Virus record (IMG/VR): IMGVR_UViG_3300032232_000510
Span: 1-60,562 of that record
Length of the DNA stretch: 60,562 nucleotides
Source of the DNA: a virus
Taxonomy: Duplodnaviria > Caudoviricetes
Reading direction: 5' to 3' (one strand)
Program-made: the position numbers and the translations under genes
Shown here: positions 1 to 60,562 of the stretch, in pieces
Position numbering within the stretch: the stretch's first letter is position 1
Layout: the number at the start of each line of letters is the position of its first letter
Notes under the pieces: model-generated
What the model was told of the DNA's origin: nothing
The model's database searches: none
Seen by the model: the letters and a program-made list of their open reading frames with translations, nothing else

Positions 1-3000
1 ATAGTCTGGACAAAATCTTTAGCTGATGGGAGTCCTGCCGCAACGGCACGATTAACCAAGTCGCCAGTAAACACAGCGTAGTCGAGGTACTTACCAGTCA
101 CATCCCTGATTACGCCAATGGAGTTACGGACAGGCTGTTGCAAAACTTTAGGCAGAGCAGCAATTGTTTGTTGTACAAAACTTGGCGTAGGTGGAGCATT
201 TACTCCAAATTTAAAATAACTATTGCTAAACCTAGAATCAGATACCAACTGTACGTCAACAGGAAAGCCTTGAGACTCACCGGGGACAACTTGCCTACGG
301 AGTGACTCGTCGTACTGCCTCCGAACTTCCACATCACGAGCTTCAATTTCTCCGGAAACCATCTGATAAAGTTGCTTTTGAAATGTTTCCCTAGTAATAT
401 TTAAAGCGTTAAGCATGGCTTTTAATGCTGCTTTGGCTTCTTTGTCTGTGGTAAAAACACGGTCGAGCGCCGCCCGTTTTGCATCAGTTAAAGGCGCAGG
501 AGCCCCAGAAGGTAGCGGCTGTATGGCGTTATCTCTATCAAGCATCGCTTGCTTTTTGGCTTTAACCGCATCGCGGTATTTAACCATTGCTTCTTTAGCT
601 TCTGGAGGTGTATTAAATAAATCGGCAGAAGCCGCCCATTTAATTGCAACACTGGCGTTAAATACATCCATGTCAGCCGGATTTGCGCCTTTACCAAAAC
701 CTTCAAGTTCTTGAATTGCGTGTTGAATTTCATGCAGTAGCGTAGACATATCATCTACGTACTGACCCGACATTAATATTTGTTTTTTAGTTGGAATAAA
801 TGCAGCATTTCCCGGAGCAAGATCAGCATCGTATTCAATACTGTAGTTTGCAAGTTCAGGATACAACTTAAACAATTTAGGGTGATCCAAAATATTGCCT
901 AGTTTATGTGGCGTATCCATGCGTACGTTTCCACCGGACATTATTTTTTCAAAAGTAAATTTAGCATCTTTGTCAGAAATTTCAGTACGCCATTCTTTAT
1001 CTGCCCCGCGAATAAATCCTGTGTCAAACCAAATATCCGAACGCAATTCACCATTGGCGTCCATTAGTTTTGCAAGAACAAACCGGCTTTTTTGTTTGTC
1101 GGACATTCCAGCTTGTGTAAGCCCTTTAAGTCCCACAAAACCAAACTTTGCTTGTTTTTGCCCCGCTGTTTGTGCAATAGAAAGTTCCAGTTTTGCTGCG
1201 CCAAATGCCAAATTAACAATATCTTGAGCGGTTAAACCTTCAGTTTTAAAACCCAAACGGCGGATAGCGTTTTGAATTGCAGTCAGCAAAGTACGAAACC
1301 ATGCAGCTAGTGCCGCCGATTTTTTACCCGCAGCCGTTGGGTCAATACCTGATTGGACAGCTTCTTCAATAAAGTAAGCTAGCATTTCAGATGGGCGGTC
1401 TGCTGTAGGAGTATTAGCAGCTTCTACACGCGCTTGTGCAGCTTTAGCCAGTTTGGACTCCACCGAACCATTGTCAGTTTTGGCCCAAGTGTTAATTTGG
1501 GAAGTCAAACTGTCGTAAACAGATTTAGACAGTAGGTTTTCTAAACCTAAGTGTGCGCCTACTTCATGCATAAATTTAGCGCGGCCTTGACCTTGCTCTA
1601 TGCGGTTAGCAACTAAATAAGCTTTTCCGTTGGCGGCAACACCATAAGCTCCTTTACCAAACAATGCTTTACCAACAGCTTGAACTGAGGGGTTTGGATT
1701 ATTAAGGAGGTCGTTTACTGAATCAACAATAGTTAATTTACTACCAAGAACGTCGGCGCGTATAAACTCTTTTATGTCTTTTGTCAGTTCGGCTGCGGTG
1801 TATGGATTTTTAGCTACGCTGTCCGTACCAAACTGAAACTTTTCTTCTTTGCCCGTTAGAGTACGTCCGCCAGCCACATTGGTGGCATTTTTCTGCACGT
1901 CGGTGCGAGTTGTAGTTTCCGTCTTGGGCGTGAAGGTAGTACGAGTTAGTTCGTCCTTGCCGGATTTATTCTTGGCTACGTCACCAGTTAAAAACTCACC
2001 AATCAATTCTTGCTTGTCCGGAACAACAAACAACGCAGCACCGTCCATCTGGTTTAGGTTGTTGGCAACCAAGGAACCAAACGTGGCTTTGTCTACGTTG
2101 ATACAACCAAACGAGTAACGCGAATCAGCAGCGCCTTCTTTCTTGAGGGCTTCCAAACGCTGGGCAGCATCTTTTTCATTCGTCCATACGGAATGAAACA
2201 ACGTAACGCTGTACTCACCATCAATGGCTTTGTCCAACACAAACACTTTACCAAAGTCATATTCGCCAGCGGTACGTTTTTCGTTTGCACTGCGGGTAGC
2301 ATCACGTAGTCCCAAGGTAAATAAACCAGCAGGGGTAATACGGTTTTCAACTTTGTCGGTGTTGCCTTTGTAGAAGTCGCCTATGGTGCGGCCCACAAGG
2401 ACTTTCTTTTGTAAGAACAAAGAGCCATTGGGGTTGAAAATAAATAGCCGAGCATTCGGTTTATCCGTAATAACCATGAACTTGTTTTCAGCTATCAGTC
2501 GGTCTTTAATTGCTGGGTATAAAGTTTGGTATGCCTCTTGAGCCGCCGTGGACATATTTGCTTTAGCGGCTGCGGGTATGGTTGCTTTAACTTGCGTAGT
2601 TGTGGAAACAATTTGAGGTGTAACCACAATGACTTCGCTGTTTTGCGTCATCACACTTGGGTTGAATACCATAGCTACTGCCAAGACCCCAGTGTGGATA
2701 GCTTTAATGATGTCGCGGATAACCCCGGATACTGCCTGTGCGCCCTTAGTAGCGTATGCAGTTACATCGTTCTGGAGCTTGGTAAAGAAGTCAGACGTAC
2801 CGCGCTTAGCGTTGTAGTGATCTTCAAGGCGTTGAACTTGTGGTTCTGGCAGCGCAGCAAGCGGCTGTTCAAGGATTGCTTGTTGTTCCGGATTGATTTG
2901 CGTAGCTTCAGGATTGTCGGCAACTACTTCATCTACCGTTTGCTCAACATGTGCTTCTACTGCGGCGGGAGTAATGACTTCTACCGCTTCAGCAGTTCCA

Positions 3001-6000
3001 GTAGCAGCCGGTGTTGCCACTTTTTCGGCAGGGGCAGCTTTAACAGTCGCGCTAAGTATCGTGTTGGCAGCAGCAAGATTAGCAACCCCACGTTGTGCCA
3101 CATCCGCCCAGCGAGTTTTTTCATCAGCAGATAAAGTTTCATAAGCAGGCATTTGTGGGAACGTCTTTGCCAGATCGTTCCATTGCTCTTCTGAGCTTTT
3201 TACTTGCGTTTCGGCTGGAGCAGCTTTGGTTTTACGTGCGGTGGTAGTTTGGCCCCCTTGGGCGTTTCCTTGGCGAACTTCTCCGCCACCTTTGGATTGT
3301 TCTTGAACAGGTACGCTCGTTGCGCTTGGCTTTGAAACGGCATTGGTAGCTCCTACAGTTTCACCACGGGATTGAAGTTCCGCAGCAATTTTTCCGGACA
3401 ATTCCAGATTTTTTATCGACTGGGTATATGTACGCAGGACTTGCAAGTCACTGGTATCTAGTTTGGTTAAGTCGCGCCCAGCATCGTTCCAACGCTTACG
3501 GGCTTCAGCAGCAGTAGCTTGGGCAGCAGCAACTTCAGGTTTAACTTCCGACGGGGGAGCTTTTAGTGCGCTAAGTAGGGCCGCTGTTTTGCCCAACTCA
3601 TCATTAACTTTGAGCCGCAGTTCTTCAACAATTCCACGGGCATCACCCAAACTAATTTTTTCATTTTTAAGAGCAACTGTAGTTTGCCCAGCTTTTTCAG
3701 CAACAGCAATTTTTGCTTCAAGTTCATCAGCAGCTTGAGCTTGCTCGTACACCAGTTGAGTTTTGCCAGCAATGCGTTCTTCAGGGGATACGTACTCCGC
3801 TTCCAACGCATTAATTTCTTTCTGAACTTTTTCAGCGGTATCAAGGTCATCAGATTTTTCAGCCAAACTAAGCTGTTCGCGTAAACCTTCCAACTTGGCA
3901 GCAACTTCTTTGGTTTTTAGCTTTACGCCTTTTTCAGTTCGGTCAAGAACATTGCCTTGCGAACCACCTTGGCTATTAACGATGGCAAGACCAGCACCTT
4001 CCAAGTCTTGGTCAACAACGGCTTGATTTCCAGCTTGAGCAATTTGGTCATTAGCAAGAGAAGCTAAGCGTGTCTGCGTAGACAGTGCGCCCAGTAAAGT
4101 GCGAAGTTGGTCTTCAGTTCCGCCAACAGCAGCCAGTTTTTCTTTGACATTGGCCGGGCTTACGATTTGAACAACGCGGCCTCGACTGATACCGTGTTTA
4201 GTTGCAACTTCTGCATGGGGTAAGTTTTCTACTAACGCATCGTGCAAGATAGCAGTATCACGTTCACCAAAAGCCCGCACTAATAAACTTCGAGCAGCAG
4301 CAGCGTCTTGTTTAACCTGAGCAGCTTTTTCCGGAGCAAGTTCTGTTTGTACTCCAGAATCAGGAACAATCAACCCGTTATTGGAAACAGCAGCACCCAA
4401 AGTCCCACTAGGAACAACTCGAACTTTTTTGCCGTTAACAGTTTTAGTTACCGGCGCGGCTGTAGCGGTAGTTGTGCCGGAGGTTGCGGGCGCTTGTTGT
4501 CCTTGCGTTTCTGTTTGGATGGTTTGAGCGGTTTGAGAGGTTTGATTGCCACTTGGGGTTCCTGTTGCTGTAACTATAGGGGTAACTGATTGGCCGGGGG
4601 GAGTTGTAGAAATTGCAGCTTGAGCATTTGGGGCGTTAACTCCGGGGGCATTTCCACCCACGGTTCCGACGACAGGAGCAATTGATCCTGAAGGAGCCAG
4701 ATTTCCTTGAACGACAGGAGCCCCAGTTCCCACGCTTGCTGGAGTTCCGGCTGTGGGTGTAGTTGATGTGCCACGGGGACTCCTTGCTCGGATGATTGCG
4801 CCAATGGTATCAGTAGCAAACTTAAATTTGTTTTCGTACAGCGCGTTGAGGATTGGTTCCGCTTCTTCAGAAGTAGGGTCAATGCCCTTCTTTACCATAT
4901 AGTCGTAAATGTTACGCGACTTTTTAGTTGGCTTGATGCCTAGCGCGTTAAGGTCTTCGTCTGTCTTGCTATAAATTGACGGTGTAGTTGCGCCCGGTAC
5001 AGGCGTTGTTGCGCCCGGAGTTGCGCCAGCACTCACAGGTGTCGGTGCAGTTAAATCAATGGATGCTCCTGCCGCAGTTGGGGGGTTTGCACCTAGACTT
5101 GCATTGCCAGTTGAATCAACAATAATTGGATCGCTTGCAAGGCGGGTAGAACCATCAGGGAACGTAACGTACTGCCCAGCGTTCGGGTTATACGAAAGCC
5201 CCAAAGGGGGAGGGGGCGCGTTGTTATCTTTCTGAGTTAAATCAAAGCCGCCTTCTTGAGTACGTCTCCACCCACCAGCAGCACCACCAACAGCACCACC
5301 AAGGAATGCGCCGCCAATAGCAGATTCTTTGTAACGTGCCAAAGCTTCAGGAGACAAAAACTGAGCGTTGGGGTCAACCGCCATGCGACCACCTTGGTTA
5401 AGCATTTCTTGACCAGTTTCGCCAATTGATTCTTCTAAAGCAACGCGCCCAGCGTTGTAGCCTGCCCGAGTAAGCCCGCCTGTAAACCCTTTTAAGTTGT
5501 CTAGCGCAGCCATACCGCCACGAGCTACACCACCACGAGCAATAACCCCAGTTTCGCCAAGCGCGTTTAGCGCGGCGTACGGAACTCCATACAGTGCAGC
5601 GGAACCTAAATCCGTTGTGCCAGCTTGCTCACGTTGGTTTTGCAAAATATCTGCAACTGACGATGGGTAGGCCGCAGTAACCGCACCGCCAATTTGCCCA
5701 GCACCGAGTTGTCTGGTAGCAGCGGTTAACGCGCCGGTATCGCCAGCAGCCCTAGCAGCCGTAGCAGCAGCCCGAGTTCCCGACATCAGCCCACGAGCAG
5801 CCAGTCCACCAACCAAAGCTTCGCCAACATACGGTAAAGATTGGATGGCAAGCCCACCTACGTAACTGGGCAAGTCACCTACACCTTTTACTTGGTCAAA
5901 GCTATTAATTGCACCTTGGTTTGCGGCGCGTTCCATTGCGACGTTAGCCGAGAATTCGTTTGCAATCCGGTTTCTTTTAAAGAAGTCAGCGCCAGTAACT

Positions 6001-6218
6001 GCTTCACCCAAACCGTAAAGCCCAGCTTGATACTGGTCAGCCGAAGCCCCAAACCGTTTTGCCGTAGGGCCAGACGATGTTGGGTTGTATCCGTACCGGC
6101 CCGCTACGTCATTTACCGATTGACCTTTAGCTTCGGCAACCGCTTGTAGAAGTTGCTCGTCGTTTTTGTCGTCGGCAAAAGACCCAAGAGCGGAGCGAAG
6201 TTGAGCAATTGACGGCAT
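1..6218 (-). CDS. Giant polyvalent/internal virion (ejection) protein, N-terminal ~2070 aa; runs off the window edge
   Basis: Not in the ORF track. ATG at 6218 (MPSIAQLRSALGSF...) with AAGGAA upstream. Hand-translated segments are open in one frame, and every listed minus ORF in 1-6200 is in a different frame. Motifs: HGISRGRVVQI (~4170), RITPAGLF...FHSVW...SFGCINV (~2340-2095), FMHEVGAH (~1560), LLHEIQHAIQELEGF (~720). Confidence 0.85.
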   Translation of the reverse strand, partial: MPSIAQLRSALGSFADDKNDEQLLQAVAEAKGQSVNDVAGRYGYNPTSSGPTAKRFGASADQYQAGLYGLGEAVTGADFFKRNRIANEFSANVAMERAANQGAINSFDQVKGVGDLPSYVGGLAIQSLPYVGEALVGGLAARGLMSGTRAAATAARAAGDTGALTAATRQLGAGQIGGAVTAAYPSSVADILQNQREQAGTTDLGSAALYGVPYAALNALGETGVIARGGVARGGMAALDNLKGFTGGLTRAGYNAGRVALEESIGETGQEMLNQGGRMAVDPNAQFLSPEALARYKESAIGGAFLGGAVGGAAGGWRRTQEGGFDLTQKDNNAPPPPLGLSYNPNAGQYVTFPDGSTRLASDPIIVDSTGNASLGANPPTAAGASIDLTAPTPVSAGATPGATTPVPGATTPSIYSKTDEDLNALGIKPTKKSRNIYDYMVKKGIDPTSEEAEPILNALYENKFKFATDTIGAIIRARSPRGTSTTPTAGTPASVGTGAPVVQGNLAPSGSIAPVVGTVGGNAPGVNAPNAQAAISTTPPGQSVTPIVTATGTPSGNQTSQTAQTIQTETQGQQAPATSGTTTATAAPVTKTVNGKKVRVVPSGTLGAAVSNNGLIVPDSGVQTELAPEKAAQVKQDAAAARSLLVRAFGERDTAILHDALVENLPHAEVATKHGISRGRVVQIVSPANVKEKLAAVGGTEDQLRTLLGALSTQTRLASLANDQIAQAGNQAVVDQDLEGAGLAIVNSQGGSQGNVLDRTEKGVKLKTKEVAAKLEGLREQLSLAEKSDDLDTAEKVQKEINALEAEYVSPEERIAGKTQLVYEQAQAADELEAKIAVAEKAGQTTVALKNEKISLGDARGIVEELRLKVNDELGKTAALLSALKAPPSEVKPEVAAAQATAAEARKRWNDAGRDLTKLDTSDLQVLRTYTQSIKNLELSGKIAAELQSRGETVGATNAVSKPSATSVPVQEQSKGGGEVRQGNAQGGQTTTARKTKAAPAETQVKSSEEQWNDLAKTFPQMPAYETLSADEKTRWADVAQRGVANLAAANTILSATVKAAPAEKVATPAATGTAEAVEVITPAAVEAHVEQTVDEVVADNPEATQINPEQQAILEQPLAALPEPQVQRLEDHYNAKRGTSDFFTKLQNDVTAYATKGAQAVSGVIRDIIKAIHTGVLAVAMVFNPSVMTQNSEVIVVTPQIVSTTTQVKATIPAAAKANMSTAAQEAYQTLYPAIKDRLIAENKFMVITDKPNARLFIFNPNGSLFLQKKVLVGRTIGDFYKGNTDKVENRITPAGLFTLGLRDATRSANEKRTAGEYDFGKVFVLDKAIDGEYSVTLFHSVWTNEKDAAQRLEALKKEGAADSRYSFGCINVDKATFGSLVANNLNQMDGAALFVVPDKQELIGEFLTGDVAKNKSGKDELTRTTFTPKTETTTRTDVQKNATNVAGGRTLTGKEEKFQFGTDSVAKNPYTAAELTKDIKEFIRADVLGSKLTIVDSVNDLLNNPNPSVQAVGKALFGKGAYGVAANGKAYLVANRIEQGQGRAKFMHEVGAHLGLENLLSKSVYDSLTSQINTWAKTDNGSVESKLAKAAQARVEAANTPTADRPSEMLAYFIEEAVQSGIDPTAAGKKSAALAAWFRTLLTAIQNAIRRLGFKTEGLTAQDIVNLAFGAAKLELSIAQTAGQKQAKFGFVGLKGLTQAGMSDKQKSRFVLAKLMDANGELRSDIWFDTGFIRGADKEWRTEISDKDAKFTFEKIMSGGNVRMDTPHKLGNILDHPKLFKLYPELANYSIEYDADLAPGNAAFIPTKKQILMSGQYVDDMSTLLHEIQHAIQELEGFGKGANPADMDVFNASVAIKWAASADLFNTPPEAKEAMVKYRDAVKAKKQAMLDRDNAIQPLPSGAPAPLTDAKRAALDRVFTTDKEAKAALKAMLNALNITRETFQKQLYQMVSGEIEARDVEVRRQYDESLRRQVVPGESQGFPVDVQLVSDSRFSNSYFKFGVNAPPTPSFVQQTIAALPKVLQQPVRNSIGVIRDVTGKYLDYAVFTGDLVNRAVAAGLPSAKDFVQT

Positions 6219-6248
6219 ATTGGTTCCTTTAACCTACGAACTTATATG

Positions 6249-8219
6249 TTACTTTAGTTTATACCGAACTGCTTGATTATTTTCATCCACCGTTAAAGGT
6301 TGACCGTTAGCAATTTTAGTTTTTAAATACAAAACGTAATTGTCTCTTGCCGTATTTAAACCTTGCCCAGCCATTTCAACAAAATTAGGAACCGATGGTG
6401 GCGGTAGGAAAGGTTGTCCAGTTACAGAACTAACTCCCCCTCGCGACCTGTTTGGGTCGGGCCCTAAATTTGTGGTAACGGGTTGTTGAGTAGTTAAACC
6501 AGCAGTAGCGGCGGGAGCATCCGGTTTTTTCTTTGCTCTGTCATTTACCGCAGCAGCATCGCTTTGCGCATCTAAATCAACTTTATTCTTCTTAATGTAA
6601 ATATTAATAATTTCATCGTGTGCGTATATAGCAGCAGTATCTTCCGTAAACATTTGCTGTTTCCCCTTGGAGTCTGTTCCCGGCATAGGTGTTCCAACTA
6701 GTTGTTCAACGCGCTTTGCTATTTTGGTAGGGTCAAACGCCGACTGCGGAATAAAAGCATCTCCGGTTAACCGCAAACTAAAAGTTTCAGGCTCCCCCGT
6801 TTGTTTGTTTTGACGCAAGCCACTTATAACTTGAATTCGTTCGCCGCTTTTAGGGTCTATCTGAAAACCCATTTGCGAACTAATAATCTTATCTGGGTTT
6901 TTTGCAGCTTGATTTCTTGCAGTTTCGTAATACGCTCTTTGGGCTTTGTCAGTGTCTAGTTTTGAAATTGTTAAAGCTGCGCCTAAAGGATCACCTTTTA
7001 TGCGGCCCTGTACAGTTGCAACAACCTCATCAAGGCTTCTGTAGTTTCCTTCATACCCCGGCAATGGTTTATTGCCATACATAATTTTAAAACCAGTTTT
7101 AGCATCACCAACAATTGTTGGGCTTACTCCATCATTTGCATCCGGATCAAACTTGTCCGCAAGAAATTTGTTAAGCGTGGGTGTTCCGCCAGCAGCAGCA
7201 GCACCAAGTCCTTCTAAGGTTGTTTTAATTTTTGCGGCGGCAGTTTTTTCATCAAGATTTAATTGCCCTAAAGCTAAATTCATTACGTGGGCTGGGTCAG
7301 CGTCATGTGTTTTAGCAAAAGCATACATTTCTTGCGCAGAAGGAGTCTTACCTGCATTTGCAGCATCAGCCATGAATGCAGAAAAAGCTTTGCTTGCGTT
7401 TAAGTTACCTTGTTTTAACTTAATATTCATTTCAGTTTCAGTAAGTCCAAGCGCGGCAGCTTGATTTGTTAAAGCTTGACCAGTTAATTTCCCCGGAAAT
7501 AGCGAAAGTTCATTTTTTTGATTTTTAATACCTAACTCTGCGCTTTCTAAAGTCAACGGATTCATAACTTTGGCTTGGTTTACGGCTAACTGTCTTTCTT
7601 CTAAAGTCAACGGATGCAGTTCCCTTTGACGCTGGGCTTCTTCCATGCGTAAATCATTTTGCGTAATTTCATTGCGCATACGCAAAGCACCGGCAGGGTC
7701 GCGGCCACCAATAACGTCAGCCATAGCACCGTACCGCAAGCTGTTCATCTTTTCCGGAGTCAACGCACTAGGGTCGTATTGTTGGCCTAAGAAAGACGCA
7801 CGAGGGGCTACACCTTGTTGAGCTTGAATTGTTTGATCCATGCCGGGTGCGCCGCGATCTGCGCCCATTCCTCGTTGCGAAAGCCCGTAGTTAAAACCTT
7901 GCACTTGCCCCGCAGCACTGACATTTGGATTAACAACCAAACCGCGCCGAGCCATTTCTGCTTGAGCGCCAGCTTCGTCGTATACAGCCCCACCACGTTC
8001 AGCGCCCATTCCCGGAGCGGCAGTGTATTGCTGCACAACTTGCTGTTGTTGGTCATACAAACCTTGAAGCCTAGCTAAGTCATCTGGGGAGTACGTTTGC
8101 TCTGACTGCGCATCCTGAATGGCTTTAATTCGGCGTTGCTCGTCAGCTTGCTGATAAGCGTTGTACGCACGTTCACCAATACCATAGCCTATAGCCAGAC
8201 CTTTTGCAATATCAGCCAT
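6249..8219 (-). CDS. Putative internal virion/ejection protein
   Basis: 656 aa, Ala/Gln/Gly-rich and helical; lies between the small ejection-like protein and the giant protein, as in podovirus gene order. Confidence 0.55.
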   Translation of the reverse strand: MADIAKGLAIGYGIGERAYNAYQQADEQRRIKAIQDAQSEQTYSPDDLARLQGLYDQQQQVVQQYTAAPGMGAERGGAVYDEAGAQAEMARRGLVVNPNVSAAGQVQGFNYGLSQRGMGADRGAPGMDQTIQAQQGVAPRASFLGQQYDPSALTPEKMNSLRYGAMADVIGGRDPAGALRMRNEITQNDLRMEEAQRQRELHPLTLEERQLAVNQAKVMNPLTLESAELGIKNQKNELSLFPGKLTGQALTNQAAALGLTETEMNIKLKQGNLNASKAFSAFMADAANAGKTPSAQEMYAFAKTHDADPAHVMNLALGQLNLDEKTAAAKIKTTLEGLGAAAAGGTPTLNKFLADKFDPDANDGVSPTIVGDAKTGFKIMYGNKPLPGYEGNYRSLDEVVATVQGRIKGDPLGAALTISKLDTDKAQRAYYETARNQAAKNPDKIISSQMGFQIDPKSGERIQVISGLRQNKQTGEPETFSLRLTGDAFIPQSAFDPTKIAKRVEQLVGTPMPGTDSKGKQQMFTEDTAAIYAHDEIINIYIKKNKVDLDAQSDAAAVNDRAKKKPDAPAATAGLTTQQPVTTNLGPDPNRSRGGVSSVTGQPFLPPPSVPNFVEMAGQGLNTARDNYVLYLKTKIANGQPLTVDENNQAVRYKLK

Positions 8220-8221
8220 GA

Positions 8222-9181
8222 TTAAACCTCCAACATACGAAGGCCCAGACCGTCGTAATTGACTGCCTTAAAGCCGTTAGGCATGGTGTGAACCATGTCG
8301 GGATATTTTTTCTCAACGTCATCAGCCATAACACCAATAAACTGTTTATCAGGAGTTTTAATGTAGTTAAATTTGTAGATGGGAAGTTGAGTACGCTCGT
8401 GAGTACCTACCCGCTCAATATTTTCTTTAAGGCGGCGGTCAGAAAACGGTATTTTTCCAATAAGCGCGGGGGCTACTGCACCAAAAATAGTTGCAAACGG
8501 ATCAGCTTTGCTTTCAGCCGTGTTGTACTGACTAGTCTGGTTATTGAGGATGTTTCCATACGTCCCGCTTGCTTGGTTAAGCCCAGTCATAAACTGATTG
8601 CCGCCAGCCATAGATGTGCCCGCCCCAGCAGTGCCCGCGTTAGTAGCTCCTTGATATGCAGCAGTCGAAGCGCCAGCAAGATTACGTCCAAGGCCCGCAG
8701 CATCAAGCTTACGGGCGTAACCCATTTGTTCAGCTTGGAATCGTGAACCAGTCATAGCATTTGCCCGCGATGCAGCAAGACCTAAAGCATTTTGGTTTTG
8801 CAAGGCCATTGCCGCACCTGAGTTGGGGTTAATACCACGAGCAGCCGCCGCACGGGATGCCATATCACTATTAAGCCCAAAAGCTTTAGCCGAAGCGGCA
8901 GCAGCATCACGCGCTAAATTTTCACGATAGTCAACAGTAGCAAACCTATTTGCGTCGGCAACAAGCCCTTGTTCAAGCGGCCTAAAAGTTTCGGTTTGAT
9001 ACCTGTAGTAATCTTGCCCTTGATCCATTTGCTGTTTTTGAGCAGCAATTTGCTGATTAGCAACGGCAGTAAGAGTCGGTTTTAATTCGGCATATTGCTT
9101 TTCAGCAAAATCTTGTTGCCGTTCCCCAAGTCGAGTCATCGGGCCGTAGTCCGGTGGTGGTGGTGACGATTTACCGCCCAT
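8222..9181 (-). CDS. Putative ejection protein with C-terminal intramolecular chaperone/autocleavage (peptidase S74-like) domain
   Basis: Ala/Gly/Gln-rich body followed by SDRRLKENI...IYKFNY...IGVMADDVEK...GFKAVNY. Confidence 0.7.
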   Translation of the reverse strand: MGGKSSPPPPDYGPMTRLGERQQDFAEKQYAELKPTLTAVANQQIAAQKQQMDQGQDYYRYQTETFRPLEQGLVADANRFATVDYRENLARDAAAASAKAFGLNSDMASRAAAARGINPNSGAAMALQNQNALGLAASRANAMTGSRFQAEQMGYARKLDAAGLGRNLAGASTAAYQGATNAGTAGAGTSMAGGNQFMTGLNQASGTYGNILNNQTSQYNTAESKADPFATIFGAVAPALIGKIPFSDRRLKENIERVGTHERTQLPIYKFNYIKTPDKQFIGVMADDVEKKYPDMVHTMPNGFKAVNYDGLGLRMLEV

Positions 9182-9184
9182 AAT

Positions 9185-9601
9185 TTACTCCTTACGCAAC
9201 CACCGACAATCGGTAGGCCACAAAACAAGAACGTGCATATCAGCGCCGGGAGCGCCATCTTTCATTACAAACTCTTCCACAAAACCAAGGTGTTTATCAA
9301 ACGCCAAGATGTGGGGTTCATTACTGGGAACCATACCTGTTAGTCTTTTTAGTTTACAGTGGTTGAATGCGTAATCACATACCGCTCGGAACAACGGAAT
9401 GATTAGTTTCGTGTGTCGCGTTATAGCTATATGACATGTTGCATTTGCTCCGTTGAAGTTGTTCACCACGACTCCGGCTATGACTTCGCCTTTGTCTACT
9501 ACACCCATTGCGTAAAAGGAACCCCAATCGGCTACTTGGTTAACCTGCGAAGCGACCCATTGGCCTATAAGTTCGCGTTGGTCAAAGACAAGTTCTGCCA
9601 T
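9185..9601 (-). CDS. GNAT-like acetyltransferase (T7 gp13-like position)
   Basis: Likely start MAELVFDQ at 9601; YAFNHCKLKRLTGMVPSNEPHILAFDKHLGFVEE resembles a RimJ-type GNAT. Confidence 0.7.
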   Translation of the reverse strand: MAELVFDQRELIGQWVASQVNQVADWGSFYAMGVVDKGEVIAGVVVNNFNGANATCHIAITRHTKLIIPLFRAVCDYAFNHCKLKRLTGMVPSNEPHILAFDKHLGFVEEFVMKDGAPGADMHVLVLWPTDCRWLRKE

Positions 9602-9615
9602 GTCCGTATTATGAC

Positions 9616-10158
9616 TTATTGTGGGGAAGTCGGCCAGACAAAAAAATAGCACAGCCCCTGCGCAGTAACCGTCTTTGCCTGCGCGCCGAGCTTGAAATGC
9701 CTGAAAGGCTCCAGCGTCAGAGCGCCTATAAAGCAAACGCCGTGGGCCACAAACAGGTTCTCTCCAGCGCTTATAGTATGCGTTTCCCCCTCGTTGAGGC
9801 AAATAATCTGAACGTGATCTACGCGGGCCAAGGGTTTCCCCGCCACGCGGATGCACCAAATTTCGCAGCCATCAGGGCTTTCCCTGCGATACTGCCCTGC
9901 CAAAACAGTCCCGGTGTCAAGACTGGAAATCCAACCGGGCTCACGATTGGGCAAAGCCCCTGTAGGATCGACCATACTGCCGCTGACAACAACGTGACGA
10001 CTGGAAAGACTGTTTACCGGCACCGCATCAGGGAAGTCCAACATCTGCCAATATCCGGGCCAATAAATGCTTTGAGTTAAGCTAAGCTGCTCTGCAACCA
10101 ATGACCTAGTTGCTCGTTTGGAGCGCTCTTCACTCGTGATGGTAAAACTTTGAGCCAT
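9616..10158 (-). CDS. Hypothetical protein (tail-fibre associated, possibly cupin-like beta fold)
   Basis: 180-aa ORF translationally coupled to the upstream gene at 10158. Confidence 0.5.
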   Translation of the reverse strand: MAQSFTITSEERSKRATRSLVAEQLSLTQSIYWPGYWQMLDFPDAVPVNSLSSRHVVVSGSMVDPTGALPNREPGWISSLDTGTVLAGQYRRESPDGCEIWCIRVAGKPLARVDHVQIICLNEGETHTISAGENLFVAHGVCFIGALTLEPFRHFKLGAQAKTVTAQGLCYFFVWPTSPQ

Positions 10159-10715
10159 TAAATAATCTCCTGCCCGAGGTATTCATCCTGTATGTCGTCG
10201 TGAACAACATAGGCACCGGGCTTTGTCGGCCATTGGATTAAGAAAGGGTTAGCTTGAGTAGAAATATCCCGCAGCGCTTGGCGGTAAGACTGCCACACCC
10301 CGTGCATTGCGCCGAGACGGGCTGGGGCCGATGCCGTATCCGTCCAGTCGGATTCACCAAGCAGCCGGTCTCGGATTGATCGTACTAATACCCACTGTGT
10401 CTCGGTGCGCTGTTCGGAACTGGTAACTCTGTTTTCACCGGGAACCCAGTAAACCCAGCCTTCAGGAGGTGCGTCGTCAAATGTACTTGCGTTGTGAACC
10501 TGATTTGTATTTGTCGGGTTGTACCAAGAATGACCTCGGTAATCGACGGCAGCAACCCACTGGCCCAGCACCCAACGCCAACGCTCCAAAAAGCCAAGTG
10601 TTGTTTCGGGGATCGCGTCTTCTACAACTTGATCTCTGTTTAGGTCGGACACTAATGAGGCGAGAACCCCCCCTGCAAGGAACCCATGAGTGTCAATTGT
10701 GTTGTAGTAGCTCAT
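10158..10715 (-). CDS. Tail fibre assembly chaperone
   Basis: RSIRDRLLGESDWT...WQSYRQALRDI...QWPTKP motif; directly downstream of a fibre gene. Confidence 0.8.
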   Translation of the reverse strand: MSYYNTIDTHGFLAGGVLASLVSDLNRDQVVEDAIPETTLGFLERWRWVLGQWVAAVDYRGHSWYNPTNTNQVHNASTFDDAPPEGWVYWVPGENRVTSSEQRTETQWVLVRSIRDRLLGESDWTDTASAPARLGAMHGVWQSYRQALRDISTQANPFLIQWPTKPGAYVVHDDIQDEYLGQEII

Positions 10716-12922
10716 AGTTTATAAATAATCCATGTAGCTGTTGGAAGCCTAAACGAAGTAAAAGTGCCAGAAGTCAATACCATTGCGTAATCAAAAACCA
10801 TAGAGACTCTTCCATTATTTGAGTACGACCCACTATTTGAATAAGTACGAACCGGCATTGCGTGCGCTCTTAGAAAAAAATCGTATGTTGATCCCGCTGA
10901 ACCAGTCCAGTCTCTAACCGTTCCACCACTAAAGTAAGCTGCAACGTAGTACGGCTGGTTGCCGCTAGAGTCATAAGTGGTTAGGTCAACGGGTAGATTT
11001 ACTGTGTAAACGACTTGATTAATTTGCCCTCGAAAAATTGTTCCCGCAGGATAGTAAGTAAACGTGGGAACTTTGCCGGAATTATCAGTAACTCCTCCAC
11101 TAATAACTTCTGTCGGGTCAAGCGTCCCATACTCCAAAACAGTTCTGCGTTTTATATCAACCAAGTCAGCTTCGACAGTGCCATTGGACAATGCTTTAAA
11201 TCGAACAAAGCTGCTGGAATCGGGAGTGGTTGCAAAAGTACTAGCCGTTACGGCTCCATTGAAAGAACCAGAAGTGGCGGTAACCGCCCCAGTAAATGAT
11301 CCGCTGCTAGCGTAAACCGCCCCGGTGAAAGAACCAGAAGTAGCGGTAACCGCCCCAGTAAATGTTCCCGCTGTAGCATACACAGTACCGCGAACCGTAA
11401 CATTTTGAAATTCAGCAGCCCCGGTAGCATCTAGGTTGAACCCGGATGTGCCGCTTACATAGTTGCTAGATCGAAGGTATTGCCCTGTAGCAATATTTCC
11501 AGCAAGCAATTTATCTACTGTTAGGTTGGCTATTTTTGCGTTGTCAACTGCTAAATCTGCAATCTTGGCAGTAGAAATGGTTCCGTTTTTTATAAACGCA
11601 GTGTCCATATAAACACCAGCAGGAACTGCTACACCACCTATTGTGGTTGCCGATGCTTGAACAACAAAGGGAATTATTTCTGTAGCGGTTCCGCCTCCAC
11701 TTGCTGGCGGTGCAATATAAAACCTATCTGCCCGTATGGCAAACTCACTAGAGGTAGAAGTAGATGCCAACCCAAACCCGCTAACTTTTCCACCTACATC
11801 CAGTTTAATTGTGTACTGTGCGTAAAAATTACTGTTGTCCGTGGCTTGAGCAACAAATTTTTGTTCAAGGCTAGCCGTAACTCCACCAGAACTTACAGTA
11901 ACTTGTTTAACCGCGCTGGCTAAAGGAAGTCCGACATTCCATGTACCCCCGGCAGCTACACATGTTTGTTTTGTCGTGTAGTCATTAGGGACTCCACCAA
12001 TACTGCAATATCCAATTTTGGCTTCTTCAACGTTAACTACTCTTGCGTATGTTGCCGGTAACCCAGTAGTAGCGTCATTAACTTGAGCTTGAACTAAACC
12101 AACATTAGTTGTAAGTACGCCATCTGCGGTAACTCTAGCTGTCCGTTCGTTATATAAAAGCCCAACCGCAAGTTGATTTACATCTGTTCCGCCGTAGCTA
12201 CCCCGCATTTGAACAGCAAGCGCTTCGCGTGTAGTGGCTTCCGCGCTATCTGCGGTTGTTCGCGCATTTGATTCGACAAGAATCGCCGCATTACGCGCCG
12301 TTGCTTCATCCAAAATTCTAGCTGCTACGCTATTTGCTAAATTAGAAGGGCCGTCAATTAAATTAATCCTGCTAGCTAAAGTTGCGTATAGCTGGGTTTC
12401 AGTAATCTGTCCGGTTAAAACGCCAAGCAGATATGACACATCAGTGCCGGTAGTAGCAGAAGTCCCAGTACTGGAGTTGTACGCACTTTTTTCATCCAGC
12501 CCATTTACAAATCTAATCCAGTAATACCTAGTTTTATTTGGCCCTAAAGGGTCAACGTAAGTTGCTCCGGGTGCTGAACCTAGTAATACCGCTACGCCTA
12601 TATTGTTAGTATCAGCAGCCCAAACTTCGGTATACGCGTGTCCATAATACGCAGGAGCATCCCACGCAAGAATGACGTTTTGGATAGCCGCAGTAGCGGT
12701 AAGTCCTGTCGGCAAAGGTGGAGCTAATAAAGTTTCTGTAGCTGTAGAAACTGTACTAACGACTGGAGCAACAAGAGTACCTGCGGCATTGGTAGTTACC
12801 ACTCCAGTATTCAATAAATCTGCCAGTTTAACTAAATCATTATTAATTACTTCCCGGATACGATCCGTAAAAGTTCGTAAATCTTTAGGTATATCTGACG
12901 ATATTGTTGGGAGTTTAGACAC
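10712..12922 (-). CDS. Tail fibre/host-specificity protein (Fn3-like plus DUF1983-like region)
   Basis: GTG start at 12922 with GGAGG upstream; Fn3-like PTGLTA...LAWD...YYWIRFVN; YTIKLDVGGKVSGFGLAS...FAIRADRF...AFIKNGTI; 11-aa ATSGSFTGAVT repeats. Confidence 0.75.
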   Translation of the reverse strand: MSKLPTISSDIPKDLRTFTDRIREVINNDLVKLADLLNTGVVTTNAAGTLVAPVVSTVSTATETLLAPPLPTGLTATAAIQNVILAWDAPAYYGHAYTEVWAADTNNIGVAVLLGSAPGATYVDPLGPNKTRYYWIRFVNGLDEKSAYNSSTGTSATTGTDVSYLLGVLTGQITETQLYATLASRINLIDGPSNLANSVAARILDEATARNAAILVESNARTTADSAEATTREALAVQMRGSYGGTDVNQLAVGLLYNERTARVTADGVLTTNVGLVQAQVNDATTGLPATYARVVNVEEAKIGYCSIGGVPNDYTTKQTCVAAGGTWNVGLPLASAVKQVTVSSGGVTASLEQKFVAQATDNSNFYAQYTIKLDVGGKVSGFGLASTSTSSEFAIRADRFYIAPPASGGGTATEIIPFVVQASATTIGGVAVPAGVYMDTAFIKNGTISTAKIADLAVDNAKIANLTVDKLLAGNIATGQYLRSSNYVSGTSGFNLDATGAAEFQNVTVRGTVYATAGTFTGAVTATSGSFTGAVYASSGSFTGAVTATSGSFNGAVTASTFATTPDSSSFVRFKALSNGTVEADLVDIKRRTVLEYGTLDPTEVISGGVTDNSGKVPTFTYYPAGTIFRGQINQVVYTVNLPVDLTTYDSSGNQPYYVAAYFSGGTVRDWTGSAGSTYDFFLRAHAMPVRTYSNSGSYSNNGRVSMVFDYAMVLTSGTFTSFRLPTATWIIYKL

Positions 12923-14843
12923 CGCGCAGTTCCTCCATAGATTGCGCCATAGCGTAACCAAATACTTCGTACTCAGTTTCTATTTGAATTTCCCAGTCTT
13001 TACCAACAGCCGACGGCAAACGAAAAGGCAAACGACTTGCAACAGTTTGCGTATGAATCAAATTGCCTTCAGCATAAAACTTTGCGGTAACTGGATATGT
13101 TTCTGCGTCAACTTGCGCACAAGAAAAATACATGCTGTACGGCATTGTAAATTTTTTGGATTTCCAAGTAGCAGTTTTATTGGAACCACCAAGCCATACT
13201 TTTATAGAACGATCCGCAAAAGCAAGGTACAAATTATCATTGAGAAGATCGTTATACCCAGCAGTAGCATAGATGTCGTTTGTTGCAAATTCGCCTGTCG
13301 TAAGATCGTATATAAATCCACCCGACGTACTTCCGTTATTGTAAAACGCCACATATTTAAGATCGTGTTGATACGCTTCAATTGAAGATGGCAAAAATAA
13401 AGACTGCCACTGCGCCCGAGTAAACATTCGTTCGGTTATTAGTTTAGAACCACCTTGGCTTAACATTACTAAGCCATCCGGGCTAGCATAAATAACCGAA
13501 CCGTTTACACTAACAATGCTACGTTTAGCCGCGCAAGATTGTTCTACGTCTGTTTTAACTATAGTAACCGCGTCCGGAGTTGTACCTTGTACAAAATAAG
13601 GTACGCCGGTAGTTAGTACAGCAAGTGTAGTGTCCATGCGGCCAAGGCCAACAACTGGAAAATCAAACGATTGCATGTAACCTATAGGCCACGCAGCAGG
13701 ATGGTATGGGTCAGAAAAATAAACATCCCGCCCTGTAAACCCAGCCATATACCCATTGGGCATATTAATAAGCCCTTTGAGTGTAGCGGGGGGCATTAGC
13801 CATGTAGTGCTAGGTACTTCTTCAGCTAAGTCTTCGGCAAGTTTTGTATCAGTGTACGAACTGGTAGCGGCTGAAATTTCAGCTACAAATAAAAAACTTC
13901 CGGCTGTAGAGCGATAAATTCGTTTGTGGGTTATGTTATACCCAGAAGGTAGAGTTGCAAACGAAGTTACGGTTACGGCTTGCCCAGAACTTACAGTTAC
14001 ATCGGTTGAAGCTGGAGCCGGAGCCGATTCAAATTCAAACCCAGATTCTTTAGAAACATACGTATAAGTGTAAACCCTAGTTTCGGCTAATACATTGTCC
14101 GTAGAAGAAGCAATAGTTGCATAAATTGGAACCGGGCTACCGCCAGAAGTTAACCCTGTTTGGTAGCGAAGATAAAACGTATAGCCCGGGGTAGCACCTG
14201 TTCGGCTTACAACAATGCTTGTACCAGAAACAACAGCGTCGAGGTCAGTCATTGCAGTTATCTGAGAAGCAATACCTTCCGGAGTTGCGGTAACAATTGT
14301 AATACTGGAGCCAGTAAAACTTGCATCCCCTGTAGGAGTTACCAATGAAACTTGAATTTTATAACCGCTAACTAAATTAGCCAGTATGCTGGAATACAAC
14401 GTAACTACAGTGGCAATGCTTCCCCCCGCGCTAGCTGTAGCCCCAGAAGCCGGTGCGGGTAACCCTAATGGTCGAGATACGTATGGGTAGTCAGACCCAG
14501 ACAAAGCCAATGTGTTATATGTAGCCTTGGGCAAAGTTCCATCGGTGTAAAAAGTCCACTCTGAAGTATCCCCAGCAATCTGGCTACGGCAAACGTCTAC
14601 ATCAGTTAAAAAGTTAAACCAGTATTGACTGTCAGAAGCAGCATCTTGGCCGAATCGGTAAATAGTAGCCGGGGTTCCAACTTTGCTTGCAGTTGCAACT
14701 GTTGATCCGTAATTTTTTAACGGAAGTAACGAACCGGCAAAAACTGTACAGTTAAGCGCGGTTTGAGCTTGTGTGTCTTGCAAGTAGCGGGCTGAAGTTC
14801 TAGGGCTAATACCCCCAAAAGTTCGGTTTGAAATTACGGCCAT
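12915..14843 (-). CDS. Tail/stabilisation protein (nozzle, tail tubular B-like)
   Basis: 642-aa beta-rich protein, N-terminal FGGISPR and VYFSDPYHPAAWP; position in tail module. Confidence 0.6.
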   Translation of the reverse strand: MAVISNRTFGGISPRTSARYLQDTQAQTALNCTVFAGSLLPLKNYGSTVATASKVGTPATIYRFGQDAASDSQYWFNFLTDVDVCRSQIAGDTSEWTFYTDGTLPKATYNTLALSGSDYPYVSRPLGLPAPASGATASAGGSIATVVTLYSSILANLVSGYKIQVSLVTPTGDASFTGSSITIVTATPEGIASQITAMTDLDAVVSGTSIVVSRTGATPGYTFYLRYQTGLTSGGSPVPIYATIASSTDNVLAETRVYTYTYVSKESGFEFESAPAPASTDVTVSSGQAVTVTSFATLPSGYNITHKRIYRSTAGSFLFVAEISAATSSYTDTKLAEDLAEEVPSTTWLMPPATLKGLINMPNGYMAGFTGRDVYFSDPYHPAAWPIGYMQSFDFPVVGLGRMDTTLAVLTTGVPYFVQGTTPDAVTIVKTDVEQSCAAKRSIVSVNGSVIYASPDGLVMLSQGGSKLITERMFTRAQWQSLFLPSSIEAYQHDLKYVAFYNNGSTSGGFIYDLTTGEFATNDIYATAGYNDLLNDNLYLAFADRSIKVWLGGSNKTATWKSKKFTMPYSMYFSCAQVDAETYPVTAKFYAEGNLIHTQTVASRLPFRLPSAVGKDWEIQIETEYEVFGYAMAQSMEELRGV

Positions 14844-14846
14844 GGC

Positions 14847-15323
14847 TCATCCTAAAAATAGAACACGTTCGTCAATGCGACGGTTTTGTAGCCCCTTAAG
14901 GATTTTACCCCCACCCATGCAATACTTCAAGAACTCATCCGCAGCACCCGCTTTATCGCCCCGTAACAGTTTCTGGCGAAGCGTAGAACGCTGGAGTGTC
15001 CCAAGGCCGCAGTTAAAAGAAAAGCTGACAAGCCCATCAAACATACCTTGTGTAAGAGGGACAGGACAGAACTGCTCGACTCCGCGCTCAAATCTAGCCA
15101 AATCTGCTGCAAGTATTCCATTGACTTCTTCCATGCTAAATTTTCTATCATCCTCTGGGCGCAAGAAAAACGCATCCCGCTGCTCAAGTTTTAACTTACC
15201 TTGTTCCGGATAAAGTACATGCCCGACTCCGATTGTCCAAAGGCGGGCAGGGCAGCGATACGCACGTTGGCGAGTTCCCTCGTGGTGCTTGATGATCTCC
15301 AGTGCTTTGGCTGATACTTTCAT
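14847..15323 (-). CDS. Endolysin, GH24 phage lysozyme
   Basis: HEGTRQRAYRCPARLWTIGVGH (E-x8-C-x5-T), FDGLVSFSFNCG, GLQNRRIDE; likely start MKVSAK at 15323. Confidence 0.9.
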   Translation of the reverse strand: MKVSAKALEIIKHHEGTRQRAYRCPARLWTIGVGHVLYPEQGKLKLEQRDAFFLRPEDDRKFSMEEVNGILAADLARFERGVEQFCPVPLTQGMFDGLVSFSFNCGLGTLQRSTLRQKLLRGDKAGAADEFLKYCMGGGKILKGLQNRRIDERVLFLG

Positions 15324-15475
15324 TTGCGTCTCACCGTTTGAACACAACCAACTTTGTATCCCAGATCACGCCATTCCTGAGCCGCTTTTTGACAAGCGGA
15401 CTCGTACTCAAAGTACCCAACGACTAGAACTGAGTTCATATGTATACCTGTAACAAGCACAAGTGTCCAGATCAT
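15320..15475 (-). CDS. Small hypothetical protein, hydrophobic N-terminus and two Cys
   Basis: MIWTLVLVTG...; ATGA overlaps with both neighbours. Confidence 0.55.
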   Translation of the reverse strand: MIWTLVLVTGIHMNSVLVVGYFEYESACQKAAQEWRDLGYKVGCVQTVRRK

Positions 15476-15987
15476 TTTCCAAAGGCCCGGCCCCCGAAAT
15501 GGAATGCAATGATGGAAGCAAACAGCGCTTGGGTGTTGGAATCCCACAGCTTCTCAGCCAGCACAGGGAACTGCACGCCGTTGTTGTAGCCGTAGATGAA
15601 CAGGCCGATGTCCACAAAGCATAGCAGGGCAAAGAAGCCAAGGGTGATGAACGAGCGGACGCCTGCACGGAGATTCTTCATCCACTGGCTGGTGCCCTCA
15701 TTGAGCGACTCGTCGTGCTGGTAGATGGCGTTCATCTCAGCGACTTGGGCGTTGACCAGATTCTCGTTGCCCTTGGCAGTGGTCTCCATCTCAAGCTGGG
15801 CGCTGTGTATCTGCTCAATTCGCTCTTGCGCCTCGAAGCCAGCCTTGCGTAACTCAAGCTCCCGCTCAATCTGCATACGGGCTAAGTCCAGTTCATGACG
15901 TTTATCCTGCCGGTCTTGGAAAAAGTCCAGCAGCTTGGGCAAGCCGCCCATCAGGAAGGAGATTAAAGTTGATAGGATGGTAAGCAT
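15472..15987 (-). CDS. Putative holin (3TM, GTA-holin-like)
   Basis: N-terminal hydrophobic segment, coiled region, WMKNLRAGVRSFIT, two C-terminal TMs, FHFGGR end; upstream of the endolysin. Confidence 0.7.
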   Translation of the reverse strand: MLTILSTLISFLMGGLPKLLDFFQDRQDKRHELDLARMQIERELELRKAGFEAQERIEQIHSAQLEMETTAKGNENLVNAQVAEMNAIYQHDESLNEGTSQWMKNLRAGVRSFITLGFFALLCFVDIGLFIYGYNNGVQFPVLAEKLWDSNTQALFASIIAFHFGGRAFGK

Positions 15988-15990
15988 GGT

Positions 15991-16236
15991 TTAGTCCTTT
16001 TTGCAGGGGGGAGCATCTTCACTATGGGAAAGTTTTACGCCAGCCAGCAGCCCAATAAAGCCGCCAACAATGGTCTGAAATGCGGGTGATATGAGTTTGA
16101 AGATTTCGGCATTGTCCACAATGGGGTTAAACAGACCCGCCATCAGCACGCCGACCATTCCAATGACAACCACGCACAAGGTGAAGCTGACCATCATGGT
16201 CACAAAGAACGTAAGTTTTGATTTGATGTCATCCAT
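15991..16236 (-). CDS. Small 2-TM membrane protein (lysis cassette)
   Basis: MDDIKSKL start at 16236; two hydrophobic helices. Confidence 0.6.
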   Translation of the reverse strand: MDDIKSKLTFFVTMMVSFTLCVVVIGMVGVLMAGLFNPIVDNAEIFKLISPAFQTIVGGFIGLLAGVKLSHSEDAPPCKKD

Positions 16237-16709
16237 CAGTGTTTCTCCAAAAGCATAGTAAGCCACCAAAAAATAAGACCAAAAACCAAAATCACAATCG
16301 CGCCGCCAAGCAACCAGTTAATGAATTCGTCCATTTCTTTTTTCTTAGCAGCGGCGTTTTTTTCGTCCAAGATTTCCTGCGATTTACGATTTTGAATGAT
16401 GTTGTTACGTTCAACCATCAATTGTTGCCACAAGTCAGCATTACCACTCATAACCATATAGTTGTTTAGTTCGCGCTCAGCATCTGCAAGCTGCTTGGCT
16501 TGCATCACAATCTCAAACGCTTGGGCTGTATCCGACCCTGCAAATCCTATTTTAGGCTTAGACGCTGCTTTTTGAACAATGTCCTTTGCCTCAAAGAACT
16601 TCATCATATCGCCGGATACAGCGTGTATATCCTTACCCAGCGCAATAGCTGCTTTCACCGCCTTCACGGCGGCTTGCGCTGCTGCAAAGGCGGTGATTGG
16701 GTCAATCAT
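16236..16709 (-). CDS. Hypothetical membrane-anchored protein
   Basis: MIDPITAFAAA..., coiled coil, C-terminal TM. Confidence 0.6.
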   Translation of the reverse strand: MIDPITAFAAAQAAVKAVKAAIALGKDIHAVSGDMMKFFEAKDIVQKAASKPKIGFAGSDTAQAFEIVMQAKQLADAERELNNYMVMSGNADLWQQLMVERNNIIQNRKSQEILDEKNAAAKKKEMDEFINWLLGGAIVILVFGLIFWWLTMLLEKH

Positions 16710-16942
16710 TATTGCTTTCCGATAAAGTGTAAAAAGTAACCAACCAGACTACCCAAAGCAGACACAATAGTCATGCCCATCCAAAACCCGCCTTTGCCTT
16801 GATTCGCCATCTCTACCAATTTTTCAATTGACGTTTCAAGCTTATCAATCTTTACAGACATCTCGTCAAAACGACGTTCATAGTCTTGTACTTTTTGCCA
16901 AAGGACTCCGTATTTAACGGGGTCAATTTCCGGTGCATTCAT
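16709..16942 (-). CDS. Small coiled-coil protein with C-terminal TM (XhlA/holin-like)
   Basis: Heptad pattern followed by GKGGFWMGMTIVSALGSLVGYFL. Confidence 0.55.
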   Translation of the reverse strand: MNAPEIDPVKYGVLWQKVQDYERRFDEMSVKIDKLETSIEKLVEMANQGKGGFWMGMTIVSALGSLVGYFLHFIGKQ

Positions 16943-16986
16943 GGTAGCGTCCTACAAAAAGGCTAAAACCAAAGTATATACGGAAT

Positions 16987-17385
16987 TCAAGTTGCAAGGA
17001 ACTCCGGCGAACCAATACGGTTTATTCCGCCATCAACCCGATAGCGAAGGTTTTTCTTGTTGTTTAACGCCCAAATTATGAGGAACGACAAGACCGTAGA
17101 ATCAACTTTAACGCCGCACTCGGACATATCGTACACCTCAATTGTGCCTTCCATGCGACGGGATACCACAATTTTTGCTAGTGATGGTTTAAACCATTCA
17201 GGAATACTTTCGTCCTGTAACCACGCACATCGGTACTCAGAACAAAGAGGTGGCCTATCAGGGTAGATGGTACACCCGTTGCCGAAGAAAAAACAAGGAC
17301 GCCCGGGGTAAAACTCATGCCCGCGCACAGTACCAGATACAGCACCCTTGCAACACTCGGAGCAATCCCCGCAAACCCGGCTCAC
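16987..17385 (-). CDS. YkgJ-like CxxCxxCC Zn/Fe-S cluster protein
   Basis: GTG at 17385 overlaps the upstream stop (GTGA); CGDCSECC...CFFFGNGCTIYPDRPPLCSEYRC. Confidence 0.8.
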   Translation of the reverse strand: MSRVCGDCSECCKGAVSGTVRGHEFYPGRPCFFFGNGCTIYPDRPPLCSEYRCAWLQDESIPEWFKPSLAKIVVSRRMEGTIEVYDMSECGVKVDSTVLSFLIIWALNNKKNLRYRVDGGINRIGSPEFLAT

Positions 17386-17972
17386 GAAAACTCCGTCCAG
17401 CCAGTAAGTATGTACTTTACCCCAGACAAAGGAGGGTTGCCCCGATGCGCCCACGGGTAATTCGGAGGGAAGATAACTAGCCGCCCGCGTTTTGGTTTTA
17501 CCCGTTTGTGTAAATATAAAAACTCTGTTTCCCCGCCTTCGTCTACATCGTTTAAATACAAGATATAAACGCCCAGCCGGTTCATATGTTCTTTTGCGGC
17601 ATCTTCGCAATGCCAAATATGATACCCACCTCCGGGTAACGTTTTTTGAACTTTGTAAGTAAAAATAGTATGCTGTGAAGACTGGTCAATTACGCTGTAA
17701 GCTTTACGATAGTCAGCATAACAAGTGTCCCAAAACCCAGTACTAAATTCTCCAATAAAAGCCGGAATGTTTGCGCTGATAAATGATAGTTCGTTTGGGG
17801 AAGTAGGATTTAGATTTACAGCTTGGTCATCTTTTAGATGTTGCGCTTCAATTCGCCCATATGTCCTGTTATTGCTTTGACACCATTCGAAGTGGTTTAT
17901 AAGATTTTGGCAAAATTCACTACTAAATACGCCGTCATATATACCGACAAAGTTATCGTGTTCAACTTGCAT
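17382..17972 (-). CDS. 2OG-Fe(II) oxygenase (prolyl-4-hydroxylase-like)
   Basis: GYHIWHCE (H-x-E), LYLNDVDEGGETEF, HRGNPP...KYILTGW. Confidence 0.9.
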   Translation of the reverse strand: MQVEHDNFVGIYDGVFSSEFCQNLINHFEWCQSNNRTYGRIEAQHLKDDQAVNLNPTSPNELSFISANIPAFIGEFSTGFWDTCYADYRKAYSVIDQSSQHTIFTYKVQKTLPGGGYHIWHCEDAAKEHMNRLGVYILYLNDVDEGGETEFLYLHKRVKPKRGRLVIFPPNYPWAHRGNPPLSGVKYILTGWTEFS

Positions 17973-17980
17973 TAACGCTC

Positions 17981-18574
17981 CTATTTAAATGATGGGCCAG
18001 CAGTCCAAACAACAAGTGTTTTACGAATGCCACGAGTGACTGGGGTGACCCGGTGTAATCTCCAGCTAGGAACCAACGCAATAAGCCCGCGTTTTTTATC
18101 AACAGCTACAGGATCACTACCATTTAATGTTTCAAGAACTCCGCCGTCATAATCTTCCGGATCGGATAACTGAAGAACTAGACTTAATTTTCTAGCAGCT
18201 TCAGTTGTAGGAGTCATGTCTTCGTGCCATGTGTAATGGCCTGCGTCGTCTGCGGTGTATACCGTGTATTGAAAATGTTCTACAAACCCATACAAATCAA
18301 AACCAAAAAACTTTGCGTTTGCTTTTCGTGCTACGTACGCAAGACGATCATAAATCCACCCGCTGTCAGGATTATTGTCTATCCAACCAACCATGGAACG
18401 TCGTATGGATGGAACATTTGGTGTATCAGAATTTACAGTTGCGGGTTCTAAACTAAGCGAATCGCCGTAAGTAACAATACGATCAAGTTCTTCGTTGGTA
18501 AAAGCATCTTCCCAAGTTACAAAACTATGGTTGTGGTTAGAAGTATTGTCTGGCGCAAATTGATAAATGGACAT
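17981..18574 (-). CDS. 2OG-Fe(II) oxygenase (PKHD/PiuC-like)
   Basis: HYTWHED (H-x-D), RKLSLVLQLSDPEDYDGG, HRVTPVTRGIRKTLVVW. Confidence 0.9.
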   Translation of the reverse strand: MSIYQFAPDNTSNHNHSFVTWEDAFTNEELDRIVTYGDSLSLEPATVNSDTPNVPSIRRSMVGWIDNNPDSGWIYDRLAYVARKANAKFFGFDLYGFVEHFQYTVYTADDAGHYTWHEDMTPTTEAARKLSLVLQLSDPEDYDGGVLETLNGSDPVAVDKKRGLIALVPSWRLHRVTPVTRGIRKTLVVWTAGPSFK

Positions 18575-18810
18575 TAAGTTGTTCCGAGAAGTTTATCGGA
18601 GGCAGTTAAAATAAGATATTGGGCATACCATTTATCGTGAGGGGCAAATTTTGCTACGTACGTAGAGATATCATTAATATCCAACTCACTGGTAATTGGA
18701 ACGTTGTACGTAATTTTGGTGAGGCTAGCATGAGTAGGCGTAAACTCTACCAGCATACTGCCTTGTTCGGCAAACAGTTGTTTGACTTGGTGTGTGTATT
18801 CAAAAATCAT
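18574..18810 (-). CDS. Hypothetical protein
   Basis: 78 aa, coupled between the Gly-rich gene and the oxygenase. Confidence 0.6.
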   Translation of the reverse strand: MIFEYTHQVKQLFAEQGSMLVEFTPTHASLTKITYNVPITSELDINDISTYVAKFAPHDKWYAQYLILTASDKLLGTT

Positions 18811-18818
18811 AGCAGTCC

Positions 18819-21716
18819 TTATTGCCGTGCCCAGCTAACCGTTAACGACCCGTTAGTACTTCCAGTCCCTAGTGTATAGGATACAGGCGTACGAAATGGA
18901 ATTGTCGGGTTTGCTGTATTAAATGATTGAGTTGGTGCAGCGCCTCCGGGGTTACCAGCGCCCCCAAGATTGCCAGCGTTTCCAGACACAGCGCCAGTTC
19001 CAGCAGTGCCCGCAGACCCTGCGTTTCCGTTTGCGCCTGCACCGCCTGCATTACCCGGAGAGCCGCCTGTAGCTCCACTACCCGCAGCACCTGTATTACC
19101 AGCAGTACCAGCAGAGCCCGCAGCACCCGCGTTACCCGGAGAGCCGCCTGTAGCTCCACTACCCGCAGCACCTGTATTACCAGCGCTACCTGCCGAACCA
19201 GCGCCGCCCGGATTACCAGCAGAACCGCCTGTAGCTCCACTACCCGCAGCACCTGTATTACCCGCAGTACCGGCAGCGCCCGCACCACCTGCATTACCCG
19301 GAGAGCCGCCTGTAGCCCCTGTGCCGTTTGCTCCAGCATTTCCTGCACTACCCGCAGCGCCTGCATTTCCAGAAGTAGCGCCAGTACCCGCAGCACCAGT
19401 ATTGCCCGCAGTACCCGCAGCGCCAGCGTTGCCCGCACCCCCCGGGTTACCCACAGAACCATAACCAGAACTTGCGCCGCCACCGCCGCCGCCTGCTCCA
19501 GCAGCAGCACTAACTTGACCTGCTTTTCCGTTGTATTGCATTGCCGCGCCGCCGCCGCCGCCACCACTACCGCCTTGTTGAGCATCTGGCGATGCAGTTC
19601 CCGGAGAACCGGATGCTTGCCCCGTGCTGTTATTCATATTTGCACCCGAGCCACCAGTACCAGCATAAGAGAGCACAACCCCGCCCCATCCACCATTACC
19701 TCCGTATGCATTGGCGATGCCGTAACCGCCGCTACCAGAACCTCCAGCAGTACCGGCTGCTGCATTTGGGGAACCCGCAGCACCACCTGCACCGCCGCCC
19801 GCATTAGCCCCCAAAGTGGTAGAACCTCCGGTATAACCTCCGCCACCAGTAGCGCCTTTAGGGCCACCATTACCCGCAGCCCCGCCCGTGCCATTATTTC
19901 CTGCATTGCCAGCGTTACCTATAGCCCCAGAATTACCCGCAGCCCCACCTGTGCCATTATTTCCCGCATTACCCGAATTTCCAGCAGCCCGACCCGTATT
20001 GCCAGCAGCACCGCCTGCACCACCATTACCAGCAGTACCGTTGTTTCCGGAGTTTCCTGAGTTACCTATAGCCCCAGAATTACCCGCACCACCGCCTGCA
20101 CCACCATTACCAGCAGCACCATTGTTCCCGGGGTTTCCTGAGTTACCTGTAGCTCCAGAATTACCCGCACCACCGCCTGCGCCACCATTACCAGCGGCAC
20201 CATTATTTCCGGGGTTTCCTGAGTTACCTATAGCTCCAGAATTACCAGCAGTGCCGCCTGCACCACCATTACCAGCAGCCCCATTGTTCCCGGTATTACC
20301 TGAAGTACCCGCGTTCCCGGGATTACCCGCTGCGCCGCCGTTGCCTGCTACGCCCGCTGCACCGCCAGTTCCCGCAGAACCTCCAGCAGTTCCGGGAAAA
20401 GTGTAGTTGACGTAAAAAATAGTGCTATTCCCGGGGTTACCCGCAGTACCAGCAGTACCTATATTTCCATTTGTGCCAGCAGTTCCCGCAGCCCCTGCAC
20501 CTCCGGGATTTCCTGCGTTTCCGGCTGTTGCTCCAGTGCCAGCATTACCAGCGGCACCTGTGTTGCCCGCAGCACCAGCATTGCCCGGGCTCCCTGCATT
20601 TCCTAATGTACGTCCAGTGCCAGCATTACCAGCAGCCCCTGTGCTACCAGCACTTCCAGCATTACCCGGGCTTCCTGCGTTTCCTAATGTACGTCCAGTG
20701 CCAGCATTACCAGCAGCCCCTGTGCTACCAGCACTTCCAGCATTACCCGGGCTTCCCCCGCCACCGCCAGTTGCTCCAGTACCTGCATTACCAGCAGCAC
20801 CCGTATTACCAGAAACACCCAAACTGCCTGCATTGCCTGCTCCGCCACCAGTTGCTCCAGTACCTGCATTACCGGCAGCGCCTGCATTACCCGGGCTTCC
20901 ATTACCCCCAGCAGTGGCGCCAGTGCCCGGGTTACCCGCAGTACCCGCAGTTCCATTAGCCCCAGCAGCACAAGCTGCACCCCCCGATCCGCCATAACCA
21001 GTTCCGGATGGGCCAGAAATATTTCCGCCTGTTCCGCCAGCACCCCCACCACCGCCTGCGCCAGTATTTCCGGGGTTACCCGCATTGCCGGGATTGCCCG
21101 CGCCACCCGCAGCACCACCTGCACCACCTGTGCCGTTATTCCCTGCATTGCCGGGATTGCCTGCTCCACCCGCAGTGCCGCCATTGCCACCTGTGCCGTT
21201 GGTGCCAGAGTTACCAATAGCACCTGCATTTCCGGGGTTACCTGCTCCACCCGCAGCACCGCCTGCACCGCCAGTGCCGTTGTTGCCTGAGTTACCTGTT
21301 GCTCCTGCGTTTCCGGGGTTGCCCGCAGCACCCGCATTACCGCCTGCACCGCCAGTGCCGTTGTTGCCTGAGTTACCTATGGAGCCTGCGTTTCCGGGGT
21401 TGCCCGCAGAACCTGCGTTACCGCCTGCACCGCCAGTGCCGTTGTTGCCTGAGTTACCTATGGAGCCTGCGTTGCCGGGGTTACCAAGAGTTCCGCCGTT
21501 ACCGGCAGTACCCGCAGCACCATTACTACCCGCATTGCCGGGGTTGCCTGCGTTTCCAGTACCGCCAGCAGTTCCGGAGTTACCTCTTCCACCAGCGCCG
21601 GAAACAGAAACTTTACGAACGCCAAAACCGAAAGTGTAGGAACTTCCGGAAGTTAAATTGACTGAACCAGCATTGACGATGGTTCGCCGTAAGGTGCTAG
21701 TAAAACCGATTGGCAT
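18819..21716 (-). CDS. Glycine-rich Gly-X-X repeat fibre protein (polyglycine-II/collagen-like)
   Basis: 965 aa dominated by G-N-A/G-A-A/G-N-P/G-T-G triplets; short beta-like segments at the N-terminus, middle (NSTIFYVNYTFPG) and C-terminus (GSLTVSW). Confidence 0.85.
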   Translation of the reverse strand: MPIGFTSTLRRTIVNAGSVNLTSGSSYTFGFGVRKVSVSGAGGRGNSGTAGGTGNAGNPGNAGSNGAAGTAGNGGTLGNPGNAGSIGNSGNNGTGGAGGNAGSAGNPGNAGSIGNSGNNGTGGAGGNAGAAGNPGNAGATGNSGNNGTGGAGGAAGGAGNPGNAGAIGNSGTNGTGGNGGTAGGAGNPGNAGNNGTGGAGGAAGGAGNPGNAGNPGNTGAGGGGGAGGTGGNISGPSGTGYGGSGGAACAAGANGTAGTAGNPGTGATAGGNGSPGNAGAAGNAGTGATGGGAGNAGSLGVSGNTGAAGNAGTGATGGGGGSPGNAGSAGSTGAAGNAGTGRTLGNAGSPGNAGSAGSTGAAGNAGTGRTLGNAGSPGNAGAAGNTGAAGNAGTGATAGNAGNPGGAGAAGTAGTNGNIGTAGTAGNPGNSTIFYVNYTFPGTAGGSAGTGGAAGVAGNGGAAGNPGNAGTSGNTGNNGAAGNGGAGGTAGNSGAIGNSGNPGNNGAAGNGGAGGGAGNSGATGNSGNPGNNGAAGNGGAGGGAGNSGAIGNSGNSGNNGTAGNGGAGGAAGNTGRAAGNSGNAGNNGTGGAAGNSGAIGNAGNAGNNGTGGAAGNGGPKGATGGGGYTGGSTTLGANAGGGAGGAAGSPNAAAGTAGGSGSGGYGIANAYGGNGGWGGVVLSYAGTGGSGANMNNSTGQASGSPGTASPDAQQGGSGGGGGGAAMQYNGKAGQVSAAAGAGGGGGGASSGYGSVGNPGGAGNAGAAGTAGNTGAAGTGATSGNAGAAGSAGNAGANGTGATGGSPGNAGGAGAAGTAGNTGAAGSGATGGSAGNPGGAGSAGSAGNTGAAGSGATGGSPGNAGAAGSAGTAGNTGAAGSGATGGSPGNAGGAGANGNAGSAGTAGTGAVSGNAGNLGGAGNPGGAAPTQSFNTANPTIPFRTPVSYTLGTGSTNGSLTVSWARQ
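19030..21485 (-). repeat. Four blocks of 81-nt (27-aa) tandem repeats inside the Gly-rich gene
   Basis: Recurring words at 19051/19132/19294, 20053/20134/20215, 20602/20683 and 21361/21442; all offsets are multiples of 81. Confidence 0.9.
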
Positions 21717-21728
21717 AGCAGCATTTCA

Positions 21729-22109
21729 CTAAGTGTTGTACTGGGTATATAAAGCTGGGAAGGCTTGAATTGCGGCAAGACCTGAAGCGTAACGAACTGG
21801 GGAGTACCGAGCCGGAACATCACTGTGAACTTCGGTATACACTAAAAATGGATATTTGGTTAACGCAGGCAATGCAGGTGCATACAAATTGTCACCAATA
21901 GCACGATCATCTGCCCACCACGTATTGACGGCATTTAGCACCTCTTGGCACTGGGAAATGTCGTTGTACATTAGCCGAGTAAACGGAATACCTGAGTGAT
22001 CCATAAAAGCTACGGCAGCAGTGTTTTCTGCTGCGTCACCTGTTACATCAGAGAAGTACAAATAAACTTCTTCAATTTTTTGAATAGACATAAAAAAATC
22101 CTTTATCAA
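21729..22109 (-). CDS. Hypothetical protein, possible glutaredoxin-like fold lacking CxxC
   Basis: VYLY...AVAFMDHSGIPFTRL...KYPFLVY; start may be 22091 (MSIQK). Confidence 0.5.
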   Translation of the reverse strand: MIKDFFMSIQKIEEVYLYFSDVTGDAAENTAAVAFMDHSGIPFTRLMYNDISQCQEVLNAVNTWWADDRAIGDNLYAPALPALTKYPFLVYTEVHSDVPARYSPVRYASGLAAIQAFPALYTQYNT

Positions 22110-24271
22110 GAAACATTAGCCATCGCAAACGTGCCGAAATACGACGTTCCGCTATTTACTGTAAAAAATGTCAATATATCAATTTGATTTGCTCCTGTTG
22201 ACAAAATAGGAGCAGTACCGTCAGTATATTTTGCACTAGTAAAAGTAGCAAGCCTACTTCCAGTCGCGTCCTGTTGGAGAATAATAGTCGCCGGTTTACT
22301 TCTTCCGGAGACTGGGGGATTGGTAAAAGTAAAAGTTACGTTTGTTGAAATCGTAAAGTAAAAAATATTACCTAGTGATAAGTCAATGTTGTATGTACTT
22401 GTAGATACGGTTGCCGTAACAACTTTTTCTTCGTATGACTGAAAGTATGGGGTAACTAAAGTAGGGGCTGTACCAAATACCGCCGACCCCGATCCAGTTT
22501 CATCCGTTAACGCTGATGCAAGATTTGCGCTGGAAGGAGTAGCAAGAAAAGTAGCAACCCCAGTTCCTAGACCAGAAATACCCGTGGATACTGGAAGACC
22601 TGTAGCGTTAGTTAAAGTTGCAGACGTTGGGGTACCAAGTACGGGGGTTACCAGTGTGGGGCTAGTGGACAAAACTAAATTGCCCGAGCCGGTAGAGGTT
22701 GTAACTCCAGTACCGCCATACGCTACAGCAATAGTAGTTGCTTGCCAAGTGCCCGTAGCCAACGTGCCTACGCTTGTAAGGCTTGAGCCAACTACAGTAG
22801 ACCCAAGCCCTGTTGGGCTTAACAATGTGACGTTATTAATCTTGTACGTTTTTCCGGTAGCAAGGTTCCAATTTTCACTAGAAGTCCAATTAGCGTTAGC
22901 GCTATCCCAACGAATAGTTTTTGTAGTTGTGCCGAGTAAATCAATTCCGCCGCCATCAGCAGTTGTGTCAGTTGGAGAAGCAACTGCACCCAACTCAATG
23001 TTTTTATCATCAACATTTAGCGTTGTTGAATTTACCGTAGTAGTTGTACCATTAACAGTAAGGTTGCCGCCTACAGTTACGTCGCTGCTTGTAGTTACGG
23101 TGGTAAAACTACCTGTAGTTGGAGTAGTAGCGCCAACAGTTCCATTAATGTTTAGAGAAGCCGTTCCATTTGTAGAACCTGTTCCCCCATTGGCAATCGG
23201 TAAAGTTCCGTTTACCCCGGCGGTAAGGGAAACCGTATTTTTTTCCCAAAGCCCTGTTACGCTATTAAAAACAATAGTCTGGCCGGTAGTTGGAGACTGT
23301 GCGCTTACATCGTGAATTTCATCAAGCTCATAGCCATTTTGAACTTTGACAAAAATTTTGCCTTGCGTTGGGTGGGCGTGTTCAACAACACCAACGTAAA
23401 CCAAATGAACTGGGGCATAAGTTTTTGTGCTTGTGTATGTGCCCGCAGTAGTCCCACTTAAATACAGTTGAGCGCCATCGGTAAATGCAGATGTGTCTAT
23501 CCCAGTAAGTAAGCCAATAATTGTTACGTACCCATTTGCATTATTCGCCAAATCAGCCGTCATCATTCCCAAACTTTGGGCAGATGTTGCATCAGAAGTT
23601 GCAAGTGCTTTAGAAACAGTAGGAATCTGTCCAGTAGCACCGGACATATAAACAACCGTTCCCTTTGTAAGGGTAGCGCCAGTTGTATTGCGAACTTGCA
23701 CAATCACGTTTGTGGTGGATGCCGCAACCGATACCGACAAATCTACCGCGCTTCCAGTTTGAGCAACAGTAACTGATCCGTCAGCAGATGCAACACTTCC
23801 AATAGCGCCAAGGTTAGTTAGCGCCCCACCAGTAGTTGTAGCTCCAGTTCCGCCACTAGCAACTGCAAGAGTTGCAGATAAACCAGCAGCAGTACCCGTT
23901 GTGTTCTGATTAAACGTAGGCCAAGTAAAAGTGCCGGTACTAAAATTTCCAGACACCGGAGTACCCAAAGCCGGGGTTACTAACGTAGCAGAAGTAAGGG
24001 TTGAATCTGTTGCTAATGCGAGTACAGTCCCCGTGCCGCTAGTTGTGTATGAAGTTCCCCATGCAGTTCCGGTGGAGTACGCAATACCCACACCGGGGTA
24101 AGAAGCACTAGTCCCGGGAACCCAAGCTGTACCGTTCCAAATAACAGTTTGCCCATTGGTGGGCGTTCCTGTTACTTGGAGTTTGTCGGTGTTGAGGTTA
24201 TTGAAGTTGTTGTCAACTTCAGTGTTCGTAAGGGGGCTACCCTTAACTGAACGCAGTGTAATACTTGACAT
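22106..24271 (-). CDS. Tail fibre protein
   Basis: 721 aa, Thr/Gly-rich; TLRSVKGSPLTNTEVDNNF, VASGGTGATT, GNLTVNGTTTTVNSTT, C-terminal IILQQDATGSR...IDILTFFT. Confidence 0.8.
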   Translation of the reverse strand: MSSITLRSVKGSPLTNTEVDNNFNNLNTDKLQVTGTPTNGQTVIWNGTAWVPGTSASYPGVGIAYSTGTAWGTSYTTSGTGTVLALATDSTLTSATLVTPALGTPVSGNFSTGTFTWPTFNQNTTGTAAGLSATLAVASGGTGATTTGGALTNLGAIGSVASADGSVTVAQTGSAVDLSVSVAASTTNVIVQVRNTTGATLTKGTVVYMSGATGQIPTVSKALATSDATSAQSLGMMTADLANNANGYVTIIGLLTGIDTSAFTDGAQLYLSGTTAGTYTSTKTYAPVHLVYVGVVEHAHPTQGKIFVKVQNGYELDEIHDVSAQSPTTGQTIVFNSVTGLWEKNTVSLTAGVNGTLPIANGGTGSTNGTASLNINGTVGATTPTTGSFTTVTTSSDVTVGGNLTVNGTTTTVNSTTLNVDDKNIELGAVASPTDTTADGGGIDLLGTTTKTIRWDSANANWTSSENWNLATGKTYKINNVTLLSPTGLGSTVVGSSLTSVGTLATGTWQATTIAVAYGGTGVTTSTGSGNLVLSTSPTLVTPVLGTPTSATLTNATGLPVSTGISGLGTGVATFLATPSSANLASALTDETGSGSAVFGTAPTLVTPYFQSYEEKVVTATVSTSTYNIDLSLGNIFYFTISTNVTFTFTNPPVSGRSKPATIILQQDATGSRLATFTSAKYTDGTAPILSTGANQIDILTFFTVNSGTSYFGTFAMANVS

Positions 24272-24296
24272 AATTCAATAACCTCAACGTAGTGGA

Positions 24297-24737
24297 TTAG
24301 CTGATCGTGATGGCCCAAGTAATGGTCATTGCATCCAGCGAACCCTTGTTGACAACAGAAAAGACAGTGCGGCACAGCAAAGTACCCGAAGTAGAGGCGT
24401 TAAACACGCCAGCTTCAGTAACAGCACCTGTACCAGTTCCGGCAGGGAACGAAGCTACATAAGTAGCAACCGCACCGGTTGCAGTACCAGAAGTCAGGGT
24501 AACAATACCCAGTTGGCTACCCAAAGCAGTGTCCGCAGCATTAGCAGCGGTAGTGCCAGCACCAACAGCCATGTGAGACATAACCGCAGGAGTCGTACCA
24601 ACCATACGACTAGCGATAAAGTTCTTGCCGAGCGTGACCACCAAATTAGGGATTGTTTGTTCACTTTTGACCGAGCCATCAGGGTTGTACAACTTGATCT
24701 GTACTTCACCGGTAGCTTTAATTGTATCTTCAACCAT
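24297..24737 (-). CDS. Virion structural protein (fibre-base-like)
   Basis: NLVVTLGK...MAVGAGTTAA...TEAGVFNA...FSVVNK motif typical of fibre-associated proteins. Confidence 0.6.
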   Translation of the reverse strand: MVEDTIKATGEVQIKLYNPDGSVKSEQTIPNLVVTLGKNFIASRMVGTTPAVMSHMAVGAGTTAANAADTALGSQLGIVTLTSGTATGAVATYVASFPAGTGTGAVTEAGVFNASTSGTLLCRTVFSVVNKGSLDAMTITWAITIS

Positions 24738-24749
24738 GATTTACTCCTA

Positions 24750-26027
24750 CTAGAAAGGGAAAGAAATGCCAACGTAATCAGACTCAAAGTATGTAAGGTC
24801 GCAATAATCTTGAATTATTATCAACCCTCCATCTGCCAAAGCCACCGAGTCCGAAAGCGGCTTATCCAAAAATAGACTTGCGGATTCCGCTACTGTAGCA
24901 GTATCCGCCTTATCCGCTGCGAAATCTACCACAAGAGAGTCATCTTGGGCGATTGTATCGCTAAACGGACGTAAAAAAAGTATGGCGCTGCTATCAGAAA
25001 TACCGGCGGTATCTGAAAAATCACGCGGAAAAAACGTTTCAACAACCGCAACATCTCCTGCGGACAAAGTTTCAGAAACAGGAGCCTGAACAAATTCAAT
25101 AGTAGAGGCGTCGGAATTGACCACCAAATCGGCAAAGGGGGCAACAGTGAAATCAATTGCTGTTGATTCTGAAACGCTTATGGTGTCAAAATGTTCTCGG
25201 TTGTAGTCCCAAACAGGGGTGAATACGTCGGACGCTGTTAAAGTTTCTGAAACTGCTTTGTCTGTAAAAAACGTTGTTTCTTCTGACAATGACATGGTTT
25301 CTAAAAAACCACGAATGAATGTGTTTTGGAAACTTATTGAGTCAGCAGCAAAAGCAACATTGTTTACACCTGAGTCAAATGTAAAATCAAGACCGTCAAA
25401 AAAAGAAAAAATATCGTTAACACCAACCCCGTCTTGCAATGTTTTATCAACAACAAATACAAGAGTTTCGGACTCACTAATAGTTTCAATTGGATTTAAG
25501 TTGTATAGCTGTGTAAAGCTTTCACTTAAAGAAAGCGTTTCCGTAACTGTTCCTTTTTCAAAACTTAAACTTGCATCTTCGGTTGCAGTAAGCGACTCAG
25601 ATAGTAATTTTGCAAACGCGGCACTAACTACCTCCGACAACAAACTTGTGTCTACGTATGTTGGGCTAAACAGTATGACTGGAGTTGAATCAGAAGAAGT
25701 AGCGTTATCGGTAAAGTTGCGGACTATTGTCAGTAAAATAGTCACCCCATCGCTGGCAGTTACCGAATCCGGAGAAGCAGATTTACTAGTATCTAACGAT
25801 ACAACATCAATAGCTGGGTAGGCTTCATAAAATTGTTTTGCTAGCGTAAGAATTGCAGTTTCAGTAGCTAACGCGGAATCAGTAATTTTTTTATACCGAC
25901 CTGTGGTATCCATCAGTGCTTCTACTGCAATGCTGACGTACGATAACGCAAACTCCGGAGCCGCGTGAGTAACGACTGCCGAAGGTTGAACGTACGTTAT
26001 CGTAGCCCCAACAGTAGACGCGGACAT
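24750..26027 (-). CDS. Acidic Ser/Thr-rich repetitive structural protein
   Basis: 425 aa with degenerate ~19-aa (S/T)E(T/S)L(S/T)xS(E/D) repeats. Confidence 0.55.
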   Translation of the reverse strand: MSASTVGATITYVQPSAVVTHAAPEFALSYVSIAVEALMDTTGRYKKITDSALATETAILTLAKQFYEAYPAIDVVSLDTSKSASPDSVTASDGVTILLTIVRNFTDNATSSDSTPVILFSPTYVDTSLLSEVVSAAFAKLLSESLTATEDASLSFEKGTVTETLSLSESFTQLYNLNPIETISESETLVFVVDKTLQDGVGVNDIFSFFDGLDFTFDSGVNNVAFAADSISFQNTFIRGFLETMSLSEETTFFTDKAVSETLTASDVFTPVWDYNREHFDTISVSESTAIDFTVAPFADLVVNSDASTIEFVQAPVSETLSAGDVAVVETFFPRDFSDTAGISDSSAILFLRPFSDTIAQDDSLVVDFAADKADTATVAESASLFLDKPLSDSVALADGGLIIIQDYCDLTYFESDYVGISFPF

Positions 26028-26028
26028 G

Positions 26029-26361
26029 TTAAAAATCCTGTCGTAACTTAAATTTTAATACGTCATATACAGTTTGAATTCCGCCGTCAGAGAAAGTAAT
26101 TTCTACTTCCCCTTCATAGTCACCTGCATCCCCGCTAAGTGCAGTAGGGGAGTCAGTCCAGAAGAAAGAAACTATTCCGTTTGCGGCATCAACTACAGAG
26201 CCAACCAAAGTGGCAGTTAACGTAGTTGCACCCACTGCTCGAAAATACAACCGAACTGTAGCCCCAGTAAGGGATATAGGTACGCCTGTAATTGAGTCGG
26301 TAAGCGTTGTTACAAGTGTGGGCCGAGTATCGCCTTGGACAAGTTTAATTTTTTCGACCAC
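26029..26361 (-). CDS. BppU-N-like virion protein
   Basis: QGDTRP...PISLTGATV...GDYEGEVEITFSDG. Confidence 0.6.
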   Translation of the reverse strand: MVEKIKLVQGDTRPTLVTTLTDSITGVPISLTGATVRLYFRAVGATTLTATLVGSVVDAANGIVSFFWTDSPTALSGDAGDYEGEVEITFSDGGIQTVYDVLKFKLRQDF

Positions 26362-26375
26362 GGTAATACTCCTTA

Positions 26376-27077
26376 CTAACCAGCTACAGCCGCGCCTGCG
26401 CGGTTAGGGTTACCGGCGGACACAGGCATAACACCAGTAGTTCCTTTAATCTCAATACCAAGTGCGTTTGCAAATGCCCCGTAATGGGCTTGAGCGCGTC
26501 CAGCATTGCCCGCATATTCAGCGTCTTTAGTGTACGCACGATACAAGATGTAATCGCCTAGCACATTGCTATAAATATCGGGCAAACTGATATTTCCACT
26601 TACGGCGCTATACAACGTTCCATCAGCAGGTTCCGTAATGTCCGTTGGGTACGCAGAGTACACAATGTCCAACTGAGCTAAAGTGGTAGCTGGAGGGTAG
26701 ACATAAAAAGTTTTTGGGTCTCGCGGATCATACATAAAATGCGTAATATCTACCGAGCCAGTTAAATTATGCCAGCCGGGGGTTTGCGCGTCTAGTATTT
26801 CCCGATTAATCATACGAACCGCTTTTTTGGCGCTAGTAGAAGCAACATTTCGAACAATTTCAATAAGCTTAGAGCCCGCACTCGGAAGTGTTTGTCGACT
26901 CCCCGCTACACAAGTCAACACTGCGTTCGTTACCATAGAGTCCGGGCGATACAAGACAACTTCGCGTTGCCCATCGTTAAGATATCGAACTAGCTCAGAA
27001 ATAGGCCAACGAACGGATGTGCTGTCTTGCAAGGTTTCTACTACCCTACGGACAATTGATTGTGCTGCAATAGTCAT
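26376..27077 (-). CDS. Head-tail adaptor (DUF6682-like)
   Basis: LQD...RWPISELVRYLNDGQRE...YILYRAYTKD. Confidence 0.65.
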   Translation of the reverse strand: MTIAAQSIVRRVVETLQDSTSVRWPISELVRYLNDGQREVVLYRPDSMVTNAVLTCVAGSRQTLPSAGSKLIEIVRNVASTSAKKAVRMINREILDAQTPGWHNLTGSVDITHFMYDPRDPKTFYVYPPATTLAQLDIVYSAYPTDITEPADGTLYSAVSGNISLPDIYSNVLGDYILYRAYTKDAEYAGNAGRAQAHYGAFANALGIEIKGTTGVMPVSAGNPNRAGAAVAG

Positions 27078-27085
27078 AAATTACC

Positions 27086-27718
27086 TCATGCAAAAGAACG
27101 ATAGCGGACAGACATTGACCCACGAATCAAACCATAATTACCATCTACCCGCGAACTAATTGTTTGTTTAGCAGCGGAGTCAAGTAGGTAGCGGGCTTGC
27201 GCAAAATTTGTAAACGGTTGATCCGGCACTTGCATTGCTCTGGCTATGGCTCCGGAAACAATTGGGTCAATCCATATATTGTAAAGGTCATCCTCTAACA
27301 ACGTAGCTGTTCTAGCGGGCCTTAAAGTTACACCAACTACCACCGGGTAAACAGCATCGGGTGGGGGAGTTAGCCGAAGAACAAAAACGGAATCGGCGCG
27401 GCTAGTATAAAAAGCAAGCGGAGTAGAGTTAGCAGTTGGCAAATCATTACGAACTACTTCAGCCATTCCGGCTGCTAGCTCTTTGTAATTTACTGCAACG
27501 CTCATCACACGATTAATGTCGTGCTGGATTGAAGGGGGGTCTAAATCGTACTCAATCTTCCCGGCCACGGTGTTGAACGTATCTAGATTTTGGCGAAGCG
27601 TAAGTGAGTTTTCGCAAAACTCAATAGCAGAATTTAAAATTACTTGGTCGGCGAAAGGCTCAGAGCATCCGGGCAAGTACGGAAGTACCCTTGGGTAAAA
27701 AGCGCTAAGAGCTTTCAT
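27086..27718 (-). CDS. Putative head-tail adaptor/connector
   Basis: 210 aa, downstream of capsid genes; LPGC...AIEFC motif. Confidence 0.55.
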   Translation of the reverse strand: MKALSAFYPRVLPYLPGCSEPFADQVILNSAIEFCENSLTLRQNLDTFNTVAGKIEYDLDPPSIQHDINRVMSVAVNYKELAAGMAEVVRNDLPTANSTPLAFYTSRADSVFVLRLTPPPDAVYPVVVGVTLRPARTATLLEDDLYNIWIDPIVSGAIARAMQVPDQPFTNFAQARYLLDSAAKQTISSRVDGNYGLIRGSMSVRYRSFA

Positions 27719-27726
27719 GATATGCC

Positions 27727-28005
27727 TTACTCGGTAGCTTGTACAAGTCCAACAGACGGTGCATCGGTAATTTCAACGGATTCTACCAGTTGTGCTTTAA
27801 CTTTGCGAGGTTTTGTTGCGGCAACTTCAGTTTCGGACACAGCTAAGTTGGAATGTTCGTTATACAGAGCTTGTCCAGCTTCGGTATATTCCCACTCTTG
27901 GTCATTCAGCGCAGCCACAATGACGACTTTGCCTTCAATTGTTGCGCGGACGCGGTTCATAACTATTTCGCCGCCTAGTCGTTCCATCAAATCAAATACA
28001 GTCAT
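27727..28005 (-). CDS. Hypothetical protein
   Basis: 92-aa ORF with GGGGA upstream. Confidence 0.6.
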   Translation of the reverse strand: MTVFDLMERLGGEIVMNRVRATIEGKVVIVAALNDQEWEYTEAGQALYNEHSNLAVSETEVAATKPRKVKAQLVESVEITDAPSVGLVQATE

Positions 28006-28020
28006 CTAGTTCCCCAAAGT

Positions 28021-28044
28021 AAAAAAGAGGGCCGAAGCCCTCTT
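28021..28044 (-). terminator. Rho-independent terminator
   Basis: AAGAGGGC-TTCG-GCCCTCTTTTTT on the minus strand. Confidence 0.85.
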
Positions 28045-28059
28045 AGTTTATACCACCAA

Positions 28060-28398
28060 TTAAGCGCTGAGAACAGCACCCCAGTTTTCACTGCCTAAGC
28101 TAATGTAAGCCCCAGACATGTTAGCCGCCAAGGCTTTAGCAGCATTAGCAGAACCGTTGTTGATTTTGCCGCCAGTTGCTGGGTACACGTTTAGTGCAAC
28201 ACCAGAACTGTTAACAACATAAACTACGTCACCAAGGCCATAACCTGCGGGCAACATAACGCCATCGCTAGCATTGCCAGTGGTGACGTAGTTGATAGCA
28301 GAGGTCAGGACGGTAGCACCAGCTTGAGTTTGAGTCGTGCCAGCAGTTGCAGCTTCATAGCCGCCAGTCGTACGACCAAATTGAGTTGAATAAGACAT
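28060..28398 (-). CDS. Putative capsid decoration/cement protein
   Basis: 112-aa beta-rich protein directly after the major capsid gene, strong GGAG RBS. Confidence 0.55.
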   Translation of the reverse strand: MSYSTQFGRTTGGYEAATAGTTQTQAGATVLTSAINYVTTGNASDGVMLPAGYGLGDVVYVVNSSGVALNVYPATGGKINNGSANAAKALAANMSGAYISLGSENWGAVLSA

Positions 28399-28420
28399 TT
28401 TAAATCTCCAAAATAAAAGT

Positions 28421-28446
28421 AAAAATGGGGGCCGAAGCCCCCGTTT
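28421..28446 (-). terminator. Rho-independent terminator after major capsid gene
   Basis: AAACGGGGGC-TTCG-GCCCCCATTTTT. Confidence 0.8.
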
Positions 28447-28448
28447 AA

Positions 28449-29447
28449 TTAGGCCGTACCGACTTGAGCCAAAACCAAGGCTTGAGGTTTAACAACCTTG
28501 CGACCATACACAGCCAAACCACGGACGATATCGCCAAAGTCAGTTTGATTGCGCAGAGGCTCGGTCTTGTTAACAGTCATCGCAAACGACACAGCCGATT
28601 TTGTACCGGCAATCATTGTGCGACGAGCTTTAGCGCTGGCAACAGAACCGCCAGTAGAAGTGTCGGTCAAACCGGCAACTAAGGCTTTACCGGCAGCACC
28701 ACGGGGCAGCAAGTTCGACACATAGACGGTGAAACGATCCAACATGCCGATCTTGCCAGTGCGGATAACACTAGATTGGTCGCCGGTGAAGTACGCTTGT
28801 GCGATGCTAGATTGCATCAACAACTGGCGGTCAAAGGGACTGATAATCAAGAAACGGCCATCTTCAGGAACATTCTGCTCGTCCAAAACTGTAGACATGC
28901 GAAGGATAGCCTTCAACACGTTTTCAGGAGTGGCTTGGTCGATTGGAGTTACGTCTGTACCCAAGTTATAGGCAGCAGAAATAGCACCAGCAGTAGCGCC
29001 GTAGTTAGCGGTAGTAGGGCCTTCAGTCACAAAGCTGTTGAAAAACACTTCGTTTTCAATCTGAATTTTCAACTGTTTGGCAGCGTCTTCTGTGAACATG
29101 TTCATCAGGTTCATGTCGGACTGATAAGACAACACATCATTGACTTGCACACCAAAGTACTTGCCCTTGTTCACTTGCATATCTTGGAAGATAGGAGTGG
29201 GGACTTCGTAGTTCAGGTTTTGACCTGCGGTGTAGTCAGAAATGGTAATGGTAGGAGCCAAACGAATACGGATCGTATCGCCTTGGTTCTTCAGTTCACC
29301 TTCATAGTCCGTGTTGCAAACTTCAGACAACATGGTATTTTGGTAAAACTTTGCCAGCAATTTGCCAGACCACAGGGTAGGGATAAACGCGCCGGAATAC
29401 GAAGTACTCGTATTAAACGGAGCTTGGACGGGATAAACAGCAGCCAT
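28449..29447 (-). CDS. Major capsid protein
   Basis: 332 aa after scaffold; FIPTLWS, YEGELKNQGDTIRI, LDEQNVPEDGRF, DIVRGLAVYGRKVV; AGGAGG RBS. Confidence 0.9.
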   Translation of the reverse strand: MAAVYPVQAPFNTSTSYSGAFIPTLWSGKLLAKFYQNTMLSEVCNTDYEGELKNQGDTIRIRLAPTITISDYTAGQNLNYEVPTPIFQDMQVNKGKYFGVQVNDVLSYQSDMNLMNMFTEDAAKQLKIQIENEVFFNSFVTEGPTTANYGATAGAISAAYNLGTDVTPIDQATPENVLKAILRMSTVLDEQNVPEDGRFLIISPFDRQLLMQSSIAQAYFTGDQSSVIRTGKIGMLDRFTVYVSNLLPRGAAGKALVAGLTDTSTGGSVASAKARRTMIAGTKSAVSFAMTVNKTEPLRNQTDFGDIVRGLAVYGRKVVKPQALVLAQVGTA

Positions 29448-29503
29448 GATGGCCTCCTAAATAAAAAATAAAAACAGGTTGGATGGTGCTGTCGGCTAGG
29501 TTA

Positions 29504-30439
29504 TTACGCTATTACACGCTTTTCCCTATACGCAGCATCAATTTCAGCTTCAAGTTTCTGTGCTTCGTCGAGTTTTCCTGAGCTTGCTAGTGTGGCCGAC
29601 TTAATGAACATCTTTTGGATTTGGGAATCCGTGTAAGTTGCTCCTTTTGGCGAACCAATACTAGCGCTAGAAGCGCTACGATTCGGCTGAATTTGACGTT
29701 CCAGTTCAGCGGCTTTGGTGTTAGTTTGCTCTACGGGTTTTGTTCCTCGGAACATACCTACATAGTGTGCAACCCCCTCTGCATCGCCTCGGTTGAACGC
29801 TTCCTGCGCAACAGTTTTTCGTGGGGCTCTGAGGAATGGATCAACTTCATCTAACCACTCGACCCACTTGGGATCGGTGTTAATGTTTTGAAAATCCGGC
29901 ACCAAACGATGTAGGCGCTGCTCAAAACTTGCTTCAGATACTTGGTTGCCAGTTGCAGTAAGCTGCTCACGCAACTTATCGTTTTCGGCCCTCATGGTAT
30001 CCAACTCATCACGAAACTCTGAAGCCACTTCGCGGGCAACTTTGCGTTGGACTTCAATTAAGTCCTCGCCAAATGCTTGAACATCAGCATCGGTAACCAA
30101 TTTTTCCTTGGTAGCGGGTTTAACTTCCTGTTTGGGAGCCGCCATTTCACGTTGGACTTGTTCCATGCGTGAAGACAATTCCTTTACTTGGGAATGCAAC
30201 CGAGGCACTTCAGCGTCATACATACCCTTAAGGGTTCGGTACTTCTGCTGCCATGTCTCTTCCGGTACTTCCGGTTCAACTGGTTTTTCTGGCTTAACTT
30301 CTGGCTGTTGCTCAACTTTTTCGGGCTCTGTTGGTTCCGGCGCAGGTTCCTGTGATTGTGGATTTTGCGCTTCGCTCAACTGCTTTTCAATCGCTTCCAG
30401 TTCTTTCAACTGTTCTTCAACTTGCCGTGGTAATGCCAT
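29504..30439 (-). CDS. Scaffolding protein
   Basis: Acidic, Pro/Glu-rich, coiled coil; immediately upstream of the major capsid gene. Confidence 0.75.
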   Translation of the reverse strand: MALPRQVEEQLKELEAIEKQLSEAQNPQSQEPAPEPTEPEKVEQQPEVKPEKPVEPEVPEETWQQKYRTLKGMYDAEVPRLHSQVKELSSRMEQVQREMAAPKQEVKPATKEKLVTDADVQAFGEDLIEVQRKVAREVASEFRDELDTMRAENDKLREQLTATGNQVSEASFEQRLHRLVPDFQNINTDPKWVEWLDEVDPFLRAPRKTVAQEAFNRGDAEGVAHYVGMFRGTKPVEQTNTKAAELERQIQPNRSASSASIGSPKGATYTDSQIQKMFIKSATLASSGKLDEAQKLEAEIDAAYREKRVIA

Positions 30440-30527
30440 TAATTACTCCTTAAGCTCCAACTCTGCTTTCGGCTCCTACTTCGGTCTGCCATCCACATAA
30501 TGGTTTGCTGGGATTACAAAATACGAG

Positions 30528-30770
30528 TCATTTGACTCGCTCTAAAATCTCTGACGATTTTTCAACCGCTTCGAGAAAATCTGCCAAGGCTTCTGCCCGA
30601 CCTTGTAAACGATACAGCTTTACTGATTCTTCCGCCAGCATCAAGGAATTTTTTGTTTCCTCAAGTTTGACTTGGAGTAACCGGACTAAAGCTTCGTTTT
30701 CTGGCAGCTTACAACGATTGAGCGCTTGTATCTGCTGCCGGTCTGGCTTTGGGCCAACGAAAATATTCAT
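30528..30770 (-). CDS. Small head-module protein
   Basis: 80-aa helical protein between portal and scaffold; LYRLQGRA. Confidence 0.65.
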   Translation of the reverse strand: MNIFVGPKPDRQQIQALNRCKLPENEALVRLLQVKLEETKNSLMLAEESVKLYRLQGRAEALADFLEAVEKSSEILERVK

Positions 30771-30778
30771 ACGCCGAG

Positions 30779-30807
30779 TTTATATCATATATAGTTTAAC
30801 GGGTCAA
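30779..30807 (-). promoter_or_regulatory. Sigma70-like promoter
   Basis: TTGACC-17nt-TATAAA with TG extension, 8 nt before the ATG at 30770. Confidence 0.55.
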
Positions 30808-30816
30808 GATGAGGTT

Positions 30817-32913
30817 TTAAACTCCGTTTGGCCTTGGGGAAATCATGTTTGATTCGCGCCCGCCAACTTGCGACCCATCGGGCAACATGTTTTTTGGCTG
30901 CATATCTGGTTGCTGCGGTGCAGCATTTGGAGCCCCCGGTGCGCCGGGAGCTTGACCCATTAGCATTTGAAGTTGCTGCTGCAACTGCTGAATAATTTGA
31001 GTTTGCTGTTCGGTTATAGAAATTTGTTTCCTATCCGGAACAATGCGATCCACATTGCCGCTCAAGTTTTTAGCAGAATCTCGCAGCAGTTCAGCTACGC
31101 CATTCATACCGACAACTTGCTGGGCCAGAGGGCTATTAAGCACCAACGTCAAAAACTCATTGCGGCGAATAGCTTCAGCTTCTTTGACAACCAAACTATT
31201 AGCACCAGTAGCAATAATGTTAACGTCTCCAACTAAATCGGGATCGTCGCTGTACCGCAAATTGTCTTGATACAAACGCTCAATTGCTGGAGTAATTACG
31301 TTCTGGTCAATGTTACTGATAACCTGCTTAATGCCTTTGCCAGCGTTACTGATAAGCATGGACAGGCCCGAAGATGTCCTGCCAGCGCCGGGACTGCTTT
31401 CGCCTGTCATGTACCGAGGGATCATTGTGTCTTCGTCTGCCCGAGCAGAAAACTTTTCAAAGACGGCCATCAACTCATTGGCGTTGCTATTCGGCTGAAA
31501 GAAAGTAATAGGCGTAGTGTTGTCGCCATAATCAGACGCTTGGAACTGCCAAATCTTCCACGGGTGCATATCCGTAATATCTTCGCCCGGGGGCAGTCGT
31601 GAAATGTTTACCCCAACTTGAGGGCCAGAACTAATACCCATGTTGTTTGCCAATGACCGAGCAGAGGCATTAACCATCAACTGCGAATCACGGCACAAGT
31701 CAGTTACGCCTTTACCGTCAACTGCACCGGGTACGTTTTCGTATGAAGTTAGATAGTATGGTTTGCGTCCCAAGGGGTCGTAGTTCAACACCGCACGAAT
31801 AACTACATTGGAGATAAGCCAAACTTCACACGGGTAGTTAAGGGCTGCGTCAGGAATTTCTTTCTCGGTCAGGCCCCACTCCAAAAGCAAACTGCCTTTT
31901 ACAGAATCCCACAATTGAATAGCATCAATCAAATCGCCGCTAATAATTGCTTCAGTAACGTACTTCCCTTCAGCTTGCGCTTTGGCTGCATCAGTCCACA
32001 GCCACTGCTTCATACCTTGGGTTTCAAAGTCATTTAAAATTGTACGGATGGCATCGTCGTTGTAGCCGGGTACGCCAATTAACGCTTGCAGTTCGTCAGC
32101 CGTCATGCGGTGACGTTCAATTACGTAGCCGTCATTTATTTCCCAAGCCCAAGGTGCCCAGTACAAGTAAAACGGATCAACCCGTTCCCACTCGTTGCGG
32201 ATTTCTTCCACGGGGACGAGCTTTCCATCTTGCCACTGTAGGCTCTTGCGGCGGCGTTTTACAGGGCCTTTAAGCACTGCGTAAGGGAATGTAACTATAT
32301 CGTCTAAAAACTCATCAAATGCTTTATGCCAGCCGCCTTCAGTCAGTTGATCTTCCATTTTGCGGCTCATGCGGTCAACGCGTTCACTTGCTTCTTCGCG
32401 GAGTTGACGTTCTGCTTCATCTTTCATTTGCATGGCATACTGACGAAGTTGTTCTTCATCCGGGGATTGCCCGCCCTGCTCAACATGCTGCATTAACTCT
32501 TGAGCAAGTTTTTGTTGCAAACTTGCCATAATTTCTGGTGGCATTGTTGGGTTTGGAGTTGCTTGGATATTCCAAGGTTTATCCGATCCTTTACCCAGCA
32601 AAGTGTCTCGTAACCAACTTGTAGCCGCACGGCACTTAACGGAAGTCAGATTAATAAAAATATCTGAGCCGCCTTGGTTAACAATTTCTTGAGCTTTTTC
32701 TGGGTCGTATTCACCGTTGCGTTGGCGAAGGCATTGCAACATGCGCTCTTCCAGTTTACGTTTTGCAATACGAGCGCTTTCCCATCGTTTGCGAACATGA
32801 GAAGCTAGCCCCTGAATAACCGGGGTATTCTGCGTTTCTTGGCTGCGACGGCGAGCCTCTGCTTCTAAGTCAGATGCCCGTGCAACCGGAATAAGGGCCA
32901 TGCCTGTAGCCAT
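30817..32913 (-). CDS. Portal protein
   Basis: 698 aa following TerL; ERVDPFYLYW, RTSSGLSMLI, Gln/Pro-rich C-terminus. Confidence 0.85.
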   Translation of the reverse strand: MATGMALIPVARASDLEAEARRRSQETQNTPVIQGLASHVRKRWESARIAKRKLEERMLQCLRQRNGEYDPEKAQEIVNQGGSDIFINLTSVKCRAATSWLRDTLLGKGSDKPWNIQATPNPTMPPEIMASLQQKLAQELMQHVEQGGQSPDEEQLRQYAMQMKDEAERQLREEASERVDRMSRKMEDQLTEGGWHKAFDEFLDDIVTFPYAVLKGPVKRRRKSLQWQDGKLVPVEEIRNEWERVDPFYLYWAPWAWEINDGYVIERHRMTADELQALIGVPGYNDDAIRTILNDFETQGMKQWLWTDAAKAQAEGKYVTEAIISGDLIDAIQLWDSVKGSLLLEWGLTEKEIPDAALNYPCEVWLISNVVIRAVLNYDPLGRKPYYLTSYENVPGAVDGKGVTDLCRDSQLMVNASARSLANNMGISSGPQVGVNISRLPPGEDITDMHPWKIWQFQASDYGDNTTPITFFQPNSNANELMAVFEKFSARADEDTMIPRYMTGESSPGAGRTSSGLSMLISNAGKGIKQVISNIDQNVITPAIERLYQDNLRYSDDPDLVGDVNIIATGANSLVVKEAEAIRRNEFLTLVLNSPLAQQVVGMNGVAELLRDSAKNLSGNVDRIVPDRKQISITEQQTQIIQQLQQQLQMLMGQAPGAPGAPNAAPQQPDMQPKNMLPDGSQVGGRESNMISPRPNGV

Positions 32914-32940
32914 ACGTATGTCCTAGAAATAATGTTGCTG

Positions 32941-32968
32941 ATTGTACCGAGCCGCGCCTAGGGGTCAA
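32941..32968 (-). promoter_or_regulatory. Sigma70-like promoter for portal operon
   Basis: TTGACC-16nt-TACAAT; the -35 overlaps the terL TGA. Confidence 0.55.
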
Positions 32969-34437
32969 GTGTACACATACTTTTGCTGTTTTAACTCTCG
33001 CCGCTTTACCCCAAATTCGGCTCCCCGGATGTTCATGTCCATCACGGAGTCTGCGTACTGGTTGGCATCGTGGACGTGGGAAAACTCGTTTTTGTCCGGA
33101 CGGTCTTCCATTTCCCCATTTTTCTTGATTTTATACCGATACCCGTATCGGAATCCCTTAATTAACTGGGTGCAAGAGGGGTCAACTAAGTATAACGCTT
33201 TACCTTCAATTTGCTGTGTAAGCAGTCGTTCGGTGGCCTGAATACGCAATTCCGGTTTATTTGTTGGGGGTTTTACGCATTTAAACCCGGCCTGCTTCAA
33301 AACATCAACCAAAGTCATTTCATTTTGCTGCTGCTTGGCAAACCCAGCCGGGTCTGGCGCACAAATAAAACTGCATCCCTGCAAGTTATTGGCAATAAAC
33401 GGGTTCAGTTTTGTACGTACAAACGTCTCAATACCCATATTTTCGGACACCAACTCCGCCAAAGTGACTACACGCCCCCGGGGGTCACGCTGTTTAAACA
33501 CCGCAGCAGGCGTTCGCCCAAAGTCGATTCCAATAATGATCGTATAGTCCGCACCCCGAACGGGCTTCAAACTATCCTTGGCTACATGGAACTCAGGGGT
33601 AAAAGTTTTTTCATACACCGGAGTTCCTGAAAGTGACCGACCATATTCGGATCGAAGGTATACCCGCAACCAGTCTTCCGTTTTTCCCGGAATCAAATTT
33701 GGATAATACTGTTTGGGCAAATTGTCGTAGTTGTCGCACTTTGGGTTAACACACCATTCGTTGCCGTCTTTGTCCAACAAGACTTCTTCGGGCGACTCAC
33801 CAAAAGTTTCTGTATATACAGTTGGCGTCATTATGGCCGTTGGCTGTTTGTACACGGCCCAGTTACTAGGCGGCGACTCCATCTTGTCATGCCACCACGT
33901 ATCCTCGTCCGGCATGTTGGTATCAAACAACGCACACGAAACCGTAGGCCCGCCGTCTTTCATGCTGGGGTAGCGGTTCAGACGACCAAGCAACCCGTCA
34001 ACTACGTCTTGGTGAAGCTCCCGGGCCTCGTTGCCCCATATAAATGTCGTCTCAAGGGACAACGCTTTACGCACGTCATCCGGAGTATCCAGTGCAATGA
34101 ACAACCACTCGGACTCCACTTGAGTTCCATCCGGCAGTTTTGCCATCAAGATAAAAGTTTTCTCCACAGCCTTCCATATACCTGCCTCGCCCGGTGGGAG
34201 CCAGTCAAATACTGTTTTGCGAGTTGTCAATGCCAACTGGTCAGCCGTGTTACGGACAATAACCGCTCTGGTTTTACGTATCCCTTTGGCGTTTGGAGCC
34301 TGTCCAGTTGCCAGCCGTACAAGTTCATGTACGCACGTTACCGACTTACCGCCCCCTACGGGCCCCGCCAGAACTCGGACGTACTTCTCGTCCAACATGT
34401 AGCCGCGCTGGGTTTCAGTCGGTTTGTATGTACTCAT
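32965..34437 (-). CDS. terL: Terminase large subunit
   Basis: Walker A GPVGGGKS, WGNEARE Walker B-like, IGIDFGRTPA, HVHDANQY nuclease motifs. Confidence 0.92.
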   Translation of the reverse strand: MSTYKPTETQRGYMLDEKYVRVLAGPVGGGKSVTCVHELVRLATGQAPNAKGIRKTRAVIVRNTADQLALTTRKTVFDWLPPGEAGIWKAVEKTFILMAKLPDGTQVESEWLFIALDTPDDVRKALSLETTFIWGNEARELHQDVVDGLLGRLNRYPSMKDGGPTVSCALFDTNMPDEDTWWHDKMESPPSNWAVYKQPTAIMTPTVYTETFGESPEEVLLDKDGNEWCVNPKCDNYDNLPKQYYPNLIPGKTEDWLRVYLRSEYGRSLSGTPVYEKTFTPEFHVAKDSLKPVRGADYTIIIGIDFGRTPAAVFKQRDPRGRVVTLAELVSENMGIETFVRTKLNPFIANNLQGCSFICAPDPAGFAKQQQNEMTLVDVLKQAGFKCVKPPTNKPELRIQATERLLTQQIEGKALYLVDPSCTQLIKGFRYGYRYKIKKNGEMEDRPDKNEFSHVHDANQYADSVMDMNIRGAEFGVKRRELKQQKYVYT

Positions 34438-34946
34438 TCTTTAATTTCTTTAGTGGGCACATCCAATGTAACAGGCACAAGCGTTTGCTGGTTGCCAATA
34501 CTTACACTTTTATCCCCAAGGTCAATGAAAACACTGAATGTCGGCCCAGTGGACTGAAACTTTTCCTCTTTCGGCTCAAGCCCCGACGCTTTAATCATGG
34601 TTTTGAGCACTTCGTGTTTCTGGTTCAGGCTCGTTTCCGAGCTTGCGGCCATTACGTACACCTGATCCAGCAATTCCGCAGCCATCCATGCCGACTTGGC
34701 TTTGAAAGTTACTCCGTTCTTGGCAAACTCAGAGCGTTTTACTTCTACTTGTAGCTGAAACCACGGCTGGGCCGACAGTTCGGCGTACTTTTCCATGCTA
34801 AGCCCGTGTCGGGACGCAATTATTAGCTCATCTTCGGCTCCCAGCGCCAAACTAGCCAGCATTTCATCACTGATTTGGGGGAATGACACGTTTTTCTGCC
34901 CTAGTTCTAGAGGTTCGTCACCAATATCCACGTCACTGAGGTTCAT
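34434..34946 (-). CDS. terS: Putative terminase small subunit
   Basis: 170-aa helical protein overlapping the terL start; assigned mainly by position. Confidence 0.6.
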   Translation of the reverse strand: MNLSDVDIGDEPLELGQKNVSFPQISDEMLASLALGAEDELIIASRHGLSMEKYAELSAQPWFQLQVEVKRSEFAKNGVTFKAKSAWMAAELLDQVYVMAASSETSLNQKHEVLKTMIKASGLEPKEEKFQSTGPTFSVFIDLGDKSVSIGNQQTLVPVTLDVPTKEIKE

Positions 34947-35118
34947 TTTTGGGTTCCGCAGGGGTAATTTCTGCTTTTTTTACAGCAGCAAGGTACTTTT
35001 CGCAGGCAATTCGCATCATGTCTGACGCAGAAATGTCTCTTTTTTCCGCCATTTTTTTGATTTCCTCAAGCAATTCAGCGGGCAAAAACATGTTCCAACG
35101 CTTCATTCCTGTAGCCAT
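34933..35118 (-). CDS. Ribbon-helix-helix (CopG/Arc-like) regulator
   Basis: MKRWNMFLPAELLEEIKKMAEKRDISASDMMRIACEKYL; AGGAG RBS before ATG 35118. Confidence 0.8.
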   Translation of the reverse strand: MATGMKRWNMFLPAELLEEIKKMAEKRDISASDMMRIACEKYLAAVKKAEITPAEPKNEPQ

Positions 35119-35269
35119 TTGCGCTCCTTTTGGGTTGTATGTATATGTATTGTACAACTTTTTTTATTTTTTTGGGGTGCGAAGTGTATGTATACCCTAT
35201 TTTTTTGTCGTGCTGTAAGAGTAAGGCCTAAGCACCCCGTGGCTGGGGGTGGCCGTTGGGGGGCCTGTG

Positions 35270-35625
35270 GGGGGTGGGCTAACACCTGCGCCAGTAGTGT
35301 AGGCGGCAAGCGTGGTTAACACCCCTGCCTATTGTGACAGGCATCGTACTGTCCGTTCCGTGAGCCTTGCGAGTAGTAGGTTCTGATGAATGCGCCATGC
35401 AGCCGAAAGGCCATGCGGTAGCCCATCGGGTTGACTGAAATCGTGTAGGTGGAAACTCGTATCATTAAAAATTCGATAGCGTTTTCCGTGTTTGGGTGAA
35501 GTAACACGGCGGTAATTCCGTATCCATGACCGCAAGCCCTTGGGGTAGGTCTAAACGTGCAGGGCAACGCACGGGATACGGCTTTAATGTGTATCTTGCA
35601 ATCCCGCAGGGTATACATATCAAGC
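35270..35625 (+). other. Hairpin-dense non-coding leader, possible structured RNA
   Basis: Seven stem-loops found by eye, some with G-U pairs on the + strand, and one GAAA tetraloop. Confidence 0.4.
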
Positions 35626-35645
35626 CTACTTTTTGGAGTATTACT

Positions 35646-36065
35646 ATGTCCGCAATTACCGTGTTTTCCAATGATTCCTCTATCGTGTCTTTCGAGGACA
35701 AAAAGGGTAACGCCCACAACATCAGCGCAGAGGGCGCATTGTTTAAGGGTGGCTTGGCCCTCAAAGCCCTCAAGGATGTGGCCGTAAAGTCGGCATACGA
35801 TAAGGCTATCAATGGGAAATTCCGTGCCGCAGCCGATATCATGGCCGCAGCATTCCCTTCGACGGGCAAAGCCTTTGAGAAAATCATGGGTAGCGCCCAT
35901 GCCAACAAGTCCGCTTTCCTGTCCTTCATTGCAGCTATCGAACGTGCAGAGGGCGGCAAAAACGGTTACAGCGCCAAGCAATTGGAAGCCCGTGGATTCT
36001 GCCAAGCCCTGCGCAACGTGGATTCTTTCAAGTCCACAGATAGCGCCTTCACCATCAACGCCTAA
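35646..36065 (+). CDS. First early gene, hypothetical
   Basis: ATG 35646 with GGAG RBS (MSAITVFSND...). Confidence 0.75.
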   Translation: MSAITVFSNDSSIVSFEDKKGNAHNISAEGALFKGGLALKALKDVAVKSAYDKAINGKFRAAADIMAAAFPSTGKAFEKIMGSAHANKSAFLSFIAAIERAEGGKNGYSAKQLEARGFCQALRNVDSFKSTDSAFTINA

Positions 36066-36081
36066 GTCTCGGTGACAGCCT

Positions 36082-36103
36082 GAAGCCCTGCGAGTCAGGG
36101 TTT
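36082..36103 (+). terminator. Possible terminator/hairpin
   Basis: AAGCCCTG-CGAGT-CAGGGTTTT. Confidence 0.45.
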
Positions 36104-36130
36104 TGGAGTGCAACCAACGGAGATACATAC

Positions 36131-36346
36131 ATGAAAGTGCGCCAAGTGCCCAAGGGTACATTGAAGATTCCGATGCCGCCGCTAGTCCAAGGGACTCAAG
36201 GCGCAAAGCTGCAAGGCGGCTTACCACCACAACCATATCGCAGTACATCGCCCAAATGGCTGGGCTGTCCGACCAAATTTGCACGGGAACCCTTTGCTTC
36301 CAAGCAAATCCGCCGCGAAGTCCTATGTGACCGCTACGCCCAATAA
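36131..36346 (+). CDS. Small basic hypothetical protein
   Basis: 71 aa, GGAG upstream. Confidence 0.5.
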   Translation: MKVRQVPKGTLKIPMPPLVQGTQGAKLQGGLPPQPYRSTSPKWLGCPTKFAREPFASKQIRREVLCDRYAQ

Positions 36347-36367
36347 CATACATATGTATGTACGATT

Positions 36368-36703
36368 CCTAATATCCAACACAAAAACTTGGATATTACG
36401 TCTGGATAGTAGGATTTCCCATATAAATCAAGGGCTTAACCCTTTGTAATATCCTAATATCCAAATATCCAAGAAAAATGGATACGTGTATAGGTTTTGA
36501 ATCCGCTTTATGGCAATGTACGTTTTGCGCGCAAAGTGCATCACGAATCCGAGTCTCACAAAAGGGCCCCTCCATTTCCCGACTTGGATATTACGTTTGG
36601 ATATTACGATACATACGTAATTTAGCCTTATAAATCAATAGCTTGCGCGTGTACATACACGAATTCCTAATATCCAAGCTTGGATATTACTTTGGATATT
36701 ACG
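36368..36703. repeat. Iteron-like TAATATCCAA/TTGGATATTA repeat array (candidate replication origin)
   Basis: Exact copies at 36370, 36455, 36668 (forward) and 36389, 36584, 36597, 36680, 36692 (reverse), plus partial copies; perfect palindrome 36668-36689. Confidence 0.75.
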
Positions 36704-36929
36704 ATTTCCACCGGCCTAACCGGCCAAGTCCCCGTCCCTCAACCAACCAAGGAGCATACATATGCTGGCCTATCTGCACATCCCAGACGACCTTGAAACC
36801 TACGCCCTCGATGACGAATACATATTTGAATTTGCTGTCGAGCCCATCGACGAGTCCTTTGAGCGCATCGAATACCGCTACTCAGATACATATACACACA
36901 TCCCTTAACAGCACTCACCACTCATACAT

Positions 36930-39132
36930 ATGTCCAACCTACAAGCAATTCCCACCTACCGCTTAATTGATGAACTGACTAAGCGTCTCAAAACCGAAAA
37001 TTACATTGAAGATTGTGATGGAACCGAAGCCAATCAAATTCACGAACTGCAAGACTTGATTGCCAAAAAACTCGAAGAACGCACCCTTATCAGAGCAATT
37101 GAACGCTATCTCGAATTAAAGAAACTACCATAAGGAGCTAAAAATGAAAGTCGTAATTAACACTTGTTTCGGAGGCTTTTCCCTGTCCGAAGCCGCAATC
37201 CAGCGATTTTGTGAATTGGATGGTTGCAGCCCGACTGATTTCTGGTCGGGCATAGTAGAGCGCAATGACCCAAATTTAGTAAAAGTAGTACAAGAACTTG
37301 GTGTTGACGCAGAAACTTCCTGCTCAGAACTTAAGATTGTCGAAATCCCTGATGGGGTTAAGTGGCACATCCATGAGTACGATGGCGTAGAGCACGTTGC
37401 CGAAGACCACCGCACTTGGTATGGCGACGAGGTTAGCCCATGAACGAACACTACCTACCCATATGTACATGTTGCTACGCCGTACGGGTTGAGCCCCATC
37501 GTGCTAAGTCGTCCCGTCCGACCTGTATGGATTGTGGCGAGAAGATAGCTATACGACAAAAACATTGTATCGTTCCAATGCCCAAATCCAACTACATCGT
37601 AGTCACCGACCCGGCCCTGCTCAAAGGGCTTAATTCATCCCACAAAGGAAACATGACATGAGTAAGTACCGCAACCAAATGTATGAGCTTGCCGAGGAAG
37701 GGCTAGTGTCGTGGGAGTCCATTGCCAAGGCTTGCCTTGGGTATATGTCCGAGGCCGATGTGCAGGACATGGCCGAGTGTGAAGGATTTATCAAAGGAGA
37801 AGATGAATGACTACATGGAAAGACTTCAATCGCTTTCACGGGAGCGACAGCTTCTATGGGTGCGTTGCACCCGATGGAACGTGGTTTGACTCAGCGCTGT
37901 TGTTCACAACCGCTGTCCACTGGTGCTGCATGCAAGCAGGGATTTATAACCTTAGCACCGAACAAGAACTGCGCTGGATGGACGACAGCGACCTGACCCA
38001 CGGCTACTCAGTTATTCACAGCACCTTGCTGAAACAAATGTTCGAGAAAGGACTAATCAAATGAACACAGAGTACACCACCACGAAATCCCAAACCCTTG
38101 CCGACATCGGCATTGGCATCCTTGCCACAATCATCCTGTTCACCTGCTGGGAGCGCGAGGGCTGGCTGTTCCAAGCTGGCCTACTGTGGGCTGGGGTTAA
38201 TTTCGGCTACCTGATAACTGTGTACCTCAACCAAGGAGAAGACGAATGAACACCTACTGGAACTACCGCATCGTCAACGCCAAATCCGAAAACGGCGGCG
38301 AGGATTGGTACTGCCTGAAAGAAGTCGTGTACCAAGACGGTAAGCCTAGCGGCTACAACGACCCCTGCATTGGGTCTGAAGACATGGACTCTATGCGTGA
38401 CGTATGGCGCTTGATGAGCCTAGCAATGGAAGTGCCGCCGATGCAAGAATCAGATTTTATAGGAGAAAGCTAATGAGTAACTTTGTCAAAGAAGCTATTG
38501 CCCAATACTGGGGTGAGCCTTGCGATGGTTACGACGCAGGTTGCCATACCTGCCGAGCGTGGGCTGAGTACGACACCCTAGTTGCTGTAGAGGAAGAAAT
38601 ACGTGAACACTACATGCCCAAGATAAAGAACATATTCACGCGATTACATGGAGGGACTGATGACATGCGTGACGAAGGCCATAAGTTGTGGCTTATTTAT
38701 AACGACTTGGAGTCGCTTACTAAGGATAGGAGCAAACTATGAAGATAGTAATTAACATAACTAGAAACTATGGCGTGGACGTTGCGTACCCCGTATGCGA
38801 CAAAGCATTCCAGTTCGCAGCCATAGCTGGCACGACAACCCTGACCCCTCGCGTATTGGGATACATACGTAAGCTGGGCTATGAAGTGGAGGTAAAACCC
38901 AATGACTTGGGAAGATTCAGCCCTGCATAGCGAATTGATGGGTTCGCACAACGAGTATTGGGGATACGTCAGTACATACGCATTTGCCTTAGCTGGAAAG
39001 CAAAGCTACATAGCAAAGTTCCGTCACCCAAACGATGGGTGGATGGATGAAAAAGTAGGGGAGTTCCCAACCATAGAAGAAGCGAAGGGCGCGTTACTCG
39101 CCCGAGTTGCTCACTACATCCTGTCGCGCTAG
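36930..39132 (+). other. Cluster of ~10 small coupled early ORFs: 36930-37133, 37144-37443, 37440-37661, 37658-37810 (not in track), 37807-38064, 38061-38249, 38246-38473, 38473-38742, 38739-38930, 38902-39132
   Basis: ATGA/TAATG overlaps and GGAG RBSs; 37440-37661 has CxxC...CxxC; 38061-38249 is 2-TM. Confidence 0.75.
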
Positions 39133-39239
39133 TGACAGCACAACACATACATACACCATAGACTTGCTACCCCTACGATTTCGGTGCGCCGTAGGGGGCG
39201 GGCACATCAGCACTACATCAAACCAAATCAAGGAAACCC

Positions 39240-40295
39240 ATGAAATACAGCAACATCAAAACATCCATACTGGAGCAGTTCAAAGTCGAAGGCGGCAATG
39301 CCATAGTGCCATTCATACTGGGTGCGCCCGGTGGTGGCAAATCAGCACTCATTCGTGAGGTGGCGCAGACCATGTTCGCAGAGCGCGGACTGCCGATGAT
39401 TCAGTATGACGACAGCAACCCCGATACGTGGGAGACGGCAAACTACGTGGAGTTCAATGCATCGCTGCGTGACCCCGTGGACTTGCTTGGTACGCCTAAC
39501 AACACAGGCACAGCGACCCGTTGGAAAGCACCCGGCGAGTTCTATGCCCTGCGCCGTGGCACAGGCTTCAAGATTGTCAACTTTGAAGAGTTGTCAGATG
39601 CGTCAACGGCAATGCAGAACGGCATTTGCTCTGTAATCTATGACGACAGAGCAGGTAATACCTTGTTGACCAAAGAATTGTTCAAGATGGCGACTGGCAA
39701 TCGTACTGAGGACAAGTCAGGTGCTAACCGAATCACAGGTAAGCTAGCCAATCGGACTCGACTGTTTAACTTCCAAGAAAACTTGGAGGACTGGACTGAG
39801 TGGGCGCTGAACAACGGTATCGACGAGATTCTGATTCAGTTCCTGCGGTTCCGTCCGGGCCTTCTGTCTGACTACGAAGCCAATCGCTTTGCCAATCCAA
39901 CTCCAAGGTCTTGGGGGCGCGTCAGTTTGATTCCTGCGTCACTAGACAATGGACTGTACTTTGATAACTGCGCTGGTGAGGTGGGCGAGGGCCCAGCAGC
40001 AGAGTACACAGGCTTTCGTCGTATCTACCAAAAGATGCCCAACGTCGATGCTATCTTGCTTGACCCAATGGGCGCTGAAGTTCCTCAAGACCCTGCGACT
40101 TTGTATGCATTGACTGGTGCGTTAGCTCGCAAAGCGACCAAAGACAATTTTGATCGTGTCTCTAAGTACCTAGGTCGTATGAGCCCTGAGTTCAACATCA
40201 TGGCTACCAAGGATGCAATCAAGTTGCAACCAACCATCAAGCACACCCGTTCGTTCGTCGAGTGGGCCACTAAACACTCTGAAGTCTTAATGTAA
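39240..40295 (+). CDS. MoxR-like AAA+ ATPase
   Basis: GAPGGGKS Walker A, NFEELS Walker B, ATGNR, LANR, PTPRSW. Confidence 0.85.
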   Translation: MKYSNIKTSILEQFKVEGGNAIVPFILGAPGGGKSALIREVAQTMFAERGLPMIQYDDSNPDTWETANYVEFNASLRDPVDLLGTPNNTGTATRWKAPGEFYALRRGTGFKIVNFEELSDASTAMQNGICSVIYDDRAGNTLLTKELFKMATGNRTEDKSGANRITGKLANRTRLFNFQENLEDWTEWALNNGIDEILIQFLRFRPGLLSDYEANRFANPTPRSWGRVSLIPASLDNGLYFDNCAGEVGEGPAAEYTGFRRIYQKMPNVDAILLDPMGAEVPQDPATLYALTGALARKATKDNFDRVSKYLGRMSPEFNIMATKDAIKLQPTIKHTRSFVEWATKHSEVLM

Positions 40296-40304
40296 GGAAA
40301 TGAT

Positions 40305-41177
40305 ATGACACCAACCAAACTGTCCGACAAAGTGGTGCTGGTCAAACTGACTATGCGCCGTGCAACGCTGACCAAGCGGGATAACTTCCTGACCGACAAG
40401 ATACAAAGGCAAGAGCAAGACGCTAGCTTGACAGTCTCAACGAAGTTGTTCCGGGACAAGACCAACGCAATCAACACAGTTATGTCAGCAATGAATGATG
40501 TGTATATCTGCCACAAGGAGCGTACCCTGCCGTGGGTCGATGCTGGCCCTAGGCTGTTGCTCAACGACAAGTACTTTGATTACACGTTCGAGATGAAGAC
40601 GCTAATCGGTAAGGTTGACAAGCTTCTGAGCGAGCATATGCCACAGTATGACCAGTTGGTACTTGACGACATTCGGTATCGTAACGCTGGTAGTGCAGCA
40701 GGACGGGCACACACCAGTGACTATCCAACGGCAGATACGTTCAAGCAGTCTATGAGCGCGGAGTTTAGGTTTCAGCCCATGCCCGATGCTAGGCACTTTG
40801 TGTTTGACCTGAGTGAAGAGGACGAAGCAGCCTTTGCACAGGCCGAAGCCGACGCCTTGGCACTGGCTAACACCGACACCATCAATAGGATGCTCAAGCC
40901 CTTGGCTTCATTGGTTACCAAGTTAAAGGAATACCAAGGTGCTAAAGGTGAGCGCTTCCATACATCACTGGTGGAGAACGTAATCGAAGGATGCGACATG
41001 GCAATGAGTCTGGCAATCAGCCCAACGCCTGAGTTGATAGCGGAGATAACCGAGTTACGTGAGGTAGCTAAATCGTGCCTTACTAGCGTAGAAGTTATTA
41101 AGGGTTCGTCAATGGCGCGGGATTCTGCCAAGCGTAGGCTTGAGGATATCGCTGCCAAGATGTCAATGTTCCAATGA
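40305..41177 (+). CDS. DUF3150-like protein
   Basis: TLPW...GPRLL...DYPTAD pattern; follows the AAA gene. Confidence 0.55.
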   Translation: MTPTKLSDKVVLVKLTMRRATLTKRDNFLTDKIQRQEQDASLTVSTKLFRDKTNAINTVMSAMNDVYICHKERTLPWVDAGPRLLLNDKYFDYTFEMKTLIGKVDKLLSEHMPQYDQLVLDDIRYRNAGSAAGRAHTSDYPTADTFKQSMSAEFRFQPMPDARHFVFDLSEEDEAAFAQAEADALALANTDTINRMLKPLASLVTKLKEYQGAKGERFHTSLVENVIEGCDMAMSLAISPTPELIAEITELREVAKSCLTSVEVIKGSSMARDSAKRRLEDIAAKMSMFQ

Positions 41178-41401
41178 TAAGGAGGGATATGTTCACAGAC
41201 CTTGAGTACATACTGATGATGTGTTGCGCCGTGTTGCTATGGCGTAATGCCGTGCTTCACACACGTCAGTTCCAGTTGATGGCATTGTCAGACCGCTATG
41301 CAAACTTTCTTAAAGAAGTAGGTAGGGGCAATGGCTCTGTCGTCAGAAAAGATGGTGGTTTTATATTTAAAGCGAAAGGAAGTCAAAATGAGTTCGAGTG
41401 A
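41174..41401 (+). CDS. Small hypothetical protein (N-terminal hydrophobic)
   Basis: Coupled ORF; GGAGG upstream of an internal ATG. Confidence 0.5.
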   Translation: MIRRDMFTDLEYILMMCCAVLLWRNAVLHTRQFQLMALSDRYANFLKEVGRGNGSVVRKDGGFIFKAKGSQNEFE

Positions 41402-41942
41402 CACATTCGACCAAGTACGCATGATGAAGATGATGGGCGTAACAGCTACTGTCGTCATAAATCCTGCCAAGTTAGGTACACGGATACGTAATGCAGCAAT
41501 AGAAATGATTGAGAAGGGATACTTAATGAAAGGATATCGTTCCCAAGCACGACAAGTAGCCGATGCGATAGCCCAAAAGTTTCACATCAACATTGGCAGA
41601 AACTACCACAGCTTTGTATCAAGTGAATCTATACCGCGTGGGATGAGAGGGGCGTTTATTGAAATCATGACGGCAGATGCTGCGGCATATAGATTAACAG
41701 AGAGTGGAGTTAACTGGAGTAAGTCGTACTTAGCTAGAGCTTACGAAGAGGCAAAAGACAGTATTCAAAACAGCGGCAAAGTTAAATACAACTTTCGGTC
41801 TGATAAGTTTGCTAACCAAGCCCGTGAGTTTTTATCAACTTGCTTGACTAAAGAAGACAGAGCAAACATTCAAGCAGCACTCATAGCGCTGCGTGGAACC
41901 GAACCAATCAACATAACAGAGGTGTTTTATGGCAATAACTAA
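41388..41942 (+). CDS. Hypothetical protein
   Basis: ATG 41388 with AAGGAAG upstream. Confidence 0.6.
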   Translation: MSSSDTFDQVRMMKMMGVTATVVINPAKLGTRIRNAAIEMIEKGYLMKGYRSQARQVADAIAQKFHINIGRNYHSFVSSESIPRGMRGAFIEIMTADAAAYRLTESGVNWSKSYLARAYEEAKDSIQNSGKVKYNFRSDKFANQAREFLSTCLTKEDRANIQAALIALRGTEPINITEVFYGNN

Positions 41943-43032
41943 ACTGGACAAAGCTAAGGTATCACTGGTAACTCAGCATCCTTTCTTTGCGGCGATTCTG
42001 ATGAAGCGCAAAATTATCTTTGACCGCACAATCAAGACAGCAGCAGTTGACCAACGGGCTCAAATCTATGTCAACCCTGACTGGATTGAAGAGCGTACAG
42101 TTGATGAGATTGTGTTCGTTTTAGCCCACGAGGTTGGTCATGTAATCGGCCAGCACGCATCCCGACGCGGAACCCGACAAGCTAAGAAGTGGAACACGGC
42201 TGGCGATGCATGGATTAACGACATGCTCAAGGAAGCTGGTATCGGCGACTTCATCGAAGGATGTGTGGACATGCCCGGCTCCAAGGACAGGACAGTCGAT
42301 GATATTTACAACGGCTTGCCTGACAACCCTGATGGCGGCGACGGAGGTATTGGCGACGACTTGATTGAACGTGGTGAACCAATGACTGGCGAAGAAGAAA
42401 CGCAGCTTGACGCTGACATCCGAGTCGAGATAGCCCAAGCAGCCCAAGCAGCTAAAGCCCAAGGTAACGGTCTGGGTGGTCTGGAGAAAATCATTGCTGA
42501 CCTGATTGACCCGGGTACTCCTTGGTTTGACATTCTTGAGCGTTACATGGTGTCCAAGGTTGCATCCGAGACAACATGGGCTCGGCCTAACCGCCGATTC
42601 GCAGACATTGCGTATCTCCCATCAGTAGGCAGCGTACCGCAAATGGGTGTGTTGTGCTTACAGGTAGATGTGTCAGGCTCTATCCAAAAGAAAGAACTGG
42701 ACTACTACAACGGACACTTCAGCCGCATCGTCGAACTGTGCAACCCCCAAGAAGTCCACGTCCTATATACGGATACATCAGTGTGCAAGCATGAGATATT
42801 TGCGCAGGGTGAACCCGTCAGCCTACAGTTCTACTCAGGCGGTGGCACGGACATGGAAGAAGGCTTTGCGTACTTGGCCCGTGAAGGCATCGAACCCGAG
42901 GTGTTTGTCTGCTTAACTGACGGTTACACCGACTTCAACCAAGAAAATGCTCCGGGTTTTCCCGTAGTTTGGTGCATAAGTAGTGACATTGTGGCTCCTT
43001 ACGGCGAGAATATCCATTTTTCAATGGAGTAA
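41929..43032 (+). CDS. Metallopeptidase-vWA protein (DUF2201-like)
   Basis: LAHEVGH zincin motif, WARPNRR, VDVSGS MIDAS, GGGTD, LTDGY. Confidence 0.88.
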   Translation: MAITKLDKAKVSLVTQHPFFAAILMKRKIIFDRTIKTAAVDQRAQIYVNPDWIEERTVDEIVFVLAHEVGHVIGQHASRRGTRQAKKWNTAGDAWINDMLKEAGIGDFIEGCVDMPGSKDRTVDDIYNGLPDNPDGGDGGIGDDLIERGEPMTGEEETQLDADIRVEIAQAAQAAKAQGNGLGGLEKIIADLIDPGTPWFDILERYMVSKVASETTWARPNRRFADIAYLPSVGSVPQMGVLCLQVDVSGSIQKKELDYYNGHFSRIVELCNPQEVHVLYTDTSVCKHEIFAQGEPVSLQFYSGGGTDMEEGFAYLAREGIEPEVFVCLTDGYTDFNQENAPGFPVVWCISSDIVAPYGENIHFSME

Positions 43033-43034
43033 CT

Positions 43035-43217
43035 ATGGCTACAGCAAAAATCGCCGATGACTTTGACCAACTAGTCACGGCACATCACAGTGTGTATCAG
43101 CAATGCTATGACGTACTAGCACCCGAAAAGACTCAACCCGAGCGCGATGTAGTACGTTCAGCACTTAAAGACTATCTTGATTTAGGAAAGGAAAACCCCG
43201 AAGACACGACTGAGTAA
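43035..43217 (+). CDS. Small hypothetical protein
   Basis: GGAG RBS, 60 aa. Confidence 0.55.
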   Translation: MATAKIADDFDQLVTAHHSVYQQCYDVLAPEKTQPERDVVRSALKDYLDLGKENPEDTTE

Positions 43218-43243
43218 GTAGCGGCCCCAATGGGGCCAAGTAT

Positions 43244-43286
43244 GGGCTGTTTGATGCGGAAGTGACACCCGCAGAGGCCCTTTTTT
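43244..43286 (+). terminator. Long interrupted hairpin plus U-tract
   Basis: GGGC...TGCGG-loop-CCGCA...GCCC TTTTTT, preceded by GGCCCC-AAT-GGGGCC. Confidence 0.45.
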
Positions 43287-43312
43287 ATCCATCAAATCAT
43301 AGGAGAATTTTA

Positions 43313-43987
43313 ATGGCTACAGTCATTATTACGAAAGACTTGCGCGAGCGCGTTGCTGCAAAAATTAACGCCATGCGTAATGCGGAACTTAAAGCAGATT
43401 GCCCCCAACATGGCACTACGTTAAACATTGACATAAGCGAAATGTTCAACAAACTTGCATGGGAAGGCCAAGAGCATTTGATAAATGTAATCCCGAACAA
43501 GTGGCTCAAGAAAACCAATGACGCTTTTTTAACTTTATGCGTGACAGTTGATGATGGTGGGGCAGTATCCCATCGCATAACCGTAAATGGTTTATCTAAT
43601 GCATGGTGCAAGCCCAACCCCGAGTACTACGGCAGTAACGATAGGATCAGCCTTAGTGAAACCACACTGCTTGAGTTTGCAGATGAAACGCCGGGTAAAG
43701 CAGAACTACTTGAGCGTATGCAGTTAGTTAAGCAAGTGCATGAAATTGATAAACGCTGGCAAAAAGTTGCGGCTGATGTTGATTCGTTCTTGAAGAAATG
43801 CAAGTCGCTTAACGAAGGTGTAAAACTGTTCCCTAACATCCGTGCATACATTGGCGCTAAAGACCTTGAGCGTCTTGATGTCAAACCACCACCCAAAGCA
43901 GAACGTCAAGACATTGTTGCTGGCCTTGATACTGAAGCGCTGACTGCATCAGCTATGGCGTTCAAACTTATGGGACAAAAAATCTAA
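43313..43987 (+). CDS. Hypothetical, Nmad5-like protein
   Basis: ATG 43313 with AGGAG; ITKDLRERV...FLKKCKSLNEGVKLFP resembles Nmad5 termini. Confidence 0.5.
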   Translation: MATVIITKDLRERVAAKINAMRNAELKADCPQHGTTLNIDISEMFNKLAWEGQEHLINVIPNKWLKKTNDAFLTLCVTVDDGGAVSHRITVNGLSNAWCKPNPEYYGSNDRISLSETTLLEFADETPGKAELLERMQLVKQVHEIDKRWQKVAADVDSFLKKCKSLNEGVKLFPNIRAYIGAKDLERLDVKPPPKAERQDIVAGLDTEALTASAMAFKLMGQKI

Positions 43988-44013
43988 TCACCACTCATCA
44001 ATGGAGAAATGAC

Positions 44014-44484
44014 ATGCCTGATTTAAAAACGGAACTTAAAAAACTTGAGAACCTTTCGTTCGATGACTCTGACCAAGCCGTTGAAGACTCTGACCAACCT
44101 AAAATAACTACCAGTCAAGCGACGTTTGATTACATCCGAGACAACCCCGGGCTTACACGAGCAGCAATTGGACACAACGTAGAAAAGCTAGGCCACCTTT
44201 ATACGTCGGCTATATCGCTTGTTTCGCAGTTGCTTAACGACCAGCAGATTGAACAGCGTGGAGATAAATACTACGCTATTGGAACTAACTATAAGCCTTT
44301 GCCCGGCGGTAAACGGCTAAAGAAAAAGAAAGCTACTACAAGACGATTGGCAACACGAGCCGCCAATGCAGCAGCAAAACCAGTTGAGGTTAAGACTGGG
44401 TTTAACGCTAACAGTATCATCAAAGACTTGACTATTTATCAGGCCAAGGAACTGCGTGATGCGCTCAACAACTTATTCAAGTAA
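44014..44484 (+). CDS. Hypothetical, possible winged-HTH DNA-binding protein
   Basis: FDYIRDNPGLTRAAI...LVSQLL...IEQRGDKYY followed by a basic tail. Confidence 0.55.
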   Translation: MPDLKTELKKLENLSFDDSDQAVEDSDQPKITTSQATFDYIRDNPGLTRAAIGHNVEKLGHLYTSAISLVSQLLNDQQIEQRGDKYYAIGTNYKPLPGGKRLKKKKATTRRLATRAANAAAKPVEVKTGFNANSIIKDLTIYQAKELRDALNNLFK

Positions 44485-44493
44485 GGAGACACC

Positions 44494-46427
44494 ATGATGC
44501 GCCGTATAGGACTACGTGAACTACTTAAAGAACCATTTCGCAAACCAAGCCCATTAGAAATGATTGCCGCAGAGTTGGCAGAAGCCCACATGGAGAAGCT
44601 TGGCGCTGAAACAGCAGTGGAGTACGCACAATCAATCGTGGACTACAACGTAACTCGAATCACGCGACTTAACTCACGTATGGATGAATACCGCAATGAT
44701 GTTGACGCCACAAAAGTAGGAGGTACAAAATGAACGAAGCAGACAAAGCCTACATAAAGCGCAAGACGCAGAAGGACTGGGAGTACGACGAGCCAGAGTC
44801 CAGCGACTACGCCATGTTCGTGAGGCAGATTCAGGGCTTGATCGTGTGGGTGATCTTTGTAGTGGGTGCGTCCATACTTGTTGCGGCGGTGTTCAAATGA
44901 CTGAAACACAATATTTGACAATACTAGGGACTATTTGGGTTGCCCCGTATGTAAACAAATGGTATGCACTAGTCACAGGCGTTGTTTTGCTGATTATTTC
45001 TTTGTGCAAATCAGTGGGGTGGCTATGAACATTTATACATTAGCTTCTAAAACAGGACTTAGGACATACCAAGAGCAAGCACCCGGAATTGATGGTGTAG
45101 TTGGTAATTGGGAGGACTTGGAAAAGTTTGCCAAGCTGGTAGCAGCGCATGAGCGTGAGGAGTGTGCCAAGATTGCGGAAATCGCAGAGCCGTATCAAGC
45201 GGCTGATTTAATCAGAGCAAGGGGACAAGCATGAACATCTACATCGCCGTCCTTTATATGTGTCTGGGAGATACTTGCAATTTTATGCAGGGCAATACTT
45301 ATCACAAATCAGAAAAAGATTGCAGGGCATCAATTGACGAACAGAAAGCACACTTAACACAAATTGCACAGGACGCTAACCAGAGCAAGATGACCACGCT
45401 GGAAGGCACTTGCGTATCTGTATCAGTAAAACCACCAAGAAAAACAATATGACAGGATATCAATCTAAAAAAGCAGCAGCTATGGACAAGCTAGCTGATG
45501 ACGACATTCAGGTGTACAAAAAGCCTTGGGTAGACTTAACCAAAGAAGAGAAACAAGAATGCGTAAATCAAAGTATTTATCACACTGCTTGGTCAAGTGA
45601 CGTTGACTTGGACACCTTGATTAACTTAATACAACAGAAACTAAAGGATAAAAATGAACATCATTGAATTAGCAAAGCAAGCGTATCTTTATTCCCCGAG
45701 CGTGGCGTGGACAATTGAAAAATCAGACACCTTTGTTGCTACGCACGACGGAGTACACGCCTTTGCCGCATTAGTAGCAGCACATGAGCGTGAGGCGTGC
45801 GCAAAGATTGCGGATGTTGCCGAGCCATACAAATGTGCTGATTTAATCAGAGCAAGGAGCAACACATGAGCGAAATGAAACCAACAACCAAACTGCGTTT
45901 TGTTGATCGCGTTGACTATGTGCAACGATGGGGCGACACAGATATGGAGCACACAGCCCCCGTCCTTCAGCAATGGTGGGAAACAAATAACACCATAAAT
46001 CTTGGTTTTGGCGGGGAACTGCCAATAGGCGAAACAAAAGGCGAATGGCGCGATGTGCCAATTGAAAAGGAGCAATCATGACAGGCAAGTTGGTTGATGA
46101 TCGGCGGGCTTACTACGAAAAGTTTGACGACTTGTATGCTGTTTATCTCAACGGTGTTTACGATGGCAAGAAAGCAGCACAGTCAGAGCAGGAGCGTAAT
46201 TTTTGCCCTCGCTGCGGTAAGCGCACAGCAGACCTTACCGTTATCCACACTTGTACACCACCACAAGGGGAGAAAACATGAAGCAAGTCAAACTTTTTGT
46301 TGGCGTTGATGACTACGAAGTTGGTTTGGTGTTTACATGGAATGAATCTGAAAGTGCATGGGTCTGCAAGATGGATGATGACTTTATGCAAGAGCTTGGC
46401 GCATTGCCATTTGATGAGGAGAAATAA
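44494..46427 (+). other. Cluster of small coupled ORFs: 44494-44733, 44730-44900, 44897-45028, 45025-45234, 45231-45452, 45449-45667, 45654-45869, 45866-46081, 46078-46281, 46278-46427
   Basis: Near-continuous ATGA overlaps; two ORFs share a C-terminal module; 46078-46281 has a CPRC...HTC motif. Confidence 0.7.
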
Positions 46428-46428
46428 A

Positions 46429-46662
46429 ATGGATGAAAAATATCAAGTAGGCGGAACACATTACACAGACATGCCAGTCCAACCGTGGGCTGTTATGCAA
46501 GCAACGCTTACGCCTGAAGAATTTCGTGGCTTTTTGAAAGGAAACATTATTAAGTACGCAATGCGGCAAGGAAGAAAGCAAGACAGCGATGACGCAAACA
46601 AGTGTTTGCATTACGTAACTAAACTAGAAGAGGTTAACAATGAAGATCGAAACAGTTGGTGA
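46429..46662 (+). CDS. DUF3310 (SaV/T7 gp1.7-like) protein
   Basis: QVGGTHY...GFLKGNIIKYAMRQGRK...DANKCLHY; AGGAG RBS. Confidence 0.8.
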   Translation: MDEKYQVGGTHYTDMPVQPWAVMQATLTPEEFRGFLKGNIIKYAMRQGRKQDSDDANKCLHYVTKLEEVNNEDRNSW

Positions 46663-47897
46663 TTACGCATACCCATGCATGATGGCGGAAAATTCGCTTA
46701 AGGAAGTACACCAGCTTATGCTGGCAAACAAATACGATGATGCCTTGTTAGGGTCAGCCATAACAGTAACTTACATCGCTGACATGATGGCCGCAATCAA
46801 AGAAATGAAAGCACGAGACTATGCCATTCGTACCACTAAATAACAATTCCACACACCGCAAAGACTTAAACGAAACGCTACCTTGGGAGCCGAGACATAG
46901 ACTGCCAAACGAAGCGCCATCGTCGTCAATCAACATCTATAAATTGCCTGTGTACAAGCCCGAACCGCCGCAATCTGTACGGCGTGGCGCAGACGACCAT
47001 AAACAATACGGAAGTAAAGGATAAGCATGAGCAGACCAAGACATCCTGAAATTAGAAAGTTGCTACATCAGTACCACGATGGGCTTACCGCAATGGAATT
47101 ATCTGAACGACTGCAACTACTGCATGACTCAACGTACAACGCCTTGCGTAATATGCCCGATACCTACATTGATAGATGGACAGAAGCAAAACAAGGCCAG
47201 CCTTCACAAGCTGTATGGTGCGCCGTTGTCCCACCCGAAGACTGCCCAAAACCAACACCAAAGGTAAAAAATGACCGAACACGAAACAAACCTGAGAGAC
47301 CTAGCGGCGATGTTCGCACTAACTGGGCTTTTGGCTCGTAACGACAAAGGAATAGCTATTGTCCCTATTGCGTTTGACATAGCCAATGAATTTATGAACG
47401 AACGAAAGGAACACAATGAACGCGATCAAAGACCTACCTAACTTTGCCGCATGGGAAACCAAAAATCTTGCTGACTTTTGTACCGATGCGTACATACGAA
47501 TGCAAGAGCAGCAAGAAGCTATAGAACAATTGCGTTTGGATGTGCGTGATGCTATGGTGCAAGTCAGAAGACTTACCGTAACCATATCCAACTACTTAGA
47601 GGAACCACTATGACTATAGATACAACTACACCTGCCATGTGGGCTATTAGCAACAGCACGACAGGCTCAAGTATGACGACAGGAACTCATTTAGGCGCAT
47701 CCGTATCGACCAGAAAATCTAGAAACTCTGTAGTGTTTAAAGGCACGATTGAAATCATGCAAGTCGCCAATGGCTTTGTGATGAACGTAGCTACCAAAGA
47801 AGGCTATGAGTACGACACCTATGTCGCGTCCACCATACAAGAAGTAAACGAACGCTTGGCAGCAACCATTGTCAGCTTCAGACTGGAACAACCATGA
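46640..47897 (+). other. Small ORF cluster: 46640-46843, 46821-47024, 47027-47341 (HTH-like), 47271-47441, 47416-47613, 47610-47897
   Basis: Overlapping starts and stops; 47027 has DGLTAMELSERLQL. Confidence 0.65.
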
Positions 47898-49849
47898 AAC
47901 CAATTTACCTAGACTTTGAGACTTACTGGAGCGTAGAGCATACGCTTACTAGGATGTCCCCAACTGAGTACGTCATGCACCCTGATACGGAAATTATTTC
48001 TGTGTCGATCAAGGAAGGTGATGCACCTACGTACGTTTTGTTCGGGGAAGAAAACCTATGGCAGCATTTGCAATCAATGGACTGGTCAGATGCAATGGCT
48101 ATTGGGCACAATATGTCTGGGTTTGACGCAATGATTTTGGCGATGCGTATGGGCATCAGCCCGAAGATGTATGGATGCACCGCCGCTATGGCCCGCAGCC
48201 GATACTCAAAGACCGCAGTTAGCTTGGGGGGTAAGCAGTTGATCGGGGTGTCGCTTAAGAAATTGGCTGTGGAACTGGATGTAGGGCGAAAGCTGGACTT
48301 GGAAGCCACTAATACTAAGGGTAAACACTTAGTTGACTTTACACCCGAGGAACTTGCCTCAATGGCAGAGTACAACAAGATAGATACAGACTTGTGTGCA
48401 GCTATATTTAAGATATTAGTTAGGGGTTTCCCTAAATCAGAGCTTATGCAGATTGACATGACTACACGGATGCTGGTTGAGCCGCAATTTGTACTGGACT
48501 ACCCGATGGTGCATAAAGCCTTGGCTGAAGTCAAAGAAGAAAAGCGTACGTCATTGCGGGGGTTAGCTAATGCACTGGGAATTTCTAGTTACACCAGCAC
48601 TACTTTGGAGACCGGCGTTTCAATCGAAGAGCAAATACGTACTGAACTGGCTAGCTCAAAGAAGTTTGGTGAGCTACTTGGGCGTTTGGGCATTGAAGTG
48701 CCGATGAAAGTTTCCCCTACCAACCCTGAGAAGATGACCCCTGCACTGGCTAAAACAGATGAGGCGTTTATTGCGTTGCAAAATCATCCAAACAAACTGA
48801 TAGCCGAAGCCGCACGAACTCGACTTGAAGTTAAGTCAACAATCTTGGAGTCGCGCCTTCAAGCATTCTTGAATGCAGCAGAAGCATGTAACGGAAAGCT
48901 TCCAGTACCGCTTAAATACGCAGGAGCAGATACAACAGGTCGGTGGTCAGGTGAGCAATACAACATGCAGAATCTGCCAAGGATTGACCCAAAGAAGCCC
49001 AAGCCGTCTGATGCCTTACGTATGTCGCTTGCAGCACCACGAGGCCATAAGGTGGTTGTGGCAGACCTTTCCGGAATTGAGTTGCGTGTCAACATGTTTC
49101 TATGGAAAGTGCCGTACGCTATGGAGTTGTTTAGGGCTGATCCGGGAGGGGCAGACTTATATAGGTACTTTGCAGCCAATGACTTGTACAGTATCCCCGA
49201 AGATGAAGTTACCAAGAATCAACGACAGGTGGGCAAGATTTCCCACTTGGGGTTAGGCTTTGGTGCTGGTGGTGCTACGTTCCAAAAGGTAGCCAAGTTG
49301 ATGGGCGGCATAGAAATGGATTTGGACGAGTCAACCAGTGTCGTAAACAAGTACCGCGACGCTCACCCTGAAATTGTAGGTGGATGGCGGGCGTTCCAAG
49401 ACAACATTACCAATATCAAACAGGGCATTGAGTCTCAGATAGACCCGTGGGGGCATTGCATAGTTGAGAAAGAAGCTGTAAAGCTGCCGTCTGGACGTAA
49501 GATTTATTACCCTGACTTACACCGCCGACAGGAAAACGGCAAGTCGGAATGGTGGTACGGCAATAACCGGGCGCAAGCACGTATTTACGCAGGGAAAGGC
49601 GTAGAGAATTTGGTGCAAGCCTTGGCCCGCGATGTGATTGCGGAACATGCATTAACTGTGTACAAACTGACTGGGCAAAAGCCAGCACTCATGGTTCACG
49701 ACGAGTTGGTGTACATCGTTCCGGAGGAGCAGGCACAAGAAACATTAGATACTGTACAAGGTGTAATGCGTAAGGGGGTGTCATGGTGGCCTGAGTTGAT
49801 TACATGGTCAGAAGGTGACATTGGAAACCGTTATGGGGATGCAAAATAA
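47894..49849 (+). CDS. polA: DNA polymerase, family A, with 3'-5' exonuclease
   Basis: LDFET (ExoI), HNMSGFD (ExoII), YNKID (ExoIII), TTGRWS, NMQNLP, DLSGIELRV (A), RQVGKISHLGLGFG (B), VHDE (C). Confidence 0.95.
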   Translation: MKPIYLDFETYWSVEHTLTRMSPTEYVMHPDTEIISVSIKEGDAPTYVLFGEENLWQHLQSMDWSDAMAIGHNMSGFDAMILAMRMGISPKMYGCTAAMARSRYSKTAVSLGGKQLIGVSLKKLAVELDVGRKLDLEATNTKGKHLVDFTPEELASMAEYNKIDTDLCAAIFKILVRGFPKSELMQIDMTTRMLVEPQFVLDYPMVHKALAEVKEEKRTSLRGLANALGISSYTSTTLETGVSIEEQIRTELASSKKFGELLGRLGIEVPMKVSPTNPEKMTPALAKTDEAFIALQNHPNKLIAEAARTRLEVKSTILESRLQAFLNAAEACNGKLPVPLKYAGADTTGRWSGEQYNMQNLPRIDPKKPKPSDALRMSLAAPRGHKVVVADLSGIELRVNMFLWKVPYAMELFRADPGGADLYRYFAANDLYSIPEDEVTKNQRQVGKISHLGLGFGAGGATFQKVAKLMGGIEMDLDESTSVVNKYRDAHPEIVGGWRAFQDNITNIKQGIESQIDPWGHCIVEKEAVKLPSGRKIYYPDLHRRQENGKSEWWYGNNRAQARIYAGKGVENLVQALARDVIAEHALTVYKLTGQKPALMVHDELVYIVPEEQAQETLDTVQGVMRKGVSWWPELITWSEGDIGNRYGDAK

Positions 49850-49851
49850 TG

Positions 49852-49879
49852 TTGCCAAACTTCAAAAACCTGATACAGT
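49852..49879 (+). promoter_or_regulatory. Possible sigma70 promoter
   Basis: TTGCCA-16nt-TACAGT with TG extension. Confidence 0.4.
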
Positions 49880-49945
49880 AGTGGCTACAAAATCTGTTCC
49901 TAGGCATCGAATAATGCTTTAGGGACGCTACTGCATTGGAGCGAA

Positions 49946-50599
49946 ATGACCCAGCCCGCATGGACATATTCCCAGTTGGATACGTTTGAAACGTGCCCAC
50001 GAAAGTTCTACCATTTGAAAGTAGTTCGGGACATTGTTGAGCCCCCAACAGTGCATACCGAGTGGGGCAAGAAAGTTCATACGGCGTTTGAAAACTTTGT
50101 TCTGCACGGGGAAATGCTGCCTGAAGGTATGGAGCAATGGCAACCGCTGGCTTACAAACTAGCGTTACTGCCGGGACAAAAACTTGCAGAGAAATCGTAT
50201 GCGATTGATCGGGATTTTCAGCCATGCGATTGGAAAGCTGCATGGAGCCGGGGCATAGCTGACTTGGTTGTGATTCACAACAATAAAGCTGCCGTACTAG
50301 ACTACAAAACAGGAAAGCGAAAGCCTACTGAACAGTTGTCTTTGTATGCTGCTTATGTGTTCCACCATCACCCCGAAGTTGACCATGTTACGACGGGGTT
50401 TGTGTGGCTGAAGGAACGCCGCATTGATTGGAACACCTACACCAGAGAAGACATTGCAACCATATGGCAAAACCTACTGCCCCGAGCCAAGAAATTGGAC
50501 TCAGCGTACGAGCGTGACAAGTGGCCCGCAAAGACTTCCGGACTGTGCAAAGCATGGTGTCCAGTAACTTCATGCGAGTTCAACGGGAGAAAGACATGA
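49946..50599 (+). CDS. PD-(D/E)xK exonuclease (RecB/Cas4-like)
   Basis: YSQLDTFETCPR, GIADL, DYKTGK, QLSLYA, C-terminal LCKAWCPVTSC. Confidence 0.9.
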   Translation: MTQPAWTYSQLDTFETCPRKFYHLKVVRDIVEPPTVHTEWGKKVHTAFENFVLHGEMLPEGMEQWQPLAYKLALLPGQKLAEKSYAIDRDFQPCDWKAAWSRGIADLVVIHNNKAAVLDYKTGKRKPTEQLSLYAAYVFHHHPEVDHVTTGFVWLKERRIDWNTYTREDIATIWQNLLPRAKKLDSAYERDKWPAKTSGLCKAWCPVTSCEFNGRKT

Positions 50600-50883
50600 C
50601 TTACGACGCAAAGAAAAAAGCTTGGTGGGAGTGGCATAAAGAAAACCCTCAGGTCTGGTCTTATTTTGAACGCTTTGCACTACAAGCTGTTGACAATAAA
50701 AGAAAAAAGATTAGTCATTGGTTAATTGTTAACCGGATTCGTTGGGAGACCGCGATTATTACAACAGGTGAAGAATTTAAGATTAGCAACGATTACATAG
50801 CGTTTTACGCTAGATTGTGGAAGGCAAGATATCCACAATACGCTGATTTGTTTAACACCAAAAAGATGAAGGGTGAACCCTGA
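50596..50883 (+). CDS. Hypothetical protein
   Basis: ATGA overlap; WHKENPQVW...NRIRWE...FYARL. Confidence 0.65.
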   Translation: MTYDAKKKAWWEWHKENPQVWSYFERFALQAVDNKRKKISHWLIVNRIRWETAIITTGEEFKISNDYIAFYARLWKARYPQYADLFNTKKMKGEP

Positions 50884-51185
50884 TGGCTCAGACACCCGAA
50901 GGCAAAGTTAAAGTTGCAGTTCGTAAAGTTCTGAAAGAAAACAACGTATGGTTTTTCCAACCAATGCAAAACGGAATGGGTGTAGTTGGCATACCGGATT
51001 TTGTATGCTGCTACAAAGGAATTTTTCTGGCTATTGAAACAAAAGCGCCGGGCAAGATAGCAAACGTAACACCAAACCAAAGGAGAGTCATTGACGAAAT
51101 ACGATTACACAAAGGATGGGCGCTAGTTGTTGACGATGCGAAAGCAGTCAGCAGTGTGTTGGAGTTAATTAACTTGGAGATTTAA
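50883..51185 (+). CDS. VRR-NUC domain nuclease
   Basis: TPEGKVK, GIPDF, AIETKAPG, TPNQ. Confidence 0.88.
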   Translation: MAQTPEGKVKVAVRKVLKENNVWFFQPMQNGMGVVGIPDFVCCYKGIFLAIETKAPGKIANVTPNQRRVIDEIRLHKGWALVVDDAKAVSSVLELINLEI

Positions 51186-51186
51186 C

Positions 51187-51453
51187 ATGGTCATGTCCAC
51201 TAAACAGAAATTGGAATACCAAAAAGCCTACAACGCTAAACCGGCAGAAGTTGCCAAGCGTGTGAAAAACAATGCAGCCCGCCGAGAAGCTATACGTGAA
51301 GGCAAAGCATCAGTAGGCGACGGTAAAGATGTTGCACACAAAAAGTCATTGGAAAACGGCGGAGCAAACACCAAGGGCAATACAGTTGTCCAAGACCGAG
51401 CAACCAATAGAGCATGGAGGAAAGGCAGTGGCAGTTACAACCCAGACAAATGA
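51187..51453 (+). CDS. Small HNH-like protein
   Basis: GDGKDVAHKKSLENGG...N...NR. Confidence 0.6.
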   Translation: MVMSTKQKLEYQKAYNAKPAEVAKRVKNNAARREAIREGKASVGDGKDVAHKKSLENGGANTKGNTVVQDRATNRAWRKGSGSYNPDK

Positions 51454-51658
51454 AGGAATTTGGGCTAAGCCCGCTACGTTTTTTGGTGAAAAAGTTCCTT
51501 GTGGAATTACACACATTGAGTTAAATCGGACACACCATACCTTTTACGACCACGAACTTAGATGGATAAACAAAAATGCAGAAATACACACTATGCCTTT
51601 TGAGCACACCGATGAAGCAATAAACGCAGCCTTGGTTGCAATGAAACTTACATGCTAA
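51428..51658 (+). CDS. Hypothetical protein
   Basis: GTG 51428 with GGAGG 7 nt upstream; overlaps the helicase start. Confidence 0.55.
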   Translation: MAVTTQTNEGIWAKPATFFGEKVPCGITHIELNRTHHTFYDHELRWINKNAEIHTMPFEHTDEAINAALVAMKLTC

Positions 51659-53220
51659 TACACAAAGAAAAAAAGGCAGTCGTACTCAAACTTAAGAACC
51701 CCGCACGAGTAACGACTGTCATACCAACATCAGTTCTTGTAGAACACAAAGGGGATACGTTAGTAGCAGTACCGCATAGGCCAGACGAGACTAGGGTGCT
51801 GCGAAATTTAGGCTTTGAAGTTCCTGACCCGATGCCCATTCATTACGAATGGCCCAAGGTTAGCGGGAAGCATTTGCCATTTAACGCGCAGCGAGAGACT
51901 TCATCGTTTCTATCTATGCACAGTAGGGCGTTTTGCCTGAACGATATGGGCACAGGAAAGACTAACAGTGCCTTGTGGTCATACGACTATTTACGCCGAG
52001 TGAAACAGGTAAACAAAGTCTTGGTTGTCTGCCCTCTGTCCACGATGGAGCGCACATGGGCTGATTCGGTGTTTAACACGTTTCCTCACTTGGATGCTGT
52101 CGTACTGCACGGCTCACGAGAGCGTAGGGTTAAGCTGCTTAAACAAGACGTAGACATATACATCATAAACATTGACGGTCTATCTACCATTAGGAGGGAA
52201 CTAGCCAACCGGGAGGACATTGACTTAGTAGTTATCGACGAGCTTGCGCTTGCAAGAAACTCCAGCACTGACCGTTGGAAAATTCTTAACGAGATTTGCA
52301 ACAAGCAAATGCCAAGGCGTGTGTGGGGCATGACTGGTTCGCCAACACCAAACGCACCAACAGATGCATGGGCACAATGCAAACTGGTAACCCCAGACAA
52401 CCCAGACATGCCAAAGTATTTTGGTGGGTTTAGGGATAAAGTTATGCGTCAGATAACACCCTTCAAGTGGATTGCCAAACCGAATGCAAACGATGTGGTG
52501 TATGGGATGATGCAGCCGTCCATTCGTTACTCATTGGATGACTGTACAGACTTGCCCGAGCAGACATTTATTACCCGTGATGTGGCAATGACTACTGAGC
52601 AGACCGCAGCGTACAAAGACATGTTATCTAAGCTAGCAACCGAGTACGCAGGCGGGCAGATTTTGGCGGTTAACGAAGCAGTGAAAACCAACAAGCTGAT
52701 TCAGATTGCTTGCGGTGTCGCGTACGGGACAGATGGCTCTAGCATTTCCATACCATGCAAACCTAGAATCGAAGTCCTGAAGGAGTTGATTGAAGAGTCT
52801 GAGGGCAAAGTGATTGTGTTTGTTCCTCTTACCGGAGCGCTAGAAATGGTTGCTAAAGAAGTTGCAGCCGTTGCCAGTGTAGAAATTGTGCATGGCGGCA
52901 CTAGCAAAAGCAATCGTGACCGTATTTTTAGCGACTTCCAAAAGCAAACCGACCCGAGAGTAATAATTGCCAACGCATCCACTATGTCCCACGGGTTAAC
53001 CCTAACTGCGGCGTCCCTTGTTATTTGGTACGCTCCAGTCCACAGCAACGAGACGTATGAACAGGCTTGCGCTAGAGTTCGACGACCCGGGCAAACACGG
53101 ACAACGGTGATCGCACACATTGCCAGTTCCGAGGTAGAGCGGCGCGTGTATAAGCGCCTACAAGAGCGGCAGTCCATGCAAGGATTGCTATTGGAATTAA
53201 TGAAAGAACGACCTGAATAG
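51652..53220 (+). CDS. SNF2-like superfamily 2 helicase
   Basis: DMGTGKT, VIDELA, MTGSP, HGLTLTAA, QACARVRRPGQ. Confidence 0.9.
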   Translation: MLIHKEKKAVVLKLKNPARVTTVIPTSVLVEHKGDTLVAVPHRPDETRVLRNLGFEVPDPMPIHYEWPKVSGKHLPFNAQRETSSFLSMHSRAFCLNDMGTGKTNSALWSYDYLRRVKQVNKVLVVCPLSTMERTWADSVFNTFPHLDAVVLHGSRERRVKLLKQDVDIYIINIDGLSTIRRELANREDIDLVVIDELALARNSSTDRWKILNEICNKQMPRRVWGMTGSPTPNAPTDAWAQCKLVTPDNPDMPKYFGGFRDKVMRQITPFKWIAKPNANDVVYGMMQPSIRYSLDDCTDLPEQTFITRDVAMTTEQTAAYKDMLSKLATEYAGGQILAVNEAVKTNKLIQIACGVAYGTDGSSISIPCKPRIEVLKELIEESEGKVIVFVPLTGALEMVAKEVAAVASVEIVHGGTSKSNRDRIFSDFQKQTDPRVIIANASTMSHGLTLTAASLVIWYAPVHSNETYEQACARVRRPGQTRTTVIAHIASSEVERRVYKRLQERQSMQGLLLELMKERPE

Positions 53221-53270
53221 GAGGCCACCACTGAAATTTACGTACCCCGATATCAACCAAGGAAAAAACT

Positions 53271-53654
53271 ATGAAACTATCAGAAGCAGTAGAAATTTAT
53301 ATCAAGCTACGCGATCAAAAAGTGCAGATTAAAGCGGAATTCGATGCTAGGATTGCGCCCCTGAACGAAAAAATGGAAAAACTAGAAGCCAAGCTTTTAG
53401 AAGTGTTTAACAAGACAGGCATGGATTCGGTGAAGACTGAATTCGGTACAGCATATGCCTCAACCCTGACAACGGCCAGTGTTGCTGACCGTGAAGTTTT
53501 CATGGAATACGTGAAAGCAAACGAGGAATGGAGTCTGCTTGAAATCCGGGCATCAAAACCGGCAGTTGAGCAGTTCCGGACTGAGCACCAAGACATCCCA
53601 CCCGGGATTACCCTGAGAGAAGAGCGTGTGGTAAAAATCCGCCGTTCCAACTAA
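53271..53654 (+). CDS. Hypothetical coiled-coil replication-module protein
   Basis: YIKLRD...SVKTEFGT...IPPGI. Confidence 0.7.
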   Translation: MKLSEAVEIYIKLRDQKVQIKAEFDARIAPLNEKMEKLEAKLLEVFNKTGMDSVKTEFGTAYASTLTTASVADREVFMEYVKANEEWSLLEIRASKPAVEQFRTEHQDIPPGITLREERVVKIRRSN

Positions 53655-53680
53655 CTTTAACCATCGACCATATAAATACC

Positions 53681-54559
53681 ATGAACATCATCCCCTTTGA
53701 CTCCAATAAAAATCTACCAGCTTTCCTGAAAAACATTGACATTGCAGCCCTGAATGCTGACTTGACATCCCATGCGGGTGCAGGCTTTCCAGTAATCTCC
53801 TTGAAGGGCAAGACGTTTTCTGTAGTGCGTGATGGTGAGCGGGAAATTCAAATGAATCCCAAAGACCCTGAAAGCGCAGCAACTAGCCTCAACGTGGTGT
53901 TGCTCAAGGCAAACAAAAACACCAGCAAAGTGTTTTACCTCAAGGGCTACGACAAAGATAGCGAAGGCCAAAAGCCTGACTGCTATTCCGCCGACGGTGT
54001 TACTCCAGCAGCCGATTCGCAGAACAAACAATCTGCCAAGTGCGTAACGTGTGCCCACAACCAATGGGGTTCCCGCATCAGCGAAAAAGGCGCTACTAAG
54101 GGTAAGGCTTGCAACGACACTGTTCGGATGGCTGTAGCCCCCAACGGGCAGATCAACGACCCCATGCTGTTGCGTGTACCACCCGCATCAATCAAAGCAC
54201 TGGGCGAGTACGGCAAGATGCTGGCAAAACGCGGAGTTGGCTACAGTATGGTTGTGACCAAGGTTGGTTTTGACTTGGAAGCCGAGTCTCCCAAGTTGAT
54301 TTTTAGCGCAGTTGGTTTGTTGGATGACCAAGGTTTTGCCGAAGTGCAGGACATTGTAAATTCTGATATCGTGTCCAATATCTTGGGCTCAACCGAAACC
54401 GCTGTAATCACTGCACTTGCCGCCGCCCCTGAAGCCGAAGAAAAAGCAGCAGCACCTAAAGCGGAAGAAGCCCCGGCTCCAAAACCAAAAGCAAAAGCAA
54501 AACCTGTTCCGATTGAGGAACCTGAACTTGACCTCGACGGAATCAATTTCGACGACTAA
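53681..54559 (+). CDS. Putative ssDNA-binding/annealing protein
   Basis: Cys cluster (C...CVTC...C), LLRVPPAS, Ala/Pro/Lys linker and acidic tail DLDGINFDD. Confidence 0.6.
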   Translation: MNIIPFDSNKNLPAFLKNIDIAALNADLTSHAGAGFPVISLKGKTFSVVRDGEREIQMNPKDPESAATSLNVVLLKANKNTSKVFYLKGYDKDSEGQKPDCYSADGVTPAADSQNKQSAKCVTCAHNQWGSRISEKGATKGKACNDTVRMAVAPNGQINDPMLLRVPPASIKALGEYGKMLAKRGVGYSMVVTKVGFDLEAESPKLIFSAVGLLDDQGFAEVQDIVNSDIVSNILGSTETAVITALAAAPEAEEKAAAPKAEEAPAPKPKAKAKPVPIEEPELDLDGINFDD

Positions 54560-54580
54560 AGGTTAGGGTATACCCTAGGG

Positions 54581-54608
54581 AGCCCGCTTGCGGGCTTCTT
54601 TTGTTTTT
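54581..54608 (+). terminator. Rho-independent terminator
   Basis: AGCCCGC-TT-GCGGGCT followed by TCTTTTGTTTTT. Confidence 0.7.
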
Positions 54609-54644
54609 AAGGAGTAAGTATGTATATGTTAAGCGGGGTGAACT

Positions 54645-57600
54645 ATGGACACCCTTGAATTTCTAAAAACCATATTGCCTGAACATGGGATTCATTACCT
54701 TGCGTTGTGGAAAGAAGGCTACAGGTTTCCGGCGCACAAGGCGTACATTGACCTTGAGACAATGGCAGCAGCCGTTGATGGGATGGCTAAAAGCAACTCA
54801 ATATCCATATTCCATGCTTGCGCTACCTATCAAAAAGCTGTAATTGAATCCGAGGAAGTAGAGGGTAAAACTAAACGACATTACCGAATACCAGAAAACT
54901 GGGATAGAGCCCGATCTTTTTGGCTTGACATTGATTGTGGTCAAGATAAATTTACACAAGGTCATGGCTACCTGACCAAATCTGACGCTGCAAAAGCTAT
55001 ATTTGGGTTTTCAAAAACCATTGGTTGGCCTAAACCCATGCTAGTGGATTCCGGAAGCGGGCTTCATGCGTACTGGCCCTTGTCAAAGGACATTAAAGCT
55101 GAGTCGTGGAAGAAGGTAGCCACCCTACTTAAAGCAACATTGGCGTACTTAAATGTATTGGCAGACCCAACGCGGACTGCGGACTTCAGTTCCATTTTGC
55201 GACCCGCAGGTTCATTTAACCGCAAGGGGGATACACCTAAAGGTGTCATTGTCAAATCACTGGGAACACCTACTGACCCCAAAGATTTAGCCGTAGCCCT
55301 GAGCAAGTACGTTACCGACAACAACGTAAAACTGATTAGGGAAAACCCTAGTAAGGCGGTATACGCAGACATTAATTCTGACTTAACTGGACACTTAGCG
55401 TCATACCCTGACGTACCGCTAGACGCAAATGTAATGGCTGACAAGTGCGGCCAAGCCCGAGCAATGCGCGATACCAAGGGTGATGTTGGGTATGAGCCGT
55501 GGCGCAGGATTGTTGGCTTGCTTACTTTTTGCGAAAATGGAAGAGCCCTAGCCCAAGCATGGACAGAAAATCGGGAAGCCACTAATCACTCAAACCTTGA
55601 CTGGGATGTTCGATACGACAGTTGGAACGCTGGCGCACCGTTATGCACCTCATTGGAAGCCTGTAACCCCAAGGGGTGCGAGGGCTGTGAGTTCAAAGGC
55701 AAGATCGCAAGCCCATTGGCACTGGCTAGGGTTATCCCTATAAACCAAGAGATTACAACCGAAGTAGTCGCAGAGTCAGGTGAAGTTGAGCAGACAGTTG
55801 CATCCCCGCTACCGCAAGGTTATTTATGGGATGGGAAGTTACTTAGCCGCCTACTACCAGACCGGGATGGAGTTTTAGTTCCGCTATCGTTTTGCGAAAA
55901 TTTGTTTTACCCTATCACGCGCATTCGTGGAGAGGACGGCACGTTTCGCTACGGCATTCGGTTCCACTTGCCTGATAAACGTATACGGGATTTCGAGATT
56001 ACTGGTGAGTCGGTAGCATCCCCAGTTGACTTACTTAGGGCACTAGCCCGCTATGAACTAACCAAGAGCAACCACAAAGACGCAGGAAACCACATGGCAG
56101 CATACTTACTTGACCAGCTTCAAGCATTAAAACGCCGAATAACAGAAACCAACACACTTACATCATTTGGTTGGAAAGACGGACACAAAAGCTTTTTGCT
56201 TGGGGATAATTTGTACACGGAGGACGGCAGCAACCATAAGGTTCTGATTGGCGGCAACGCTCGGGAAAGATCAGCTACATTCGCCAATACGGCGGGTTCA
56301 TTGGAGAAATACTCGGAGTCGCTTAACTATATGTATAGCCGCCCGGCGGCAGTCCATTGGCAGTACGCCATTTGCGCTGGCTGGAGTTCACTGCTATCGC
56401 ACTACTGCGAAGACTTGTACAAGGGGTTGATTCTTGCACTTCATGGTGGGCAGACTGGGCGAGGCAAAACAACCGTATGTCATGCCGCACTTGCAGCCTT
56501 TGGGTCACCCGCTAAGCTGACGCTTAATTCCAAAGACGGGTTTACCACCAATGCTCTGTGGGCTACGCTCGGTGTGTTTAACAACATCCCCGTACTGGTA
56601 GATGAATTGACTGCGGTTGAGCCATCAGTGTTTAGCGACATTGCGTACGGCGTGTCTAACGGGCAAGACCGCATTCGTATGGTGTCCAAGAACGGCGGGG
56701 TTGTGTTTGCAAAGTCATCCGAGTGGCGGCTTAACCTGTACATCACTGGCAACAAAGACTTTCATGGACTGCTGGCAGCTAATCAAGCCAACTCACAAGC
56801 GGAAGCGGTTAGGCTGATTCAACTTAGCGTTGATCGGTACGCACCACTCATGCTTGTCGAACGTAGCTTGTACCCAGATACAGAAGAAGGTTTTGACGAC
56901 TGGCAAACTGCATCGTCACTGGTTGCGTCAGAGCATATTAAGAAGATGCAAGCTAACAGCGGTCATGCTGGGGTAGCGATGGTGAAGTACATCCTTGCCA
57001 ACCATGATGAAGTTTCCAAGATGATGGCAGAAATGCTTGCGAAGTTTACCCATTTACTGCCTAGCCCAAAGTATAGGTTTTACAGGGCGCACAGTGCTTG
57101 CACAATTGTCATATCAAGAATTTCCAATAAACTTAACATTACCCAGTTTGATGTTGACGCGCTGTACGATTTTACTTGCAACCTTATTAGCGACTTGGCC
57201 GAGTCGGTCATGGAAACTAATTCAATTTCCGCCGAAGACGCGTTTCATCGGATGGTCAGCAACTTAGGTTCGCGCATCCTAGTTACCACAGAGTATCGCC
57301 ACCGCAGGGATGGACGAGGGCCGGAAACGCCAAAGAATCGGATTGTGGGCGATGTAGCCGGGCGATACATACTTGGTACAAACAACCACAAGGAGTACGC
57401 CGGTCACTTAGCGTTGTCGCAGAAAGAAGTCCGCGACTGGTGCATGAAAAATCGTATTGATTTCCAAGAAATGATGGGCGCGTTGACCAAGGAGGGGGCG
57501 CTTGTAAAGCAAGGCGAGAAGTTTACGATGACTCGGGGGACAGACTACCCAATGATTCAACAACGCTGCGTTATCGTAGACACGTTGAAACTAGATATTG

Positions 57601-57668
57601 ATTCTATTGCCCCAGCACTAGCGCTGGTATCCAGTCAGTTCGACGGGGAAGCGATAGGTGATGTATGA
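54645..57668 (+). CDS. Primase-helicase (RepB/AEP-like primase plus DUF927-type helicase)
   Basis: WLDIDCG, DSGSGLHAYW, ILRPAGSFN, Cys cluster, FGW, GQTGRGKTT, LVDELT. Confidence 0.88.
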   Translation: MDTLEFLKTILPEHGIHYLALWKEGYRFPAHKAYIDLETMAAAVDGMAKSNSISIFHACATYQKAVIESEEVEGKTKRHYRIPENWDRARSFWLDIDCGQDKFTQGHGYLTKSDAAKAIFGFSKTIGWPKPMLVDSGSGLHAYWPLSKDIKAESWKKVATLLKATLAYLNVLADPTRTADFSSILRPAGSFNRKGDTPKGVIVKSLGTPTDPKDLAVALSKYVTDNNVKLIRENPSKAVYADINSDLTGHLASYPDVPLDANVMADKCGQARAMRDTKGDVGYEPWRRIVGLLTFCENGRALAQAWTENREATNHSNLDWDVRYDSWNAGAPLCTSLEACNPKGCEGCEFKGKIASPLALARVIPINQEITTEVVAESGEVEQTVASPLPQGYLWDGKLLSRLLPDRDGVLVPLSFCENLFYPITRIRGEDGTFRYGIRFHLPDKRIRDFEITGESVASPVDLLRALARYELTKSNHKDAGNHMAAYLLDQLQALKRRITETNTLTSFGWKDGHKSFLLGDNLYTEDGSNHKVLIGGNARERSATFANTAGSLEKYSESLNYMYSRPAAVHWQYAICAGWSSLLSHYCEDLYKGLILALHGGQTGRGKTTVCHAALAAFGSPAKLTLNSKDGFTTNALWATLGVFNNIPVLVDELTAVEPSVFSDIAYGVSNGQDRIRMVSKNGGVVFAKSSEWRLNLYITGNKDFHGLLAANQANSQAEAVRLIQLSVDRYAPLMLVERSLYPDTEEGFDDWQTASSLVASEHIKKMQANSGHAGVAMVKYILANHDEVSKMMAEMLAKFTHLLPSPKYRFYRAHSACTIVISRISNKLNITQFDVDALYDFTCNLISDLAESVMETNSISAEDAFHRMVSNLGSRILVTTEYRHRRDGRGPETPKNRIVGDVAGRYILGTNNHKEYAGHLALSQKEVRDWCMKNRIDFQEMMGALTKEGALVKQGEKFTMTRGTDYPMIQQRCVIVDTLKLDIDSIAPALALVSSQFDGEAIGDV

Positions 57669-57714
57669 TTCAAGGGCTGGCCGTCAAGCCAGTATTCCTT
57701 GATTGATGGTATTT

Positions 57715-57746
57715 GGGGGTGTAAGAAATTACACCCCCTTTCTTTT
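57715..57746. terminator. Terminator between the convergent arms
   Basis: GGGGGTGTAA-GAAA-TTACACCCCC-TTTCTTTT. Confidence 0.8.
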
Positions 57747-57750
57747 GCAG

Positions 57751-57936
57751 TTACTTCTTCATGCCCTTGTGCATTCCGGGCTCCATTTTCTTTTCCATAG
57801 CAGCGTAGGCTTTTTTGCCCGGAGCCATTTTCTTCTCTTTGGCTTCCATAACTTTGGACTCGCCTTTACCAAAAGGGTTTGCTTTTTTAGCGTTGTGGGT
57901 AGCGGTACGTTCACCGCGCATTGGCATAGATTTCAT
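57751..57936 (-). CDS. Small Lys/Met-rich basic protein
   Basis: 61 aa, GGAG RBS. Confidence 0.65.
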   Translation of the reverse strand: MKSMPMRGERTATHNAKKANPFGKGESKVMEAKEKKMAPGKKAYAAMEKKMEPGMHKGMKK

Positions 57937-57970
57937 GATTTCTCCAATTAAAGTTAACGAAAGTTTGCGG

Positions 57971-58231
57971 TTACCATTTCACCTTATTAGCCCAGTAGGC
58001 CGCAGACATTGGCCCTTTTGCAATGTTCTTGGCATGTCGTGCCTTGAACGCATCGTTTCGAGCAGACCCATCAGGACTGCCCTTAGCCCCCTGTTGACCG
58101 AAGTGAATTGTCTTCACCTGATCGCCAACCTTTGCCACTACAACATGGCTTTTTTTAGGATTGTTGGGAGTAGCCTTGGGTTTGTTATACCCCGATACTC
58201 CGACTCGCTCTAGCCTTGGGTCTTTGCTCAT
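57971..58231 (-). CDS. Small basic phage protein
   Basis: GYNKPKATP...KSHVVVAK...IHFGQQG...FKARH...SAAYWANKVKW. Confidence 0.75.
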   Translation of the reverse strand: MSKDPRLERVGVSGYNKPKATPNNPKKSHVVVAKVGDQVKTIHFGQQGAKGSPDGSARNDAFKARHAKNIAKGPMSAAYWANKVKW

Positions 58232-60562
58232 AATTCAGCCTCTTCCATTACGGCACGTTTGTTTGCTTTAGTAAATTGAACACCGCCAGCGGTATCTTTT
58301 TCGCGTTGCCGTTGAGCTTGGGGAGCCTTAAGCAGCGTCGAAAGAGGTTGCCTAGTGTATCCTTTTTCCATACGAACTTGTTGCAGTTTCATCCACGCTT
58401 CCCGAGCCTTTGACGCATCTTCGGAATCGCCTTCGCGCATTGCCCTGACGTAATCTTTTGTGATTTGCTGTGCGCGGTCTTTAAAACGCTGGTCTTGATC
58501 TCGAATAACTTGCTGGCGCTCATAAACTCGAGTTTGCTCTACCGGGCTAATACCAATAGCTTGCAGCGCTGTATCAACCCCACTAACTTCTTCAGGAGGT
58601 AAAACAACATCCCCGTTACGCCGGGTCATACCTTCGGTAGAAATCCGGTAGGCTTTCATTGCGTCCCCAACACCCTTGGGCATCATGCGCTCTAAACCTT
58701 TATACCAATCACCGGACATCATCAGTCCCAATCCATCCACTTGGTTGGCGATCATACCTAAAGAAGCCCCACCGACCAAAGTTCCAAACGTCTGGGCCAA
58801 CCCGGCTTTAGTCGTTACATCCGCATTGTTGAACGGCAATACCGACAACATATTTCCCGCTCCAACTTTTCCTGAAATATCCATTCCAGCGAGAGTGGGC
58901 GCACCCCTCAAAACAAGGTTTGATGTACCTTCGTCTCCAATGGCTTTACGAATTTCTTCTTCAACATCGTACTTGTCATCCTCGTCACTAAACATTTTGC
59001 CGATAGCCCATGCTATTGCGGAATAACCCGGAAGACCCATAACCCCAGCCAAAGTCGCAGTGTGGCCGAGCGAGTAGCCCAAAGCCTTCAAAGCCGCAGC
59101 GCGTTCTCGACCTTGCAAAGCATCTTTAATTAGCTTGGCATGGAAAGCCAACTGGATAAGCTGAAACTTGCGGAACTGCAACATAACCTTGCCGACTGGG
59201 TTGTTGAATGCCCGTGGCGCGTTAAACGCGGTGTAGTCACCGTGGGTGTCCGTCAGAATTTGGTCAGCGTAATCTAGTGCTTTAGTCTTGTCATTTGTTT
59301 TGGCTAACTCTAGACGATAGGCTGCAATGCCGCTCGACAAACGATTGATAGACTCAACTTTCTGAACAGCCAAGCGCATGGCTTTATCCACGGAATTAAG
59401 TTTTTCCCGAACGTAGCCTTCACCTTCAACTCGGAACTCACCAATCTCGCTATCCAATCCAATATCAATCTTGCCGCGATTGACCAACTCTTTGATTGCA
59501 TCACGCACATCCGCAGGTACTTTGCTGAAGTCAAACTGTTGTTTAAGCAGTTTGCTGCCCTTCATCACATCACCCAGTTCCGTATACGCTTTAAACAACG
59601 CACCCGAAGCTTCTGTGTAGCCGTGACGCCCTGCCATAGAAGGCACAGTCATAATCCAAGGCTGGGTTAAGTTCTGTAGGTAGTACGCAGGGCTTGTTGC
59701 CAAGAAATACAACGACGAAACTCTAGTCAGTTTGTTAGTCCAAGGGTTTTGATGGTAGTCCATCGACTGAATATACCGACGCGATAACTCATTAAAGATT
59801 TCAGATTTACGTTCGCGGTTTCCAGTCTTAGCGTCGTTACGCATTTTCTGAAGTGATTTTTGCACCTGTGGGTTGTACTGCACCGAAGCCATCAACTGAG
59901 CATCTGCGCGGCCTTGTTGGGCAAACGACTGCACCATATCAACTTCACCGGCTACCCCACGACGGCGCATTTCGGATTTACGAGCGCTGTTTTCTGCCAA
60001 GGCTTCCAAGTACATTTGGCTGATAACACCAAGCAGTTTGGACGACGATTTATCTCCGGCTAAATTTTCGGTTGCGGCTGCTGCTTCCACACGGGAACGC
60101 ATACTAGCAAGTTCGCGCAAAGCACTGGCCCCGCCATATAGACTATTTACAGCATCATCGCGCTCAAGTATCTGCACATCTTGGAAGAAACCTTGGTCTT
60201 GAAGTTGCGACTGCAAAGTACGAGCGTCCCACTTACCATCAGTAAAACTCACATGGTAATGGTTTGGGTCAGACTCCAACTCTTTAATGCGCTTGGTATT
60301 TTTAGCCAACTCCGCTTGTATGTACTCAGTAGATTTTGCAACAACCGCATTGCTGCCAGTACGTTTAATTGGAGCATAGGGTAAACCCTCACGAACTTTA
60401 AACAAAGTTTTGAACCGCTTGAGCGTGGCAGCTTTTTCAGATTCCAGTTTTGCCTTAACCACAAGGTCGCCCGCATCTTGAGCCGCCTTAATCATGGCAT
60501 CGTACTCAGTTACAGCAGAGTCCAGTACAACTTTCTTTTTCTGGGCCAGCACAGTTGCACCG
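58228..60562 (-). CDS. C-terminal part of the giant polyvalent protein (PLxRFG-like region)
   Basis: Open to the window end and in frame with the ORF leaving position 1; PYAPIKRTG, THGDY, QFRKFQ motifs. Confidence 0.8.
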   Translation of the reverse strand, partial: GATVLAQKKKVVLDSAVTEYDAMIKAAQDAGDLVVKAKLESEKAATLKRFKTLFKVREGLPYAPIKRTGSNAVVAKSTEYIQAELAKNTKRIKELESDPNHYHVSFTDGKWDARTLQSQLQDQGFFQDVQILERDDAVNSLYGGASALRELASMRSRVEAAAATENLAGDKSSSKLLGVISQMYLEALAENSARKSEMRRRGVAGEVDMVQSFAQQGRADAQLMASVQYNPQVQKSLQKMRNDAKTGNRERKSEIFNELSRRYIQSMDYHQNPWTNKLTRVSSLYFLATSPAYYLQNLTQPWIMTVPSMAGRHGYTEASGALFKAYTELGDVMKGSKLLKQQFDFSKVPADVRDAIKELVNRGKIDIGLDSEIGEFRVEGEGYVREKLNSVDKAMRLAVQKVESINRLSSGIAAYRLELAKTNDKTKALDYADQILTDTHGDYTAFNAPRAFNNPVGKVMLQFRKFQLIQLAFHAKLIKDALQGRERAAALKALGYSLGHTATLAGVMGLPGYSAIAWAIGKMFSDEDDKYDVEEEIRKAIGDEGTSNLVLRGAPTLAGMDISGKVGAGNMLSVLPFNNADVTTKAGLAQTFGTLVGGASLGMIANQVDGLGLMMSGDWYKGLERMMPKGVGDAMKAYRISTEGMTRRNGDVVLPPEEVSGVDTALQAIGISPVEQTRVYERQQVIRDQDQRFKDRAQQITKDYVRAMREGDSEDASKAREAWMKLQQVRMEKGYTRQPLSTLLKAPQAQRQREKDTAGGVQFTKANKRAVMEEAEL

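Follow-up and report, generated by a model that had tools for sequence, protein, structure and literature searches.

The locus raises the question of whether a giant phage protein can carry an L,D-transpeptidase-type cysteine enzyme and, if so, what such an enzyme could do to the host wall. The enzymes that phage particles are known to use for wall passage are glycosidases, transglycosylases and, in a few cases, amidases or metallo-endopeptidases. A cysteine enzyme with an L,D-transpeptidase fold would extend this list by a chemistry aimed at the mDAP position, to which 3-3 cross-links and outer-membrane tethers are also attached. The window analysed here is the whole 60,562-nucleotide stretch of IMGVR_UViG_3300032232_000510, for which an earlier note had proposed a YkuD-type domain embedded in a phage ejection protein.

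A giant frame spans the ends of a circular genome

The giant ORF spans the two ends of the record, which is a complete, circularly permuted genome. The N-terminal part (P0001; 3..6218, minus strand; 2072 codons within an open frame of 2077 aa) leaves the record at the left end; the C-terminal part (58228..60561, minus strand; 777 codons and the stop) is in frame with it, bases 2, 1 and 60562 forming the codon in between, and circular joining of the window ends gives one uninterrupted minus-strand frame of 2850 aa. Contiguous giant ORFs of two relatives span the junction, L003 over residues 2047-2850 (71%) and L002 over residues 2065-2850 (35%). Because the ORF leaves the window on the left and resumes in frame on the right, the YkuD finding lies in the middle of a 2850-aa product. 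The gene is the last of a late operon, 3' of the tail-fibre genes. The peptides that the earlier note quoted are all present in the minus-strand frame of 3..6218, with FMVITDKPNARLFIF at residue 1247, RITPAGLF at 1293, LFHSVW at 1340, SFGCINV at 1369 and IRDIIKAIHTGVLAVAMVFNPS at 1167, and the Cys codon that it placed at 2105-2103 is that of Cys1372 (tgt).

The module is predicted to adopt the YkuD fold

The module (1968..2576, minus strand; residues about 1215-1417) consists of an N-terminal helix followed by a beta-sandwich catalytic domain, as delimited by AlphaFold, Foldseek, VIA and Pfam. A search with Pfam PF03734 (YkuD), which had been proposed as a check, gives a match that is marginal, at or just above the cut-off: 23.4 bits against the whole protein (E 9.9e-5, residues 1249-1377), exactly at the 23.4-bit cut-off, 24.4 bits against a 211-aa piece and 24.8 bits (E 1.1e-6), above the cut-off, in a six-frame search. 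Of 37 aligned family members, 24 are matched by the same profile at E<=0.01 (the best at 3.4e-10), and whole-protein scans detect YkuD in only 3/19 giants at E<=1e-3. A profile of the module family run against the PDB finds 7o21 (E 0.0015), 4xzz (E 0.12) and 3zg4 (E 0.41), and neighbours in the ESM Atlas bear the name L,D-transpeptidase family (0.91) or contain PF03734 (0.90). At the level of sequence, the resemblance to the YkuD family is beyond chance.

The AlphaFold model of the module is confident (pLDDT 92.5, pTM 0.89). Foldseek against the PDB places L,D-transpeptidases at every rank from 1 to 17 (E 1.5e-4 to 8.1e-3, probability 0.89-1.00), and after rank 17 the probability is <=0.18 among the matches listed. 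In VIA alignment of the model, Csd6 comes out highest (Z 11.6, rmsd 3.3 over 135 residues), followed by B. subtilis YkuD (Z 11.3, rmsd 2.8 over 115 residues) and Pgp2 (Z 11.1, 135 residues); Ldtfm and LdtMt1/2 also fall within Z 10-11.6, and 83 chains reach a Z of at least 8. By title, 48 of the 50 entries listed have the L,D-transpeptidase fold, the exceptions being 1zat and 4xxt, whose titles name no such fold. AlphaFold and Foldseek had also been suggested as checks, and together with VIA they yield an ErfK/YbiS-type beta-sandwich. The claim of a YkuD domain in a phage protein is thus borne out by the profile match at the cut-off, by the confidently predicted fold and by the retained His, Arg and Cys: as judged from sequence and model, the module is a real Cys/His enzyme domain of the YkuD fold (L,D-transpeptidase superfamily).

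The bacterial L,D-transpeptidases (PF03734, YkuD / ErfK-YbiS-YcfS-YnhG; B. subtilis YkuD, E. faecium Ldtfm, LdtMt1/2, LdtB and YcbB of E. coli and V. cholerae LdtA) share this fold with the phage module (VIA Z 9.5-11.3, rmsd 2.1-3.5, 111-127 residues) as well as the TPxG, His and S-x-G-C-h-N elements, whereas sequence identity to them is just 14-20%. The phage module differs in its longer His-Cys spacer, in an extra helix that bears an invariant Arg and in a Phe or Tyr in place of the second His. The phage protein also lacks the signal peptide, lipobox, LysM and PG_binding elements, its module being embedded at residue about 1215 of 2850.

Hydrolases are among the closest relatives. Csd6 (H. 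pylori, 4xzz), Pgp2 (C. jejuni, 6xj6/6xj7) and PDB 7o21 are enzymes that we take to be L,D-carboxypeptidases, 7o21 being presumably Bdellovibrio Bd1075 (listed in the PDB as 'Uncharacterized conserved'). Csd6 and Pgp2 provide the top structural row and the longest alignments, and 7o21 and 4xzz are the best profile matches; these enzymes show that the fold can serve a hydrolase. Csd6/Pgp2-type enzymes are bacterial cell-shape enzymes with an extra NTF2-like domain, and we know of no phage context for YkuD-fold L,D-carboxypeptidases. The VIA rows of L,D-carboxypeptidases and true transpeptidases are tied within 1 Z, and hence they do not separate hydrolase from transferase.

Active-site residues are nearly invariant

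Conservation was counted over 150 rows, the query and 149 relatives left after an ankyrin false match (P0143) was removed, and these counts are biased because every relative was found via the YkuD module. The putative catalytic His1342 (F-H-S; codon 2193..2195, this and the following features on the minus strand) is present in 150/150 rows and pairs with the 'lHa' of 7o21; Arg1354 (2157..2159), on a helix (model residues 137-145) within the family-specific His-Cys insertion, is likewise kept in 150/150. The T-P-A-G motif (T1295-G1298; 2325..2336) pairs with TPEG of PDB 7o21 in the profile alignment and has T in 148/148, P in 142/148, A in 133/148 and G in 148/148 non-gap rows. For the S-F-G-C-I-N active-site motif (S1369-N1374; 2097..2114, with the Cys1372 codon at 2103-2105), the non-gap rows hold S1369 in 143/148, G1371 in 147/148, C1372 in 147/148 and N1374 in 146/148, and D1252-K1253 are kept in 145/145 rows. 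Alignment by hhalign sets DSRYSFGCINV opposite GLRVSHGCVRL of E. coli LdtB, and S1369-F-G-C1372-I-N1374 places the Cys in the [S/T]-x-G-C-h-[N/R] pattern. Loss of the His or the Cys had been named as evidence against a YkuD enzyme, and both are conserved.

The published L,D-transpeptidase motif reads H-x(14-17)-[S/T]HGChN. The His-to-Cys spacing is 30 residues here and 28-30 in 144/147 rows, against 16 in E. coli LdtB, and the second His of S-H-G-C is a Phe (F in 89, Y in 34, H in 9 and W in 7 of the 148 non-gap rows; F/Y in 123/148). The second His before G-C is not universal in the YkuD family, and a Phe there therefore lowers canonicity, not fold membership. The arrangement of TPxGxF and His...S-x-G-C-h-N described in the earlier note consequently stands as regards its elements, which are present and near-invariant, but it is not fully canonical. 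The module is better described, from its alignment, as a distinct sub-family with a 28-30-residue His-to-Cys spacer and an invariant Arg.

Could the module be a catalytically dead wall-binding domain, which only docks the protein on peptidoglycan? Its non-canonical motif, with Phe for His and a long spacer, would fit such a role. Yet relatives that keep the His, Cys, Arg, TPxG and DK reach down to about 23% identity in the aligned subset, and retention of His, Arg, Cys and Asn at the above counts across such deep divergence is the pattern expected for catalysis, not for binding alone; we hold a dead binder to be very improbable. When 19 whole giants are aligned, 22 columns are invariant, and 20 of them fall in residues 1215-1400. 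The module is also the best-conserved segment relative to L002 (64%) and L042 (63%), the termini being at 35-46%, and the only segment common to the query giant and L004. The fixed His, Cys, Arg, TPxG and DK suggest that the module is probably catalytically active.

Upstream of the enzyme lies a conserved four-helix unit (2661..2891, minus strand; residues about 1110-1186), predicted as helices 11-22, 26-36, 43-59 and 69-86 of a 326-aa AlphaFold model (block pLDDT 82-93) and conserved in the alignment. A low-confidence, presumably disordered linker (2601..2660, minus strand; residues 1187-1206; pLDDT <50 at model residues 88-107) runs from this unit to the enzyme. The stretch that had been called signal- or TM-like (2655-2720; IRDIIKAIHTGVLAVAMVFNPS) corresponds in the model to the fourth helix of the unit, after which the linker follows. 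This description did not hold up: the stretch is a weakly hydrophobic conserved helix with a Kyte-Doolittle peak of 1.56 over 19 residues, a value of 1.6 being exceeded in just 31/139 homologues, and it is not a signal peptide because it lies at residue 1167 of 2850.

The carrier is plausibly an internal virion protein

The C-terminal 777 aa, used as a query, contain a PLxRFG domain (NF032893 'tail-700'; 58291..60048, minus strand; NCBIfam E 1.6e-95 with a score of 321 bits, the cut-off being 100; match over positions 86-672 of the 681-position profile), which is common to giant virion proteins of F116/H66-type podoviruses. In tblastn, this C-terminal piece matches 55 phage records. Its match to Pseudomonas phage H66 gp60 is weak (22.8% identity, E 1e-6, 60% of the piece); the PLxRFG region also aligns to F116, Vibrio douglas 12A4 and Sinorhizobium PBC5, and the domain occurs in the Rhizobium phage RHph_TM29 giant. 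The record of H66 gp60 (H66_0060) describes a virion protein verified by mass spectrometry. PLxRFG is not carried by Bcep22 gp75, whose relative JC1 gp69 was found in virions. In Hardies et al. 2016 (PMC4819975), the H66 gp60 set is joined to T7 gp16 (IVP-D) with an HMM-HMM E of 8e-19 between the joined sets, and the table of IVP-D homologues includes H66 gp60, F116, Vibrio douglas 12A4 and Sinorhizobium PBC5. Like the IVP-D / H66 gp60 / F116 group, the query giant is a large protein that ends a tail-gene block and has an alignable C-terminal PLxRFG region. The label 'ejection protein' is thus reasonable because the PLxRFG domain links the carrier to the mass-spectrometry-verified H66 gp60 and to the IVP-D class. 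The carrier is plausibly an internal virion (ejection-type) protein, as the earlier note had it, although at 2850 aa it is larger than that note saw.

The cargo differs. The muralytic domains of IVP-D proteins given in a figure legend of Hardies et al. 2016 (PMC4819975) are glycosidases or transglycosylases and one D,D-endopeptidase, none among them being an L,D-type Cys enzyme. In cultured members of the H66/F116 group the cargo is a methylase, a helicase, an InPase or a transglycosylase, whereas in the query giant it is YkuD.

The carrier also combines several unrelated domains in one polypeptide, as polyvalent proteins do: to YkuD and PLxRFG is added LPD23 (large polyvalent protein-associated; 957..1076, minus strand; residues 1715-1754; Pfam PF18838, E 2e-7, with 31.1 bits where the cut-off is 27). 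Polyvalent proteins as described in Iyer et al. 2017 (PMC5512222) are likewise giant mosaics with LPD domains, LPD23 here and LPD38, LPD39 and ART-PolyVal in relatives; they are predicted there to be injected with the DNA, and peptidoglycan-attacking domains are one theme. The wall-directed domains in the main text of that paper are lysozyme, SpoIID-like, DD-peptidase and zeta-kinase, and 'YkuD' and 'transpeptidase' occur 0 times in that main text.

A role from within the infected cell has to be weighed against this. The genome has a separate gene for a T4-type lysozyme of 166 aa (14847-15347; Pfam Phage_lysozyme E 3.9e-33; phrog_7 endolysin), and an SLT domain was found nowhere in the genome. 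An endolysin, as a small late protein working with a holin, was considered for the YkuD module and rejected, the module lying inside a 2850-aa ORF and the lysozyme gene being separate. By its gene content, then, the phage encodes its own lysozyme elsewhere and the module is not its lysis enzyme. The giant or its module could nevertheless stay behind and, made late, act from inside on wall remodelling, as a lysis factor or as a superinfection barrier. The late position of the gene would agree with this, and so would the occurrence of YkuD in 10 phage lytic proteins of the PhaLP table and of YkuD-like folds in BFVD proteins called endolysin or lysin. We nonetheless think such a role improbable: no signal peptide or convincing TM segment is present to export a 2850-aa protein, a dedicated lysozyme gene exists, and the protein ends in the domain of a class verified in virions. 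Moreover, among 42 related IMG/VR loci the module lies inside giants of 2171-4452 aa in 34/34 complete ORFs, and never in these 34 as a separate small gene (the remaining 8 ORFs end at the contig end).

The module is widespread in metagenomes

The module is not a one-off: it is found in 298 metagenomic protein clusters (50% identity, E<=1e-3), and 109 of the best 150 of these 298 are proteins of at least 2000 aa. Its catalytic residues are fixed. It was not found in any of 50,697 deposited phage records, nor, by a pattern scan, in 185,579 species genomes. YkuD domains in phage proteins are already tagged in databases, as automatic labels or catalogue entries. BFVD/UniProt holds a giant Podoviridae protein of 1445 aa labelled 'L,D-TPase catalytic domain-containing protein [Podoviridae sp.]', and BFVD further holds a 'Large polyvalent protein associated domain-containing protein' (TMq 0.77, 27% identity) and an 'L,D-carboxypeptidase/transpeptidase [uncultured phage cr116_1]'; a gut-phage endolysin with a YkuD domain is also on record. 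In the literature searched, we found no paper on an assay or an entry role of these tagged domains, nor one on L,D-transpeptidase-type chemistry in phage entry, in agreement with the earlier note, which did not recall such a mechanism.

Hydrolysis at the mDAP position is the favoured reading

We hypothesize that an active YkuD module resides in a packaged and ejected polyvalent IVP-D-like giant and cleaves wall stems by hydrolysis during entry, an explanation to which we give a probability of roughly 55%. The phage would be a podovirus of roughly 60 kb and the carrier an internal virion protein of the polyvalent kind, 2850 aa long, with the module, the helical unit and the flexible linker in its middle. 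It would be packaged and leave the capsid together with the DNA, after which the YkuD module, once refolded in the periplasm, would act on peptidoglycan stems at the meso-DAP(3)-X bond via an acyl-Cys1372 intermediate. Water would most likely resolve this intermediate, making the module an L,D-carboxypeptidase, an endopeptidase or a remover of outer-membrane tethers from mDAP. The wall, or its links to the outer membrane, might thereby be loosened where the ejection conduit crosses, and the module would take the place of the lytic transglycosylase carried by T7-type internal proteins. Against this explanation stand the Pfam score at the cut-off, the non-canonical motif and the weak alignment to H66 gp60; L,D-carboxypeptidase activity alone, moreover, would leave the mesh unopened.

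Alternatively, the module might be a true transferase, in which an amine resolves the acyl-enzyme, either to make 3-3 cross-links that repair or reseal the wall around the entry site, or to join an amine of the phage protein or of a host envelope protein to mDAP, by which the conduit would be pinned covalently to the sacculus; this is the idea of the earlier note. The fold and motif are common to real transpeptidases (LdtMt2, Ldtfm, LdtA and YcbB), and there is a precedent for protein acceptors, since some enzymes of the YkuD family link Lpp or beta-barrel proteins to mDAP. The flexible linker predicted to tether the module to the conserved helical unit would also suit an anchoring device. Making cross-links, however, gives a particle no help in crossing the wall, and no acceptor feature was identified. 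L,D-carboxypeptidases, moreover, are among the top structural rows (Csd6 and Pgp2), and the best profile matches, 7o21 and 4xzz, are not cross-linking enzymes; none of this is decisive. We consider a transferase unlikely. A little less likely again is its specific form, in which a virion-delivered transpeptidase uses host tetrapeptide stems as donors and covalently stitches either the phage's ejection protein or an envelope protein of the host to meso-DAP, or re-cross-links the wall round the conduit. We favour hydrolysis or trimming at mDAP during entry over transpeptidation, with self-anchoring or resealing as a minority reading.

If the module is active, carbapenems and copper could provide a drug-like handle on a phage entry step, wall analysis or enzybiotics could gain a new class of enzyme, and the module would mark a lineage of podoviruses that are uncultured and measure about 60 kb. 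Should covalent docking or repair be true instead, the DNA-delivery step itself would be sensitive to carbapenems and copper.

Other parts of the giant protein

The Cys/His site might also act on protein, as a processing peptidase of the polyvalent protein or in an attack on a host protein. To our knowledge, all characterised YkuD-fold enzymes act on stem peptides that contain a D-centre, and the module retains the TPxG and S-x-G-C-h-N substrate-site residues of peptidoglycan enzymes, both of which speak against a protein substrate. In favour of one, the module alone stays constant while the rest of the protein is a mosaic, and embedded peptidases are described in Iyer et al. 2017 (PMC5512222) as typically processing polyvalent proteins. 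The giant nevertheless has a peptidase candidate of its own in HEIQH (720..734, minus strand; residue 1829), the sole HExxH of the protein in a motif scan, which lies within a match to phrog_13543 (residues 1663-1846, E 2.8e-15), and zincin-like ATLF matches occur in 2/19 related giants. Pfam metallopeptidase families gave no match in P0001. Action on protein thus seems quite improbable to us, more so than a role from inside the cell.

The 19 related giants further contain LPD38 in 4, LPD39 in 3, ART-PolyVal in 1 and FtsK_gamma in 1. In the N-terminal part of the query giant, residues 646-688 (4155..4283, minus strand) show weak similarity to a helix-turn-helix of the Sigma70_r4 / KorA-like type, with Pfam matches at E 3.8e-4 and 1.2e-3, each of them under its cut-off.

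A predicted YkuD domain within a giant open reading frame

The earlier note had read, by hand translation of window 1960-2720, a YkuD-type L,D-transpeptidase domain. The peptides that it quoted all lie in one minus-strand frame (3..6218, 2072 codons, protein P0001), FMVITDKPNARLFIF at residue 1247, RITPAGLF at 1293, LFHSVW at 1340 and SFGCINV at 1369, as does the hydrophobic stretch (residue 1167); Cys1372 is encoded by tgt at exactly the position given there, 2105-2103. The domain claim is borne out by the agreement of a PF03734 HMM match, an AlphaFold2 model, Foldseek and VIA-align. PF03734 matches residues 1249-1377 of the whole protein at 23.4 bits, precisely its curated cut-off, and reaches 24.4 bits with the isolated domain piece and 24.8 bits (E 1.1e-6) in a six-frame genome search; taken alone, this sequence score would be borderline evidence. 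The same profile is matched individually by 24 of the 37 members of the domain alignment (A1; best 3.4e-10), and an exhaustive HMMER search of 1.84 billion representative proteins yields 298 relatives of the module at E<=1e-3, 120 at <=1e-10 and 75 at <=1e-30. A family profile was needed to reach the PDB because the single sequence retrieved no YkuD entry among PDB sequences, its NHL-repeat and V-ATPase rows being spurious: the A1 profile recovers three YkuD-fold chains, 7o21 (E 0.0015), 4xzz (0.12) and 3zg4 (0.41), next to NHL-repeat/TRIM rows that we discard as spurious matches on an 'ADKPNGKLFVF' strand.

The model of the module (residues 1215-1417, window 1968-2576), computed from A1, has a pLDDT of 92.5 and a pTM of 0.89. 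In Foldseek against the PDB, ranks 1-17 are L,D-transpeptidases (E 1.5e-4 to 8.1e-3, probability 0.89-1.00), the probability beyond them being at most 0.18. VIA-align, run on Foldseek's 995 candidate chains only, gives Z of at least 8 for 83 of them, led by Csd6 (Z 11.6, 135 aligned, rmsd 3.3) and B. subtilis YkuD (11.3, 115, 2.8) and followed by M. smegmatis Ldt (11.3), Ldtfm (11.3), LdtMt1 (11.2) and Pgp2 (11.1), top rows that count as tied, all lying within 1 Z. By language model, the module's neighbours are clusters labelled 'L,D-transpeptidase family protein' (0.91) and a cluster in which 44% of the members have PF03734 (0.90); PHROGs holds no family matching the module. Taken together, profiles and modelled structure make the module almost certainly a YkuD domain.

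The His and Cys that had been proposed as catalytic are conserved. Over 150 aligned rows (the query and 149 relatives, an ankyrin false match, P0143, having been removed), His1342 and Arg1354 are each present in 150/150, and among non-gap rows Cys1372 is found in 147/148, Asn1374 in 146/148, Gly1371 in 147/148, Ser1369 in 143/148, Thr1295 and Gly1298 each in 148/148 and Asp1252-Lys1253 in 145/145. These counts speak against a dead binding module, a possibility to which we give hardly any weight. In the profile alignment to 7o21, TPAG falls opposite TPEG and the His strand opposite 'WLHA'; hhalign of A1 against the single E. coli LdtB sequence, a weak match (19 columns, probability 9%) used solely to identify the matching Cys residues, sets DSRYSFGCINV opposite GLRVSHGCVRL. 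In an alignment of 19 full-length giants that share 17-36% identity with P0001, 20 of the 22 invariant columns lie within residues 1215-1400, a count that is biased because the giants were retrieved via the module, on which the conservation statistics are seeded. Despite this sampling, the alignments show a module that, at sequence level, is far more constrained than the remainder of the giant. It is 64% identical to that of related locus L002 and 63% to that of L042 (N-terminal regions 45-46%, C-terminal 35-37%) and is the sole aligning part of the L004 giant; in L003, module (70%) and C-terminus (71%) are equally conserved.

There are a number of differences from canonical L,D-transpeptidases: (i), His and Cys are 30 residues apart in this module and 28-30 in 144/147 relatives, but 16 in E. 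coli LdtB; (ii), the extra segment is modelled as a helix (model residues 137-145) bearing the invariant Arg1354; (iii), the position preceding Gly-Cys, His in many L,D-transpeptidases, holds Phe here (of 148 rows, 89 have F, 34 Y, 9 H and 7 W); (iv), a Pfam scan of P0001 finds no LysM or PG_binding domain. On these grounds the module forms a sub-family of its own. Among the lowest-scoring hits, a handful of small bacterial proteins with signal peptides also have the long spacer; short bacterial relatives, with one cluster named L,D-transpeptidase of Chlorobium, are among the weakest of the 150 matches.

The "signal/TM-like" description of the upstream stretch is not supported: it is not a signal peptide, and we dropped the membrane-anchor reading, as its hydropathy is too low for such a claim. 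It is the sole segment of the 2850 residues above Kyte-Doolittle 1.4 (19-residue window), peaking at 1.56, and homologues have a median of 1.44, with 31/139 above 1.6. The stretch is conserved in the family (IRDIIKAIHxGVLxxAMIFNP), and AlphaFold models it as helix four in a small unit of helices (block pLDDT 82-93), with a linker of pLDDT <50 between this unit and the enzyme. Membrane insertion after ejection is possible.

The carrier is a putative ejection protein

The stretch is the entire record of the virus (60,562 bp, without a terminal repeat; CheckV 100%). The giant ORF exits its left end in frame with a 5'-open frame (58228..60561) that lies at its right end, and joining the ends into a circle gives a single frame of 2850 aa. 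Contiguous giants of relatives span this junction (L003 over residues 2047-2850 at 71%, L002 over 2065-2850). The genome is complete and circularly permuted, and the ends of the record fall within its largest gene (window 1-3 and 58228-60562); automated calling on the linear record would therefore yield two truncated proteins.

The N-terminal region of the giant is rich in Gly and Ala, and the atlas clusters nearest to it are viral hypothetical proteins; it is followed by a weak HTH (residues 646-688), a conserved four-helix unit (~1110-1186), a disordered linker (1187-1206), the YkuD module, LPD23 (1715-1754), one HExxH (1829, within the phrog_13543 match) and, at the C-terminus, a PLxRFG domain (NF032893, E 1.6e-95). 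A further motif, 'HEVGAH' (P0001 residues ~1497-1502, window ~1713-1730, minus strand), aligns with an HExGH column pattern conserved in related giants; having one residue more, this second zincin-like site may be altered in this phage. The 19 related giants carry LPD38 (4/19), LPD39 (3/19), ATLF-type zincin matches (2/19), ART-PolyVal (1) and FtsK_gamma (1), and no second wall hydrolase is found among the 12 families detected in them. Such a domain mix is what Iyer et al., 2017 (PMC5512222) describe for polyvalent proteins. The YkuD-bearing giants P0002-P0141 have mosaic cargo, P0006 reaching 6443 aa.

The C-terminal piece of the giant matches 55 phage records (tblastn), including Pseudomonas F116/H66-type (28), Klebsiella Lastavirus (6), Erwinia PEp14-type (5) and Rhizobium (4) phages, with annotations such as PLxRFG, 'DarB-like', methylase, helicase, transglycosylase and structural protein. 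One of these proteins, H66_0060 (AGC34669.1), is annotated as 'structural protein ... verified by mass spectrometry'; its identity to our C-terminus is 22.8% (E 1e-6), matches to others being stronger. The part of Hardies et al., 2016 (PMC4819975) used here places H66 gp60, F116 p60, Vibrio douglas 12A4 and Sinorhizobium PBC5 p23 in the extended T7 IVP-D (gp16) family and reports muralytic domains in IVP-D-type proteins. The giant gene comes at the end of the late block on the minus strand, beyond the tail-fibre genes. The ejection-protein label of the earlier note thus seems reasonable by homology, given the PLxRFG C-terminus, the H66 relation and the late-block position. Virion evidence from the Bcep22/JC1 'DarB-like' giants was rejected as not transferable, since a PLxRFG match is lacking in Bcep22 gp75.

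The module lies inside a giant ORF in 42/42 related IMG/VR loci (34 complete ORFs of 2171-4452 aa, 8 cut by a contig end); among the best 150 of the 298 representatives, 109 proteins have at least 2000 aa and 19 fewer than 700. A near-length homologue search gave 6 fragments, all on short contigs and uninformative on stand-alone forms. The 253-aa region singled out by the earlier note has no tblastn match at E<=1e-3 in 50,697 deposited phage records, and megablast of window 1-20000 likewise yields none. Pattern scans of species-representative bacterial genomes, which reach close relatives only, gave 96 (single protein) and 58 (A2, the alignment that also covers the helical unit) matches, 0 confirmed, and no prophage copy or host clue.

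A possible role in crossing the cell wall

In YkuD-fold enzymes, a Cys attacks the mDAP-D-Ala bond of the tetrapeptide stem to form an acyl-enzyme. If an amine takes up the acyl group, the outcome is a 3-3 cross-link, protein attachment or D-amino-acid exchange; if water does, the enzyme works as an L,D-carboxypeptidase. Tether removal is a further activity of relatives. We hypothesize that the module would act hydrolytically in the periplasm during ejection, and estimate the whole chain of reasoning at roughly 55%. Hydrolysis is favoured because a particle crossing the wall profits from bond breaking and because the genome shows no transglycosylase in a virion protein; no SLT domain is found in the genome. 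The similarity to Csd6, Pgp2 and 7o21 in the structure and profile comparisons is compatible with hydrolysis, if not decisive. Alternatively, resolution by an amine would make the module a transferase, for anchoring or resealing, which we regard as unlikely; a protein-processing peptidase would be a long shot.

YkuD fold and chemistry are known, as are muralytic modules within internal virion or polyvalent proteins. An L,D-transpeptidase-class enzyme in such a protein appears undescribed: Iyer et al., 2017 (PMC5512222) use 'YkuD' and 'transpeptidase' 0 times in their main text, and the muralytic domains named in the part of Hardies et al., 2016 (PMC4819975) used here are glycosidases/transglycosylases and one D,D-endopeptidase only. 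In the literature searched (subscription journals and supplements outside it), YkuD in phage surfaces only as catalogue mentions, in line with the earlier note, according to which this entry mechanism is not known to have been described. Automatic database labels of YkuD or L,D-TPase in phage proteins do exist.

Genome context

The genome encodes a terminase, a portal, a major head protein, tail-fibre genes and a phrog_511 'internal virion protein' (12915-14843, minus strand) covering only positions 319-861 of the 862-position profile. Directly upstream, ending 4 bases from the phrog_511 start, is a T4-type lysozyme gene (166 aa, 14847-15347, minus strand; Pfam E 3.9e-33, phrog_7 endolysin), whose product could be an endolysin or a split-off virion lysozyme; neither holin nor spanin was identified. 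That the YkuD module itself acts late, intracellularly or in lysis, strikes us as quite improbable.

The genome has no tRNAs. Its early plus-strand block encodes a family-A polymerase, an SNF2 helicase, a PD-(D/E)XK nuclease and DUF927 and DUF2201 proteins. The 1007-aa DUF927 protein (54645-57668, plus strand, E 1.7e-22), encoded near the first three, is probably a primase/helicase-type replication protein; a protein combining a DUF2201_N putative metallopeptidase with a VWA-like DUF2201 part is encoded at 41929-43032 (plus strand; E 1.9e-45 and 2.3e-19). Within the late structural block, two adjoining ORFs (17382-17972 and 17981-18574, both minus strand) match 2OG-Fe(II) oxygenases (phrog_61 E 5.5e-46; PF13640 E 1.4e-12). 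An acyl-CoA N-acyltransferase-like gene (9185-9859, minus strand, phrog_4470 E 5.7e-24) sits amid the tail-fibre genes, and an N-acyltransferase gene is also found near the giant gene in Bcep22 and Rhizobium phage RHph_TM29.

By portal, the nearest cultured phages are Rhizobium phages (35% identity), whose giant carries PLxRFG and an InPase domain and lacks YkuD. In the nearest of them, RHph_TM29 (L046), the giant (6496-13482), annotated as hypothetical, carries a PF18823 polyvalent-type inorganic pyrophosphatase (E 6.3e-48) and PLxRFG (E 3.7e-95).

What the first reader, a model, noticed from the sequence alone, without database searches (positions are those of the whole stretch)
16987..22109. 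Candidate fibre-modification cassette: Gly-X-X protein plus two 2OG-Fe(II) oxygenases, a CxxCxxCC protein and a glutaredoxin-like protein
Seen: a tightly packed run in the structural operon: glutaredoxin-like ORF, 965-aa Gly-X-X protein, 78-aa ORF, HxD oxygenase, HxE oxygenase, YkgJ-like protein (gaps of 12 nt or less, or overlaps). The Gly-rich protein has many G-N-P-G and G-S-P-G sites and abundant Asn. Established: collagen prolyl-4-hydroxylases act on X-Pro-Gly, and other 2OG oxygenases hydroxylate Asn/Asp. Phage 2OG oxygenases are common but usually labelled metabolic or DNA-repair genes. Inference: a dedicated post-translational hydroxylation and maturation pathway for a virion fibre, analogous to collagen maturation.
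Basis: partly seen in the sequence, partly recalled or inferred. Interest (0 to 1): 0.8.

Follow-up and report, generated by a model that had tools for sequence, protein, structure and literature searches.

The report
Phage collagen-like fibre with prolyl hydroxylases
An uncultured tailed phage encodes, next to its tail-fibre gene, a long collagen-like protein whose prolines sit almost only where collagen gets hydroxylated, followed by two prolyl-hydroxylase-type enzymes, so it probably hydroxylates its own fibre, which has not been shown for phages.

Summary
On the minus strand, inside the late structural operon of a 60.6-kb phage record, lie these genes in order:
- a 721-aa fibre;
- a 120-aa thioredoxin-fold protein without cysteines (A126);
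- a 965-aa strict Gly-X-Y protein (COL);
- a 78-aa ORF;
- a PiuC/PHD-like HxD oxygenase (Oxy1);
- a collagen-P4H-like HxE oxygenase (Oxy2);
- a CxxCxxCC protein.

In the clade of 41 non-redundant Oxy1 relatives, 36 of 36 loci with enough flank carry a Gly-X-Y gene within 2 kb on the same strand.

Those linked genes carry Pro at Y in 16.4% of triplets and at X in 3.2%. Unlinked collagen-like genes in the same loci show the reverse (X 23.9%, Y 5.0%), as published for bacterial and viral collagens. X-Pro-Gly is the collagen P4H target.

Two further lineages show the same pairing: another phage backbone and an actinobacterial chromosome. The thioredoxin-fold protein co-occurs with the long form. 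The 78-aa ORF and the CxxCxxCC protein are sporadic.

Asn hydroxylation is not supported, and no chemistry is shown. The same theme was noted earlier in this scan on other DNA.

The parts
22106..24271 (-). 721-aa tail-fibre protein (fib721). Its C-terminal ~120-180 residues are the part conserved directly upstream of the cassette in related phages.
   Evidence: PHROG matches to virion structural and tail fibre families. tblastn matches of its C-terminal part lie next to the cassette in most related loci.
21729..22091 (-). A126: 120-aa thioredoxin/glutaredoxin-fold protein without a conserved cysteine. It is a conserved member of the long-form cassette.
   Evidence: No Pfam, PHROG or NCBIfam match. 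In the alignment of 24 homologues only M1, Y42, W58 and P81 are invariant. The AF2 model has pLDDT 92.7. The best Foldseek PDB match is glutaredoxin 1, 3msz, at E 3.4e-3 and TM 0.77 on the target, followed by other thioredoxin-fold proteins. The HMM finds it in 32 of 41 clade-A loci, 0 of 22 clade-B, 0 of 34 other viral, 0 of 80 bacterial and 0 of 55 Oxy2-only loci.
18819..21716 (-). COL: 965-aa Gly-X-Y protein. It has four arrays of an 81-nt (27-aa, 9-triplet) repeat, each unit carrying one G-N/S-P-G site. Short non-repeat N- and C-terminal segments are conserved in the family. It is the candidate substrate.
   Evidence: Composition and Pro positions. Pfam Collagen 47.8 bits. NCBIfam Scl2/SclB-like match below cut-off. 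81-nt arrays at 19035-19316, 19998-20293, 20510-20812 and 21142-21482. Conserved termini across long and short homologues.
18574..18810 (-). C78: 78-aa ORF of unknown function, a sporadic accessory gene.
   Evidence: No family match. Homologues in 10 of 41 clade-A loci only. The Atlas gives only unnamed viral clusters at 0.86-0.87.
17981..18574 (-). Oxy1: 197-aa 2OG-Fe(II) oxygenase of the PiuC/PHD prolyl-hydroxylase branch (HxD...H...R). This is the enzyme strictly linked to the Gly-X-Y gene.
   Evidence: PF13640 48.8 bits. Invariant H117, D119, H174 and R184. AF2 pLDDT 87.2. Best Foldseek matches are PHD2, P. putida EF-Tu prolyl hydroxylase, PiuC and 3dkq, TM about 0.73. The profile against PDB gives 14 of 14 hits in the PiuC, P4H or PHD groups. 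Linkage.
17382..17972 (-). Oxy2: 196-aa 2OG-Fe(II) oxygenase most like bacterial and viral collagen-type prolyl 4-hydroxylases (HxE...H...K). It is an accessory enzyme of the cassette.
   Evidence: PF13640 47.4 bits. phmmer against PDB: B. anthracis P4H 3.9e-8, PBCV-1 P4H 2.8e-4. Profile against PDB: 4 of 4 hits are P4Hs, best 4.7e-13. Invariant H121, E123, H176 and K186. Homologues also occur without any Gly-X-Y gene.
16987..17385 (-). 132-aa CxxCxxCC protein (YkgJ-like by motif only), a sporadic accessory gene.
   Evidence: GTG start overlapping the Oxy2 stop. phrog_9155, unknown function, 1.1e-33. PF03692 only below threshold, E 0.04-9.4 in 4 of 5 homologues. Present in 4 of 41 clade-A and 1 of 22 clade-B loci.

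Best explanation
This is a tail-fibre accessory module. Its core is a collagen-like Gly-X-Y protein (COL), a small cysteine-less thioredoxin-fold protein (A126) and a prolyl-hydroxylase-type 2OG/Fe(II) oxygenase (Oxy1).

Proposed mechanism (inferred, not shown): during late infection, Oxy1 hydroxylates the prolines of the G-N/S-P-G sites on the unfolded COL chain. These prolines are at the Y position, that is X-Pro-Gly. In this phage the collagen-P4H-like Oxy2 probably helps. The reaction would use 2-oxoglutarate, O2 and Fe(II). The resulting hydroxyproline would stabilise the polyproline-II-type helices of a Pro-poor fibre, as in animal collagen.

A126 is more likely an assembly or solubility helper for the long COL form than a redox enzyme. 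The 78-aa ORF and the CxxCxxCC protein are optional extras of unknown role.

Shown here: gene content, catalytic residues, folds, conserved linkage and the Pro-at-Y bias. Inferred: the substrate, the residue modified and the effect on the fibre.
For: 1. Linkage. In a tree of 92 non-redundant Oxy1 relatives from viral contigs, the clade holding the window has 41 rows: 36 have a Gly-X-Y ORF with Pro mostly at Y within 2 kb on the same strand, 5 have too little flank, and none lacks it (SH-aLRT 92). FastTree with 76 bacterial rows added, 168 rows in all, gives 37 + 5 of 42. Identity to the window's Oxy1 is 42-70% across this clade, and COL length varies from 364 to 1603 aa. The pair therefore persists through much divergence and through gene-order changes.

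2. The sister clade of 22 rows keeps Oxy1 and Oxy2 with a short COL homologue downstream: 17 have Pro mostly at Y, 4 are equal, 1 has short flank.

3. Background. Only 2 of 80 bacterial-genome loci with Oxy1 homologues have any Gly-X-Y ORF within 6 kb. In both it lies directly upstream and is Y-Pro. Two named phage records with 38-41% homologues have none within 7 kb.

4. Independent contexts.
- L082, L162 and L178 have no tblastn match to any other of the 13 window genes tested, and their COL has different termini. The Gly-X-Y gene still ends 12 nt before Oxy1, with Pro X/Y counts of 1/35, 1/27 and 1/35.
- L217 comes from an Acidimicrobiales MAG with sarcosine-oxidase genes alongside. It carries an LAYTG-anchored Gly-X-Y protein (X 6, Y 36) just upstream of an Oxy1 homologue.

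5. Pro position. In 68 dereplicated Gly-X-Y ORFs near Oxy1, Pro is at X in 266 and at Y in 1370 of 8374 triplets (56 ORFs Y>X, 6 X>Y, 6 equal). In 22 other Gly-X-Y ORFs of the same loci, X is 439 and Y is 91 of 1836 triplets. The stricter run gave Fisher p = 8e-5, not corrected for kinship.

6. Same-phage contrasts, fibre against COL (X/Y): L019 53/3 against 1/17, L020 96/19 against 10/13, L119 44/0 against 1/50.

7. Published passages state that viral and bacterial collagens lack Pro at Y because they lack prolyl hydroxylases (PMC3368898; PMC8968730).

8. Enzyme type. Both enzymes have intact triads and match only prolyl-hydroxylase-type structures. According to the review passage, B. anthracis P4H favours Y-position Pro.
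Against: - No chemistry was done, and no mass spectrometry data exist for this uncultured phage.
- The linkage rests on few independent origins. Parsimony needs 13 changes of the label on the tree, and only 7 are forced by well-supported branches. Most of the 36 of 36 is shared ancestry.
- By sequence, Oxy1's nearest solved relatives are PiuC and 3dkq, whose substrates are unknown and which papers link to iron uptake (PMC13184970 passages). PHD2 and PPHD act on folded, non-collagen targets.
- Most bacterial and many viral homologues have no Gly-X-Y neighbour.
- Oxy2 relatives occur without COL, and once beside an X-Pro fibre.
- The window's COL has only 3.6% Pro, far below collagens. With its Gly/Ala/Asn/Ser/Thr make-up, it could instead fold as polyglycine-II bundles in which N-P-G makes turns. 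That would explain Pro at Y without hydroxylation.
- Related cassettes carry three to five different oxygenase-like genes, so other residues or other targets are possible.
Confidence: 0.5

Rival explanations
1. The oxygenases are auxiliary or host-directed genes, for example PiuC-like iron-related functions, hydroxylation of a host translation factor as in Pseudomonas PPHD, or DNA/RNA repair. They merely sit in an accessory-gene hot spot between the fibre and lysis genes. The neighbourhood with COL would then be inherited, not functional.
For: PHROGs files both enzymes under 'moron, auxiliary metabolic gene'. Oxy1's nearest solved sequences are PiuC and 3dkq. A 2026 survey treats PiuC-type viral oxygenases as auxiliary genes of unclear role (PMC13184970 passages). 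Oxy2 relatives stand without COL, directly before lysis genes or next to a transposase. 78 of 80 bacterial homologues have no Gly-X-Y neighbour, and the four loci examined lie among housekeeping genes.
Against: The pair is kept through rearrangements of gene order and in a different phage backbone and a bacterial chromosome. The linked proteins, and only they, carry Pro at Y. A126, a non-enzyme, follows the same distribution.
Confidence: 0.2
2. The oxygenases do modify a virion protein, but not Pro of COL. The target could be the conserved C-terminal domain of the 721-aa fibre, or another residue of COL such as Asn.
For: The fibre's C-terminal domain is the most constant neighbour of the cassette. 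In the sister clade the oxygenases follow it directly, with COL further downstream. Asn fills a median 31% of X positions in linked COLs. Unchecked earlier notes of this scan (e1-2014067, e1-1997676, e1-6028943) describe similar oxygenases behind non-collagen fibre genes.
Against: L082, L162, L178 and L217 keep COL next to Oxy1 with no fib721 homologue. Those COLs have 2-3% Asn at X but 35-36% Pro at Y. Neither enzyme matched any Asn/Asp hydroxylase structure. Every significant sequence-profile hit in PDB was of the PiuC, P4H or PHD type.
Confidence: 0.15
3. COL is not a collagen triple helix but a polyglycine-II-type bundle or some other Gly-rich fold. The Y-position prolines would be structural, with N-P-G acting as turns or helix breakers, and would stay unmodified.
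For: Pro is only 3.6% of residues, there is one Pro per 27-residue unit, and the rest is Gly/Ala/Asn/Ser/Thr. The resemblance to snow-flea antifreeze protein and the ALK glycine-rich domain is recalled, not tested.
Against: Homologues reach 35-36% Pro at Y, far too dense for turns. Gly-X-Y phase is unbroken for up to 64 triplets. This reading does not explain the constant oxygenase neighbour.
Confidence: 0.15

Closest known systems
Bacillus anthracis prolyl 4-hydroxylase (PDB 3itq, 5hv0) with the collagen-like exosporium protein BclA
   Same: A small single-domain bacterial P4H. It is the best solved sequence match of Oxy2 (3.9e-8; profile 4.7e-13) and also matches the Oxy1 profile (1.7e-6). 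It hydroxylates collagen-like peptides and favours Y-position Pro (review passage).
   Different: Natural hydroxylation of a bacterial collagen by it has not been established, according to the review passage. It is not encoded beside its presumed substrate (recalled). Oxy2 has HxE where the family has HxD.
Chlorovirus PBCV-1 prolyl 4-hydroxylase (PDB 5c5t)
   Same: A virus-encoded small P4H. It matches Oxy2 (2.8e-4; 1.4e-6).
   Different: It comes from a virus of eukaryotic algae. Its proposed substrates are Pro-rich repeats, not a Gly-X-Y fibre gene next door (recalled).
PiuC / YbiX 'PKHD-type hydroxylases' (PDB 9ghl, 9qn0-4, 3dkq)
   Same: The nearest solved sequences to Oxy1 (1.6e-7; profile 1e-13), with the same HxD...H...R arrangement. 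They are the type to which most marine viral 2OG oxygenases are assigned (PMC13184970 passages).
   Different: Their substrate is unknown and they are linked to iron uptake. The bacterial genes are not next to Gly-X-Y genes (78 of 80 loci). NCBIfam scores for Oxy1 are far below the cut-offs (49 against 143 bits).
HIF prolyl hydroxylase PHD2 and Pseudomonas putida PPHD (PDB 5l9b, 4iw3)
   Same: The best structural matches of the Oxy1 model (TM 0.73-0.74). Both are protein prolyl 4-hydroxylases.
   Different: Only 16-18% identity. They act on single prolines of folded or signalling proteins, not on repeats.
Animal collagen prolyl 4-hydroxylase (alpha2-beta2, with protein disulfide isomerase as beta subunit)
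   Same: It targets X-Pro-Gly, the context of 24 of 25 in-repeat prolines here. A thioredoxin-fold partner travels with the enzyme. That the PDI subunit's cysteines are dispensable is recalled.
   Different: The phage enzymes lack the N-terminal peptide-substrate-binding and dimerisation domains (196-197 aa in all). A126 is a single 120-aa domain with no sequence match to PDI. No binding between A126 and the enzymes was shown.
Predicted bacterial collagen-like / tail-collar protein hydroxylation-sulfation operons (Iyer, Abhiman, de Souza, Aravind 2010, PMC2938197, passages read)
   Same: [quoted passage not shown]
   Different: Those operons are bacterial and use beta-hydroxylase and PhyH-family enzymes with sulfotransferases. 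The same paper ascribed phage dioxygenase arrays to secondary metabolism. It mentions neither the Pro-at-Y signature nor a P4H/PHD-type enzyme.

Membership tests
2OG-Fe(II) oxygenase, prolyl-hydroxylase branch (Pfam PF13640) | Profile score above Pfam's gathering cut-off | tested here: met
   Oxy1 48.8 bits and Oxy2 47.4 bits against a cut-off of 27.
2OG-Fe(II) oxygenase, prolyl-hydroxylase branch (Pfam PF13640) | His-X-Asp/Glu...His iron triad, plus a basic 2OG-binding residue ten positions after the second His | tested here: met
   Oxy1: H117, D119, H174 and R184 invariant in 25 sequences. Oxy2: H121, E123, H176 and K186 invariant in 22 sequences. H176 and K186 align with a His and a Lys of B. 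anthracis P4H.
2OG-Fe(II) oxygenase, prolyl-hydroxylase branch (Pfam PF13640) | Double-stranded beta-helix fold closest to prolyl hydroxylases | tested here: met
   Oxy1 only: AF2 pLDDT 87.2, and the best Foldseek matches are PHD2, PPHD, PiuC and 3dkq.
2OG-Fe(II) oxygenase, prolyl-hydroxylase branch (Pfam PF13640) | Prolyl hydroxylase activity on a defined substrate | not testable with these tools
   Needs enzyme assays and mass spectrometry.
Collagen triple-helix repeat proteins (Pfam PF01391) | Uninterrupted Gly-X-Y repeats, with a profile score above the cut-off | tested here: met
   Runs of 64, 44 and 18 triplets, with 73% of residues in runs. 47.8 bits against a cut-off of 27.2.
Collagen triple-helix repeat proteins (Pfam PF01391) | High imino-acid content (Pro/Hyp about 20% in animal collagens; Pro 19-31% of X positions in bacterial ones) | tested here: not met
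   Window COL: 35 Pro in 965 residues (3.6%), with Pro at Y in 24 of 236 triplets and at X in 1. Homologues reach 36% at Y.
Collagen triple-helix repeat proteins (Pfam PF01391) | Parallel homotrimeric triple helix | not testable with these tools
   Needs CD, electron microscopy or a solved structure.
Glutaredoxin / thioredoxin | Thioredoxin-type fold | tested here: met
   AF2 pLDDT 92.7. The best Foldseek rows are glutaredoxin 1 (3msz, E 3.4e-3), SasA/KaiB, GST omega and NrdH. No row reaches E 0.001.
Glutaredoxin / thioredoxin | CxxC or CxxS active site, and a family profile match | tested here: not met
   No conserved Cys among 24 homologues. No Pfam or NCBIfam match, even at E 10.
YkgJ / CxxCxxCC zinc- or iron-chelating domain (Pfam PF03692) | CxxCxxCC motif | tested here: met
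   C-G-D-C-S-E-C-C near the N-terminus. Seen in 4 of the 5 sequences; L098 reads CxxCxxCC shifted, with one Cys fewer.
YkgJ / CxxCxxCC zinc- or iron-chelating domain (Pfam PF03692) | Profile score above the gathering cut-off | tested here: not met
   12 bits against a cut-off of 23 for the window protein. Below threshold in 4 of 5 homologues and absent in 1.
PiuC/YbiX PKHD-type hydroxylase (NCBIfam PRK05467 models) | Score above the equivalog cut-off | tested here: not met
   Best score 49.1 bits against a cut-off of 143.

The most novel reading that the evidence does not exclude
A whole clade of the abundant 'PiuC-type' viral 2OG oxygenases are collagen-type prolyl hydroxylases. On this reading, phages and some Actinobacteria make hydroxyproline-containing collagen-like fibres whose sequence has adapted to it (Pro moved from X to Y). 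The cysteine-less thioredoxin-fold protein would serve the enzyme or the nascent chain the way protein disulfide isomerase serves animal collagen P4H. That would be a prokaryotic-virus counterpart of the animal collagen maturation pathway.
Probability: 0.3. Interest if true: 0.85.

Novelty: new variant of a known kind. Interest (0 to 1): 0.66.

Why it matters
Published analyses say that bacterial and viral collagens avoid Pro at Y because these organisms lack prolyl hydroxylases (PMC3368898, passages read). Recent surveys still list the very common viral PiuC-type oxygenases as auxiliary genes of unknown role (PMC13184970, passages read).

This cassette offers a concrete, cheaply testable enzyme-substrate pair that would bear on both statements. 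It also supplies a sequence signature, Gly-X-Pro next to the enzyme, for finding more such pairs.

If true, it would show post-translational tailoring of a phage fibre. It would also provide small single-domain hydroxylases matched to a natural Pro-poor collagen-like substrate, which may be of use for recombinant collagen work.

My searches found no paper describing phage-encoded hydroxylation of a phage collagen-like fibre. Supplementary files were not read. Earlier unchecked notes of this scan raise the same theme on other phage genomes.

Tried and rejected
- **Near-identical phages:** a megablast of 14 kb against the phage collection found no match.
- **tRNAs:** none found in the window.
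- **Complex prediction:** the queue was full. I first meant to test Oxy1 with A126, then used the single job on three copies of COL residues 753-965. The result was 'no answer' (score 0.00, controls not run, fold uncertain). It says nothing either way, and the Oxy1-A126 pairing was never tested.
- **Gly-X-Y detector:** my first version required Gly above 20% of the whole ORF and missed mixed-domain fibres such as the one in L045. I repeated the count without that filter and the contrast held.
- **ESM Atlas:** searches for the CxxCxxCC protein and the 78-aa ORF gave only unnamed viral clusters.
- **Scan notes:** none exist for this genome.
- **Careful IQ-TREE run:** it did not finish, so the quick tree and FastTree are what I cite.
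- **L005:** it was dropped from alignment A1 because its Oxy1 copy has an in-frame stop.
- **Redox role for A126:** considered and set aside because it has no conserved cysteine.
- **Plus-strand Pro/Ala-rich ORFs over the COL gene:** I take these to be shadows of the repeat. The minus-strand frame is the one with termini conserved across homologues.
Full report
**What is there**

The window is a 60,562-bp virus record rated complete. Genes 34,946 to 3 all run on the minus strand. They form a late operon: large terminase, portal/adaptor, major head protein, structural proteins, fibres, the cassette, lysis genes (lysozyme at 14847-15347), an internal virion protein of the kind found in Stx-type and Vibrio podophages, a J-like tail protein and a fibre-assembly protein.

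The cassette reads as follows:

| Gene | Coordinates | Size |
|---|---|---|
| fib721 | 22106-24271 | 721 aa |
| A126 | 21729-22091 | 120 aa |
| COL | 18819-21716 | 965 aa |
| C78 | 18574-18810 | 78 aa |
| Oxy1 | 17981-18574 | 197 aa |
| Oxy2 | 17382-17972 | 196 aa |
| CxxCxxCC ORF | 16987-17385 | 132 aa |

Spacings from A126 to the CxxCxxCC ORF are 12 nt or less, or short overlaps.

**The proteins**

- **COL** is a strict Gly-X-Y protein. 73% of its residues lie in runs of at least 4 triplets, with runs of 64, 44 and 18 triplets. Asn dominates X (97 of 236) and Ala dominates Y (102 of 236). Of the 25 in-repeat prolines, 24 are at Y, in G-N-P-G or G-S-P-G. The gene holds four arrays of an 81-nt unit, each unit with one such site. 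It passes Pfam Collagen.
- **Oxy1 and Oxy2** both pass PF13640 and have invariant catalytic residues.
- **Oxy1** is nearest in sequence to PiuC and 3dkq. Its confident model is nearest in structure to PHD2, Pseudomonas PPHD and PiuC.
- **Oxy2** matches only prolyl 4-hydroxylases in PDB. B. anthracis P4H comes first and PBCV-1 P4H second. It carries Lys at +10 from the second His, as that family does.
- **A126** has no family match. It folds with pLDDT 92.7 into a thioredoxin-type fold, and the best match is a glutaredoxin at E 3.4e-3. Its 24-sequence alignment has no conserved cysteine.
- **The CxxCxxCC protein** carries the motif but stays under Pfam's threshold.

**Linkage**

Scans of viral contigs with Oxy2, with Oxy1 and with an Oxy1 profile gave 174 loci.

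After dereplication at 95%, 96 Oxy1 relatives remained, and 92 of them, including the window, were put on a tree:
- The clade of 41 around the window holds 36 loci with a Y-Pro Gly-X-Y ORF within 2 kb on the same strand. The other 5 loci are too short to judge. None lacks the ORF.
- The sister clade of 22 keeps fib721, Oxy1 and Oxy2, then a short COL homologue (290-480 aa) with the same conserved termini.
- Outer clades mostly lack any such gene.
- FastTree with bacterial rows added agrees.

Gene order varies across these loci:
- A126 may lie before or after COL, or after Oxy1.
- Oxy2 may lie before or after Oxy1, or be absent.
- Other oxygenase-like genes may be inserted: PF13759, and a 243-aa ORF with a weak DUF6065 match.

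COL and Oxy1 stay together throughout.

A126 follows the long form: 32 of 41 clade-A loci, and none of 191 other loci. C78 (10 of 41) and the CxxCxxCC gene (4 of 41, plus 1 of 22) are sporadic.

**Independence and background**

Most of this linkage is shared ancestry. The tree needs 13 label changes, of which 7 are forced by well-supported branches. Three observations go beyond ancestry.

1. L082, L162 and L178 share no other tested gene with the window, and their Gly-X-Y protein has different end domains. Their Oxy1 lies inside the clade, and the Gly-X-Y gene ends 12 nt before it.
2. L217 is a contig of an Acidimicrobiales MAG with sarcosine-oxidase genes next door. It encodes an LAYTG-anchored G-A/T-P-G-x-D protein directly before an Oxy1 homologue.
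3. The background is low. Only 2 of 80 bacterial loci have any Gly-X-Y ORF within 6 kb, and these are the two just named. There are none near the homologues in two named phage records, and 2 among the Oxy2-only loci, both X-Pro or Pro-poor.

**The proline signature**

| Gly-X-Y ORFs | ORFs | Triplets | Pro at X | Pro at Y |
|---|---|---|---|---|
| Near Oxy1 | 68 | 8374 | 3.2% | 16.4% |
| Other ORFs of the same loci | 22 | 1836 | 23.9% | 5.0% |

- Three phages carry both kinds side by side: an X-Pro fibre and a Y-Pro COL (L019, L020, L119).
- The residue before the Y-Pro is Asn, Ser, Gln or Thr.
- Asn is not the common denominator. The L082 type has 2-3% Asn at X and 35-36% Pro at Y.
- Passages of Ghosh et al. 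2012 and of a 2022 review say that bacterial and viral collagens put Pro at X and little at Y, and that this reflects the absence of prolyl hydroxylases.

The cassette family is the exception, and it carries the enzyme.

**Reading**

The best-supported explanation is prolyl hydroxylation of COL at X-Pro-Gly by Oxy1, with Oxy2 as a second P4H in this phage. A126 would be a non-redox helper for the long form. I put this at 0.5.

The rivals are:
- auxiliary or host-directed oxygenases in a hot spot (0.2);
- another target in the fibre module, or another residue (0.15);
- a non-collagen Gly-rich fold in which the Y-Pro is structural (0.15).

**What is open**

- No chemistry has been done.
- Whether COL is in the virion is unknown.
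- Whether COL is a trimeric triple helix is unknown. Its Pro content of 3.6% is far below that of known collagens.
- Whether A126 binds anything is unknown.
- Oxy2 was not folded.

**Comparison with what is known**

The enzymes are members of the PF13640 prolyl-hydroxylase branch. Oxy1 is not an equivalog of PiuC/YbiX by NCBIfam scores. Known parallels are:
- B. anthracis P4H;
- PBCV-1 P4H;
- animal collagen P4H with its thioredoxin-fold PDI subunit (recalled);
- mimivirus collagen lysyl hydroxylase (recalled);
- the 2010 prediction that bacterial beta-hydroxylase/PhyH operons hydroxylate co-encoded collagen-like proteins (PMC2938197, passages read).

I found no paper on a phage-encoded P4H paired with a Y-Pro phage collagen (searches; supplements not read). 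Earlier unchecked notes of this scan describe related fibre-plus-hydroxylase modules on other phage DNA.

I rate this a new variant of a known kind.

Noticed in passing
window 1-6218 and 58228-60562, minus strand: The 3'-open ORF 3..6218 (2072 aa) and the 5'-open ORF 58228..60561 (777 aa) are in phase across the record ends. Two leftover bases at 2-1 plus base 60562 make one codon. A circular or permuted genome would therefore encode one protein of about 2850 aa.
   Followed up: partly
L217:1-1685 (Acidimicrobiales MAG contig): A bacterial Gly-X-Y protein with Pro at Y (36 against 6 at X) ends in an LAYTG motif plus a hydrophobic tail. It lies directly before an Oxy1 homologue (40% identity), with sarcosine-oxidase genes alongside. 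This is a possible cellular case of the same pairing.
   Followed up: partly
L109:5065-9842 and the L098-L107 group: Related cassettes carry a battery of further oxygenase-like genes after COL: a 243-aa ORF with a weak DUF6065 match, two PF13759 proteins and a DUF6445 protein. Small conserved ORFs of 67 and 73 aa accompany them.
   Followed up: partly
L019, L020, L119, L014 (fibre genes upstream of COL): In some relatives the tail fibre itself has a collagen segment with Pro at X (for example 96 at X against 19 at Y). One phage therefore carries both kinds of collagen-like sequence in neighbouring genes.
   Followed up: yes
L180:4699-6540 (Rhizobium MAG): Three tandem PF13640 oxygenase genes lie in a chromosomal setting, next to an MFS transporter and a phosphoglycerate mutase.
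   Followed up: no
L045:3520-9649: An Oxy2 homologue (45% identity) sits 1.4 kb after a 1014-aa X-Pro collagen-like tail fibre (81 Pro at X, 0 at Y). A glycosyltransferase gene and the major head protein gene follow it.
   Followed up: partly
L005:219-806: The Oxy1 copy of this close relative (69% identity) contains an in-frame stop codon.
   Followed up: no
window 14847-16942: A lysis block sits in the middle of the structural operon, between the cassette and the internal virion protein gene. It consists of small membrane-protein-like ORFs of 77, 157, 92 and 171 aa plus a phage lysozyme.
   Followed up: no
window 9185-9859: An acyl-CoA N-acyltransferase-like ORF (phrog_4470) lies among the tail genes, next to a fibre-assembly-like gene.
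   Followed up: no
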